Assembly: GCF_900103085.1 (NCBI RefSeq)
Contig: NZ_FMWR01000017.1
Location: 88,040 to 128,039, forward strand
DNA length: 40,000 nt
Origin: Gilliamella mensalis
Lineage (GTDB): Bacteria; Pseudomonadota; Gammaproteobacteria; Enterobacterales; Orbaceae
Reading direction: 5' to 3'
Shown: in pieces, positions 1-40,000 of the stretch
How positions within the stretch are numbered: the stretch's first letter is position 1
How the letters are laid out: the number at the start of each line of letters is the position of its first letter
Program-made: the position numbers and the translations under genes
The notes under the pieces: model-generated
What the model was told of the DNA's origin: nothing
What the model saw: only the letters and a program-made list of their open reading frames with translations
Database searches by the model: none

Positions 1-99
1 TAACCAAATAACAATTAATACATTGATTTTAAATAACAATTATTTTCAAAAATATTTAAAAATAATTATAAATATTATAAAACTTGCTCATTCACCTTC

Positions 100-1000
100 A
101 TCAAAATACAAAATAATTAGCGTGTTATATACCTAATTTGTAAAAAATGTGGTTATGCCACATCACCATAAAAGTCCCTATCACTTTCGATTTGCCCATT
201 CATTTGTTAGCTGGCAGGTTTTATGAGTGTTTGATTGATACCATGGTTATTACACGATCTAATAAATACTGCAAAGTCTCAATGGTTCACGAAACGGTAT
301 AGAATCCTGAATATTTTTTACAAAAAAATATAACCTGAAAAGCAAACCTCACATCTTCACTAAAGCACCTATCGCTTTCAGCTTGCCTATTCATTTATTA
401 GCAGACAGGTTTTATGAATATTTGATTGATACCACGGTTATCACACAATTTAATAAATAGAGATTGAAAATTCTCAAATAACCATAAAACGGTATAGAAT
501 CCTGAATATTTTTTACAAAAAATTTAGCCTAAAAAGCAAATATCACATATTCACTAAAGTCTCTATCGCTTCCAACTTGCCATTCATTTATTGGCTGGTG
601 GGTTTTATGAATGTTTGATTAATACCATGGTTATTACACAATTTAATAAATAGAGACTGAAAATTCTCAAATAACCATGAAACGGTATAGAATCCTGAAT
701 ATTTTTTACAAAAAATTTAGCCTGAAATCAGACTTTTTTAGCGTGTTATATATGGTCAAACGACTGAAACATTGTGGCGGTTATTTTTCTTTATGATATA
801 AACGCTATAGAGTTTGTCTGTGATTTGACGTTAGTTTTGTTTTTTATATCTATTTATAACTTATAACATTCGTTTCTCAAATTACAGTAAATAACGCGAT
901 TAATTCCGAAACCTAATTTAGCGGTTACAAACTTTATTTTTATACTGAAACACATAGTTACCTGAAACTTTTTTACACAATTAAAATTGGTAAATTTTGA
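100..1000. repeat. Non-coding tandem repeat region upstream of ssrA: three ~190-bp units (about 159-349, 350-543, 544-735) flanked by degenerate partial copies
   Basis: Direct reading. Units begin CACATC..CAC and end GGTATAGAATCCTGAATATTTTTTACAAAAAA..AGCCTGAAA. Periods are 191 and 194 bp, with roughly 85 percent identity by eye. Indels between copies break every small ORF. The end motif CCTGAA-N-TTTTTTACA recurs near 131 and 961. Confidence 0.8.
737..905 (-). pseudogene. Degenerate relic of the 5' region of an IS481-family transposase gene
   Basis: TAGCGTGTTATATATGGTC...GGTTATTTTTCTTTATGATATAAACGC...GTCTGTGAT..CGTTAGTTTT aligns, with indels, to 19690-19870, the N-terminal coding part of the IS481-like fragment. 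No open frame is left. Confidence 0.5.
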
Positions 1001-1071
1001 TTAAATAGCAAGCCTAAAACGATCGCGATATACTCCGCTCAAAAATCCGGCTAACTCAGATATTGCCTAAC

Positions 1072-1100
1072 TTGTATTCCATCTTGAATTCACCTATAAT
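1072..1100 (+). promoter_or_regulatory. Putative sigma-70 promoter of ssrA (TTGTAT-17 nt-TATAAT)
   Basis: -35 TTGTAT at 1072-1077, a 17-nt spacer, and -10 TATAAT at 1095-1100. The mature tmRNA 5' end lies ~35 nt downstream, consistent with a processed precursor. Confidence 0.4.
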
Positions 1101-1134
1101 GCCCTGATATTGTGCTTAGGTACAATTCACAATT

Positions 1135-1499
1135 GGGGCTGATTCTGGATTCGACGGGATTTGCGAAACCCAAGGTGCATGCCGAGGTGCGGTAGGCCTC
1201 GTAAATAAACCGCAAAAAAATAGTCGCAAACGACGAAAACTACGCACTAGCAGCTTAATAACCTGTATAGAGCCTTCTCTCCCTAGCCTCCGCTCGTAGG
1301 ACGGGGATCAAGAGGAGTCAAACCCAAACGAGATCGTGTGGAAGCCTTGCTTGGGGCGGAAGCATTAAACTTAATCAAGCTAGTTTATCAGTGGCGTGTT
1401 TGTTCGCAGCGGGTAGATGAAATTCAAAAACAAACTACGCATGTAGTACCGAGGATGTAGAGATTTCGGACGCGGGTTCAACTCCCGCCAGCTCCACCA
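1135..1499 (+). ncRNA. ssrA: tmRNA (SsrA)
   Basis: 5' GGGGCTGATTCTGGATTCGACGGG and 3' GGACGCGGGTTCAACTCCCGCCAGCTCCACCA form the tRNA-like acceptor/T-arm. The internal tag frame at 1226-1258, GCAAACGACGAAAACTACGCACTAGCAGCTTAA, encodes ANDENYALAA plus stop. Confidence 0.96.
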
Positions 1500-1501
1500 C
1501 T
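1469..1501 (+). repeat. attL core: 33-bp direct repeat formed by the ssrA 3' end
   Basis: GACGCGGGTTCAACTCCCGCCAGCTCCACCACT is identical, base for base, at 1469-1501 and 18064-18096. Confidence 0.9.
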
Positions 1502-1545
1502 TAGTCCTTTGCCATCCGCATTAAGTTAAATTTATAAATAAATTT

Positions 1546-1684
1546 TTACTTAACATACAATTCAGATGTATCTAATTTAAATTCATCATAAATATCAAGT
1601 TTTTTCATAATATGCGCTAAAACTTGATTAATAGTACGCATTCCAACTAATAACTCATCCATATAAATATCTGGATGTAATCGC
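1546..1684 (-). pseudogene. Orphan 3' gene fragment (about 46 codons plus stop) between attL and the IS left end
   Basis: The minus-strand frame reads RLHPDIYMDELLVGMRTINQVLAHIMKKLDIYDEFKLDTSELYVK then stop. It has no start codon and is out of frame with the Q-like ORF on the other side of the IS. Confidence 0.35.
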
Positions 1685-1725
1685 TGTAAATACCCCCAAA
1701 CTTAGTACACAACTCATGTAGAAAA

Positions 1726-2539
1726 TTAAGCTACTTGTTTTAATGTTTTATACTCAATCGGTGTCATGTTATTTAATGCCTCATGCGGTCTTTCGGTATT
1801 ATAAATCGTTAACCATTCTTCGGTTATTCTCCTTGCTTGTGCTAAATTGTTAAAAAGATATAAATCGAGTACTTCAGTACGATAGGTACGATTAAATCGT
1901 TCAATATAGCCATTTTGATAAGGGCTACCGGGGTTGATGTACTCTATAGTTATACCATGTTATTTTGCCCAGTTAATAAACGTATTTCCTGTAAATTCTG
2001 GCCCATTATCGACCCGTATTTTTAATGGATACCCATGATATTCTGCCAGTTTATCTAAATAACGGGTAATTCTCCCTGCCGGTAAGCTTACTGCAATATC
2101 AATGCCTAGCGCCTCACGATTAAAGTCATCGATGACATTGAATGTCCTAAAGCGACGTTGATTACCACTACTGTCACTCATAAAATCCATTGACCAACAT
2201 TCACCTTGTTTATTGGGGACTAATAACCTTTCCGGGCATCGTGGAGGAATACGCTACCCTGAGATTAAGCTTTAATTCACAATACACCCTATACACCCGT
2301 TTATGGTTCCATTTATGGCCCAGCTTTCTGATACGATTAAAGAATTTAGGAAAGTCCCAGCGTAAATGCCGGTCTGTGATAGCATTCAACACCGAAACAA
2401 TCACCGAATCATCCAGTAACTTAGATTGATAATAGTAAGCACAACGGCTTAAGCCAACAATGGCACAACTCATAGCAATAGTAACTGAATGATTTTGTTG
2501 TAGTTGCTGTGCCCACGTTTTACGTGCCTTTGTGAGCAC
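1726..2539 (-). pseudogene. IS3-family transposase OrfB (DDE), inactivated by one frameshift and one in-frame stop
   Basis: Three pieces are visible. 2210-2539 is the N-terminal part. 1960-2190 reads MDFMSD..FRTFNVIDDFNREALGIDIAVSLPA..IRVDNGPEF..WAK. After a TAA at about 1957-1959 comes HGITIEYINPGSPYQNGYIERFNRTYRTEVL...ERPHEALNNMTPIEY. Confidence 0.85.
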
Positions 2540-2796
2540 TAAAGCTTTTTTATGATTTCTTCCTGAAACCGGGATTTTAAGCTCAGTTCGGCAAACATCT
2601 GTTTAAGCTTACGGTTTTCGGCCTCTGGCTCCTTTAAGCGTTTGATGTCTGAAGTTTCCATTCCTCCGTATTTATCACGCCATTTATAGAAAGTTGAATT
2701 ACCCATGCCATATTTACGGCACCGTTCTTTAACGGGAATATCCGCTTCAGCCTCTTTTAAAATAGCTACGATTTGATGTTCAGTCATTTTTTTCAT
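2539..2796 (-). CDS. IS3-family transposase OrfA (HTH)
   Basis: 85 aa, MKKMTEHQIVAILKEAE...STFYKWRDKYGGM...ENRKLKQMFAELSL, a typical IS3 OrfA with HTH plus leucine zipper. It ends at the AAAAAAG frameshift site. Confidence 0.85.
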   Translation of the reverse strand: MKKMTEHQIVAILKEAEADIPVKERCRKYGMGNSTFYKWRDKYGGMETSDIKRLKEPEAENRKLKQMFAELSLKSRFQEEIIKKL

Positions 2797-2863
2797 AATT
2801 AAATCCCCTTTACTTTTATCATAGAGAATTTCTACTTTTTTGCTGTACTATTTTAGGGGGTAG

Positions 2864-3193
2864 TTACATAGCGAACACATAAATTTCAGCCATCTTTAAT
2901 TTGTCACAAACAAAATCTTTACTTTTATGTATATTTTTAGCTAATTGACGACAAGACTGTTGATTGATATAAATTGATTTAAGAATAGAATAAGAAATAG
3001 TATCTATTTTTGATAAGCATAAAATAGCTTTATCAACTATTTCAGCTTCATCTTCACTTAGTAATGGGCGAGAATCAAAGCCATTATTATTGTTAAGTAT
3101 TGATGGGGATTTGTAAGGGTATTCTAAACCCGTTCTCATACTACGTCTAACATTAGCCCATGCGACAAGGACTTGTTTAATATCTCTCTTCAT
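2864..3193 (-). pseudogene. Late-gene antiterminator Q (QuuD/PF06530-like), 3' end cut by the IS
   Basis: MKRDIKQVLVAWANV...SRPLLSEDEAEIVDKAILCLSK...ILKSIYINQQSCRQLAK...CDKLKMAEIYV is colinear with my recollection of E. coli QuuD (MRDIQMVLERWGAW...[22 protein letters not shown]...KRLQKAEGII). The last two codons and the stop lie inside the IS end. Confidence 0.7.
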
Positions 3194-3229
3194 ATACTCT
3201 CCGTAAAATTATAGAGAGGACTTTCACAA

Positions 3230-3249
3230 AAACAGTCTGCACTCTGTTT
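3230..3249 (-). promoter_or_regulatory. Leader hairpin A with conserved loop AGUGCAGA (6-bp stem, followed by a T-run)
   Basis: The minus-strand transcript reads AAACAG-AGTGCAGA-CTGTTT-TTGTG, ending about 36 nt upstream of the Q-like start codon. Confidence 0.5.
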
Positions 3250-3267
3250 ATTGCTCAAACTCCACAA

Positions 3268-3295
3268 TTAGACATCTTAACATCTAGATGTCTAA
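3268..3295. promoter_or_regulatory. Palindromic element in the divergent Q-like / zinc-ribbon intergenic region
   Basis: TTAGACATC-N10-GATGTCTAA contains the perfect 12-bp palindrome ACATCTAGATGT (3280-3291). Confidence 0.3.
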
Positions 3296-3418
3296 AAAGA
3301 AATATTTGAGGTACTTAAAATTTTTGATGTTAATCACAAAACCATAATAAAATTATGGTACTAAGTTTAGATTGTTTATAGACTATTACATAAAAATATT
3401 AAATCTAAGGAGAATAAA

Positions 3419-3577
3419 ATGGTTGGCACAATAAAACTCCCCCATACATGCCCACACTGTAAAAAAACCACAGCAAAAACAGCAGTTGAATTAGAAGAAA
3501 AATTTGGCTACAGAACTTTGCCTTCTGGCGCAACTAATCAGAGTTGGTGTAGAATGTGCAGAAGCGATAATAAATAA
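3419..3577 (+). CDS. Small zinc-ribbon protein (52 aa), below the ORF-track cutoff
   Basis: MVGTIKLPHTCPHCKKTTAKTAVELEEKFGYRTLPSGATNQSWCRMCRSDNK carries CxxC...CxxC. The RBS AAGGAGA lies 7 nt upstream of the ATG. Confidence 0.5.
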   Translation: MVGTIKLPHTCPHCKKTTAKTAVELEEKFGYRTLPSGATNQSWCRMCRSDNK

Positions 3578-3705
3578 CAGCATTTTTATTTTAAATTAAT
3601 CCCTTTCGGGCTTAGTTTATTGGACATATGGCAATAACATATTACTGCGTTATGTTTAATTAATAAAATTGTATATAGTTGATTTTATTTATTAGTAATG
3701 TTAAC

Positions 3706-3734
3706 TTGATCAAAGAATATTTATAAAATATAAT
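3706..3734 (+). promoter_or_regulatory. Putative sigma-70 promoter (TTGATC-17 nt-TATAAT)
   Basis: -35 at 3706-3711 and -10 at 3729-3734, about 60 nt upstream of the 3794 start codon. Confidence 0.4.
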
Positions 3735-3793
3735 TTTGCGGCTAAAAATTATCGTTGTCTGTAATTACTCGAATTTTTTGTGAGGAGAGTAGA

Positions 3794-3991
3794 ATGAAAC
3801 ACACTAAATTATATACTATTGTAGCTACGGCTTTTGGTGGCTTATTAACATTTAGCCCTGTAACAGCGGTTTATTCTGATTTGCCGTCATATGAAAAAGA
3901 TGTATGCAATATGAGTTCTGATTGGACCAATGTTGGAAGTTATCTTTATAAAGGTATAGCCAGTGAACACCAAAAAGAAAAAACAAAATAA
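3794..3991 (+). CDS. Small secreted or membrane-anchored hypothetical protein (65 aa)
   Basis: The internal start MKHTKLYTIVATAFGGLLTFSPVTAV looks like a signal peptide and is preceded by GAGGAG. The track ORF 3755-3991 begins 13 codons earlier. Confidence 0.45.
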   Translation: MKHTKLYTIVATAFGGLLTFSPVTAVYSDLPSYEKDVCNMSSDWTNVGSYLYKGIASEHQKEKTK

Positions 3992-4489
3992 CCAACAAAA
4001 CCATAAAGACGTTGTAGCTAAGGAGTCCGAACAGATAAAATCGGATTCTTTGCTTGAACTAACTCCTGAGGTTTTGGAAAATATACCTTTATCTGAAAGG
4101 AAAAAAATACAACAAATCATGGTAAGTAAGACGCACGTCGGTCCACTTCCCTCATCAGAAGATTTGCAAGAATATGATAGAACATGTCCTGGGCTGCCAA
4201 TAGAATTATAGCGATGGCAGAAAAAGAACAGAACCATAGAATTGATGCAACCAAAAGAAGAGATAGCAGTGAGCATACATTAGCCTCACGAGGTCAAATA
4301 TTTGCTCTTATTTCTCTGGTTTTAATACTTCTATTTTGTGTCTTTTTAGCATTTATTGGTTCAACTAGCGGTGCGGTTACTGTTGCTTGTACTTTAGTGG
4401 TTAGTATTGTAGCTGTTTTTATTACTGGCCAAAAATCATCTAGCAGAAATACTAAAAATCAGCCTCAAGATAAAACCGACACAAAATAG
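3963..4489 (+). pseudogene. DUF2335-like membrane protein split by a 1-nt frameshift
   Basis: Track ORFs 3963-4211 (...HVGPLPSSEDLQEYDRTCPG) and 4184-4489 (AANRIIAMAEKEQNHRI... plus two TM helices) join into the DUF2335 pattern GPLPxxExLxxYxxxxPGAAxRIxxMAEKEQxHR if one G is added to the GGG run at 4191-4193. Confidence 0.6.
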
Positions 4490-4490
4490 A

Positions 4491-5510
4491 CTAAAAAATA
4501 ACACTCATCCCAAAAACACGATCCAAAAATTGAATTAACAATAATATCTGTGAACCGTGCTTTTGTTCCCACTCTTCGGCGTTCTTATGCAACTCGTTAT
4601 GATGAATTCTGCATAGTGGTAAAGTAAAGATATCATGAGCCTTTCCTCCCATCTTGCCTTGTCCATAACCGATTATATGGTGAGGATCATCAGCTTGTTT
4701 ACCACAGCATACACACGGTTGAGTTTTTACCCATTGGGTATATTTTTCACATTCCCAGCGTTTTAATTTTGGCCTTAACATGAATGATTCGGGTGACTCA
4801 TGATCTACCACTATTTTCTTAACTGGTTTAGATAATACTTGTAGATGTTGGTGTGTGTTATTTATTTCATTTTGTAATCTAGGTTTTGAGCGATCATCAC
4901 TAGCGACTAAATCAGATTCTTTGTAAACAGACTTTATCTCTTCAATTGGTCTATTATGCAGTAATCTGGTCATATTCTCAGGTATGAGTTCATGTAGTTG
5001 ATTGATTACAGCCCACCAAGCTAATTCTTGAATTGATAATTGATGGTTACTATCGTGTTTTAACTGGTTTATAACACATTCGATTAGAAATTGTTTTAAG
5101 TTGCGCTTTGCTAGCGTTTTCACATTATCATCAATAACTAAATCTTTATTGTGATGCCAGCACACACGAATAGCTGAATTGCCAACTTTTTCATTCACTA
5201 ATTCATGATGACAATATTCACCATCTTCTAACTGGCATTTATATCGTTGATTTAACCAATAATCAAAGTTATATAGATTTTTTAGTTTATCAACTACTGT
5301 GTCATGTAATATAAATGGATCGATATATTTATTATTTAATAACGGTTGTTCATCTTGAATAATACCCGATTTAATACCCGCGTGTTCCTCACCGCTTTGA
5401 GAAATAATAATACGATTACCTGTGCACATTTTTTTTAATAACTCTGCACCAGGTTTGAGAATGACTAGTCCAAGTTCTGGTTGGCAATATGGAGTAAGTA
5501 TTGCTTTCAT
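4491..5510 (-). CDS. Phage protein with a C-terminal Cys/His-rich DUF968-like (HNH-like) motif
   Basis: 339 aa. The C-terminus reads CVCCGKQADDPHHIIGYGQGKMGGKAHDIFTLPLCRIHHNELH. Its start overlaps the stop of the upstream kilA-N gene. Confidence 0.65.
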   Translation of the reverse strand: MKAILTPYCQPELGLVILKPGAELLKKMCTGNRIIISQSGEEHAGIKSGIIQDEQPLLNNKYIDPFILHDTVVDKLKNLYNFDYWLNQRYKCQLEDGEYCHHELVNEKVGNSAIRVCWHHNKDLVIDDNVKTLAKRNLKQFLIECVINQLKHDSNHQLSIQELAWWAVINQLHELIPENMTRLLHNRPIEEIKSVYKESDLVASDDRSKPRLQNEINNTHQHLQVLSKPVKKIVVDHESPESFMLRPKLKRWECEKYTQWVKTQPCVCCGKQADDPHHIIGYGQGKMGGKAHDIFTLPLCRIHHNELHKNAEEWEQKHGSQILLLIQFLDRVFGMSVIF

Positions 5511-6301
5511 TATGCCACTTTAGCGTTTTGCATTAACTTTAGTAATTCTTTAAATCTACTATCATAAAAATGAGGCTGTGTTTCTCTAGGGTTATTCGGT
5601 GGGGTGAGATTTTTACCATATAACAATCCATACGCAGTGATTGACCAAAACTCTTTTTCTTCACCTGTTTTAACACTCTTACGTTTATTGCGCTCAACAA
5701 TGCCTAAATCTTTCAATATCGCATAAGCCACGGTCGTTTTTAATGGAACTTCATATTTTTGTAATAAATGCGTTAATGAAAAAGATACACGGCTAGAACC
5801 ATCAACTGAGTCACTTGGTGCATCTATTGCATAATTAGGTAATAGACAGGGTACACCTGAATATTTTTGTAATTCTTGGTACCCTTTTAATTTGGCCGAA
5901 TTAGATAAATTTAAAGTTCTAGATGCAGATTCTAAAATCATCAATCCAATATTAACCTTATCCACTTCTGATGATTTTCTAGCTACAACAGAATCAAATG
6001 TACGAATAACCTTTAGATTAAATGTGGGACTAATCCACATTGCATAGGCATAAACAAGCTCTTTACAAGCGTATGTTCCTCGCTCAATACCACCATGCAC
6101 CACTTCCAAAGCAGGAATTCCTGCTTTGACAAATTCTTCAGTTATTTCTTGTATTAATTCTTGGGCTTGTTTATTTTCAAGCCACAAAGATGGGCGATTT
6201 TTATTTAGTTGTCCTGATGCTCGATGAAGATCGTTTAAGCAATACAACCCCTGCTTATTTTGACGAATAATAACATTTTCAATAGCAATTAATTGATTCA
6301 T
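5510..6301 (-). CDS. KilA-N domain DNA-binding protein (antirepressor-like)
   Basis: 263 aa. The N-terminus IRQNKQGLYCLNDLHRASGQLNKNRPSLWLENKQAQELIQEI...GTYACKELVYAYAMWISPTFNLKVIRTF matches the KilA-N pattern. Confidence 0.7.
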   Translation of the reverse strand: MNQLIAIENVIIRQNKQGLYCLNDLHRASGQLNKNRPSLWLENKQAQELIQEITEEFVKAGIPALEVVHGGIERGTYACKELVYAYAMWISPTFNLKVIRTFDSVVARKSSEVDKVNIGLMILESASRTLNLSNSAKLKGYQELQKYSGVPCLLPNYAIDAPSDSVDGSSRVSFSLTHLLQKYEVPLKTTVAYAILKDLGIVERNKRKSVKTGEEKEFWSITAYGLLYGKNLTPPNNPRETQPHFYDSRFKELLKLMQNAKVA

Positions 6302-6364
6302 TTTTTTAATACTCCACTTGTTTTGAATAAACGCTTAACATCTGCCTTGTTAAACACCTTTCGC

Positions 6365-6392
6365 ACTATGTCAGTCTGCACTCTGACATAGT
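6365..6392 (-). promoter_or_regulatory. Leader hairpin B with conserved loop AGUGCAGA (perfect 10-bp stem)
   Basis: The minus-strand transcript reads ACTATGTCAG-AGTGCAGA-CTGACATAGT, ending about 63 nt upstream of the kilA-N start codon. A possible promoter TTCACT-17-TATATT sits immediately upstream. Confidence 0.55.
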
Positions 6393-6538
6393 TCTAATAT
6401 ATCACTTTTTATAATATTAGTGAAAATTGCATAAATATAATTGTCTTTCTTATTAAAATGAAATTTTTAGTAAAATAGACTTGTATTATAAATATAATCA
6501 AGTTAACCTATACAGGCTTTCAACGCTAATTGAGACAA

Positions 6539-9250
6539 TTAGCAAAAAATCAGGCTTACCTTTTTAGGTGTTTCTGGGTCATGATATTGAATTATTACAT
6601 CGATGTTTTGTCTCGAAGAAAATTTATTTAATTGTTCTTTAGGAATGTTAGACTTATGAATAAGACCATCTATTGAAAATTTATCATTAGTATCAAGTGC
6701 AACAAAAATTCCAAAAGGAGCCTTGTTTTTTATGACTCCTTTCAATTTTGTGCCTATAGGGTATTTTTTACAAAAATCTTTCCAATCATCATCTGAATCC
6801 AACATTCTCTTAAATCGATCAATAGTTAATCTTGGCTTTTCCATTGAAATTAATTGAGGTAATAATTCAGAAGTAGAGAATACTTGATTATCAGTTAACA
6901 TCTTGAGTGAAATTTTTTCTATATACTCAACAAAGCGGCAAGCCGTCTTACAAACCTTAGCTAATTTATAGGTATTTTTGGGATTGATCATTACATTTTT
7001 AATATCGGTCACTAATTTTTTGTCTGTTATTAGAGTGTCTTCAGAAACGGTAGCTAAATATGTTATATCATTTTCTAATAACTCTAAATGGGCATAACCC
7101 GCTGGAGCTAACTTTACATTAGTGTTTAATGTTATATTTTCACACTGAAAATCTTCACTTACAATGCACATAGCATGTGCGAGATAAGTGATTTGATTAA
7201 GCACTAAACTTTCAGAAAAACCTATATTATCTAAATCAGCTATTATATCTTTAACTAAAAAATAACCTTTTCGGAAATTTTTCTTTGAATCTCGTTTCTT
7301 TATCATAAGCTTAAGCCATCTAAGTATAGCTAAACGAATTAAATAAATCGGTATATTTTCATCGGTTATTTGTGCATCTAGAAGATTTTTTATTTTTGAG
7401 TACTTACTGATATAATATCGATGATTACCTCTCATTAATGCTCGAATAGCAACATGTTCTGGCATAGTATAACTACTATTATTAAATTTTCTTATTTTAA
7501 CTATTTCTTCATTTGGAATATGCCCACTACTACAAAAATTCAAAAACATTTCTAATGCAATCCTAATATTTCCCCCTGAAAGCCCTGTTAATAATCTCCT
7601 AATTGAATTTTCATTATTTAATACAGAATTCAACATACATAATAAATATACAGAACCATCACTATTTGGATCAAACTTCACATGCATACTATTTTTTAGT
7701 ATAAAATCACTATTTTTAGAGTTGACTGAGTTAGAATCAAAAATCAACTCTAATGCCATTTGAACTCTTCTAGTTAATACAGTTTGGAACTTAGGTGCAT
7801 CTATCCTGAAGCTATATTGCTTTATTGCTGTATCTAAAGGCTTTTGGTCTTTATAATTATCATATGTTTCATCTCTTAACGGTAAAAAAATTATAGATTT
7901 TAAAGAATCTTTCGCCCAATTAGCTACTTCAAACATTAATAATTGAGAATCTTTGTCTTTTTTGTCACAATTATCGAACACTATAATCATAGATTTAGCT
8001 CGTTCATTGGCCAAATGCCTAATATAGCACTTTAAAGTTAAATCTAAATTATTTTGACTATTTTCAAGTAAATCAAACAAACTTTTCTTATATGACTCAG
8101 TGTCTTCACTTAAAATAGCACCTCTTCCCTTTTTAAAACTATTTACTTCTACTGAATAAAGTTTCATTAAAAAATCGAGGCTATCAAAATCATATTCTGA
8201 GCTAAATTGTTTCTGTAAATTTTCAATTATCTCTTTTTGAACCCATGTATATATTTTTTCTTTGTCTAAAGGGGCATTATTTAAATCCAATCTTACCCAA
8301 ATTAAAGAGTCCTGAATCTTTTCGGGTATAGTATCTGTATATTGTAGTAAATCAATAAATGTAGATTTACCAACGCCGACCTTTCCAATCAATAAAATAA
8401 TTTGAGAATAAGAATTTTTAGAAAGAACTTCAAATATTTCTACTGGTTTATTGGTTTGTTGAATTTGTTGAGATATTAACTCACTTGCTGAGTTCGACAT
8501 TCTAACTACTCGATCAATTTCATGTTGAGTTTTTTTATTGATATCTGTGTTAATATAACCTTTCGTAACTATATATTTTCTGTGATCTTCTGTAAAAGGA
8601 TCAAATATCCACCTATAAGTGTCACTAATATTTTCGCCTAGAGGATTCTTTTTAATTTCTTCTTCTTGAGTTGTTTTACCGCCAATTGTTTTTCTTGGTT
8701 TTTGTATATATGGTGGTTTGATTTTTTGACTGATTTTTTTAATGCAAGAATTTAATCCCATTTCACCTATTGTTTCAATCAGGATATTTAAATTTTGTGA
8801 TCCATAAATTAATTGATTAACTTTACACGTAATAATAGGAGTATCAGAACCTACTGCTCCAAACATTAAATCAATACCATTACTTGCTAATATGTAATTG
8901 ACTGGATTTAATTCTCTATCAAATTTATCATTAACTTCATGTGCATATAGTCTGGCTTCTCTAAATGCTTCATCTAAATTTGTATCAGAAGGTTTTTTTA
9001 CTTCAATTACAACAATCGGATATCCTCCATTAACTAATAGATAGTCCGGGTAATAAATTTTAGCTGAATTCCCCTTTCCAATAGAATATTTATTGATATT
9101 ATGTTTTGTTAAAATATTGCTATTAGATAGACCAAGACCATATGGCTTTGGCGCTTTTAGGAAATTTATCATAAATAACTGTTCTACGTCACTTTCTGTC
9201 GAATTCTTATCAAAATTCAAATTACTCATATTTAAATCAGCACCTGTCAT
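6539..9250 (-). CDS. 903-aa multidomain protein: N-terminal HsdR-N/Mrr-like PD-(D/E)xK nuclease motif, central P-loop NTPase (ORC/Cdc6-like AAA+), C-terminal S1/OB fold; candidate phage-defence cargo
   Basis: Motifs read from the translation. aa 66-85, YYPDYLLV..PIVVIEVKK, gives D69/E83/K85. aa 285-297, ILLIGKVGVGKST, is Walker A (nt 8360-8386). aa 421-429, MIIVFDNCD, is Walker B. aa 556-568, LSGGNIRIALEMF, is sensor-2-like. aa 829-900, YPIGTKLKGVIKNKAPFGIFVALD..DGLIHKSNI, is S1-like (nt 6542-6766). RBS is AGGTGA. A possible promoter TTACCA-17-TTAAAT lies at 9279-9307 on the minus strand. Confidence 0.85.
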   Translation of the reverse strand: MTGADLNMSNLNFDKNSTESDVEQLFMINFLKAPKPYGLGLSNSNILTKHNINKYSIGKGNSAKIYYPDYLLVNGGYPIVVIEVKKPSDTNLDEAFREARLYAHEVNDKFDRELNPVNYILASNGIDLMFGAVGSDTPIITCKVNQLIYGSQNLNILIETIGEMGLNSCIKKISQKIKPPYIQKPRKTIGGKTTQEEEIKKNPLGENISDTYRWIFDPFTEDHRKYIVTKGYINTDINKKTQHEIDRVVRMSNSASELISQQIQQTNKPVEIFEVLSKNSYSQIILLIGKVGVGKSTFIDLLQYTDTIPEKIQDSLIWVRLDLNNAPLDKEKIYTWVQKEIIENLQKQFSSEYDFDSLDFLMKLYSVEVNSFKKGRGAILSEDTESYKKSLFDLLENSQNNLDLTLKCYIRHLANERAKSMIIVFDNCDKKDKDSQLLMFEVANWAKDSLKSIIFLPLRDETYDNYKDQKPLDTAIKQYSFRIDAPKFQTVLTRRVQMALELIFDSNSVNSKNSDFILKNSMHVKFDPNSDGSVYLLCMLNSVLNNENSIRRLLTGLSGGNIRIALEMFLNFCSSGHIPNEEIVKIRKFNNSSYTMPEHVAIRALMRGNHRYYISKYSKIKNLLDAQITDENIPIYLIRLAILRWLKLMIKKRDSKKNFRKGYFLVKDIIADLDNIGFSESLVLNQITYLAHAMCIVSEDFQCENITLNTNVKLAPAGYAHLELLENDITYLATVSEDTLITDKKLVTDIKNVMINPKNTYKLAKVCKTACRFVEYIEKISLKMLTDNQVFSTSELLPQLISMEKPRLTIDRFKRMLDSDDDWKDFCKKYPIGTKLKGVIKNKAPFGIFVALDTNDKFSIDGLIHKSNIPKEQLNKFSSRQNIDVIIQYHDPETPKKVSLIFC

Positions 9251-9425
9251 CTTTTCACCTAATAAGAAACAATAGTTAATTTAACCATAATAAAATATTA
9301 TTGGTAATAGTACCATTTATTAGAAAACTAGACTAACTCCATTTGAGGGAAACATTGGTTAATACTATTTGTGCTATACTTGTACAACATATCATCAGTT
9401 TTTATAGGGTTATCAAGCATTGTTA

Positions 9426-9687
9426 TTAACCTTTTATTAACCTAATATTGATTAATACTTTACCATTTTTAATTGACTCACACCAGTCAGATTCAATTTG
9501 CTTGATCTGACTATCATCAACCCAAACCCCTGCTGTTGTAAGTGAATCGAACAAAGCCTTGAAATGCTGATTCCATATTTTTTCTTAAATATCCGCCCTT
9601 TCGGTCCTTTCTTAAATGAATATCTGGACACCCTTTTTTACGCATTGTTTTTTCAAACTCCATGCGTTCTAAATTAATATTTATCAT
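9426..9687 (-). pseudogene. Small phage gene (~87 codons) apparently frameshifted in a homopolymer run
   Basis: MININLERMEFEKTMRKKGCPDIHLRKDRKGGYLRK continues in another frame as IWNQHFKALFDSLTTAGVWVDDSQIKQIESDWCESIKNGKV. The switch coincides with the T6/A6 run at 9578-9583. Confidence 0.3.
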
Positions 9688-9732
9688 TATTTAACCTTAC
9701 ATTCATATACAACATCACCAACATAAAAGGCA

Positions 9733-10326
9733 TTAAGCTTTTGGCATAGCCTCCATTCTATTTACCAAAAACCGAGCAGCATTATTGATTTGCTCTGGCG
9801 ATAGCCGATCAATAATCATTTTGTTAATGCTTTGTTTAACTTTTGTTTGATGTTCAATTGTTAAATTTTTTGCATACTCAAATGAACCTCGGTTATTACC
9901 GTTAATTTTTTGCTTATTATCAGAACGGACAAACGAAATACGACCATTCACAATAAAATAAATTTCACTAGCTAATTTTCGTAACTCGTTAAACCACTCA
10001 ACCGACGTATCAACGGGTAACAACATCACGGTACCAACACCGCGATCTGCGGCTTCACGTGCTTTTTTAACCCACGGTAAGATTCGAGAATAAGGAGGAT
10101 TACAGAACGCAAAACCGCTTTTTAAGTGAGCCCAACCGTTCAGTAACGAATCATATGACTCAGTTAAATAATTCAAATGCAAATGATTGTGATCACTAGC
10201 AGCCACATCACAAACAAAACTAAAACGAGCATTTAAAAATTCATATAACTCAATCGGCGTTTGCCATAGATCTTTTATATCTGAATCAGTTTTGCTTTTT
10301 GAATGTTTATAATCAACTTTACCCAT
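9733..10326 (-). CDS. Phage DNA N-6-adenine methyltransferase (Dam-type, PF05869-like)
   Basis: 197 aa. WQTPIELYEFLNARFSFVCDVAAS...LLNGW...FCNPPYSRILPWVKKA...VMLLPVDTSVEWF...GRISF includes the NPPY catalytic motif. Confidence 0.85.
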   Translation of the reverse strand: MGKVDYKHSKSKTDSDIKDLWQTPIELYEFLNARFSFVCDVAASDHNHLHLNYLTESYDSLLNGWAHLKSGFAFCNPPYSRILPWVKKAREAADRGVGTVMLLPVDTSVEWFNELRKLASEIYFIVNGRISFVRSDNKQKINGNNRGSFEYAKNLTIEHQTKVKQSINKMIIDRLSPEQINNAARFLVNRMEAMPKA

Positions 10327-11038
10327 TTTCTGCTATACTCCTTTTTGCTTTCTCTCTCGCCCTTTCTCTCATCGCGTTGACTGCATCAGAATTGCAATAA
10401 TATACGCCGTACCCTGATTTTTTTTCTTCAAGTTGGACACGAATTTCAGGTATTACTTCACCGTTACTCAATTTTTTTGCCCATTTGTTGATTAGCATTT
10501 CGGCACGCTTTTCAACCTCGAACTCAGATTGATTGTATTGGCGCATGTGCTTTCTCAGATCGGTAACAATCCAGTACATAACTGGATGAGACCATGGGAA
10601 TTGCTCCGCTGTTAGACATGAAAAACCAATCTCAGCACTATACTTGTTGAACTCTCGCATAACTTGAGCAACTGTTGGTAACCCCATATCTGATGCCTCG
10701 CCCTCTTTGCACCATGAAATAAATTGACCAGGCGATGGGACAAATGGCGTGCTTTGTTGACGTGCTTTCTTCATACCAATTTCAAACTGATGTAACGTTG
10801 TTATGCCGTTTTCTTTAAATGCCAGTAACCATTGGTTTTTGAACTCATCAAGATCTATCTGAGTTTTTATTAACGCCGTTATTGCAGGGAATACCTGTTT
10901 TAATTGGATAAATAATTTATTAAAGTTTTTTTCAATTTCACAATTAAATTTTGGCGTTCCAATACTTGTATTTTTTGAGTTGAAATTTTGCTTTATTGCA
11001 ATTTCAGATGCGCTGTAAATTTCGTTTAAAGGTTTCAT
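10319..11038 (-). CDS. Lambda P-like replication protein (helicase loader)
   Basis: 239 aa. FPAITAL...NQWLLAFKENGITTLHQFEIGMKKARQQSTPFVPSPGQFISWCKEG...GLPTVAQVM...PWSHPVMYWIVTDL is colinear with lambda P (RRQWIAAFAENGITTMEQL..RPFLPSPGQFVAWCRE..GLPNVSEL). Confidence 0.85.
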   Translation of the reverse strand: MKPLNEIYSASEIAIKQNFNSKNTSIGTPKFNCEIEKNFNKLFIQLKQVFPAITALIKTQIDLDEFKNQWLLAFKENGITTLHQFEIGMKKARQQSTPFVPSPGQFISWCKEGEASDMGLPTVAQVMREFNKYSAEIGFSCLTAEQFPWSHPVMYWIVTDLRKHMRQYNQSEFEVEKRAEMLINKWAKKLSNGEVIPEIRVQLEEKKSGYGVYYCNSDAVNAMRERAREKAKRSIAENG

Positions 11039-11886
11039 TGTAGAACCTCCTCACGTAACCAACCTGTACTATTCCAATCAATTTCAGACGATTTGTTTAC
11101 CGCTGTTTTACTATCAGATAACATTTGAGTCGTGAGGATCATCCATTTCTCAGAAAGGCTCGACGGTGACAAAATGTTTTTAAACCAAAATTCATGATGA
11201 TTAGCCCAATTAAAAACTTCTAATATTTCTCGTGTCCGCTTGTTGACTCGTTTTTTTAACAACCGAATCTCATTGCTCCATCGTGGCCAATTAGGTTCTT
11301 GGTAAGTTGGGTTAATCTCAAGCACTTTTTGATAAATATACTGGGCTACTTTCAAATCATCTTTTGAACCCCAGTATTTTCCGTTTGCTGAATAAATTTC
11401 AGCTTGAGGATGTTTTTCTAAAAATTGGGATAATTTATCAGCGTCGGAAATTTGGCTAAAATTTCCAGACCCTAATTTATTATTATTTATATTATTATTT
11501 ATATATGGATCGGGGTCAGATTCTGTCGGGTCAGTTTTTGACCGGTCAGAATGTGACGGGTCAGAATTTGGCTGGTGAGAATTAACAATTTCTAAAGCTA
11601 GTTTTTGTAGTTTTTGGACATTTATACAATACAAATTACTGTCATTCCGTTGACCATTTCGACGAGCTTTTACATATAACCAATCATCTTTCTTTAGGCT
11701 GCTAAGGGCTAACTTAACAGCACTTTTACTTGAGCCAGTTTGGCTGACAATTGTATCAATTGAGGGGAAACTACCCCCCTCATCATTGGAAAAATCAGCT
11801 AACCTTAGTAAAACTAATAATTTAGTTCCTTTCATTCCACTTGTAGCACAAACATCCCAAACATAGGAAGTTAACTTGGTACTCAT
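11035..11886 (-). CDS. Replication initiator (lambda O-like role; N-terminal winged-helix/HTH)
   Basis: 283 aa. The N-terminus SYVWDVCATSGMKGTKLLVLLRLADFSNDEGGSFPSIDTIVSQTGSSKSAVKLAL has an HTH_36-like pattern. The gene lies immediately upstream of the P-like gene and contains iterons plus an AT-rich tract. Confidence 0.7.
   Translation of the reverse strand: MSTKLTSYVWDVCATSGMKGTKLLVLLRLADFSNDEGGSFPSIDTIVSQTGSSKSAVKLALSSLKKDDWLYVKARRNGQRNDSNLYCINVQKLQKLALEIVNSHQPNSDPSHSDRSKTDPTESDPDPYINNNINNNKLGSGNFSQISDADKLSQFLEKHPQAEIYSANGKYWGSKDDLKVAQYIYQKVLEINPTYQEPNWPRWSNEIRLLKKRVNKRTREILEVFNWANHHEFWFKNILSPSSLSEKWMILTTQMLSDSKTAVNKSSEIDWNSTGWLREEVLQ
11473..11580. repeat. Putative replication origin inside the O-like gene: five iterons at exact 15-bp spacing plus an adjacent AT-rich tract
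   Basis: GGTCAG cores start at 11514, 11529, 11544 and 11559, with a GGTGAG variant at 11574. The AT tract TAATTTATTATTATTTATATTATTATTTATATAT lies at about 11473-11506. Confidence 0.6.
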
Positions 11887-12152
11887 AGATTAACCTCTTT
11901 GTTATTGTCGTTATTCAAACTTTGTTGTTTGATTAGAAAAGACCACAAAAATTCGACAAATTGGTGGCTGACAGGTGTCCAGATGTGATTTATCATGGCT
12001 TCATATTCAAAGCCTGATTGTGAAAACTTGCAACGCAATTGCGTTACAGTACAATTTAGTGTTAAACTATTCATGCGACTAATACTCCACAAGTGTTTTT
12101 TCGCAACCGACCGATAGCCTTCTGCAAAATTGCTATCGGTCACCCTTTCCAA
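11883..12152 (-). CDS. Hypothetical small phage protein (89 aa)
   Basis: ORF only. Its start overlaps the upstream gene's end and its stop overlaps the O-like gene's start (coupled arrangement). No recognisable motif. Confidence 0.4.
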   Translation of the reverse strand: MERVTDSNFAEGYRSVAKKHLWSISRMNSLTLNCTVTQLRCKFSQSGFEYEAMINHIWTPVSHQFVEFLWSFLIKQQSLNNDNNKEVNL

Positions 12153-12619
12153 AAATCATTTCAGTTATAACGATAATTTCACTCAATCTACATTGAATTG
12201 CATACGACGTAGCTTTTAATGACTTTTTCTCTTTTTTATCTAATATTCCATCTGCAGTAAATTCATTATGTTGCCGACAAAATTGACCCAGTTCTGCAAT
12301 AAGATTATTAAATTTATTTAATAACTCGTCGTTATCAAATTCATTAAATTCAGGCAACTTAACAAAAACACCGCCTCGATATTTTGCAATTGCCTCTGTA
12401 ATAACATTAGAATTGGCTTCTGCTTCCATTTCTAATATCATCCCCAGCGGTACCATTTGCCCATTTAATTGCCGCACACGATTGCGTAATGCATTTTCTG
12501 TACACTGACGTTGGATCTAGTCGTTTCGCCATTTCAGGGTACTTACCGTCAAATGATGTGATTAAATGATGAATTGCATCGGTTATCTCTTTCGGTGTTG
12601 GATAATTTCTATTGTCCAC
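12133..12619 (-). pseudogene. CII-like (CP76-type) regulatory protein, frameshifted
   Basis: Track ORFs 12407-12619 and 12133-12477 overlap in different frames. A third frame across about 12480-12517 reads IQRQCTENALRNRVRQLNGQMVPLGMILEMEAEA and links them. The position after cro matches cII. Confidence 0.5.
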
Positions 12620-12645
12620 ATTTACCTCTATTCTTGGTGGTTGTT

Positions 12646-12852
12646 TTAATTATGGTTTTCTTTATTTTGATAAAGGGTCTCATCAAATGCTAATTCCGAA
12701 TTAGTTCTAAATGCGGCTTCAATAGCGCGATCCTTTGGAATTAACTTCTGAGGTCTTTTTTGCCACTGATAAAAAGCTTCCGGGCTAATATTAAAAAACT
12801 CGGCCACTTTTTTGGGTGTTTTAAAATATGAAATTAATTGATCTGTAGTCAT
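12646..12852 (-). CDS. Cro-like / YdaS-family HTH regulator
   Basis: 68 aa, KKVAEFFNISPEAFYQWQKRPQKLIPKDRAIEAAFRTNSEL. It is divergent from the cI-like repressor across a 101-bp operator region. Confidence 0.7.
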   Translation of the reverse strand: MTTDQLISYFKTPKKVAEFFNISPEAFYQWQKRPQKLIPKDRAIEAAFRTNSELAFDETLYQNKENHN

Positions 12853-12867
12853 AACTACTCCTTATTA

Positions 12868-12883
12868 TCTAAGTTAAGTTAGA
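12868..12883. promoter_or_regulatory. Operator-like palindrome 1 (TCTAAG-N4-GTTAGA) in the cI/cro intergenic region
   Basis: It sits within the larger palindrome TTATCTAAGTTAAGTTAGATAA at 12865-12886. It shares the half-sites CTAA/TTAG at 6-nt spacing with 12917-12932 and 13765-13780. Confidence 0.5.
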
Positions 12884-12916
12884 TAACACTATCGAATTTA
12901 AACTAGATCAATAAAA

Positions 12917-12932
12917 ACTAAGATAGATTAGA
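12917..12932. promoter_or_regulatory. Operator-like palindrome 2 (ACTAAG-N4-ATTAGA)
   Basis: Same half-site geometry as 12868-12883, located 22 nt upstream of the cI start codon. Confidence 0.4.
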
Positions 12933-12953
12933 AAAAAATTTTTAGGTTTTATT

Positions 12954-13580
12954 ATGGAAACAGTTGGACAAAGAATAAAGAAATTACGAAAAGAGAATAA
13001 AAAAACTCAGATTGAGGTAGGTAAATTTTGCAATGTTTCCGATGTTACGGTTGGATTCTGGGAAAGAGATGTAAATGAACCAAAAGGCAGAGCATTGCAA
13101 TTATTAGCTAAGTTGTTTAATGTAGACATAAATTATATTTTATACGGATCATTAAATAATCTGTCACCAGTAAAATCATCAACTGTACAAACAGTTCCTT
13201 TACTATCGACAGTTCAAGCTGGGAATTTTACAGAACACATGATAAACAATAATGAAGTAGACGAATGGATCAATACTACATTTTCGATATCATCAGAATC
13301 ATTTGCGCTTAAAGTTGTCGGGGACTCAATGTTAAACCCTTTGGGTAACCCAAGCATACCAGAGGATTCAATTATAATAGTAGATACTTTGCAGTTTGCA
13401 GACAATGGAAAAATAGTTGTAGCAAGAATTGATGGAACGGATGAAGTAACAGTAAAAAAATTAGTAATAGATGGACCAAATAGATATTTGATGCCGCTAA
13501 ATCCACAATATAAAAGTATCCCAATTAATAATAATTGTGTAATTATCGGTGTCGTCAAAGGCGTTCAAATTGAATTATAA
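12954..13580 (+). CDS. cI-like prophage repressor (XRE HTH plus S24 LexA-type autopeptidase)
   Basis: 208 aa. The N-terminus QRIKKLRKENKKTQIEVGKFCNVSDVTVGFWE is the HTH. The C-terminus VQAGNF...ALKVVGDSMLNP...VARIDGTDEVTVKKL carries the Ser/Lys dyad. Confidence 0.9.
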   Translation: METVGQRIKKLRKENKKTQIEVGKFCNVSDVTVGFWERDVNEPKGRALQLLAKLFNVDINYILYGSLNNLSPVKSSTVQTVPLLSTVQAGNFTEHMINNNEVDEWINTTFSISSESFALKVVGDSMLNPLGNPSIPEDSIIIVDTLQFADNGKIVVARIDGTDEVTVKKLVIDGPNRYLMPLNPQYKSIPINNNCVIIGVVKGVQIEL

Positions 13581-13687
13581 AAGGAGATTTTATGAAAAAT
13601 ATAGTTCTAAGATTAATATTGATAATCTTATCAAACAATATTTAGAACTTTCGAAATCTCAATAGTAAAAATAAAATGCAATAAGAA

Positions 13688-13705
13688 GTGACCACGCTTG
13701 GTCAC
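13688..13705. terminator. Hairpin GTGACCA-CGCT-TGGTCAC between cI and the SieB-like cassette
   Basis: Perfect 7-bp stem. The T-richer tail is on the minus strand (TTCTTATTGCATTTTATTTTT), so it may terminate the convergent minus-strand cassette and/or the cI transcript. Confidence 0.4.
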
Positions 13706-13753
13706 TATTCTCCACGTCTTCTTTCGCTATGTTTTTCATAAAATAAGAACTTG

Positions 13754-13782
13754 TTGACTAAATTTCTAAGATAACTTAGAAT
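13754..13782 (+). promoter_or_regulatory. PL-like promoter (TTGACT-17 nt-TAGAAT) overlapped by operator-like palindrome 3 (13765-13780, TCTAAG-ATAA-CTTAGA)
   Basis: -35 at 13754-13759 and -10 at 13777-13782. The 16-bp palindrome has the same half-sites as the two sites in the cI/cro region, and the position matches OL/PL in an inverted lambda map. Confidence 0.45.
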
Positions 13783-13823
13783 TTAATTATTAATTTTACA
13801 TAGCTCTTTAAAAATCAAAACAT

Positions 13824-14039
13824 CTAATTAATTGTTCTTGTTTTCAGTTCGTCGTATTTGAAACCCGTTTCTGATTCCATGAATTCTACTGCTGAAATTG
13901 GATAACCGCATAAAGCGCATGAGATGCTTTTAACAAAAATAGCCTCATCATTTGGGTTTAGCTTAGGTTCATGTTCGAAAAGATATTCGTGGCTTTGGCA
14001 TATAACACAACTGTGTTTTATTGTTTTAATCTCGTCCAT
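13824..14039 (-). CDS. Small zinc-ribbon protein (71 aa)
   Basis: CVICQ...CALCG form two CxxC pairs. It is co-oriented with and downstream of the SieB-like gene. Confidence 0.45.
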   Translation of the reverse strand: MDEIKTIKHSCVICQSHEYLFEHEPKLNPNDEAIFVKSISCALCGYPISAVEFMESETGFKYDELKTRTIN

Positions 14040-14172
14040 AGTCTTAGATCAGTTAATCAGTTAATTAGAGTTATTCATTATAATAATAACACTGAATTTA
14101 TATACAGTGTTTTTTTGATGAATTGTTTTGATAGTTCTTTAAAAATTAGGAACAGCATTAACCAAGTGTATT

Positions 14173-14739
14173 TTATTCGATAAATTCATTATAAATTTCG
14201 GTAATAATGCCTGCATAACTTGGATGTATATGGTAGATCATGGATAACAAGTGACGTCCTCTTAAATCACCTCCCAGCGGAATAATAATATTTTTGCTTT
14301 GCAATGATTTAACATACTGATCAGAGCCATCTAAGCTGAGCGAATTTGTGCGCTGGTGTACAAACATGAATAAGATTTTTAATTCATTTTCATCTAATTG
14401 ATGAATTATTTTCTTGATATGTTGATCTCTGTTTTTTATTTTTATTTTTTGGTTCTTGTTTTTTAAAATTTTATTAAAAACCAAAACAACAGTATCAACA
14501 ACCAAGTAACTGATGATAAAGAGCACAATATAAAACACTGTCTTTCCAGAAACAAATGGAACCTCTATATTTTCAATATATGTTATTACTGCCTTTGGAG
14601 TAAAAACACAACCACAAATAAACAAAAGAACGGTATACATAATTCGCCTTATTGATACTTTCCCTGTTACAAAAGAAAAAAGATGAGTAACCCATTCCGG
14701 CATGATTGAATATCCAAATTTACTGTTGTGGTAATTCAA
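14173..14739 (-). CDS. SieB-like superinfection exclusion membrane protein
   Basis: 188 aa. The N-terminal half has 2-3 hydrophobic helices (YTVLLFICGCVFTPKAVI, VFYIVLFIISYLVVDTVVLVF). The C-terminus QLDENELKILFMFVHQRTNSLSLDGSDQYVKSLQSKNIII resembles the SieB family as I recall it. Size and location beside the immunity region match lambda/P22 sieB. Confidence 0.45.
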   Translation of the reverse strand: MNYHNSKFGYSIMPEWVTHLFSFVTGKVSIRRIMYTVLLFICGCVFTPKAVITYIENIEVPFVSGKTVFYIVLFIISYLVVDTVVLVFNKILKNKNQKIKIKNRDQHIKKIIHQLDENELKILFMFVHQRTNSLSLDGSDQYVKSLQSKNIIIPLGGDLRGRHLLSMIYHIHPSYAGIITEIYNEFIE

Positions 14740-14858
14740 TTATACCAGATTCCTTGCTGTTGTGGTGACAAAAAGGACACTTGAGCCTAACAAGTATAAA
14801 GATAGGCACACTTAGTTAATGCAATTCCTGATTACAGAATGTTAGTGGAGTAAATCGT

Positions 14859-14889
14859 ACGCTCTCGGAGTGCAGACCAGAGCGTTTTT
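14859..14889 (+). promoter_or_regulatory. Leader hairpin C with conserved loop AGUGCAGA (7+2-bp stem, T-run; terminator-like)
   Basis: ACGCTCT-C-GG-AGTGCAGA-CC-AGAGCGT-TTTT, with the T-run ending about 34 nt upstream of the 14924 start codon. Confidence 0.55.
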
Positions 14890-14923
14890 AAAGATTTTTT
14901 TATAAACAACGTGGAGTATTAGT

Positions 14924-15448
14924 ATGACTTGGATTACAACCCATTCAGGGTTAAATTTTGATTATCAAAACCCTACAGCCAATACAATCTGTATTGAAGA
15001 TATCGCAAAAGGCTTATCTCATGAATGCCGTTACACTGGCCAGCTTGATAGATTTTATTCTGTAGCTCAACATTCTGTTGAATGTAGTTACGTTGTTGCC
15101 GATAAATTTAAATTAGAAGCATTGTTACATGATGCTGTTGAAGCGTACTGCAAAGACATCCCATCACCACTAAAAAAATTATTACATGATTACCGCCTAG
15201 TTGAAGACAAGGTTGATCAAGTTATCAGGCAAAAATTTAATTTGCCATTAACTATTTCTCCCGAAGTTAAACAAGCTGACCTTATTTTATTAGCAACTGA
15301 GCATCGTGATATAGCTAATGATGGCAAAGAATGGCCAATGCTAAAAGGTATTCCATTGCTTGAGAGAAAAATAGAGCCAGTGCCAAGTGGCATTGCTTAT
15401 AACCGCTTCATGCGTCGGTTTTATGAGTTGATCAAACAGGAGATGTAA
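14924..15448 (+). CDS. HD-domain phosphohydrolase (YfbR/5'-deoxynucleotidase-like)
   Basis: 174 aa. IEDIAKGLSHECRYTGQLDRFYSVAQHSVECS...EALLHDAVEAYCKDIPSPLKK...KQADLILLATEHRD carries the H..HD..D pattern. Confidence 0.7.
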   Translation: MTWITTHSGLNFDYQNPTANTICIEDIAKGLSHECRYTGQLDRFYSVAQHSVECSYVVADKFKLEALLHDAVEAYCKDIPSPLKKLLHDYRLVEDKVDQVIRQKFNLPLTISPEVKQADLILLATEHRDIANDGKEWPMLKGIPLLERKIEPVPSGIAYNRFMRRFYELIKQEM

Positions 15449-15460
15449 AAATGGCAGAAT

Positions 15461-15727
15461 ATGGCGGGCGTTATTTGTCGAGATCAACTAAAACGCGAAT
15501 ATTTAAAAACAGACACATTTATAACGGCTAATGAGTATTTTACATCTGAACTATCTGATTATCTGGTTGAGTTTCAAGCTGATCTTTGGGAAACGGCCAA
15601 CCCATTACATAGATTAACTCAATTCTGGTTAGCTACACCAAATAAAACTGAAATTACAGAACAAGTTGTCATGAAAATGATTAATAGTAAAAAAGGTTTT
15701 AATAATTTTATGACTGGGCATGAATAA
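15461..15727 (+). CDS. Hypothetical phage protein (88 aa)
   Basis: ORF only. It sits in the same operon orientation and has no recognisable motif. Confidence 0.4.
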   Translation: MAGVICRDQLKREYLKTDTFITANEYFTSELSDYLVEFQADLWETANPLHRLTQFWLATPNKTEITEQVVMKMINSKKGFNNFMTGHE

Positions 15728-15995
15728 AATCATATAGTTAACAGAAGATCAATTATTGGAAATAGCTGGAAGTTACGATCGTGAAAAACCACCAACCACT
15801 GAGATGGTTATGGCTGTCGAAATACTAAATCGTAGAGCAGAAATTAGGTTAATAAAAAGTAAAGTTTATTCAACAAAACAAAGAATAGATAACGATATTA
15901 AAGAACTATATTTAGATTTAGAACGACTATAAAGCATGGAACAAGCGATTGAGGGCTGAATATGACTAGATATAGCAAACAAGGAAAAAATTAAA

Positions 15996-16595
15996 ATGAC
16001 AATTAATACAGTTATTATTGATATTGAAACATTAGATACAAAACCGACGGCAATTATATTGTCAATTGGAGCGTTTGCATTTGATAGATTTAATTTAAAT
16101 GAAACGTCAGAAAAAATAGAAATGGTTGAAATTTCAGGTTGTTACAGTGATCATCATCTATACCTGTCATGTGACCTGCCAGACCAATTATTTTATTCCA
16201 ACCGAACGATCAGCAATGAAACGCTAGAATGGTGGAGATCTCAAGTTGATAAAAAAATTGCATTCCCTGTACCAGGGCATTCTCACTTAGAAGAAGCTCT
16301 TAAGAAATTAATATCTAAAATAAATGAATGGAAAAAAATTAACCCTGATATTGCATTTTATTTTAGAGGAACAAATTTTGACCCGATTATTTTAGAAAAT
16401 GCATTCAATGAATATTCATTACAAACGCCGTGGTTATATTACCAAGTCAGAGATGTTAGAACATATATTGACGCATTAACACGAACAGCAAAAGGAAAAA
16501 TTGAAGACTATACGCCGTCATTTAATTTTTTAAAACATAACGCACTACATGATGCAATGTTCGATGCAGAGCAAATGTGTTTGGTTTCAAAATAA
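15996..16595 (+). CDS. DEDDh-type 3'-5' exonuclease (DnaQ-like fold)
   Basis: 199 aa. VIIDIETLD is Exo I (DxE). FRGTNFDPIILEN is Exo II. HNALHDAMFDAEQ is Exo III (H-x4-D). Confidence 0.7.
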   Translation: MTINTVIIDIETLDTKPTAIILSIGAFAFDRFNLNETSEKIEMVEISGCYSDHHLYLSCDLPDQLFYSNRTISNETLEWWRSQVDKKIAFPVPGHSHLEEALKKLISKINEWKKINPDIAFYFRGTNFDPIILENAFNEYSLQTPWLYYQVRDVRTYIDALTRTAKGKIEDYTPSFNFLKHNALHDAMFDAEQMCLVSK

Positions 16596-16654
16596 TTGTT
16601 AAGTTGCAGATAACAATTATTTAATAATTTTGTGGAGTAAAAGGAGTGCAAAAA

Positions 16655-16912
16655 ATGATACGTTATTTACCAATTTCTAAATATTGTAGTGAATATGGCG
16701 ACACGGTAGGTGCTGTTGATAAAAGGCTAAAACGAGGCATTTGGGCTTTCGGAGTACATGTTTTCCGTGTTGAAGGTATAAAAGAACGTCAGGTAGATAT
16801 AGTAGCGGTTGATGAATGGAAAGGAAAGGAAAGGAAAAGCAAAAATGTCGCGTGGTGTAACAATTCGAAAACACGCAAACGTTCAAACATTAATTATCAC
16901 ATTTACATTTAA
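16655..16912 (+). CDS. xis: Excisionase-like protein
   Basis: Small basic protein immediately 5' of int and overlapping it. The ATG at 16655 lies 9 nt after AAGGAG; the track ORF starts at the GTG at 16646. There is a loose resemblance to lambda-type Xis. Confidence 0.5.
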   Translation: MIRYLPISKYCSEYGDTVGAVDKRLKRGIWAFGVHVFRVEGIKERQVDIVAVDEWKGKERKSKNVAWCNNSKTRKRSNINYHIYI

Positions 16913-17990
16913 AGGTGTTTGTTGTCGTGAACCGCTACGTGGACTACCCGTTACCCCATCAAACATAAAATATGCAGAACGACAAAGAGGTGAAATATTA
17001 AATAGTATTGAACGAGGAACTTTTAATTATGCTGATTTCTTTCCAAAGTCAAGTAAGCTGAAAATATTTGGCTATTCAAGTAAAGGATTAAAAGTTAAGA
17101 GCTATTTAGATAGTTATTTATCTTTATGTGAAAAACGTAAGTTATCTCCATCAACGATCAACGGCTATCAGAAGTGCATTAATGCACTTCATGATCTTCA
17201 TGATATTTGCATAACCGAATTAACACCAGGAATTATAAAAAATTGGGTACAAGAACAAACAACATCAATTAAGACTAAACGTAATAACTTATCTTACCTT
17301 AAGTCATCTCTTGATGATGCTATTATTGATGGGATAATTTCTATTAATCCCGTTCAGTCTGTATCAGTATCTAAATATCATGACAAAAGCACAGAGCAAG
17401 ATAAAAGTGATTACGTTGTTGATCCGTTCTCGCCAGATGAGGTTAACACAATATTACAATGTTGTAGCAATGAACAATGGGAAAATTTATTTAGGTTCGC
17501 TTTAGCAACAGGCATGAGGTCAAGCGAGCTTTGCGCATTAAAATGGAAAAATATCGACTTTATTAAAAACAAAGTACATGTAAATTCTGCTCGAGTAGTT
17601 GGAGTTGAAAAAGGAACAAAAACAAAAGCAGGAACTCGTATTATTGATCTGGATAACAATGCATTAATAGCATTAGCTAAACAAAAGAAATTTAGTTTTT
17701 TACATAATGAGTATGTTTTTTTGGATCCAAAAACAAATAAACAATGGGAGGGGGCTGATGCAATACGAAAAAAAGCTTGGGTACCAGTGTTAAAACGATC
17801 TGGAGTACGCTACCGCAACCCGTATCAAACTAGACACACGTTTGCAACATATCATCTAAGCAACGGCGTTAATCTATTTTGGTTAGCAGAGCAAATGGGG
17901 CATAAAGGTCCAGAAATGTTATTCCGGCATTACGGTTCGTACCTTGAATCATACGACGGTAATACATCAATCAAAAAAGCATCAAAATAA
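16845..17990 (+). CDS. int: Tyrosine recombinase / phage integrase
   Basis: The N-terminal arm-binding pattern is GVTIRKHANVQTLIITFTFKGVCCREPLRGLPVTPSNIKYAERQRGEILNSIERGTFNY. The catalytic region reads GMRSSELCALKW...TRHTFAT...GHKGPEMLFRHYGSY (R...HxxR...Y). It ends 73 nt before attR. The track ORF starts 12 codons earlier, at 16809. Confidence 0.9.
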   Translation: MSRGVTIRKHANVQTLIITFTFKGVCCREPLRGLPVTPSNIKYAERQRGEILNSIERGTFNYADFFPKSSKLKIFGYSSKGLKVKSYLDSYLSLCEKRKLSPSTINGYQKCINALHDLHDICITELTPGIIKNWVQEQTTSIKTKRNNLSYLKSSLDDAIIDGIISINPVQSVSVSKYHDKSTEQDKSDYVVDPFSPDEVNTILQCCSNEQWENLFRFALATGMRSSELCALKWKNIDFIKNKVHVNSARVVGVEKGTKTKAGTRIIDLDNNALIALAKQKKFSFLHNEYVFLDPKTNKQWEGADAIRKKAWVPVLKRSGVRYRNPYQTRHTFATYHLSNGVNLFWLAEQMGHKGPEMLFRHYGSYLESYDGNTSIKKASK

Positions 17991-18063
17991 AATGCACGTC
18001 TAATGCACGCAAAAAACAAATAAAATAAAAAATCATTATTATTTATATTGATATTAAAATCTA

Positions 18064-18096
18064 GACGCGGGTTCAACTCCCGCCAGCTCCACCACT
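18064..18096 (+). repeat. attR core of the prophage (also the proximal att of the next island): 33-bp copy of the ssrA 3' end
   Basis: Identical to 1469-1501. Confidence 0.9.
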
Positions 18097-18270
18097 ATAT
18101 TGTTCATTAAAATTCACCAACTATTATTAATTCATTATAATTCAAATGTTTTATAGTGTTTTTTATGTCAATGAGTATTACGTTAATTCAATGACAATCA
18201 ATAGTTTTAGTTATATAATTGGTTATACGCTAAAAACACAACATCAACGTATAGCTATAAGTATATAACT

Positions 18271-18872
18271 ATGGCACGTATAACTACACCACTCACAAAT
18301 ACTAAAAATCAGAACAGCTAAGTCCTTAGAAAAAGATTATACTTTATCTGATGGGAATGGTTTGTATTTACTTGTTAAATCAATAGGTACAAAGATTTGG
18401 CGTTTTAATTATATCGGCCACCTCTAAAGTAAGAGCCCTTGTAAGTTTTGGATCATATCCTGAAATTAGTTTAGCTGATGCTAGACTAAAAAGGGATGAA
18501 GCAAAACAATTACTTGCTAAAGGAATAGATCCTCAACAATATAAAAAAGATCAACTAAAACTACTTAGAGATGAACAGAATAATACTTTTGAAAAGGTTG
18601 CTACTGATTGGTTTAAATTAAAATCTTCATCTAATTTCAAAGCTGCTACATTAAAAGATATTTGGCGTTCTTTAGAATTACATGTACTACCTTATGTAGG
18701 TAGTATTGCTATCACAGAAATTAAAGCAAGAGATTTTATAAATGCTCTTGAACCAATTAAACAACAAGGAAAGCTAGAATCTATTCGACGAATATGCCAA
18801 CGAATCAAAGAAAAAATAACCGTCACAGATTCTCATAAAGCGATTTTTGATAAAACGCCTTATGAGCTTTAG
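18271..18872 (+). pseudogene. P4/CP4-57-type integrase, N-terminal ~190 codons only, with at least two frameshifts
   Basis: Frames read MARITTPLTNTK / EKDYTLSDGNGLYLLVKSIGTKIWRFNY / LVSFGSYPEISLADARLKRDEAKQLLAKGIDPQQYKK...FEKVATDWF. This is the classic P4-integrase N-terminal domain; the catalytic domain is absent. Confidence 0.8.
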
Positions 18873-18920
18873 TGGATTATTTTTATAATGAAATGCAAAC
18901 ACAGAGGTATTTTCTGCGCA

Positions 18921-19223
18921 TTATGCACCCTTTTCGTCTATAGCATGAGTTGACGGTTGAGCGTGCGGAGCATTGTTAATTTGAATTGAAATATTATTTG
19001 GTGACTGCTGATTATATTTACTTTTATAGATGCAATTAGCATAATCAACCATACTGCTAGTTAGAAAAATATCTACAATCCATCCAATACCGAACAAACC
19101 AAAAGTAAATAACCAAATAAAACCAGAAATCCATTTACCACAGTACATTCGATGGATTCCTCCAACCCCCAAAAAGAACCACAATAAATAAGCAACACCT
19201 TTACTTTTCATAAGTATCTCCAT
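18921..19223 (-). CDS. TM2 domain-containing membrane protein
   Basis: KGVAYLLWFFLGVGGIHRMYCGKWISGFIWLFTFGLFGIGWIVDIFL matches the TM2 pattern. The likely start is MKSKG at 19211. Confidence 0.7.
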   Translation of the reverse strand: MEILMKSKGVAYLLWFFLGVGGIHRMYCGKWISGFIWLFTFGLFGIGWIVDIFLTSSMVDYANCIYKSKYNQQSPNNISIQINNAPHAQPSTHAIDEKGA

Positions 19224-19468
19224 TTTTATAATTAAATGATGTTATCCAATAACAATTAATAAATTTTTTAACGAATCTTTATTGATATCTGATCACTGAC
19301 TAAGCGTTTTTTTAGTTTTGTGATTATATCTGCTGATGCCATGTTTACGCTTTTTTATTTATAGTGCAAACATTGAATTATCTAGACATATACTTTTGCA
19401 TGATATCACTTATTAAAACAATATTATAGTAAATTAAGCCGATTATCAACATAGTAATAGTCTCTAGT

Positions 19469-19821
19469 TTATTTCGTTTCATTTTTAAGTAATGATAAAC
19501 GTTTGGTGTCAACGTGTAGCATTTCGCCCAGATAGGTTTTGTTATAGCGTTTAGCTTGCCATCTTAATTTATCTTCAATAGATTTTTCAACTTTAACCAG
19601 ACGTTTAATACCATATAACTGATAGTTTTATAACGTTCATTCTTACTGGTTAAAGGGACAAAAAGCTTTAATCGAGCTTTCTCTAGTACGTTATAAATGG
19701 TCGGGCGACTAACCATAAAGCATTTAGCCAAATCAGTGATGGTTATTTTTTCTTTATGATATAAACGCCATATCTCTTGTCTGTGATAAGGCGTTAGTTT
19801 TATTTTTTTATGTATATTCAT
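19469..19821 (-). pseudogene. IS481-family transposase fragment (N-terminal HTH region to the first catalytic D), frameshifted and truncated
   Basis: MNIHKKIKLTPYHRQEIWRLYHKEKITITDLAKCFMVSRPTIYNVLEKARL... After a frameshift it continues YGIKRLVKVEKSIEDKLRWQAKRYNKTYLGEMLHVDTKRLSLLKNETK then stop. Confidence 0.7.
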
Positions 19822-19957
19822 TACAGTATTCTCTCTAATTACTGTAAACAATGCGAGGAACTCCAACAGATAATGAAAAACAGAAAAGTAATAAAAAGAT
19901 GGATCGAGATTATTAACTATTATGTGATCTTTACAGATCACTTATTTAAAATTTTGG

Positions 19958-20182
19958 TTATTTTTTCTCACCGTAATTAGGGAAAATACTATTGAGATTA
20001 TGATTTGCCGCAGATCTTGCATTTTCACATGCTTGTGAATTTTTATCTATTTCACCATTATGGCATTTTTTTAAAAATACTTTAAGTTCATCTTGATGTT
20101 GTTTCCAGCATTTCATCGTTTTAATATCCTCACTACAGGCAAATAAAAAAATTGCTAAATCCAAATTTCTTATACAGAACAA
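19958..20182 (-). CDS. Small Cys-rich hypothetical protein, possible lipoprotein
   Basis: 74 aa. The N-terminus LDLAIFLFAC has a lipobox-like LFAC. The predicted mature part has four cysteines, counting the lipobox Cys. Confidence 0.3.
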   Translation of the reverse strand: MFCIRNLDLAIFLFACSEDIKTMKCWKQHQDELKVFLKKCHNGEIDKNSQACENARSAANHNLNSIFPNYGEKK

Positions 20183-20292
20183 TTGACGCTCATTGAACGA
20201 TATAAACGATCAAAAATAATGATGAACAAATTCTATTAGTTTTATATCGAATATATTTTAAAAAATATGAAATTTAGGGTAAACCACAAATT

Positions 20293-20321
20293 TTGATACA
20301 ATCACATTTATTATTTATTAT
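20293..20321 (+). promoter_or_regulatory. Putative sigma-70 promoter (TTGATA-17 nt-TATTAT) for the ATPase/TOPRIM-like pair
   Basis: -35 at 20293-20298 and -10 at 20316-20321, about 62 nt upstream of the ATG at 20384 (RBS AGGAAA). The background is very AT-rich, so specificity is low. Confidence 0.35.
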
Positions 20322-20383
20322 TTATTGTTTATTTATAATAAATAAATTAGAATTAATTTATATTCCGATATTAGGAAAATATA

Positions 20384-21580
20384 ATGATATTTACTAGATT
20401 GAAAATCGATAATCTATTCAGTTTCAAAAATGCAGAACTTGAACTAAGTTTTAAACGTAAACCTACTTTTCCGACTATAGATGGTGAACATATTTTAGGA
20501 AGAGAAAATTATTATTTTAAAAAAGTTTGCATTTTATCTGGAACTAATTCAAGCGGTAAAACCTCTGTTGGAAAAATTCTTTGCGATATACAAAATTATA
20601 TTTTGCAAAATCATCCATTACAGTCTGGAGATAAAATTTACAATAAAAGTAAATTCGGTGTTATTGAAGTTGATTATGCTACTACAACGCCTAAGCCCTA
20701 TGCACACAGGCTTAAAATTGAAATCACTGAAAATAATGTAATAAATAATATTCTTTATGTCAATTCACCTATAGGTAAAAACGATAGCTGTTTTCAGCTA
20801 AGAAAAAAAATTGACAAAATAATTTTAAATAAAGAAGCACCTAGAGGAGCTTGTTTTTTTAAAAGAGATGGCTCAGAAGTCATTAATTTCCCCTTTGAAT
20901 TTATTAAAAAACATGGTGTTAATGGTTGTTGGTATTATTTATTCTCTGAAAATGACGAGACTAGTATTCCTATTAGAGATACTTTTGATTTAAAAATTAT
21001 GAAAAGTATTTTGTCTTCTTTTGATTATACAATTGAAAAAGTAGTAGAAATAGCAATAAATGGCTCAGGTAAAAAGAAAGAGAAAAAAGAGGTAACTGGA
21101 CACAGAATATATTTTAAAAATGGAGATGCGGTTGATATTAATGACAAAGGTGATATAACAAATAATAAAAATCGATTATCTAAAGGGACTTATGATGCAA
21201 TAAAAATAGCCTCATTAATAGGGAAAATTGGACAGGAAAAAGAGTTTTGTGATAATGATGTTACGTGTGCAACTTACTATTTAGATGAGAAAATGTCGTA
21301 CTCTCATTCTGAACTTGAAGTTTCAATTATTAATTTAATTATTAGTAAAATGGGAAGAAATTGTCAATTTTTTTATACGACTCACAATTATGAAGTTTTA
21401 GACTTAAATTTGCCAATTCATTCATTTACTTTTTTAGTAAAAGATTCTGGTAATTCTTTCTTTATTGAAGCTCAGGAAAAATACAAAAAAAATGATAGAA
21501 ATTTAATTAATCACATTAAAAACAATTTTTTCAAGACTCTCCCATCTACTAATGAACTAGAAAGATTAATAGAGGATTAG
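20384..21580 (+). CDS. ABC/SMC-type ATPase (AAA_21/AAA_15-like), defence-associated class
   Basis: 398 aa. The N-terminus FTRLKIDNLFSFKNAELELSF is followed by Walker A LSGTNSSGKTS (nt 20540-20566). LSKGTYDAIKIA is signature-like, ATYYLDE is Walker B, and FFYTTHN is the H-loop. Confidence 0.8.
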   Translation: MIFTRLKIDNLFSFKNAELELSFKRKPTFPTIDGEHILGRENYYFKKVCILSGTNSSGKTSVGKILCDIQNYILQNHPLQSGDKIYNKSKFGVIEVDYATTTPKPYAHRLKIEITENNVINNILYVNSPIGKNDSCFQLRKKIDKIILNKEAPRGACFFKRDGSEVINFPFEFIKKHGVNGCWYYLFSENDETSIPIRDTFDLKIMKSILSSFDYTIEKVVEIAINGSGKKKEKKEVTGHRIYFKNGDAVDINDKGDITNNKNRLSKGTYDAIKIASLIGKIGQEKEFCDNDVTCATYYLDEKMSYSHSELEVSIINLIISKMGRNCQFFYTTHNYEVLDLNLPIHSFTFLVKDSGNSFFIEAQEKYKKNDRNLINHIKNNFFKTLPSTNELERLIED

Positions 21581-21585
21581 TTTCT

Positions 21586-22122
21586 ATGAGCTATTGTTTT
21601 GTTGAAGGTGAGTGTGAGCAAAAACTTGTTCAGGAACTTATATCTAGTAAAAAAATAAAATTGTCTCATATTAAAAAAATCAATATGTGGGAGTCTGCTA
21701 TCGAAAGACATTTAGTCCAAATTAAAAGAAATGACAAAATTTTTGTGATATTTGATACTGATGTTATTACTCCGAAGCGGAGCGATGTTTTTATAAACAA
21801 TCTTAGAAAGCTTATAAAAAATGGAAATAAAATAGTATTATTAGAACAAAATACTAATTTTGAGGATGAGTTATGCCATTGCTTAGCTCTAAAATTACCT
21901 CTTTTATTTGCAAGTTTTCATGCTCAAGGAAAGAATGAATTTAAAAAGAAATTTATAAATAATTCAACCCTTATAAAAAAATTAACAGATTTAAATATAA
22001 AATGGGTGGGATTGTGGGATAGAGGTGTATTTCATCCAAACCTTACGAATACTATACGTAAAAATATAAGTGTGGGAAACTTTTTAAGTTTACAAAATAG
22101 TAAAAATTTAAGCCTTTTTTAG
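21586..22122 (+). CDS. Small TOPRIM-like / RloB-like protein (178 aa), probable nuclease partner of the ATPase
   Basis: YCFVEGECEQKL (acidic Glu), IFVIFDTDV (DxD) and LLEQNTNFEDELCHCL match the order of the RloB/DUF4435 motifs (CEGxxxE ... FDxD ... NxxFExxL). It begins 5 nt after the ATPase stop. Confidence 0.6.
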   Translation: MSYCFVEGECEQKLVQELISSKKIKLSHIKKINMWESAIERHLVQIKRNDKIFVIFDTDVITPKRSDVFINNLRKLIKNGNKIVLLEQNTNFEDELCHCLALKLPLLFASFHAQGKNEFKKKFINNSTLIKKLTDLNIKWVGLWDRGVFHPNLTNTIRKNISVGNFLSLQNSKNLSLF

Positions 22123-22173
22123 AAAATTAATATTTTCTCATATGTATTAACCGTGAATTTTGCTGACATAACC

Positions 22174-22219
22174 ATGTTGAAAAGTTATTGGTGGCTAGCC
22201 TCCAACAAATTTTCAACAT
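22174..22219. repeat. 46-bp imperfect palindrome (20 of 23 pairs) downstream of the TOPRIM-like gene
   Basis: ATGTTGAAAAGTTATTGGTGGCT / AGCCTCCAACAAATTTTCAACAT. It could be a long terminator hairpin or a protein or recombination site. Confidence 0.6.
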
Positions 22220-22445
22220 TTATTCACCATTACTACACAATCGAAAAATCAACATCGGCGTTTATTTTTAATTTGCGCTCCGCGCTCAAGTAGTAATAAA
22301 TTTTTTATTTTTTTAAGCCCAACTAAGATTATTTTTTCAAGAAAAGTTTAATTTTTATTAAAAAAATAATAAAGGAACAAATAAAGGGAATTACTTATTA
22401 TGAATTGTGAAAAGTTCAATGATAATAATGGGTTGTTTACATTAA

Positions 22446-22467
22446 TTCAACTCCCAGTAGCCCCACT
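22446..22467 (+). repeat. Degenerate third copy of the ssrA att core
   Basis: TTCAACTCCCAGTAGCCCCACT compared with TTCAACTCCCGCCAGCTCCACC: the first 10 positions are identical, and 7 of the next 11 match. Confidence 0.4.
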
Positions 22468-22522
22468 GTAAATATTCACCAAAAATAGTACAGCAAAAAA
22501 TAGAAAATAATCTATTATAAAC
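22467..22522 (+). mobile_element. Solo terminal fragment (~55 bp) of the same IS3-family element
   Basis: TGTAAATATTCACCAAAAATAGTACAGCAAAAAATAGAAA aligns with the orfA-proximal end of the full copy read inward from 2868 (TGTAACTACCCCCTAAAATAGTACAGCAAAAAAGTAGAAA). Confidence 0.55.
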
Positions 22523-22873
22523 CTACTCGTGTATTGATTAATTCAGAGGAATTATTATCATCATTATAGTTGGATGCAGTTTTGGACTTTTTAAATTTTA
22601 ACGAAAAATAACTATAGTGATAGTGGCTGGGCAAAGGGGGGATGTGAATCTCTTTTTTTGCGTAATTTATTTAATAATAATTAAGCTTTAATTCGTTATT
22701 GATTTTATCTCATCGCTATTTTATTCAACTAATACAAGGTACTATCTGCTAAAATCAAACCACTTAATAAATTAAAAAAACAATTAAATCAAATAGATAT
22801 TTTATAGTGGTAACAGTTTTTTGCATTTGTAGCAACAATGAATGAGGTGACTAAGTAAATATTTTACTGACAT

Positions 22874-22897
22874 AAAAAAACCTGCTATAAGCAGGTT
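22874..22897 (-). terminator. Rho-independent terminator of tRNA-Asn
   Basis: The minus strand reads AACCTGC-TTATA-GCAGGTT followed by TTTTT. Confidence 0.8.
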
Positions 22898-22913
22898 CTA
22901 AGAATTCTAAAAT

Positions 22914-22989
22914 TGGCTCCTCCAACAGGACTTGAACCTGTGACATACGGATTAACAGTCCGCCGTTCTACCGACTGAACTATGGAGGA
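22914..22989 (-). tRNA. tRNA-Asn (anticodon GTT)
   Basis: The reverse complement TCCTCCATAGTTCAGTCGGTAGAACGGCGGACTGTTAATCCGTATGTCACAGGTTCAAGTCCTGTTGGAGGAGCCA is 76 nt and near-identical to E. coli tRNA-Asn as I recall it. CCA is encoded. Confidence 0.95.
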
Positions 22990-23005
22990 ACACTTAACAG
23001 GCAGA

Positions 23006-23034
23006 ATATTAACTATCTATAACAACAATGTCAA
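23006..23034 (-). promoter_or_regulatory. Sigma-70 promoter of tRNA-Asn (TTGACA-17 nt-TAATAT)
   Basis: The minus strand has -35 TTGACA (23029-23034) and -10 TAATAT (23006-23011). The tRNA 5' end lies about 17 nt downstream of the -10. Confidence 0.6.
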
Positions 23035-23134
23035 TCTATAAAACACCAAATAGAATCAACTGCTCAGCTTGTAAGCAAATCAGGCGATTACTGTGTTAAA
23101 ATAATGAGTAAGTGACATAACAGGTAGAATAAAA

Positions 23135-23713
23135 TTGATGAAAAAAAATATTTGTGTTTTTTGTGGTGCAAGTGAAGGAAGCCGCCTAGAATACCGGACT
23201 CATGCTGAACAATTAGGTAAAATATTAGCGGAGCAACACAGGCGTTTAATCTATGGTGGTGGTAATAAAGGCTTAATGGGTATTATTGCTAATGCAGTCT
23301 TAGCTCATGGAGGCGAGGTGATTGGTATTATCCCTGAACGTTTAGTCAAAGCCGAAACGGCTCACCACGGTATCACTCGTTTAGAAGTGGTAGATAATAT
23401 GCATCAGCGCAAAGCAAGACTGTCTGAACTTGCCGATGGCTTTATTGCAATGCCGGGCGGAACAGGTACGCTAGAAGAGGTTTTTGAAGTCTGGACGGGT
23501 ATGCAAATTGGTTATCACGAAAAGCCGGTTGCTTTATTTAATCCAGCTGAATTTTGGCAGCCTATGCTCAATTTTTTACAACATGCTGTGAACGAGGGGT
23601 TTGTTCGAGATAGTTTTTATAAAACATTAATCGTTTCGGAAGATCCGAAATTGATGCTACAACAAATAGATCACTTTATTCCTAGAGATTTACAACGTTG
23701 GATAAAAAAATAA
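23135..23713 (+). CDS. LOG-family protein (TIGR00730 / cytokinin riboside 5'-monophosphate phosphoribohydrolase-like)
   Basis: ICVFCGAS...LIYGGGNKGLMG...RKARLSELADGFIAMPGGTGTLEEVFE carries the PGGxGTxxE motif. The ATG at 23138 is the likelier start; 23135 is TTG. Confidence 0.85.
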   Translation: MMKKNICVFCGASEGSRLEYRTHAEQLGKILAEQHRRLIYGGGNKGLMGIIANAVLAHGGEVIGIIPERLVKAETAHHGITRLEVVDNMHQRKARLSELADGFIAMPGGTGTLEEVFEVWTGMQIGYHEKPVALFNPAEFWQPMLNFLQHAVNEGFVRDSFYKTLIVSEDPKLMLQQIDHFIPRDLQRWIKK

Positions 23714-23725
23714 CGTATTGATGAT

Positions 23726-23761
23726 AAAAAAAGCGCCATCATTTGATGGCGCTTTTTTTTA
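23726..23761. terminator. Bidirectional rho-independent terminator between the LOG gene and fruA
   Basis: AAAAAA-AGCGCCATCA-TT-TGATGGCGCT-TTTTTTTT, a 10-bp stem flanked by A- and T-runs. Confidence 0.85.
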
Positions 23762-23775
23762 TTTATATTTCAGAA

Positions 23776-25467
23776 TTAAGCTACAGTTGTAGATTCTAAC
23801 TCTGGTTGTTTAATAAGTGCATAAGCTACACCAGCAATAACAGAACCAGCCACAATAGATAACAAGTAGCCACCTACTGGTTTAACCACGCCAGGAATGG
23901 CTAAAGCAAATAACCCTCCATGTGGCGTCATTAATGTTGAACCAAAAGCTAACGCCATGCCACCTGTAATTGCGCCACCGATGATACAACATGGGATTAC
24001 ACGTAAAGGATCGCGAGCAGCAAATGGAATTGCCCCTTCCGAGATAAAGCATAAACCTAATACCAATGAAGCTTTACCACTTTCTTGTTCAGTTTTAGCA
24101 AATTTTTTGCTTGCAATGAGTGTTGCAATGCCCATCGCTAAAGGTGGAACCATACCGCCCGCCATAACTGCCGCCATTGGGGCATAAACTTGTGCTGAAA
24201 TTAAACCTGTACCAAATGCATAAGCAACCTTATTAATTGGCCCACCCATATCAGTACACATCATTCCGCCTAAAATAGCCCCCAATATAACAGCATTGGC
24301 TGTACCCATTGAATTTAACCATACTGTTACAACGTTCATTAACCATGCAATCGGGGTACCAACAATAAATTGCATCACAAGACCTGTAATAAGCGTTGCA
24401 AATAGTGGTACGATTAGTATTGGCTTTAATGCCTCTAGCGTTTTTGGTAATGGTAAATATTTTGTGATTAATAACGCCAAATAACCTGCAAAATAACCAA
24501 TAATAATCCCACCTAAAAAGCCTGCGCCAGTCGATACGGCAAGTAAACCACCCACAAGCCCCGGTGCAAGCCCAGGTCTATCCGCAATAGAATAAGCAAT
24601 ATAACCTGAAAGCAATGGCACCATCAGTGAGAAAGCAAGCCCTCCAATTTGAGCTAAATGCGGTTCACCAATTAATTTTTGCACCCCGTCAACCATTTCA
24701 AACGAACCAAAAGCAAATGAAAGCGCAATAATCAAACCACCTGCAACCACCATTGGTAACATGTAAGATACGCCGGTTAATAGATGTTGATAAACACCTT
24801 TTTTATCATTGCTTGATTCAGTTTTTGCAGCATTTGCTGGCTGATAAACCGTTGCTTCTTCAAATGCTTTATCAAATTCTTGTGCTGTTTTTTTCAGGGC
24901 TGGTCCTGTTTTGGTGCGATAAAGTTTTTTACCTGTAAATTTGCTTAAGTCGACATCGATATCGCAAGCTGCGATAACTACATCGGCAGAAGCGACTTCT
25001 TCTGGTGTTAATTCATTGCCAACACCGACTGAACCACGAGTTTCAACTTTACACCACCAACCCCGTTTTTTGGCTTCTTCTTCAATCGCTTCTGCCGCCA
25101 TAAAGGTATGTGCAACCCCGGTTGGACAAGCAGTAACAGCAACAATGCGTTTTATACCATTATTTGGCGTTGATGTTGGTGCCTCCTCAGCAGATTGTTC
25201 ATAAACACTCGCTTTACTTTGTGCATCAGTTAAAATCTGTTTTGGATTAGCAAAAAGCTGATTTAAGTCTTCAACAACATACACTTTTTTACCCACCACT
25301 GATTTATCACTAATGGTCCCCGAACCGACAGCAACAATAACATCTGCTGATGCCGCATTTTCAACTACGTTTAAATTTAAGGCATTTGCCGCTAAAGCTA
25401 ATTCTGCTTTAGCTAAACGTCCATTAACTGGACCTGCATGACTACCTTCAATAATATATATATTCAT
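23776..25467 (-). CDS. fruA: PTS fructose-specific EIIB'BC component
   Basis: 563 aa. N-terminal IIB-like domains (VAVTACPTGVAHTFMAAE) are followed by a polytopic IIC domain. It is the last gene of a fruB-fruK-fruA operon. Confidence 0.9.
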   Translation of the reverse strand: MNIYIIEGSHAGPVNGRLAKAELALAANALNLNVVENAASADVIVAVGSGTISDKSVVGKKVYVVEDLNQLFANPKQILTDAQSKASVYEQSAEEAPTSTPNNGIKRIVAVTACPTGVAHTFMAAEAIEEEAKKRGWWCKVETRGSVGVGNELTPEEVASADVVIAACDIDVDLSKFTGKKLYRTKTGPALKKTAQEFDKAFEEATVYQPANAAKTESSNDKKGVYQHLLTGVSYMLPMVVAGGLIIALSFAFGSFEMVDGVQKLIGEPHLAQIGGLAFSLMVPLLSGYIAYSIADRPGLAPGLVGGLLAVSTGAGFLGGIIIGYFAGYLALLITKYLPLPKTLEALKPILIVPLFATLITGLVMQFIVGTPIAWLMNVVTVWLNSMGTANAVILGAILGGMMCTDMGGPINKVAYAFGTGLISAQVYAPMAAVMAGGMVPPLAMGIATLIASKKFAKTEQESGKASLVLGLCFISEGAIPFAARDPLRVIPCCIIGGAITGGMALAFGSTLMTPHGGLFALAIPGVVKPVGGYLLSIVAGSVIAGVAYALIKQPELESTTVA

Positions 25468-25476
25468 GAATACTCC

Positions 25477-26412
25477 TTATGCAGCAATTATTTCAATTTT
25501 TTCTAGCATATTATTTACAGCTTGGCGCTCAGCGATACCCACACCAGCCTGTCCAACCGATAAAGCTGCAACACTTGATGCAAATACTAAAGTGTCTTTA
25601 ATTGATTGCTCAGTGATTAAACCATATATTAAACCAGCGACCATTGAATCACCGGCACCCACAGTGCTAACTACTTGGCATTTAGGTGGTTTTGCTAACC
25701 ATGCTTCATTTTTAGTGACCCATAATGCACCTTTACTTCCAAGCGAAATAATGACATTGTCAACGCCACCATTAACTAATTCCATAGCAGCATTTTTTAC
25801 ATCATCGAATGTAGATAATTTGCGACCTATCCACATTTCGAGCTCTTTATCATTTGGTTTGATTAACCATGGTTTTGCTTTTAATCCTGCGACCAATGCA
25901 TCTCGACTACTATCGAATACAATTTTTGGACAAATCGCTTTAACTTGTTCCATCCAATTTGTAAATTTATCAAGTGATACTCCAGCAGGTAAACTACCGC
26001 TAATAGCAACCATATCAATGTCTTTTAACCATTCAAGCGAGTTTTTTACAAAGCTTTGCCAGTCTTGCTCACTAATAGTAAAGCCAGAAAAATTTAGATC
26101 GGTCACTTCGCTATTTTCTTCGGTTAATTTGACATTAATACGTGTACGACCGTCAATTGTTTCAAATTTATCAACCACATTTAATGATTTAAATAATAAA
26201 TTAAAGCCATCACGGTTTTCTTTACCTAAAAAACCACCAACAGTTAATTGAACATCTAAATCCGACAAAACTTTAGCAACATTGATGCCTTTACCAGCAG
26301 CTAGTAATGCATTGGTTTGAACTAAATTAACATCGCCAAGCTCTACTTTTGGGCAAAAACCTAAAAGATCATAAGCAGGATTTAAGGTGATTGTTGCAAT
26401 ACGATAAGTCAT
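25477..26412 (-). CDS. fruK: 1-phosphofructokinase
   Basis: 311 aa of the PfkB family (TITLNPAYD...GKGINVA...VSTVGAGDSMVAG), located between fruB and fruA. Confidence 0.9.
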   Translation of the reverse strand: MTYRIATITLNPAYDLLGFCPKVELGDVNLVQTNALLAAGKGINVAKVLSDLDVQLTVGGFLGKENRDGFNLLFKSLNVVDKFETIDGRTRINVKLTEENSEVTDLNFSGFTISEQDWQSFVKNSLEWLKDIDMVAISGSLPAGVSLDKFTNWMEQVKAICPKIVFDSSRDALVAGLKAKPWLIKPNDKELEMWIGRKLSTFDDVKNAAMELVNGGVDNVIISLGSKGALWVTKNEAWLAKPPKCQVVSTVGAGDSMVAGLIYGLITEQSIKDTLVFASSVAALSVGQAGVGIAERQAVNNMLEKIEIIAA

Positions 26413-27618
26413 TTAAACACCCTCACCTAAACCGCTTTCAATCGCTTTGCCAATTGCTTCAAGCGCTTGTTCGGCATCGTCACCAACGGCGGTAAATTGT
26501 AATCGACTGCCTTTTTTGGCACCTAGCGCAACAATTTTCATTAAGCTCGTTGCACTTACTGCTTCACCTTTACCATCTAAATTAGCAACGGTGACTTTAC
26601 TGTTAAATTCTTTAACGAGTTTAACTAAAACAGACGATGGACGAGTATGTAAACCATTCTCGTTAGGAATAATAAATTCTCGACTTAATGATTCATTATT
26701 CGATTCAGTAGCTGTCGACTCATTTGTAGAGGTCGATTGCATTTCTGATTTATCAGCACCTCCTGTCGTTTCAGAGCCAGATAAAAGAAGATTGATAAAC
26801 CCATCGCTATTTGCTGATAATAGTAATGCTAATTTTTGGTTAAACACTAAAGTTGCAATGTTATTTACAACGTCAGAAACAGAATCATCAACGACTGACA
26901 TGGTGATAAGTAACTTAACTGGCTTACCATCTTCATTAAGATTACTAGTGGTACGACTAATTGCTATAGCATTTTTTAAATTACCTTCTTTACTATCATT
27001 TAACCAAACACCATCACCTAGATAAGTAGGTTTATTATCTAATACTTCAGTAATAAAACTTGTATTGACAGCATTTTGCTGTTTTAAACGCGATGCATTT
27101 AATGCTTGTAGTGTTGATAAACTATCAGCAGGAATATCCAATAATAATGCAGATTCATTTACTGTGAATTGACTATCTTCTAGACTTGTTTTGCCGGTTA
27201 AAATGGCAATTGCTTCGTCCGCCGATTGAATTTTTCTGATGCGCTCCTCTACCCCATCAGCCCCAAGTACGTGAGTTAGTTGACGAAGTAATTCTAGATG
27301 CTCATCAGAGCTTGCTGCAATACCAATTGCAAGATAGGCCTTTTCACCATCATCCCCCCATTCAACACCATTAGGAAAACAAAATACTTGTACCCCTGTT
27401 TTTTTGACCAAATGACGTGTTTTTGTTGTGCCATGGGGAATAGCAAGACCGATACCTAAATATGTCGCCGCTTGAGCTTCTCGTTCAAGCATGCCATCGA
27501 CATAACCTTCTTCAACAAATCCTGCACTCGTTAAGGCTGTAGCAATTTTTTTTATCGCTTCAGTTTTATTGGTAGCTTGTTCATTTAAATGAATGTTTTC
27601 TTTAACTAAATGAAACAT
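26413..27618 (-). CDS. fruB: PTS fructose EIIA / FPr (HPr-like) fusion protein
   Basis: 401 aa. The N-terminal EIIA (GLAIPHGT) is followed by a Ser/Thr/Asn/Glu-rich linker. The C-terminal HPr-like domain reads NENGLHTRPSSVLVKLVKEF. Confidence 0.88.
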   Translation of the reverse strand: MFHLVKENIHLNEQATNKTEAIKKIATALTSAGFVEEGYVDGMLEREAQAATYLGIGLAIPHGTTKTRHLVKKTGVQVFCFPNGVEWGDDGEKAYLAIGIAASSDEHLELLRQLTHVLGADGVEERIRKIQSADEAIAILTGKTSLEDSQFTVNESALLLDIPADSLSTLQALNASRLKQQNAVNTSFITEVLDNKPTYLGDGVWLNDSKEGNLKNAIAISRTTSNLNEDGKPVKLLITMSVVDDSVSDVVNNIATLVFNQKLALLLSANSDGFINLLLSGSETTGGADKSEMQSTSTNESTATESNNESLSREFIIPNENGLHTRPSSVLVKLVKEFNSKVTVANLDGKGEAVSATSLMKIVALGAKKGSRLQFTAVGDDAEQALEAIGKAIESGLGEGV

Positions 27619-27695
27619 ATAATAAATACCTCTGGGTTAAAATGTTGGGTCGACTAAATTGACTCAGCCAATATAAATCCTTGAATTAACATTAT

Positions 27696-27709
27696 TGAAT
27701 CGTTTCAGC
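27696..27709. promoter_or_regulatory. Cra (FruR) operator in the fruB leader
   Basis: The minus strand GCTGAAACGATTCA matches the Cra consensus GCTGAAACGTTTCA at 13 of 14 positions and sits directly downstream of the putative -10. Confidence 0.75.
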
Positions 27710-27710
27710 A

Positions 27711-27739
27711 ATAATGAATAAATTAACATTAATTATCAA
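27711..27739 (-). promoter_or_regulatory. Putative fruB promoter (TTGATA-17 nt-CATTAT)
   Basis: On the minus strand the -35 is at 27734-27739 and the -10 at 27711-27716. Confidence 0.5.
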
Positions 27740-27836
27740 ATAAATTATGTCTATTGATAAGTAATTTGTGATCTGGATCTTATTTTTTATTTAAACTATT
27801 TTAAAACTAATATTACTTTTGGTGCCTATCAATATC

Positions 27837-28841
27837 TTAACGGCTTAAGCTACCTCGATAGATCAATCTCCTCGGAATTATTGTCGTACCCGATTGGTAA
27901 TTTTCATTATGCAAATAGTTTAAAAACAGTTTCATTGTTATATTCGCAACTTCTTTATGATCTTGTGCAAGCGATATGACATTACATGGTAAAAAATCTA
28001 ACAACTCATTATCGCCAAAGGTAGCAATAGTTAAAGTATCGGGTAAATGTCCAAATTTTCTTAAAATTGCATCAATACTTCCTTGTAATAAAGAAAAGGA
28101 AGTAGTAAAAATGCCATTAGGCATCTCATGACTTTCTAACCATTGGCTAAAGGCAAAATCAGCATCTTGACGACTATAGTTATTTGCATATAAAAAATCA
28201 ATTTTATTGCAATTATTAAGCTGGATATCTTGAAAGCCATCTAGACGAAGTTGACTAACAGACAAGTCTGGTAAAGCCCCAATATAAACCGCTGAATCTT
28301 CTACAAAATTATTAAATGCTTTGGCTAGTGATTTAGAATCCTGTCTATCCGCCCCTACAATATTTCTAAATTTAGAGATGGATAATATTCTATCAAGTGC
28401 AAATAATGGGATCTTTTCGTTTTGCCAGCTATCATAAAAAAGATAATCCTGAGTAGAAACAAATGACGATGAAATAATTAAAGCATCTACTCGGCGTTGC
28501 TGAAGATGCTTAACGCACTCTTTTTCGATGTGTGGATTATCTTCTGAACATGCAAGTAATAACTGATATCCTTCTTTTCTTACCAGCTGTTCTAAATAAT
28601 TAGCGATGCGGGTATAACTGTTGTTTTCTAAATCAGGAATAATAAAACCGATAGTACGGGTTTTACCGGCTCTAAGTCCTGCTGCTACGGCATTAGGTTG
28701 GTAATTATGCGCTTTTACCACCGACATGACTTTTTCAACTGTTTTGTCACTCACGCGATACTTTTTGGCTTTTCCATTAATCACATAACTCGCTGTTGTT
28801 CTTGAAACACCCGCCAAAAGAGCGATTTGTTCTAATTTCAT
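27837..28841 (-). CDS. cra: Catabolite repressor/activator Cra (FruR), LacI family
   Basis: MKLEQIALLAGVSRTTASYVINGKAKKYRVSDKTVEKVMSVVKAHNYQPNAVAAGLRAGKTRTIGFIIPDLENNSYTRIA is nearly colinear with E. coli Cra. Confidence 0.92.
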   Translation of the reverse strand: MKLEQIALLAGVSRTTASYVINGKAKKYRVSDKTVEKVMSVVKAHNYQPNAVAAGLRAGKTRTIGFIIPDLENNSYTRIANYLEQLVRKEGYQLLLACSEDNPHIEKECVKHLQQRRVDALIISSSFVSTQDYLFYDSWQNEKIPLFALDRILSISKFRNIVGADRQDSKSLAKAFNNFVEDSAVYIGALPDLSVSQLRLDGFQDIQLNNCNKIDFLYANNYSRQDADFAFSQWLESHEMPNGIFTTSFSLLQGSIDAILRKFGHLPDTLTIATFGDNELLDFLPCNVISLAQDHKEVANITMKLFLNYLHNENYQSGTTIIPRRLIYRGSLSR

Positions 28842-28979
28842 AACACTATCTCAGCTAAAATATAGTTAGTTATTTAACCTGAATCAGAATAATTTGTAAA
28901 TACTGATTCTAATGTCTACTCAATAAGTTAGCTATATTTTACGTTTTGCAAAAAGCCTAAATACAAAAAGGGTTGATCC

Positions 28980-29007
28980 AAAAAAATAGGATTTCGCAAA
29001 ATCCTAT
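28980..29007 (-). terminator. Rho-independent terminator after the iron ABC transporter operon
   Basis: The minus strand reads ATAGGATT-TTGCGA-AATCCTAT followed by TTTTTTT. Confidence 0.7.
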
Positions 29008-29031
29008 CAATAACAATAAGTACATTAGTCA

Positions 29032-29787
29032 CTAGTAATAAATAGCAATATTTTGATCATGGACATTTTCAATTTTGACTGGAGTATCAAATATATCTTC
29101 TAAAATAGTCGCATTCATAATTTGTTGAGGGCTACCTTGGTATATTAGTTCGCCATTTTTCATGGCTAAAATGTAATCAGAATACACAGATGCAAAGTTG
29201 ATATCATGAATAACAATCACAATTGTTTTACCCAGTTCATCGGCAGCACGGCGCAACTGTTTCATCATAGCAACAGCATGTTTCATATCGAGATTATTGA
29301 GCGGTTCATCAAGTAATACATATTCAGTATCTTGGCAAAGTACCATGGCAACATAGGCTCGTTGTCGTTGCCCACCTGATAATTCATCTAAAAAACGATC
29401 TTTATATTCGGTAAGATTTAAAAAATCAAGGGCACGATGAATATGGTTATAATCATCAGCATTTAATCGACCTTTGGTATAAGGGTAGCGTCCAAACCCG
29501 ACTAACTCGAAGACAGTCAATCTACTGGTAAAACGGTTTTCCTGCCTTAATACGGATAAATAGGTGGCAAGTTTATCACTCGGTGTATTTACAACATCCA
29601 TATTTTGGATTTTAACTTGCCCTTCGTCAGCTAATAAAAGTCGACTGATAATCGATAGTAACGTCGATTTACCCGCACCATTTGGACCAATAATGGCAGT
29701 AATGCCGCCTTGTGAAATGGTCGCACTGACATTTTTTAGTACAGGTATTGTTTGATAGTTTTTACTAACATTAGCAATTTTTATCAC
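29032..29787 (-). CDS. Iron-siderophore ABC transporter ATP-binding protein
   Basis: 251 aa. GPNGAGKSTLL is Walker A, LSGGQRQR is the signature, and VLLDEP is Walker B. It is the last gene of a binding-protein / permease / permease / ATPase operon (VctPDGC/YclNOPQ-like layout). Confidence 0.88.
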   Translation of the reverse strand: MIKIANVSKNYQTIPVLKNVSATISQGGITAIIGPNGAGKSTLLSIISRLLLADEGQVKIQNMDVVNTPSDKLATYLSVLRQENRFTSRLTVFELVGFGRYPYTKGRLNADDYNHIHRALDFLNLTEYKDRFLDELSGGQRQRAYVAMVLCQDTEYVLLDEPLNNLDMKHAVAMMKQLRRAADELGKTIVIVIHDINFASVYSDYILAMKNGELIYQGSPQQIMNATILEDIFDTPVKIENVHDQNIAIYY

Positions 29788-30755
29788 ATCCTAACCTTTT
29801 TCAATAATAAGAAAATAAACAAAGAACCACCAATAAATTCGATCACAATGGATAATGCACCAACCATATTTAATACTCGCTCTAAGAGCATTTGCCCACC
29901 AACAAGAAAAATAACACCTAATAAAAAAGCAGTAGGGAGTAAAAAACGATGTTGGCTTGATCCACTAATACTATAAGCTAAATTAGCAATTAAAAGACCT
30001 AAGAACGTAAACGGTCCAACTAATGCTGTTGATATCGACACCAAAACAGAGACTAGCAACAAAATAATAGTGATATTTTTTTGGTAATCAATACCTAAAT
30101 TTATTGCATTATCACGCCCCAAAGCTAGCACATCAAACTTAAATCGCATTCGCCATAAAAATAGACCAATAATAGTTGTAATCACCAATGAAAAGATGAT
30201 CAATATAGGCTCTGCGCGTGTAAATGTCGCAAAAATACGACTTTGTAGCACAGCAAATTCAGACGGCGTCATCAAACGCTGCAATAAATTAGAAAAACTA
30301 CGGAATAATGTACCTAAAATGATACCGATTAATAACACCAAATGTAAGTTTTGCTTGAGCTTAGTAAATAAACCTCGATACAAAAATAGAGAGAATAAGA
30401 TTAATAACAGTGATTCAACTATAAATTTGCCAACAATACCGATATAAGGAATGCCTTGTGAATCAATAAAAAAGATCACAACAGTTTGAATGAGTACAAA
30501 TAGAGATTCAAACCCCATAATTGAAGGAGTTAAAATTCTATTATTAGTGATCGTTTGAAAAAGCAATGTTGATGTTGCTGCCGAAAAAGCAACTAAAATC
30601 ATAGTTAGCATAATCCATGTTCGATGGATCAAAATGTAACTGATATTGCCCTTTAGGCCAAAGACCATAAAGCAAATTACGCAAATTAGCGCAATAATAA
30701 ACAATAAAAATACTCTTTTTTGGCATAAACAATGGCGTTTTTGGCTAACTAACAT
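29784..30755 (-). CDS. Iron-siderophore ABC transporter permease (FecCD family)
   Basis: 323 aa, polytopic. It overlaps both neighbours by a few nt. The true start may be internal. Confidence 0.82.
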   Translation of the reverse strand: MLVSQKRHCLCQKRVFLLFIIALICVICFMVFGLKGNISYILIHRTWIMLTMILVAFSAATSTLLFQTITNNRILTPSIMGFESLFVLIQTVVIFFIDSQGIPYIGIVGKFIVESLLLILFSLFLYRGLFTKLKQNLHLVLLIGIILGTLFRSFSNLLQRLMTPSEFAVLQSRIFATFTRAEPILIIFSLVITTIIGLFLWRMRFKFDVLALGRDNAINLGIDYQKNITIILLLVSVLVSISTALVGPFTFLGLLIANLAYSISGSSQHRFLLPTAFLLGVIFLVGGQMLLERVLNMVGALSIVIEFIGGSLFIFLLLKKVRM

Positions 30756-31704
30756 GGCGTTTTCGACTCAACAATATTAAAAAAATAATAGCACCAACTA
30801 CACCAAGAATTACGCTAACAGGAATTTCAAAAGGATAGCGAATAATACGTCCAATAATATCGCAAATTAAAACTAATCCACTACCAAATAAACAGATCCA
30901 TGGAATGGTTTTACGGACGTTATCACCAAATAATAAACTAACAATATTGGGCACAATCAATCCTAAAAATGGTAAAACGCCAACTACCACAACAACAATA
31001 CCACCGATTAATGCAATAACAATCAGTCCAGTCAACATAACACGGCGATAATTAAGTCCCACATTGATCGAAAAATCTCGACCCAATCCGGCCACAGTAA
31101 ATTGATCTGCGCTCCAACAAGCGAGTAATGTCAATCCACCGACCAGCCATAATAGCTCATAACGACCTTGTAAAATGCCAGAAAAATCACCTGATTCCCA
31201 ACCACCCAGTGATTGTAACAAATCAAAATACATAGCAAAAAATGTGGTAATTGCGCTAATAACAGATCCTAACATAATACCAATAAGTGGTACCATCAAA
31301 GTGGATTTAAAAATTACTTTTCGAGAAATTGCCATAAAAATCATTGTACCAATCATGGCAAATAAGCTGGCAATAACCATTTTAGTCATAACACTTGCGC
31401 CAGGTGCTAAAACCATCATTACTAATAAGCCAAGACTAGCAGATTGAGTTGTACCAACCAAAGAGGGTTCAACAAATCGATTTTGTGTTAGCAGTTGCAT
31501 AATTAAACCAGCAACACTCATAGCACTGCCAGCTAATAATAAAGCAGCTGTTCTAGGTACGCGGCTTACAAAAAAAATCTCGCGCATATTGCTATCTGAC
31601 CACAGTTCAAATAGCGTTACATGCCCTGCACCAATAAATAGACTTATTGCAGTCATTATCAATAAAATGAAAATGCCTGCAATAAAATAAAACGACTTAA
31701 CCAT
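30745..31704 (-). CDS. Iron-siderophore ABC transporter permease (FecCD family)
   Basis: 319 aa, polytopic, with the typical GAG..LF...S motif region and a C-terminal GVVGAIIFLILL. Confidence 0.85.
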   Translation of the reverse strand: MVKSFYFIAGIFILLIMTAISLFIGAGHVTLFELWSDSNMREIFFVSRVPRTAALLLAGSAMSVAGLIMQLLTQNRFVEPSLVGTTQSASLGLLVMMVLAPGASVMTKMVIASLFAMIGTMIFMAISRKVIFKSTLMVPLIGIMLGSVISAITTFFAMYFDLLQSLGGWESGDFSGILQGRYELLWLVGGLTLLACWSADQFTVAGLGRDFSINVGLNYRRVMLTGLIVIALIGGIVVVVVGVLPFLGLIVPNIVSLLFGDNVRKTIPWICLFGSGLVLICDIIGRIIRYPFEIPVSVILGVVGAIIFLILLSRKRHVS

Positions 31705-31712
31705 GAGTCACA

Positions 31713-32666
31713 TCAATTTGTTGATGTTTTATGTAAAGCTTCACTAATTTGATCCATCAAACGACTATAAGTTTGAATACCGCCTGCGATATACATTGAA
31801 GTTGAATCTAAATAGATAACATGTTGATTTTGCCATGCCGCTGTTTTTTCAATTAAGTCATTGCTTAGTACTTGCTGTGCAGATTGTGCTTCTTTATTAC
31901 CTATTGCACTATCTCTATCTAATACAAACAACCACTGTGGGTTAACACTTAAGATAAATTCAGAGGTCACCGGATTACCATGACGTCCAGCTTCTTGAAA
32001 TGTGGTTGCAGGTTTAAAACCAAGTATATCAAACACAAAACCAAAACGAGATTTTGGACCATAAGCGGACATTTTACCGCCATTAACCATAATGACTAAT
32101 GCACTTCCGGCAGTGCTTGTTTTTGGTTTTAGTTGTTCAATTTTTTGATTAAAATTAGCAATAAGCTTTTTAGCTTCATCTTGCTTATTAAAAATAGTGC
32201 CTAATTGCTCTGTTCTTTGCGTTAAACTACCTAAAAAGTCTTTTGAGTCAATATCTAAAGAGACCGTTGGAGCAATGTCATTTAATTTTTTATAAGCATC
32301 ATTAGCGCGACCACCAGCAATAATAACATCAGGCTCAATTGTGCTTAATACCTCATAATTTGGTTCAAATAAGGTCCCAACATTAGTATAGGTTTTATCG
32401 CTATATTTAGATAAAAAATCAGGTAAATGTACATCAGATTGCGGAACAGCCGACACAGGAATATTCAAAGCATCAACAATATCAAGTGTTGCAATATTAA
32501 AAACAACGACTTTTTTAGGATTTTCAGGTACATCAGTTTTGCCTTGAGCATGTTCAACGGTAACCTTTTTCACAGGTGTTTGCTGTTCTTTTTTATTGTC
32601 ACATCCAACTAAAACAAGTAATACAGTAAGTAAAACTAAAAATTTTACTTTGATATATGAATACAT
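31713..32666 (-). CDS. Periplasmic iron-siderophore binding lipoprotein
   Basis: 317 aa. The signal peptide carries the lipobox LVGC, the pattern is a class III SBP, and the RBS is AGGAG. Confidence 0.85.
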   Translation of the reverse strand: MYSYIKVKFLVLLTVLLVLVGCDNKKEQQTPVKKVTVEHAQGKTDVPENPKKVVVFNIATLDIVDALNIPVSAVPQSDVHLPDFLSKYSDKTYTNVGTLFEPNYEVLSTIEPDVIIAGGRANDAYKKLNDIAPTVSLDIDSKDFLGSLTQRTEQLGTIFNKQDEAKKLIANFNQKIEQLKPKTSTAGSALVIMVNGGKMSAYGPKSRFGFVFDILGFKPATTFQEAGRHGNPVTSEFILSVNPQWLFVLDRDSAIGNKEAQSAQQVLSNDLIEKTAAWQNQHVIYLDSTSMYIAGGIQTYSRLMDQISEALHKTSTN

Positions 32667-32703
32667 TATAACTCCTAATTATCAGCCTAAATAAAAAACC
32701 AAA

Positions 32704-32730
32704 AAATGATAATTATAATAATTATCATTT
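32704..32730. promoter_or_regulatory. Fur box: perfect 27-bp palindrome
   Basis: AAATGATAATTAT-A-ATAATTATCATTT contains GATAAT/ATTATC hexamers. It overlaps a possible promoter TTGGTT-17-GATAAT on the minus strand, ~38-64 nt upstream of the binding-protein start. Confidence 0.8.
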
Positions 32731-32841
32731 ACATTATGATTGTAACCAAAAAATAGGTAGGGTTCAATGAACTTTAAATTTTTAACAACGCAATATGCTA
32801 TGAAAGATGGGGTAAATAGCTGTAAAATGAATAAATAGATT

Positions 32842-32867
32842 AAAAAGCTATCGATTCATTCGATAGC
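32842..32867 (-). terminator. Rho-independent terminator after glnG
   Basis: The minus strand reads GCTATCGA-ATGAA-TCGATAGC followed by TTTTT. Confidence 0.75.
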
Positions 32868-32884
32868 ATAATGAATATTGGCAG

Positions 32885-34339
32885 TTATAGGCCGCTATTG
32901 GGATCAAGCGATAACTCTTTAAGTTTTCGAGTCAATGTATTACGTCCCCACCCTAATAGATGGGCAGCATCTTGTTTATGACCACGAGTAAAATTCAGTG
33001 CACTTTTTAATAAGATACATTCAACTTCATTTATTACTTCAGTCAAAATGCCAATTTTACCTTCTATTAGAGCTTGTTTTGCCCATTGTTCTAATAATAT
33101 TTTCCAATCAGCCTCTTGTTGAGAAACATGATCGGCAGGTAAAGTAATATTATCATTTTTAACACATGTTTTAGCTGTTGGTAACTGTAACAACTCTGGC
33201 GGCAAATCTTGAACCAAAACCTCTTGATTAGAAGACATCACCGTAATCCAACGACAAGTGTTTTCAAGCTGGCGTACATTACCAGGCCAATTAAATCGAC
33301 ACAAAACACTTAATGCTTCGGGACTTAATACTTTACTTTCTACGCTTAATTCTTTTGCTGTTGTATGTAAAAAATGCTCAGCAAGTTTTGGAATGTCCTG
33401 GGCTCTATCACGTAAAGGAGGAAGTAATATACGAATCACATTTAAACGATGAAACAAATCATTTCTAAATTTTCCTTCTCTTACTCTTGCCTCTAAATCT
33501 TGATGTGTAGCAGCAATAATACGAACATCAACTTTGACGGGCGAATAGCCGCCAATACGATAAAACTGTCCATCAGCAAGCACTCTTAATAACCGAGTTT
33601 GCACATCAAGTGGCATATCACCAATTTCATCTAAAAATAAAGTCCCTCCATTAGCTTGTTCAAAACGCCCATGTCTAATTTGAGCCGCACCAGTAAATGC
33701 GCCTTTTTCATGTCCAAAAAGCTCAGATTCAATCAAATCTTTAGGGATTGCCGCCATATTTAATGCAATAAAAGGTGATTGAGAACGAGGGCTATGGGTA
33801 TGTAATGCCTTAGCAACCAACTCTTTACCTGTTCCTGACTCACCATTAATTAACACACTAATAGAAGATTTAGATAATCGACCAATAATACGAAACACTT
33901 CTTGCATTGAAGGCGCTTCGCCAATAATACTTGTCGATGCTTTTACTGTAGTATTATGGTTAGTTTTGTTACTTTGAGTTTGTAAAATAGCCCGTTCAAC
34001 AAGCTGAATAACTTCGTCCACATCAAAAGGCTTAGGAATATAATCATAAGCGCCTTTTTGATAGGCATTTACTGCCGCATCGAGATCGGAATGGGCAGTC
34101 ATAATGATAACAGGTAATTCAGGCAATTTTTCTTTAACATAATGAAGCAATGTTAAACCATCAATTCCTGGCATTTTAATATCTGAAATTAATACCGATG
34201 GCTTTTGAGCATAAGTAACCAAGGCATCCATCACCTCTTGACCTGTCGAAAAACTGACACAATTTAAATGAGCATTAGTTAATGCCTTTTCTAGTACCCA
34301 CCGAATAGAGCTATCATCATCAACAATCCAAATATTCAT
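32885..34339 (-). CDS. glnG: Nitrogen regulation response regulator NtrC (sigma-54 activator)
   Basis: [20 protein letters not shown] is the receiver domain. [11 protein letters not shown]...GAFTGA...[12 protein letters not shown] is the AAA+ core with GAFTGA, and a C-terminal Fis-type HTH follows. The start at 34339 has a GAGG RBS; the track ORF starts 5 codons earlier. Confidence 0.92.
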
Positions 34340-34350
34340 TTTAATACACC

Positions 34351-35400
34351 TCATTGCCTAATTGGCAAATAGACACAAAACGCGGTATGCCCAGGCCAAC
34401 TATTAAATTCAATTTTACCATGATGTTGATCAACAATATTATGCGCAATTGAAAGCCCAATACCTGTACCGCCTTCATAACCGCTCACCATAGGATAAAA
34501 CAAGGTATCTTGTATATGAACAGGCACACCGGGCCCGGTATCTTCAACATCAATACGAGCACACAAACGATAACGCTGTCCATGTAAAGTAACCTGAAAA
34601 GCCGTTCTTGTCCTAATGATAATTGTGCCGCGATTAGAACCGATGGCCTGTAAAGCATTACGCACAATATTCAAAATTACCTGCTCTATTTGTTCTGAGT
34701 CATGAATAAAATCAGGTAGACTTGGATCATAATCACGCAGAATTTCAATATTGACTGGTTTTTCTAAACACAACAAAGCATAAATACGCTCTATTGCTTG
34801 ATGTATACTTTGTTCTTTTTGTTGCAATCGTTGTTGTGGTCCTAATAATCTATCTACGAGATTTCGCAATCTATCTGCTTGCTCAATAATAATTTTTGTA
34901 TAATCTTGCAATTCATTGTTCGGTAATTGTCGTGATAATAACTGCGCTGCCCCTCGAAGCCCACCTAGTGGATTTTTAATTTCGTGAGCAAGTCCACGAA
35001 CCAATTCGCGAGCGGCACTCTGTTGCGCTTGTTGCAATTGTTCTTGACTAAGACGCTTGTGATTATTTAATGGTGCCATTTCAATTAAAATTTGACCATT
35101 AGTTAATTGTTGAGCCGTTAACGTTAAAATATGTAACTCATTATTAATAACTAAATTGACTTCATTATCTGTAAACCCTTGATTTTGCTTTAATGTACTG
35201 AGCATTAAATCAATATTCAAAGAGAAATAACTTGATAAATCAGGAAGATATTTATCTAATATTTTTTTAGAACTTTGTCCTAACAACTGCTGCGCGGCAG
35301 TATTGACATAAAGAATATTAAGTTTGGTATCAAGCAATAAAATACTTGTAATCATAGAATCAAGAACAAGATTAGCATCAGATTCATTATAAAATGTCAT
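34351..35400 (-). CDS. glnL: Nitrogen regulation sensor kinase NtrB
   Basis: [23 protein letters not shown] is the H box, and the sequence is colinear with E. coli NtrB through ...[20 protein letters not shown]. The track start at 35433 (GTG) lies inside the glnA terminator hairpin, so the ATG at 35400 (MTFYNE) is preferred. Confidence 0.9.
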
Positions 35401-35420
35401 CGTTGATTTTCCGTCCTGAT

Positions 35421-35449
35421 TAAAAACCACCACAAGTTAGCGGTGGTTT
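35421..35449 (-). terminator. Partial terminator between glnA and glnL
   Basis: The minus strand reads AAACCACC-GCTAACTTGT-GGTGGTTT-TT, an 8-bp stem. The position is the same as the enteric glnA-glnL attenuating terminator. Confidence 0.55.
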
Positions 35450-35475
35450 AATGATTTAAATTACTATAAATTAAC

Positions 35476-36885
35476 TTATAGACTATAGTACATTTCAAAC
35501 TCAACTGGATGTGGTGTCATACGTACACGATCAACATCTTGACGTTTTAAATCAATGTATGCATCAATAGTATCATTAGTAAAGACATTACCACGTGTTA
35601 AGAATTCACGATCTGCATCTAATGCATTAAGAGCTTCTTCAAGCGAACCCGCGACTTGAGGAATTAATTTAGATTCCTCTGGTGGTAAATCGTATAAGTT
35701 TTTATCCATCGCATCACCAGGGTGAATTTTATTGATAATACCATCTAAACCGGCCATTAACTGTGCAGCAAATGATAAGTATGGATTACCAGCAGGATCT
35801 GGGAAGCGAACCTCAATACGGCGTGCTTTAGGGCTAGTCACAACAGGAATACGAATTGATGCAGAACGATTACGAGCAGAATAAGCGAGCATAACTGGTG
35901 CTTCATAGCCCGGTACCAGACGTTTATAAGAGTTAGTTGCAGGATTAGTAAATGCATTAATGGCTTTAGCATGTTTAATAATACCACCAATATAGTATAG
36001 TGCCATTTCAGACAGACCCGCATATTTATCACCAGCAAATAAATTTACACCATCTTTCGCTAATGATTGGTGACAGTGCATACCGGAACCATTATCACCA
36101 AAAATTGGTTTTGGCATAAAGGTCGCTGTTTTACCATATGCATGTGCTACATTTTGTACAACATATTTGTAAATTTGTACTTCATCAGCTTTTTTAGTTA
36201 GCGTATTAAAACGACATGCAATTTCGTTTTGACCCGCTGTTGCAACTTCATGATGGTGAGCTTCAACTACTAAGCCAAGTTGCTCCATAATTAAGCACAT
36301 TTCAGAACGGATATCTTGTGATGAATCAACAGGTGGAAGTGGAAAATATCCCCCTTTAACACCAGGTCGATGCCCTTTATTACCTTCTTCGTATTTTGTA
36401 CCAGAATTCCAAGCCGCTTCAATATCATCGATATGTACGAAGCTACCTGACATCGGAGAACCAAAACGAATATCATCAAATAAGAAAAATTCTGGTTCAG
36501 GTCCAAAAATAACAGTATCAGCAATACCTGATGATTTTAAAAATTCTTCGGCACGTTTAGCAATTGAACGCGGGTCACGATCATACCCTTGCAGCGTTGC
36601 AGGTTCTAAAACATCACAACGGAGATTTAATGTTACATCTTCAAAAAATGGATCGATAACAGCACTTGATGCATCTGGCATTAACACCATATCTGATTCA
36701 TTAATACCTTTCCAACCAGCAATTGATGAACCATCAAACATCTTACCATCTTCAAAAAAATCTTCATCAATTTGACTAACGGGAATCGTAACATGTTGTT
36801 CTTTACCTTTTGTATCAGTAAAACGTAAATCAACAAACTTGACATCATTTTCTTTAATAAGTGTTAAAACTTTTTGTGTAGACAT
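35476..36885 (-). CDS. glnA: Glutamine synthetase type I
   Basis: 469 aa. [19 protein letters not shown]...FDGSSIAGW...MHCHQS...NPYL; an adenylylation-site region ([10 protein letters not shown]) is present. Confidence 0.96.
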
Positions 36886-36956
36886 GTATCTTCTCCATTG
36901 AGGACAAATAATAATTGTTCAGTTTATAAGGCATTCTAACTAAGTTGTTATAGCGT

Positions 36957-36972
36957 ATGCAAATATGATGCC
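36957..36972 (-). promoter_or_regulatory. Sigma-54 promoter glnAp2 (TGGCAT-N5-TTGCA)
   Basis: The minus strand TGGCATCATATTTGCA has the GG and GC dinucleotides at canonical -24/-12 spacing and lies about 72 nt upstream of the glnA ATG. Confidence 0.8.
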
Positions 36973-37034
36973 ATTTTTCCAACTCTATTTTTCAGTGGAT
37001 TTACCAGCACCCATAGTAACAGAAATATCGCAGT

Positions 37035-37072
37035 TGCACCAAAAAAAAGCAAAAGCGCACCAAGTTTGTGTA
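37035..37072. promoter_or_regulatory. Two NtrC enhancer-like sites upstream of glnAp2
   Basis: TGCACCAAAAAAAAGCA (37035-37051) and CGCACCAAGTTTGTGTA (37056-37072), compared with the consensus TGCACCA-N3-TGGTGCA. They lie 63-115 bp upstream of the -24 element. Confidence 0.55.
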
Positions 37073-37464
37073 TTAACTTACTTCATAATATGCCGTTAGT
37101 TAAATATAAAATTCATATACCCATATTTAAAACTATAATAAATTGTCATATTACTACTACAGTAAAAAGGTAAAGATAACATTATTCAAACTATATTGGC
37201 TCTTTGTGACCTAAGATGATTAACTGCAATGTTATCTGCCCTCTGCCATGCTTAATTGCATATTCTAAAAAATAAAAATATAAACAATAAGATAACTTAA
37301 TTAAAGCACATGAAAGTATGCGATTATGCCAAACATTTTTTATGACCATTTAAAATAAAACAAGTTGCTATAAAACAATTTTTCAGTTATTGGCACTGTA
37401 TTTCGTTACACAATATCGCTATAATCTCTTCTTATATTGAAAAAAACTAGGTAATCATACAAGT

Positions 37465-37905
37465 ATGGACTTTATTACACTCGAAATTCTACCTTTTGTA
37501 AAAAATCATCTTTTACTCTCATTGGGTTGGATTGTGCTGTTTATTGCAATCATTGTACTAACCATTAAAGGTAAGCTATCTAAAGTTAAAATTATCAATA
37601 ATGCTCAAGCAATCCATATGATTAATAAGCAAGATGCAGTTATTATTGATATTCGTTCTGCAGATAGCTTTAAAAAAGGGCATATAACAGATTCTCATAA
37701 TATTTTGCCTACCGACATTAAAAATGCAAGTGCAAAAACAATTGAAAAATTTAAAGAAAGCATTGTTATTTTGATTGATGAAAATGGTTTATCATCAGCA
37801 GGTATAGGTGAAATACTTGTCAAACAAGGTTTTTTAAATGTCTTTACCTTAAAAGACGGAATTGCTGGATGGAACGGCGAAAATTTACCACTAGTTAGAA
37901 AATAA
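37465..37905 (+). CDS. yibN: Membrane-anchored rhodanese-domain protein YibN
   Basis: 146 aa with an N-terminal TM helix. AVIIDIRSADSFKKGHITDSHNILP...LKDGIAGWNGENLPLVRK is colinear with E. coli YibN. Confidence 0.85.
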   Translation: MDFITLEILPFVKNHLLLSLGWIVLFIAIIVLTIKGKLSKVKIINNAQAIHMINKQDAVIIDIRSADSFKKGHITDSHNILPTDIKNASAKTIEKFKESIVILIDENGLSSAGIGEILVKQGFLNVFTLKDGIAGWNGENLPLVRK

Positions 37906-37929
37906 TATATTGAAAAATAAGGTTTTATC

Positions 37930-38412
37930 ATGACAGAACAAAACAATACACAACAACCGGAAACACAGTTTGCTATTCAACGTATTTATACTAAAGACGT
38001 GTCGTTTGAAACTAATAATGTTCCAGAAATTTTCACTAAACAATGGAAACCGGAGTTAAATCTTGAATTAAATTCATCTTCACAAGTTTTAAGTGAAAAT
38101 GTCTACGAAGTTGCACTTCGTGTCACTGTAACTGTAAAACAACAAAACGAAGTTGTGTATATCTGTGAAGTTACTCAAGCAGGTATTTTTTCACTTGTCG
38201 GATTTGATGAAAGCCAAATTCAACACTGTGTTGGCGCTTACTGTCCAAATATTTTGTTCCCTTATGCGCGTGAAGTTATTTCAAGTTTAGTCAGTAAAGG
38301 GACATTCCCACAAGTGAATTTAGAACCTGTAAATTTTGAAGCACTATTCATGAACTATATTCAGCAACAACAAGCTGAGCTTGATTCTAGTTCTAAAGAA
38401 ATACTTCAATAA
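37930..38412 (+). CDS. secB: Protein-export chaperone SecB
   Basis: 160 aa. [14 protein letters not shown]...[37 protein letters not shown]. Confidence 0.95.
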
Positions 38413-38455
38413 TCACTGTGTTACAATTAACAAGCAATAAGTTTATTAGATTATT

Positions 38456-39469
38456 ATGAAAAAAAATGCTGCTGTAACAGTAATTGGCGCTGGATCTTAT
38501 GGAACCTCTTTAGCTATTTTACTAGCACGAAATGGTCATTCAACTTTACTATGGGGTCATAACCCTAATAAAATGGCCATTTTGCAGCAAAATCGGCAAA
38601 ATAAACAATTTTTACCAGATATTCTTTTTCCGGATCTATTACACGTTGAAAGTGATTTAAAAACGGCAGTTTCAGCTGCACCCATTTTACTTATTGTGGT
38701 TCCAAGTCATGCGTTTGCAAACATTTTGACTGAAATTAAGCCTTTTTTACGTCAAGATACAAAAATCGTCTGGGCAACAAAAGGGCTTGAAGCAGATACC
38801 GGTCGCTTACTACAAGATGTAGCAAAAGAAATTCTAGGCGATAAAATTCCACTAGCGGTTATCTCTGGTCCAACTTTTGCCAAAGAAGTCGCATCTGGAT
38901 TACCAACAGCAGTAACTGTTGCATCAACTGACCAATATTTTTTAAATCAACTGCAAACTTTATTCCATTGTAGCAAAAGCTTTCGAGTTTATAGCAGTAG
39001 AGATTTTATTGGCGTGCAACTTGGTGGCGCAATCAAAAATGTGATTGCTATTGGTGCTGGATTATCTGATGGACTTGGTTTTGGCGCCAATGCCAGAACA
39101 GCATTAATTACGCGCGGGCTTGCCGAAATGATGCGATTAGGGGCAGTATTAGGTGCAGATCCTGCAACTTTTATGGGAATGGCTGGACTGGGCGATCTGG
39201 TTTTAACCTGTACCGATAATCAATCTCGTAATCGTCGTTTTGGTATTTTACTTGGTCAAAACAGATCAATTCAAGAAGCCCAAGAAGCCATTGCTCAAGT
39301 TGTTGAGGGTTGCAAAAATACAAAAGAAGTTTGGTTACTCGCCCAAAAATATCATGTTGATATGCCAATCACTGAACAAATTTATCAAATCCTTTATGAG
39401 CATAAGGATCCGAAACAAGCAGCAATGGAATTACTCGGGCGAGCACAAAAAGCTGAACTAAAAAGCTAG
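38456..39469 (+). CDS. gpsA: NAD(P)H-dependent glycerol-3-phosphate dehydrogenase
   Basis: 337 aa. [12 protein letters not shown] is the Rossmann motif, followed by ...ATKGLE...[11 protein letters not shown]...[13 protein letters not shown]. Confidence 0.95.
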
Positions 39470-39536
39470 TTTATACTTAATGGGCTAAATTACTAAAAGT
39501 TTTGACAAAATATTACTTAAGCTTAACGAGTAACGA

Positions 39537-40000
39537 CTATAAATACGTCCCTATTCCTTTTTCTTTGGCTTTAAGATAGATATCGTAACCAATATACACA
39601 TCTAATACTGCGGTTCCAACCGTTTTAAATAACGTAATTTGTTGATCATTTTGACGACATAGCATTGGATTTTGCACTAAATCCCCCAACTCTAGAAAGT
39701 CATTTTTCGACACTAATTTTTGTTTAATTGGATCAATAATATCACCGGCTTCAGCCAACACGCCCTCTTTGGTATCAAGCACTCGAATATTCGCGTTTTT
39801 AACAATGACTTCAGGAATTTCGTGCATGTGTGGTGTATAAGCACCTATGCCGTTAATATGGGTACCGGGTTTTACTTTATCGCCATTAAATGTTACAACT
39901 TTTGACGTTGTGACCGAAGTGATAATATCTGCTTGGCTAATCTCCTCATCCAAATTTTGTGAAAAATAAAGATTAGTCGAAAAATGGGAAAAATGGTGTT
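39537..40000 (-). CDS. Ornithine cyclodeaminase / mu-crystallin family protein (C-terminal part; the frame is open to the window edge)
   Basis: ADIITSVTTS...PGTHINGIGAYTPHMHEIP...FKTVGTAVLDV. The TTG at 39953 is an ORF-caller artefact, since upstream codons stay open to 40000. Confidence 0.75.
   Translation of the reverse strand, partial: HHFSHFSTNLYFSQNLDEEISQADIITSVTTSKVVTFNGDKVKPGTHINGIGAYTPHMHEIPEVIVKNANIRVLDTKEGVLAEAGDIIDPIKQKLVSKNDFLELGDLVQNPMLCRQNDQQITLFKTVGTAVLDVYIGYDIYLKAKEKGIGTYL

Follow-up and report, generated by a model that had tools for sequence, protein, structure and literature searches.

A mobile-element gene joining a restriction-type nuclease, an ORC/Cdc6-type ATPase and an S1 domain is a candidate single-gene anti-phage system

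The systems closest to the protein described here are the Avs (AVAST) proteins, which are bacterial NLR-like STAND proteins, the ORC1/Cdc6 initiators, HsdR, the RADAR ATPase RdrA, and the CoCoNuT and McrBC-type type IV systems that carry a cold-shock domain (CSD). RNA targeting by the CoCoNuT systems with a CSD has been predicted from their domains (PMC10542128). MADS is encoded by a mad1-8 operon in which mad6, mad7, and mad8 are mandatory (bioRxiv 10.1101/2023.03.30.534895), and experiments have validated the gpA-Q slot of P2 as a hotspot of anti-phage genes (PMC9122126).

The gene under study is a complete coding sequence with an ATG start at 6539-9250 of the window (the whole 40,000-nucleotide stretch that was analysed), as given by the ORF list, and it lies on the minus strand with all its domains. 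It encodes 903 aa, and a 100%-identical protein record exists from Gilliamella mensalis. An AlphaFold model of the full protein reached a pLDDT of 86.6 and a pTM of 0.80. Residues 1-180 (8711-9250) were delimited by Pfam HSDR_N, conservation, and the model as a restriction-type PD-(D/E)xK nuclease, with a helix containing E19, D21, and E23, the residue D69, and the element E83-x-K85. HSDR_N matches aa 66-135 with an E-value of 3.5e-10, above the curated cut-off, and 50 of the 51 family members have it. D69 is invariant among 51 diverse relatives, and E83 and K85 are conserved in at least 90% of them. The best PDB neighbours of a separate N-terminal model were the nuclease domains of DrdV, HsdR, BsaXI, and BpuSI, and the family profile matched 3h1t_A as an HsdR-type nuclease (E 0.009). 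Together, the Pfam match, the conservation, and the structural neighbours uphold the HsdR-N/Mrr-type signature at D69, E83, and K85 that had been read in a preliminary description of this DNA. From sequence and model, the N terminus is predicted to be the same kind of nuclease that type I, IIG, and IIL restriction enzymes use to cut DNA. A helical linker follows (aa 181-265, 8456-8710; model secondary structure and pLDDT), which is partly of low confidence, with pLDDT below 50 at aa 239-253.

The AAA+ P-loop core (aa 266-510, 7721-8455) was delimited by invariant residues, weak profiles, and Foldseek. Walker A is GKVGVGKST at aa 289-297, with G289, G292, G294, and K295 invariant, and Walker B is IIVFDNCD at aa 422-429, with D426, N427, and D429 invariant, so that the key residues confirm both motifs as previously read. 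Walker B has the form D-N-x-D without the usual D-E glutamate, which would be typical of a slow switch ATPase and not of a motor. The lid domain (aa 511-610, 7421-7720; model and conservation) contains a sensor-2-like helix, GGNIRIALEMF, which we take to be the Cdc6/Orc1 'GDxRxAl' sensor-2 motif. Its residue R563, in LSGGNIRIALEMF, is invariant among the 51 diverse relatives. R459, at the end of strand 4, is at a plausible sensor-1 position and R495 is a candidate arginine finger; both are conserved in the family, their roles being assigned from positions in the model alone. The winged-helix domain (aa 611-715, 7106-7420) comprises helices at 638-653, 666-674, and 680-692 and a hairpin at 696-714 in the model secondary structure.

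A Foldseek search with the model matched ORC1/Cdc6, CED-4, Dark, and RdrA. The top PDB matches were ORC1, Cdc6, and ORC4 chains at probability 1.00, the best being 7mca_A, 2v1u_A, and 1fnn_A (E about 1e-5), and their alignments of about 540-600 columns take in the winged helix. An AAA+ core, a helical lid, and a C-terminal winged helix are thus present by both Foldseek and model secondary structure, and the centre of the protein is best described as an ORC/Cdc6-type AAA+ module with a sensor-2 arginine and a winged helix. The earlier likening of the lid helix to the ORC/Cdc6 sensor-2 arginine helix accords with the invariant R563 and with these matches. Pfam AAA_22, AAA_16, and NB-ARC match the query weakly; AAA_22 is found in 33 and AAA_16 in 32 of the 51 members. 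NB-ARC scores 18.3 bits for the query against a cut-off of 23.5, and NB-ARC and NACHT each occur in 2 of 51 members at E<=0.01. Assignment to the STAND NTPase class is not supported, as these two profiles stay under their cut-offs and ORC/Cdc6 structures fit better.

A helical region (aa 716-830, 6761-7105; model and conservation), in which H721 and Y731 are invariant, ends in a 'DDDW' linker before the S1 domain. The S1 OB-fold (aa 831-903, 6542-6760) belongs to the class that binds single-stranded nucleic acid. It was recognized by Pfam S1 (E 3.2e-5, 24.6 bits against a cut-off of 22), by NCBIfam bS1 models (up to E 1e-9), by the family profile against the PDB (bS1 at E 1e-40), and by Foldseek (bS1, rmsd 2.0), and in the model aa 835-902 form a barrel of five strands. 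The S1/OB pattern proposed for the C terminus is confirmed by the Pfam and bS1 matches and by the barrel, and all three assignments (nuclease, NTPase, and S1) hold in the profile and structure searches.

Most family members carry S1. In the relative P0139 an RRM_1 domain is found instead (E 2.7e-27), and in the plasmid protein L014:5356-8229 a CSD (E 1.8e-11), with an unchanged nuclease and AAA layout. A subfamily of about 810 aa has no S1 and ends about 60-75 aa past aa 760. The S1 domain is thus a nucleic-acid-binding module that can be exchanged, and it need not be the only sensor. As judged from the domain sequences, the presence of S1, RRM, or CSD at the same position suggests that single-stranded nucleic acid, probably RNA, is the ligand of the C-terminal end. 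Because one subfamily has no RNA-binding domain, the core mechanism cannot depend on RNA binding.

Like the Avs proteins, the protein combines in one polypeptide a nuclease effector, a P-loop switch with a winged helix, and a C-terminal ligand-binding part, and it shares their P2 and P4 hotspots (PMC9122126). Unlike them, it keeps an AAA+ sensor-2-type arginine, and its winged helix is followed not by a TPR or other repeat sensor but by about 110 residues in helices and an S1 barrel of 70 aa. No repeat families were found in a Pfam search of the query and 51 members, and the PADLOC Avs models matched neither the query nor its relatives. Because a repeat-type sensor is missing, the protein is not an Avs. 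The fold of its ATPase does resemble the STAND proteins CED-4 and Dark, but more weakly than ORC/Cdc6. Of the Avs/STAND likeness suggested in the preliminary description, the N-terminal nuclease effector stands, whereas a STAND-class switch is not supported.

With the ORC1/Cdc6 initiators the protein shares Walker A and B and the sensor-2-like 'G-x-N-I-R-x-A-L' helix. However, sequence identity is only 10-12% and the global TM-score is low, Walker B is D-N-x-D and not D-E, and the protein is fused to a nuclease and S1 and occurs as sporadic mobile-element cargo. HsdR has the same N-terminal HSDR_N PD-(D/E)xK nuclease, but the present protein has no SF2 helicase/translocase motor: ResIII, DEAD, and Helicase_C matched none of the 51 members, and no hsdM or hsdS adjoins the gene in the window or the surveyed loci. 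The NCBI name for the family, 'type I restriction endonuclease', is therefore misleading. RdrA of RADAR is likewise a large AAA+/STAND-like defence ATPase, solved in an RNA-loading state, with fold matches to 8hra_C (E 3e-4) and 8fnu_A, but here the effector is a fused nuclease; no neighbouring RdrB deaminase was found in the window or the surveyed loci, and PADLOC RdrA gave no match. The CoCoNuT and McrBC-type type IV systems with a CSD also join a nuclease, an AAA+ NTPase, and an OB-fold RNA-binding domain. They belong to another AAA+ clade, McrB being a GTPase whereas the module here is ORC-like, and CoCoNuT is multi-gene with coiled coils and HEPN, in contrast to a single gene without those domains. 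MADS was considered and rejected: the query itself has no match, only weak mad8/mad3 matches occur among its relatives (7-8 of 51, best E 5.5e-6), and the gene stands alone.

The host element is a defective lambdoid prophage integrated at ssrA, with the gene in its nin region. The tmRNA lies at 1135-1499, and the 33-bp 3' end of ssrA occurs as exact repeats on the plus strand, attL at 1469-1501 and attR at 18064-18096, the latter just past the integrase gene (16809-17990). The presence of this repeat at both ends confirms the ssrA prophage proposed earlier, which spans 16.6 kb between the att repeats and is without late genes. Near the gene are lambda O/P replication genes and, as also in contig L047, Dam-type methylases. 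A SieB-like gene is found in the same prophage, and an AbiL-like pair just beyond attR. In a sister prophage, on contig L050, the KilA-N and DUF968 proteins are identical to those of the window and the DNA upstream of kilA is unrelated. Since the sister prophage is without the gene, the gene is variable cargo, a status suggested before and supported both by this difference and by homologs in accessory slots of mobile elements.

The family comprises 198 clusters at 50% identity (E<=1e-30), with members in Alpha-, Beta-, and Gammaproteobacteria, Desulfobulbia, and Acidobacteria. The gene nearly always occurs singly in the variable slots of mobile elements, and no partner gene is conserved. A homolog sits in the P2 gpA-portal (old/tin) hotspot in 109 of 5,426 complete E. 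coli genomes (2%), between gpA and the portal gene of a Yersinia P2-like prophage, and in the same slot at about 9-10 of 25 IMG/VR and genome loci. Homologs are also carried by a second P2-like prophage, by a P4-like satellite (near a D5-type primase), by an IS1595 composite, by plasmids (adjoining Rep, ParA, and RelE), and by an integrative element (adjoining RelE and an integrase); at further loci they adjoin HigBA and AbiEii. Dam-type methylases are also near homologs in E. coli P2 prophages and at 4 of 25 other loci. No homolog was found in 50,697 sequenced phage genomes. Of the 127 genes immediately next to homologs in viral contigs, most belong to the phage core and few encode known defence proteins, chiefly four orphan Dam-type methylases and singletons. 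The survey thus places homologs in mobile-element slots and not in housekeeping contexts, as had been expected of a defence gene, but with few known defence genes beside them, so that the case for defence rests on hotspot position and not on defence-island association.

In PADLOC-DB 2.0, the one defence catalogue compared, no model matches the 903-aa protein, and its relatives give weak domain-level matches only, e.g. to mad8, mad3, and DndF. The family is nevertheless on record. Rousset et al. 2022 list 'S1/HSDR_N (+ KAP_NTPase)' as a P2-hotspot arrangement in Table S5A, where the cargo is the E. coli homolog WP_001678413 (WP_001678413.1), adjoining a KAP_NTPase gene; neither this accession nor its domain labels are in the tables of tested and validated systems, Tables S2 and S3 (PMC9122126). 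The profile phrog_14719 ('unknown function') matches the protein with E 2.5e-116, aa 173-833 aligning to positions 188-830 of 833, and stops before the S1 domain. As catalogue entries only, phrog_14719 and 'S1/HSDR_N' are the same protein family. The architecture is therefore new to the named systems of PADLOC, as first supposed, but the family had not gone unnoticed. A literature search found no published phage-protection experiment on any family member.

Since the family stands alone in accessory hotspots of phages, satellites, and plasmids, it is a good and credible candidate for a new single-gene anti-phage system. At a probability of about one half, the gene is a stand-alone NTP-gated nuclease carried as mobile-element cargo and most likely protecting its lysogen or element against other phages or mobile DNA. 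In the mechanism envisaged, the protein would be inactive in the resting cell. On infection, the C-terminal and winged-helix region would engage nucleic acid of the phage, be it transcripts or single-stranded intermediates of replication, and this would lead to ATP-dependent assembly of the AAA+ modules. Assembly could bring the nuclease domains together to cut DNA, halting phage replication and possibly killing the host (abortive infection). The nuclease substrate, the oligomeric state, and the trigger are what we infer for this protein. Several points count against this reading: no PADLOC model matches, few neighbours are known defence proteins, the sequenced phage genomes searched contain no homolog, one subfamily is devoid of an RNA-binding domain, the promoter scan detected no promoter of the gene itself, so that expression in the lysogen is only presumed, and an S1 domain has no obvious means of distinguishing phage RNA from host RNA. 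A bolder form, in which the family would be a new class of single-protein immune receptor that senses phage ssRNA or ssDNA through an exchangeable S1/RRM/cold-shock head and switches on a DNA nuclease by ORC/Cdc6-like ATP-dependent assembly, is considered doubtful.

The nearest structures of the nuclease domain are all DNA restriction nucleases, and an ORC/Cdc6 fold combined with a winged helix is an arrangement that binds DNA. These findings suit an ATP-dependent, type IV/McrBC-like enzyme acting directly on invading DNA, in which the winged helix and AAA+ ring would recognize or load on foreign DNA (e.g. modified or unmodified), the nuclease would cut it, and the S1, RRM, or CSD would be an auxiliary ssDNA/RNA tether and not a sensor. 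The S1-less subfamily, which retains nuclease, ATPase, and winged helix, and the Dam-type methylases near the gene at the loci given above also fit. However, the methylase association is not conserved, being absent at the IS, plasmid, satellite, and P. aeruginosa loci, profiles of the query and 51 members detected no known modification-reading domain, and the independent recruitment of three RNA-type domains to one position argues for their importance; such direct restriction is judged unlikely. The same RRM and CSD variants, together with an S1 domain closest to those of ribosomal protein bS1, would suit an abortive-infection nuclease directed at RNA, with S1 leading an ATP-gated PD-(D/E)xK domain to mRNA or ribosome-associated RNA, which it would cleave to stop translation by the logic of PrrC, RloC, or the predicted CoCoNuT. 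RNA is the predicted target of CoCoNuT with a CSD (PMC10542128), and S1-like and CSD domains have been noted among those that bind RNA in NTP-dependent conflict systems (Kaur et al. 2020; PMC7159879). Yet the HSDR_N-type nuclease and its structural neighbours point to DNA-cutting enzymes, no HEPN, PIN, or other dedicated RNase fold was found in Pfam profiles of the query and 51 members, and an S1-less subfamily exists, which leaves RNA cleavage very unlikely.

The gene might also serve the mobile element and not host immunity, as an accessory in replication, partition, or maintenance, as an addiction-type module, or as a weapon against rival satellites or plasmids. Replication genes are often adjacent (lambda O/P here, P2 gpA, plasmid Rep and ParA, the satellite D5-type primase), replication initiators share the central fold, and toxin-antitoxin neighbours occur. 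But only a minority of similar elements have the gene (2% of E. coli genomes, and a sister prophage is without it), so that it is dispensable for replication. The occupied slots are known variable-cargo sites (PMC9122126), and a conserved restriction-type nuclease with an RNA-binding domain would not be expected of a replication accessory. Service to the element is accordingly regarded as highly improbable.

If the gene is a defence gene, it adds a widespread single-gene system whose domain logic is outside PADLOC-DB 2.0, shows an ORC/Cdc6-type AAA+ module, and not a classical STAND, gating an effector, explains one recurrent cargo of the P2 old/tin hotspot, and corrects the database name. The swapping of S1, RRM, and CSD at one position offers a handle on guide-free nucleic-acid sensing of infection in bacteria. 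Should the receptor form of the defence reading be true, the protein would be the guide-free analogue of immune systems triggered by RNA, e.g. type III CRISPR and RIG-I-like receptors.

The immediate flanks agree in part with the isolated ORF first described. A Shine-Dalgarno sequence, AGGTGA, was read at 9255-9260 (minus strand), four bases 5' of the ATG, as reported, and the flanking gaps measure 237 bp (6302-6538) and 482 bp (9251-9732), close to the sizes given. The larger gap is, however, not simply non-coding: by comparison with L047 and a weak Pfam RusA match, it contains on the minus strand what is left of a small ORF, together with the C-terminal third of a rusA gene. This rusA remnant is 42 aa long (E 0.0076), an intact 130-aa RusA is at the corresponding position in contig L047 (98.6% identical), and 361 bp of the rusA stretch (L047 2364-2724) are missing from the window. 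The promoter thought plausible was not borne out, as a promoter scan found no site upstream of the start, and the region has 21 promoter-like matches against 23.5 expected from shuffles. No terminator was found in the scanned region. Between the gene and kilA-N, an inverted repeat forms a hairpin with a 10-bp perfect stem (6360-6397, minus strand; RNA fold -15.3 kcal/mol, z -3.1), which has no following U-tract and is not called a terminator. The AT-richness of the gene noted at the outset is real but modest, with a GC of 0.285 (GC3 0.19) against 0.335 for the window and a standard deviation of 0.029 among same-size windows, 7.5% of which are as low as the gene.

The open reading frame at 6539-9250 on the minus strand starts with ATG and encodes 903 aa, exactly as given in the preliminary description, which had read an HsdR-N-type nuclease, Walker A and B motifs, a sensor-2 helix, and a C-terminal S1 domain from the translation. 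Pfam searches confirmed both ends of this assignment, with HSDR_N at aa 66-135 (E 3.5e-10) and S1 at aa 830-891 (E 3.2e-5), each exceeding the Pfam cut-off. The P-loop region gave matches to AAA_22, NB-ARC, and AAA_16, all of them sub-threshold. Among 51 diverse relatives, HSDR_N was detected in 50, AAA_22 in 33, AAA_16 in 32, and S1 in 14. The residues D69, T462, R495, R563, H721, and Y731 are invariant in this set, as are G289, G292, G294, and K295 of Walker A and D426, N427, and D429 of Walker B, which bears out the reading of the two Walker motifs. E19, D21, E23, E83, K85, and R459 are conserved in at least 90% of the relatives.

An AlphaFold model calculated from a 57-sequence alignment was confident (pLDDT 86.6, pTM 0.80). 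Its top PDB matches in Foldseek were ORC1, Cdc6, and ORC4 (7mca_A, 2v1u_A, and 1fnn_A; E about 1e-5 over 540-600 columns), followed by CED-4, Dark, RADAR RdrA (8hra_C), and HslU. The proposed sensor-2 helix at aa 556-568 is consistent with the ORC/Cdc6 fold matches and with the invariant R563. The C terminus of the model matched the S1 domains of bS1 with an rmsd of 2.0. When the family profile was compared with PDB sequences, it matched bS1 (E 1e-40) and, weakly, the N terminus of Vibrio vulnificus HsdR (E 0.009), with no match for the central module. A search of BFVD returned generic AAA+ and S1 matches only and no full-length analogue. When aa 1-260 were modelled on their own (pLDDT 83), the top neighbours were DrdV, HsdR (3h1t and EcoR124I), BsaXI, and BpuSI, all of them DNA restriction nucleases, with weak E-values (about 1e-2) and probabilities of 0.95-1.0.

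The resulting layout consists of a restriction-type PD-(D/E)xK nuclease (aa 1-180), a helical linker (aa 181-265), an AAA+ core (aa 266-510), a lid with the 'GGNIRIALEMF' helix (aa 511-610), a winged helix (aa 611-715), a helical region (aa 716-830), and S1 (aa 831-903). The nuclease is conserved and apparently active, and the AAA+ part is a conserved ATP-binding switch with a winged helix. Its Walker B motif reads D-N-x-D and is devoid of the usual catalytic glutamate. In ORC and STAND proteins a motif of this kind goes with a slow switch and not with a motor, and it suggests that the ATPase of the 903-aa protein likewise acts as a slow switch.

An exhaustive search yielded 1,609 clusters at 50% identity with E<=1e-3 and 198 with E<=1e-30, and a 90%-identity database gave at least 995 matches among 8,000 candidates scored. 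Among the 120 matches listed, nearly all have 870-925 aa and HSDR_N and most have S1; these originate from Alpha-, Beta-, and Gammaproteobacteria and from an Acidobacteriaceae genome. A plasmid search contributed a further homolog, in Desulfocapsa (Desulfobulbia). The databases include a 100% identical protein of Gilliamella mensalis, followed by an Ignatzschineria relative with 65% identity.

The C terminus differs between members. A distant subfamily of about 800-830 aa with 22-30% identity aligns to aa 17-760 only and has a short helical tail where S1 would be. In the 990-aa relative P0139 an RRM replaces S1 (Pfam RRM_1, E 2.7e-27), and a 957-aa Rhodobacteraceae plasmid protein (L014:5356-8229) has the same nuclease and AAA_22/AAA_16 layout as the 903-aa protein but has a cold-shock domain (E 1.8e-11) at its end. 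That one position is taken by three unrelated domains, each of a kind that binds nucleic acid in single-stranded form, is the strongest clue to the role of the C terminus, which is predicted to be an exchangeable module for single-stranded nucleic acid. The relatives with an RRM or a cold-shock domain in place of S1 (P0139; L014:5356-8229; L051) share the nuclease and AAA+ body and form a natural domain-swap series. For NTP-dependent conflict systems in general, Kaur et al. 2020 (PMC7159879) name S1-like and cold-shock OB folds as some of the domains that bind RNA.

Every genomic context of the family is a mobile or variable one, and nearly all members are lone genes. In Yersinia the gene separates replication gene A from the portal gene of a P2-like prophage, and the same slot is occupied in E. 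coli, in 109 of 5,426 complete genomes, where a KAP_NTPase gene follows. In 25 IMG/VR and genome loci, Phage_GPA was present within three genes on either side in 9 and the portal protein in 10. This gpA-Q slot of P2 is the old/tin locus. It has been shown experimentally to be a hotspot of anti-phage systems (Rousset et al., PMC9122126). Other members reside beside gpD of a P2-like prophage in Ignatzschineria, in a P4-like satellite of Enterobacter that encodes integrase, AlpA, and D5-type primase, in a segment between IS1595 copies on metagenome contigs, beside HigBA in Pseudomonas aeruginosa, and on plasmids beside Rep and ParA or beside a RelE/ParE pair. An integrative mobilisable element carries an S1-less member with RelE and an integrase as neighbours, and the RRM member P0139 is found beside AbiEii. 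A survey of homolog neighbourhoods had been proposed as a check on the defence-cargo idea, and mobile-element accessory contexts were found throughout the surveyed loci. The family is thus distributed sporadically as a lone gene on mobile elements and in validated defence hotspots. Searches of 50,697 phage genomes (INPHARED) at both the DNA and the protein level gave no match, so the family is known from prophages and IMG/VR contigs and not from sequenced isolates.

A conserved partner gene was also sought. In a Pfam analysis of 127 neighbours only phage core genes recur, and the idea of a fixed partner was rejected. In two E. coli P2-like prophages (L045 and L046, both at 11232-13076) the homolog is followed by a gene for a 614-aa KAP-family P-loop NTPase (WP_023147874.1); apart from the P2 loci of E. 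coli, this pairing was seen at the similar locus L027 only. A restriction-modification-like pairing with the adjacent Dam methylase was discarded as well, the association not being conserved across loci. The same applies to an association with defence islands: PADLOC on the 127 nearest neighbours in viral loci found few known defence proteins, namely four Dam-type orphan methylases and singletons.

PADLOC-DB 2.0 contains no model for the 903-aa protein and gave no matches, and the 51 relatives showed weak domain-level matches only (mad8, mad3, and DndF), with generic ATPase or nuclease domains in common. MADS itself is an eight-gene operon (bioRxiv 10.1101/2023.03.30.534895). Membership in HsdR, Avs, RADAR, MADS, and McrBC was tested and rejected in each case, as a defining feature failed. 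In PHROGs the family corresponds to phrog_14719 (E 2.5e-116), annotated 'unknown function', the profile of which stops short of S1. The database name 'type I restriction endonuclease' given to the family is misleading because there is neither a helicase motor nor HsdM or HsdS. Its E. coli P2 arrangement is included in Table S5A of Rousset et al. (PMC9122126), and the tables of tested and validated systems in that study contain neither the accessions nor the HSDR_N or KAP labels of this arrangement. No characterisation emerged from literature searches by domain name, accession, and product name or from the papers on DefensePredictor and metagenomic selection. As far as found in the literature, the family is catalogued, yet neither tested nor named. 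In its working order the protein would resemble single-polypeptide effector, NTPase switch, and sensor proteins; it differs from these in that the switch is an ORC/Cdc6-like AAA+ module and the variable end is an RNA-binding domain rather than a repeat sensor.

This leads to the question of how such a protein may act. We favour, with a probability of about one half, an ATP-gated nuclease that is triggered by nucleic acid and serves in defence. The protein would be inactive at rest. During infection the C-terminal and winged-helix region would engage a nucleic acid ligand, which could be phage transcripts or single-stranded intermediates of replication, and ATP-dependent assembly would follow; R495 appears to occupy the expected place of an inter-subunit arginine finger. 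Assembly would juxtapose the nuclease domains and permit DNA cutting, resulting in phage-specific damage or abortive infection. Most of the weight lies on an ATP-gated nuclease for defence or competition; RNA as its trigger carries far less.

Both the S1-less subfamily and the DNA-type nuclease favour a restriction-like enzyme that acts directly and depends on ATP, with S1 as no more than an auxiliary part, a reading that we regard as rather unlikely. That the nuclease instead cleaves RNA in an abortive-infection response is improbable, and a function in replication, maintenance, or inter-element competition is slightly more doubtful still. The family is well supported as a candidate and easy to test: one homolog occupies the classic P2 hotspot of E. 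coli, and the C-terminal variants provide a natural domain-swap series. Its function is inferred, and many candidates of this general type exist.

The element that carries the gene was described as an ssrA prophage. The tmRNA gene is at 1135-1499, and an Rfam scan of the window found tmRNA and tRNA-Asn only. The 33 bp at the 3' end of ssrA (1469-1501) recur without a mismatch at 18064-18096, as a direct repeat that forms attL and attR, and an integrase gene (16809-17990) lies just inside the second repeat, at the element end far from ssrA; repeat and integrase establish a real prophage of 16.6 kb. Between the att copies is a lambdoid early region with integrase, exonuclease-like, SieB-like, cI (S24 repressor), cII, O, P, Dam, the 903-aa gene, KilA-N, DUF968/HNH, and a Q-like antiterminator. 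Since no lysis or structural genes were found between Q and ssrA, the element is a defective prophage, or possibly satellite-like. The 903-aa gene occupies a nin-region position between P and Q. The sister prophage contig L050 encodes identical KilA-N and DUF968, and its similarity to the window ends at 6319 with unrelated DNA upstream. The gene is variable cargo, in agreement with the preliminary description.

Of the gaps said to isolate the gene, the 237 bp to kilA-N (5510-6301, minus strand) stand, and the 482 bp to the Dam methylase gene (9733-10326) are a decayed gene region and not plain non-coding DNA. The metagenomic contig L047, 98.6% identical over window 4505-9578, has the order Dam, C5 methylase, 57-aa ORF, intact 130-aa RusA, 903-aa gene, KilA-N, DUF968, and Q. 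Comparison with L047 identifies 9426-9687 (minus strand) as a frameshifted and deleted remnant of the small ORF and rusA, with 361 bp of rusA (L047 2364-2724) missing from the window; the surviving 42-aa RusA fragment weakly matches the C terminus of Pfam RusA (E 0.0076). L047 also carries an extra 521-aa C5 DNA methyltransferase gene (665-2230) between Dam and rusA that is absent from the window. The AT-richness noted for the gene is real but modest: its GC is 0.285 and GC3 0.19 compared with a window mean of 0.335, and 7.5% of same-size windows (sd 0.029) are equally low.

The gene has its own ribosome-binding site, AGGTGA, four bases ahead of the ATG. The plausible promoter did not hold up, as no sigma-70-like site was reported upstream of the start codon and regional sites numbered 21 versus 23.5 in shuffles. 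A scan of the region found no intrinsic terminator, and an own promoter and terminator were both rejected. A hairpin with a 10-bp perfect stem and no U-tract (6360-6397; -15.3 kcal/mol, z -3.1) lies between the stop codon and kilA-N, in the DNA past the 6319 breakpoint, which is not shared with L050, and hence travels with the cargo gene.

About 1.2 kb between DUF968 and the Q-like gene (3290-4504), with ORFs at 3887-4276 (minus strand) and 4184-4489 (plus strand) that match no family, are missing in the sister contigs L047-L049, where about 70 bp separate the flanks; this is a second variable slot of the same prophage. The KilA-N protein partially matches the PADLOC candidate PDC-S22 over 41 residues only (E 3.1e-7), probably through a common domain. 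Adjoining the cI repressor gene is the SieB-like ORF (14173-14739, minus strand), which resembles a superinfection-exclusion protein (phrog_6399, E 3.6e-7). Between attR and tRNA-Asn, where the GC content of the window is lowest (0.26-0.27), a gene for an AbiLi-like ATPase (PADLOC AbiLi, E 4.6e-27; Pfam AAA_21) is followed after 5 bp by a 178-aa ORF without a family match. This pair (20384-22122, plus strand) lies just beyond the prophage and is probably a two-gene defence locus of the AbiL type.

Follow-up and report, generated by a model that had tools for sequence, protein, structure and literature searches.

An AbiLi-like ABC ATPase and a predicted minimal TOPRIM nuclease form one operon within a decayed ssrA island in Gilliamella mensalis

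Systems that combine an ABC ATPase with a TOPRIM domain (Old, Gabija, PARIS, AbiL) are among the commonest bacterial immune modules, and their targets and triggers are only now emerging, with tRNA cleavage as a recurring theme. GajA and OLD enzymes of classes 1 and 2 cleave DNA in vitro. AbiL of Lactococcus lactis is a two-gene operon encoding an ABC ATPase and then a TOPRIM-type effector, and RloA/RloB of Campylobacter, linked to type I restriction-modification (R-M), joins an ATPase to a TOPRIM-superfamily partner. PARIS (AriA/AriB; class 4 OLD) is a split ABC ATPase and TOPRIM pair that is carried by phages and satellites and occurs in defence hotspots; in OLD classes 1-3, including P2 Old and GajA, the two activities are fused. 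The Hma-embedded candidate HEC-01 and MADS (mad3/mad4) also combine an ABC ATPase with a separate TOPRIM-fold partner, and the HEC-01 candidate gave no protection in tests. AriA sequesters AriB, and AriB cleaves tRNA-Lys (PMC11464382; mechanism as summarised in PMC13064643). The anticodon stems of tRNAs are cleaved by P2 Old (PMC12445682), and OLD nucleases use two-metal catalysis together with a conserved Lys or Arg (PMC7049728). Here we describe a gene pair of this well-known kind in G. mensalis and compare it with these systems, using PADLOC and Pfam models as proxies for lactococcal AbiLi/AbiLii, Campylobacter RloA/B, AriB and the NetFlax proteins D44 and D60.

A gene pair in a decayed ssrA island

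All coordinates refer to the window, the whole 40,000-nt stretch of DNA that was analysed. Its relevant features are the following:

1135..1499, forward strand: tmRNA gene (ssrA), the original integration target
1729-2847: IS3-family element, frameshifted
18064..18096, forward strand: second tmRNA 3' end, repeating the 33 nt of 1469-1501 perfectly
18284..18869, forward strand: P4-type integrase pseudogene, frameshifted, N-terminal part only, directly after the tmRNA duplicate
18921..19223, reverse strand: gene for a TM2-domain small membrane protein, within a low-GC islet
19564..19941, reverse strand: HTH-only ORF, an IS/resolvase-type relic with a 62-nt repeat in common with 784-845
20184..20383, forward strand: extremely AT-rich stretch upstream of gene 1 that is presumed to hold the promoter
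20384..21580, forward strand: gene 1, 398 aa, 45.9 kDa, ATG start; predicted ABC/SMC-type ATPase, AbiLi-like
21586..22122, forward strand: gene 2, 178 aa, 20.7 kDa, pI 9.6, ATG start; stand-alone TOPRIM-like predicted nuclease
22914..22989, reverse strand: tRNA-Asn gene, approximate right limit of the low-GC islet

Both open reading frames lie where the first-pass annotation had drawn them, separated by 5 nt and preceded by 200 bp of AT-rich DNA (18% G+C, in the lowest 0.3% among 200-bp windows). The probability of a chance ORF is 9e-18 for 398 codons and 2e-8 for 178 codons, taking 0.094 per codon as the probability of a stop at this base composition, and homologues of each gene number in the hundreds. 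Shine-Dalgarno-like sequences precede gene 1 (AGGA, 6 nt ahead of the start) and gene 2 (GAGGA, 9 nt ahead of the start and within the end of gene 1). A promoter scan of the leader found sigma-70-like matches no more often than in shuffled sequence, and at the closest homologous locus (L098) the leader is not conserved, its flanks sharing AT-richness alone with the window.

The pair had been placed in a decayed island on the strength of an att repeat, a P4-type integrase pseudogene and IS relics, all of which were found. The repeat at 18064-18096 is at once the attR left by a prophage that inserted later and, for an older island that bears the module, its ssrA-proximal end; the prophage, a 16.6-kb lambdoid remnant with an intact integrase (16809-17990), inserted between ssrA and this old island. 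In the integrase pseudogene (18284-18869), Arm-DNA-bind_3 is split over 18284-18424 and 18387-18869 and followed by a partial Phage_int_M, and there is no catalytic domain. Because this pseudogene directly follows the duplicated ssrA end, we assign the module to the older tandem island. A placement outside any island, which the module's position beyond the attR of the ssrA prophage had suggested, was rejected on the same ground. A third att copy was sought at the distal island end and not found, nor was there one on the tRNA-Asn side, and an exact look-up of the TM2 protein returned no other contig with an identical protein.

The module is intact cargo in an ssrA island that has otherwise decayed, and since its host island is decaying, its activity in this G. 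mensalis strain is not assured. The integrase pseudogene, the flanking IS relics and the lack of a distal att copy could mean that the cassette persists here as an inactive relic, which we consider very unlikely: compared with their families both ORFs are full length and keep all invariant and near-invariant residues, and both genes have Shine-Dalgarno-like sequences.

The two proteins and their relatives

By sequence and model, gene 1 encodes an SMC/Rad50/PtuA-type ABC ATPase with an ABC head fold, in agreement with the first-pass annotation. Its motifs, like those of gene 2, are where they had been assigned: FTRLKIDNLFSF at residues 3-14, GTNSSGKTS at 53-61, LSKGT at 265-269, YYLDE at 298-302 and TTHN at 332-335. 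They make up a predicted catalytic set of Walker A (G53-S61, with K59), signature-like S266/G268/T269, Walker B (D301-E302) and H-loop (H334), and across 23 ATPase homologues N55, G58, K59, S266, G268, T269, D301, E302, Q328 and H334 are invariant. Pfam AAA_21 scores 25.3 bits on gene 1, slightly below its 27-bit cut-off, and NCBIfam has a model for neither gene. Searched with Foldseek, the AF2 model of gene 1 (pLDDT 84.7) matched the SMC head 4i99 (3.6e-10), PtuA 8sux (1e-9) and Rad50 3qkt (3e-9) with probability 1.0; over SMC, Rad50 and PtuA heads the E-values ranged from 1e-10 to 1e-8, and the RecN head is also resembled. A beta-rich insert (about residues 76-260) replaces the coiled coil in the model.

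The resemblance to SMC, Rad50 and RecN heads would also be expected of a RecF/RecR-like or SMC-like pair that serves DNA maintenance, in host or phage recombination or replication, and not conflict; RecF-RecR is another ABC ATPase and TOPRIM pairing. An archaeal OLD-family ATPase, moreover, has a cell-cycle role (PMC12796447). We hold a maintenance role to be highly improbable, because gene 2 has no RecR-type zinc finger or HhH in its sequence or in a Pfam scan, the family is patchy, horizontally transferred and found in accessory hotspots rather than core positions, and its frequent pseudogenisation and orphaning typify accessory conflict genes.

Judged by profile scores, AbiLi is the nearest catalogued relative of gene 1, and the initial pointer to AbiL thus held for the ATPase. 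The PADLOC AbiLi model PDLC02335 matches residues 3-393 of gene 1 at 4.6e-27 and is matched by 23/23 members of the ATPase family (best 2e-30), although a score of 92.9 bits marks gene 1 as a relative and not a core member. AriA models are weakly matched by 20 of the 23 ATPases (best 5.6e-9, far weaker than AbiLi), and in gene 1 the AriA match (PDLC02980, 3.4e-5) covers only residues 51-105, the P-loop region. The mad3 model is matched by 21/23 ATPases, and HEC-01A matches gene 1 at E = 0.011.

Gene 2 had been read as a TOPRIM-type nuclease from its acidic motifs, a prediction that our analysis supports in part: motif placement, recurrent sub-threshold matches and a NetFlax label speak for it, whereas no fold match is significant and the profile matches stay sub-threshold. 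The motifs are FVEGECE (5-11), FDTDV (56-60) and NFEDEL (91-96), and the conserved positions are E7, G8, E11, D57, D59, N72, E93, E95, K120 and W144. Across 146 representatives averaging 30% identity, E7, E11, D57, D59, E93, E95 and K120 are kept, with E7 invariant and D57 and D59 at least 90% conserved. The TOPRIM fold is a three-layer alpha/beta arrangement with sheet order 2-1-3-4. Its definition places a Glu on the loop after strand 1 and a DxD directly after strand 3 (PMC12065111), and this is where the AF2 model of gene 2 (pLDDT 93.5; strand 2-6, helix 9-20, strand 51-56) puts E7 and D57/D59, within a fold of four main strands with alternating helices.

The gene 2 family is stand-alone, about 170 aa long and comprises at least 904 clusters at 50% identity, the best 150 representatives all having about 130-212 aa. 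No model in Pfam or NCBIfam covers the family, and gene 2 itself reaches no threshold there. The commonest weak match is AbiLii PDLC02337, found in 32 of the 146 members (best 2.3e-6); against gene 2 it gives E = 0.0039 and 15.8 bits over profile positions 32-83 of 170 only. Sub-threshold Pfam matches among the 146 were to OLD-like_TOPRIM_1 (six members), OLD-like_TOPRIM (five), RloB (two), Toprim_2 (two) and Toprim (one); DUF3226 was matched by two members. Weak PADLOC matches were to several HEC-01B models (best 1.2e-4) and, in two members, GajA; HEC-01B does not match gene 2 itself. RloB (PF13707) gave nothing for gene 2 at E <= 1, its two family matches (E = 0.0017) lie below the gathering threshold, and a precomputed PF13707 match is found in one of the 120 partner-family clusters listed. 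Neither gene 2 nor the 146 members had a Pfam or PADLOC match to DUF4435 or AriB, and mad4/DUF4276 gave no signal. The remaining profile matches across the 146 members are singletons; that TOPRIM-family matches recur while those elsewhere do not favours the TOPRIM reading over noise. In hhalign, VEGECE and FDTDV fall in register over VEGKTE and ADCDF in the TOPRIM domain of P2 Old, with probabilities of only 6% and 2%; the template was a single sequence, Old homologues from viral contigs being too alike for a profile.

Structural comparison of gene 2 against PDB and BFVD by Foldseek returned nothing significant, with TOPRIM structures absent from the 50 best matches, and profile searches of PDB sequences with the family alignments gave nothing meaningful. 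The top Foldseek matches were not to TOPRIM but to SIS, flavodoxin, Csa3 and resolvase folds, and together with the sub-threshold scores they might suggest that gene 2 is a small Rossmann-like partner that regulates or binds a ligand (SIS-, flavodoxin- or CARF-like), with the ATPase or an unlinked factor as the effector. This strikes us as quite unlikely. None of these matches is itself significant (E >= 6e-3, TM about 0.3), a ligand sensor hardly accounts for the conservation of six acidic residues and a lysine at TOPRIM-typical positions, all recurrent weak profile matches point to TOPRIM nuclease families, and NetFlax independently annotates a family member as TOPRIM.

Set beside the described systems, the pair has the gene order of AbiL, and its ATPase and partner families lean towards AbiLi and AbiLii, respectively; it differs from AbiL in that the partner has no convincing AbiLii score. 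It resembles RloA/RloB in composition, and one homologous pair in Glaesserella has the kind of genomic location reported for RloB-family genes (see below); unlike RloB, the gene 2 family stays below the Pfam threshold and is mostly at home in prophages and islands. It is split like PARIS, whose detection uses a DUF4435 (PF14491) TOPRIM partner (PMC9122126), but the DUF4435/AriB signal is missing, the AriA match is confined to the P-loop region, and AriA and AriB have 55 and 35 kDa against 45.9 and 20.7 kDa here. With P2 Old and the other fused OLD proteins it has in common the two predicted activities, the P2 hotspot, acidic motifs in register (a similarity that is statistically insignificant) and, downstream of the TOPRIM core, a basic residue that is conserved (K120 here; Bp K562 and Ts R487 in OLD); it differs in being two proteins, and the OLD-like_TOPRIM models are matched by 11/146 members, all sub-threshold. 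The matches to HEC-01 and MADS are all weak and do not place the pair in HEC-01A/HEC-01B.

The family is already catalogued. It is listed in PHROGs (phrog_5836 and phrog_10204), and the NetFlax pair D29:M70, Acinetobacter piscicola WP_180047730.1 and WP_180047728.1 (Dataset S1), consists of homologues of both window proteins. WP_180047730.1 has 31.6% identity to gene 1 over 99% of the ATPase (E = 3e-44), and WP_180047728.1 matches the partner family with an hhalign probability of 98.6% (E = 1e-15) and gene 2 by BLASTP at 2e-9. M70 is described as an OLD-type TOPRIM domain that occurs as a separate protein beside an AAA ATPase (PMC10440598, Ernits et al. 2023). NetFlax predicts no pairs in G. 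mensalis and does not list the homologue of Alysiella filiformis. The first-pass annotation had offered a divergent AbiL/PARIS relative or a distinct minimal variant; the AbiLi-like ATPase bears out kinship with AbiL, and no fully characterised system matched at high identity, but novelty was overstated, since PHROGs and NetFlax list the family.

Co-inheritance and genomic settings

By sequence comparison, the two genes are one co-inherited operon, and their co-conservation, on which the first-pass reading depended, extends across phyla. In 59 of 70 ATPase-anchored loci (Proteobacteria, Firmicutes, Spirochaetes, Fusobacteria) the partner lies directly downstream, and a fragment-level search found it in about 61 of 64 informative loci, with only three lacking it. 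Reciprocally, the ATPase is upstream in seven of nine loci; of the other two, one is a contig end and one a remnant. Pairwise identities among the ATPases are correlated with those among the partners (r = 0.87; Mantel 0/2000). The window and every intact homologous locus have two separate ORFs and no fusion, and overlaps of 1 or 4 nt are the most frequent gene junctions in homologous pairs.

Most family members reside in prophages or islands, not in R-M operons. In P2-like prophages of Klebsiella, Salmonella and Citrobacter the pair occupies the interval from gpA to the portal gene, known as the old/tin hotspot of such prophages (PMC9122126), and in both E. coli and Acinetobacter phage Ab105-3phi it adjoins prophage integrases. 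In Glaesserella parasuis a type I R-M operon encloses it in the order hsdS-hsdR-[pair]-hsdM, and in Clostridiales it stands beside a type II R-M and Vsr cluster. Some homologues have plain chromosomal contexts, and pseudogenes and orphans are frequent among the homologous loci.

These settings bear on whether the pair could be a selfish toxin-antitoxin or addiction cassette that stabilises prophages, islands and small plasmids and has no dedicated anti-phage role. NetFlax recovers a family member purely as a toxin-antitoxin-like conserved two-gene unit, and in toxicity assays AAA(D29) ATPases neutralise toxins of the TOPRIM_OLD type (PMC10440598), although those data belong to D44 (RloB-like) and D60, other nodes than M70. 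The module has stayed intact although its island lost its integrase, and one pair is carried on a 12.7-kb mobilisable plasmid. Yet plasmids, where addiction modules are usually common, almost lack the pair (1/72,556 records), and the P2 gpA-portal hotspot in three genera and the embedding in a type I R-M operon typify defence cargo. An addiction role, which can coexist with defence, is in our judgement unlikely as the sole explanation.

Proposed function and significance

Because members of this large family occur in recognised anti-phage hotspots, the pair is most likely to serve phage defence as a module of a familiar general type. We propose, with moderate confidence and on the basis of sequence, models and analogy, that the ABC ATPase and the predicted minimal TOPRIM-type nuclease form an anti-phage module of the AbiL/RloAB/PARIS kind that acts by abortive infection or in a toxin-antitoxin-like way. 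Counting against this reading, the related candidate HEC-01 gave no protection and some homologues have plain chromosomal contexts. The short gap and the Shine-Dalgarno-like site within gene 1 show by sequence that both proteins are made together, and by sequence and model the ATPase has a complete, family-invariant ABC catalytic set on an SMC/Rad50/PtuA-like head with a beta-rich insert. PARIS offers a plausible mechanistic template by analogy, with sequestration, trigger-induced release and tRNA cleavage: oligomers of the ATPase may bind the nuclease and hold it inactive, with the insert as sensor, until a phage-derived cue and ATP binding or hydrolysis release or activate it. The acidic pairs E7/E11, D57/D59 and E93/E95 could then hold two metal ions, with K120 stabilising the transition state in the manner of OLD-family TOPRIM nucleases, and cleavage of tRNA (as by AriB and P2 Old) or of DNA would stop growth and abort the infection. 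The sequestration step may not generalise, since AbiLi of Fusobacterium did not neutralise the toxicity of AbiLii (PMC3985639).

More tentatively, and in our view rather doubtfully, the partner of about 170 aa may represent a lineage of minimal stand-alone TOPRIM effectors, distinct and very widespread, that forms, with its dedicated 400-aa ATPase, a separate split OLD-like defence class with its own trigger and target. Under such a reading, the pair would compete with old/tin for the P2 hotspot, besides its occurrence inside type I R-M operons. If this were true, no smaller ATPase-controlled TOPRIM nuclease system would be known, and the pair would offer a tractable model of how ABC ATPases gate these enzymes.

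The family is abundant, phylogenetically broad, present in the P2 old/tin hotspot and essentially unannotated, so that standard defence finders probably under-count it. At 46 and 21 kDa, the pair is an attractive minimal system for the restraint and release of a TOPRIM nuclease by an ABC ATPase, and it could show what a minimal TOPRIM nuclease core requires. For Gilliamella, a bee-gut symbiont, it supplies a candidate pair of defence genes.

A two-gene module in a decayed ssrA island

The module consists of two plus-strand reading frames, whose coordinates, lengths and spacing proved exactly as the first-pass annotation had given them, with every motif it had quoted found at the expected residues. 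Both proteins have a 100% match on a 167,669-bp Gilliamella mensalis contig. At the base composition of the window one codon in every 10-11 should be a stop, and the chance probability of an open frame is about 9e-18 for 398 codons and about 2e-8 for 178 codons. The 200-bp leader of gene 1, noted earlier as extremely AT-rich, indeed has a G+C content of 18%, within the lowest 0.3% of 200-bp windows. Shine-Dalgarno-like sequences precede both genes, that of gene 2 lying within the 3' end of gene 1. Since sigma-70-like matches in the leader were no commoner than in shuffled sequence, we claim no promoter there.

Features of the region
784-845 and 19747-19808: 62-nt repeat, 85% identical
1135-1499: tmRNA gene (ssrA)
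1469-1501: 33-nt tmRNA 3' end
1502-18063: lambdoid prophage remnant, 16.6 kb, bounded by perfect 33-nt ssrA repeats
1729-2847: frameshifted IS3-family element
6539-9250, minus strand: 903-aa prophage protein, HSDR_N + S1
18064-18096: perfect second copy of the 33-nt tmRNA 3' end
18284-18869: P4-type integrase pseudogene, directly after the second ssrA copy
18921-19223, minus strand: gene for a small TM2-domain membrane protein
20384-21580, plus strand: gene 1, 398 aa
21586-22122, plus strand: gene 2, 178 aa, 5 nt after gene 1
22914-22989, minus strand: tRNA-Asn

The integrase pseudogene retains an Arm-DNA-bind_3 domain broken across two frames and then a partial central domain; no catalytic domain was found in it. 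It is followed by the TM2-domain gene, an HTH/IS relic and the module, in an islet of 27.7% G+C (33.5% for the whole window). Because this pseudogene directly follows the second ssrA copy and the module lies farther on, the module was carried by an older ssrA island, now decayed, which a later prophage insertion moved away from ssrA. The setting described at first pass, a decayed ssrA island with IS relics, was thus correct. A search for the distal att copy of the older island found none surviving.

The prophage remnant encodes a Q antiterminator, DUF968, KilA-N, the HSDR_N + S1 protein, Dam, P, an O-like protein, a cI-like repressor, SieB, an exonuclease and an intact 393-aa integrase. Its 16.6 kb contains neither lysis nor structural genes; where these would be, at the end nearest ssrA, there is the IS3-family element. 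The 903-aa protein is unusual in joining a restriction-enzyme N-terminal nuclease-type domain to an S1 RNA-binding domain at its C terminus, and its gene could be a further defence gene carried by the prophage. No protein identical to the TM2 protein is recorded elsewhere. The 62-nt repeat connects the HTH/IS-relic frame next to the module with another relic, which precedes the tmRNA gene. Tandem repeats (159-727; three copies of a unit of about 193 bp, sharing 67-92% identity) precede that gene as well.

The ATPase and the small TOPRIM-like protein

Gene 1 scores 25.3 bits against Pfam AAA_21, slightly below the 27-bit threshold. Across 23 homologues (34-69% identity), the Walker A residues N55, G58 and K59, the signature-like S266, G268 and T269, the Walker B D301 and E302, Q328 and the H-loop H334 are invariant. 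Its AlphaFold2 model (pLDDT 84.7) matched the SMC head (3.6e-10), Septu PtuA (1e-9) and Rad50 (3e-9) by Foldseek, all with probability 1.0, and is predicted to carry a beta-rich insert at about residues 76-260 in place of the coiled coil. The top defence-system model by far was AbiLi (PADLOC PDLC02335, 4.6e-27), which matches all 23 family members; mad3 (21/23) and AriA (20/23) scored much more weakly.

Gene 2 received a convincing score from none of the Pfam, NCBIfam and PADLOC models, its weak matches being AbiLii (0.0039), DUF3226 (0.013) and OLD-like_TOPRIM (0.12). Its family is large and uniform, with at least 760 clusters at 90% identity and at least 904 at 50% identity (653 of these below 1e-10), nearly all members being stand-alone proteins of 165-185 aa. 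Among 146 representatives with a mean identity of 30%, E7, G8, K120 and W144 are invariant, and E11, D57, D59, N72, E93 and E95 are at least 90% conserved. In the confident AlphaFold2 model (pLDDT 93.5, pTM 0.88), E7 comes right after strand 1 (2-6), D57xD59 right after strand 3 (51-56) and E93/E95 after strand 4 (82-87). As modelled, the placement of E7 and D57xD59 matches the operational TOPRIM definition of a Glu after strand 1 and a DxD after strand 3 (PMC12065111). The extra acidic pair and invariant lysine recall, by analogy, the two-metal site plus Lys/Arg of OLD nucleases (PMC7049728).

The only profile matches that recur across the 146 members, though weak, are TOPRIM-type, all others being singletons: AbiLii (32/146), several HEC-01B models and GajA from PADLOC, and OLD-like_TOPRIM_1 (6), OLD-like_TOPRIM (5), DUF3226, RloB, Toprim_2 and Toprim from Pfam. 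The one hhalign alignment of the family with P2 Old falls within the Old TOPRIM domain, at a probability of only 6%, and sets VEGECE over VEGKTE and FDTDV over ADCDF. The proposed TOPRIM-type assignment is thus favoured by motif placement and by these recurrent matches, but no match reached threshold, and the Foldseek searches of PDB and BFVD gave no significant structural match. We consider membership in the TOPRIM superfamily likely but not proven; membership in RloB, DUF4435 or OLD-TOPRIM as families did not hold.

Co-conservation and genomic contexts of the pair

A pattern scan using one genome per species yielded 70 loci with an ATPase homologue, spanning Gamma- and Betaproteobacteria, Firmicutes, Spirochaetes, Fusobacteria and Mycoplasmatales. 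A gene 2 family frame lies directly 3' on the same strand in 59 of the 70, most commonly with a 1- or 4-nt overlap, and a fragment-level search showed most remaining loci to be contig ends or frameshifted copies. The partner is therefore present in about 61 of 64 informative loci across several phyla, as expected of a co-conserved pair, and truly absent only from L027, L054 and L061. In the reciprocal search from gene 2 in viral contigs, the ATPase lay upstream in 7/9 loci; of the other two, one is a remnant and one is cut off by the contig end. Over 46 pairs the pairwise identities of one protein correlate with those of the other (Pearson 0.87; Mantel 0/2000), which shows that the genes are inherited and transferred as a unit but alone is no proof of physical interaction. 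The flanks of the closest relative, L098 (69% and 50% identity), are unrelated to the window, and the conserved unit is therefore just the two frames.

In seven loci (L013, L040, L046, L048, L049, L050 and L060) a long ATPase frame persists beside a frameshifted or truncated partner, a pattern that suggests repeated inactivation of a putative toxic component. Two of the three loci with orphan ATPases (L027 and L061, about 6001-7200; L054, 6001-7625) adjoin housekeeping genes (rpsI/rplM region), and a convergent 161-aa neighbour in L054 resembles, by eye, an AbiQ/ToxN-type toxin.

In Klebsiella michiganensis, Salmonella enterica and Citrobacter portucalensis the pair lies between the portal gene and gpA of P2-like prophages, where P2 carries old and tin, a defence hotspot defined by Rousset et al. 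2022 (PMC9122126). In Glaesserella parasuis (L093, 1327-10237) it lies inside a type I R-M operon (Bro-N, hsdS, hsdR, pair, hsdM), a setting shared with RloB-family genes (PMC12065111, PMC10440598). It adjoins a prophage integrase in E. coli and Acinetobacter phage Ab105-3phi, lies near HindVP-type R-M, Vsr and integrase genes in a Clostridiales element, and occupies plain chromosomal contexts in Taylorella and Pelistega. In Taylorella asinigenitalis (L094, 11869-14246), Tae4 and Tlde1-type type VI secretion effector genes lie a few kb away, and a run of small unannotated frames is also nearby. Sequenced plasmids (1/72,556) and deposited phage genomes (1/50,697) seldom carry the family.

Known systems and a candidate mode of action

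ABC (AAA_15/21) ATPase plus TOPRIM is a recognised defence architecture; its members include OLD classes 1-4 (Gabija and PARIS among them), AbiL, MADS3-4, RloAB and HEC-01. The sole plasmid homologue, from Acinetobacter piscicola (WP_180047730.1/WP_180047728.1), is the pair of network nodes D29:M70 in NetFlax Dataset S1. Its 174-aa WP_180047728.1 is a gene 2 family member (hhalign 98.6%, E = 1e-15), and the family had therefore already been noticed computationally and independently called TOPRIM. NetFlax predicts no pair for G. mensalis, and the pairs it validated by toxicity-neutralisation belong to other nodes, D44 (RloB-like) and D60 (PMC10440598). In PHROGs, the two families are phrog_5836 (gene 1) and phrog_10204 (gene 2, 2.4e-31), both of unknown function. 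We found no named or tested system in the literature that matches the module family. The module is not categorically new, having been glimpsed as node M70 and two PHROGs. The earlier interpretation largely stands as an ATPase plus TOPRIM-like pair with AbiL as the nearest known system on the ATPase side; its novelty was overstated.

By analogy, the reading with the best support is that the pair serves in defence, through abortive infection or in a TA-like manner; the ATPase would act as sensor and restraint of the nuclease, and the mini-TOPRIM as a two-metal nuclease effector that would cleave tRNA or DNA. AriA sequesters AriB and frees it on sensing Ocr, whereupon AriB cleaves tRNA-Lys (PMC11464382; summarised in PMC13064643); P2 Old is an ATP-activated tRNase (PMC12445682), and TOPRIM_OLD toxins are neutralised by D29 AAA ATPases (PMC10440598). 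Against restraint, however, the toxic AbiLii of Fusobacterium is not neutralised by its AbiLi (PMC3985639), and against a defence role, the ATPase plus TOPRIM system HEC-01 gave no defence in tests.

We conclude that the module is a real, intact and widely co-conserved ATPase plus TOPRIM-like pair. Its putative effector family has no family model and, at 20.7 kDa for gene 2, is smaller than the 35-kDa PARIS effector AriB, and the module is a good candidate for experimental study.
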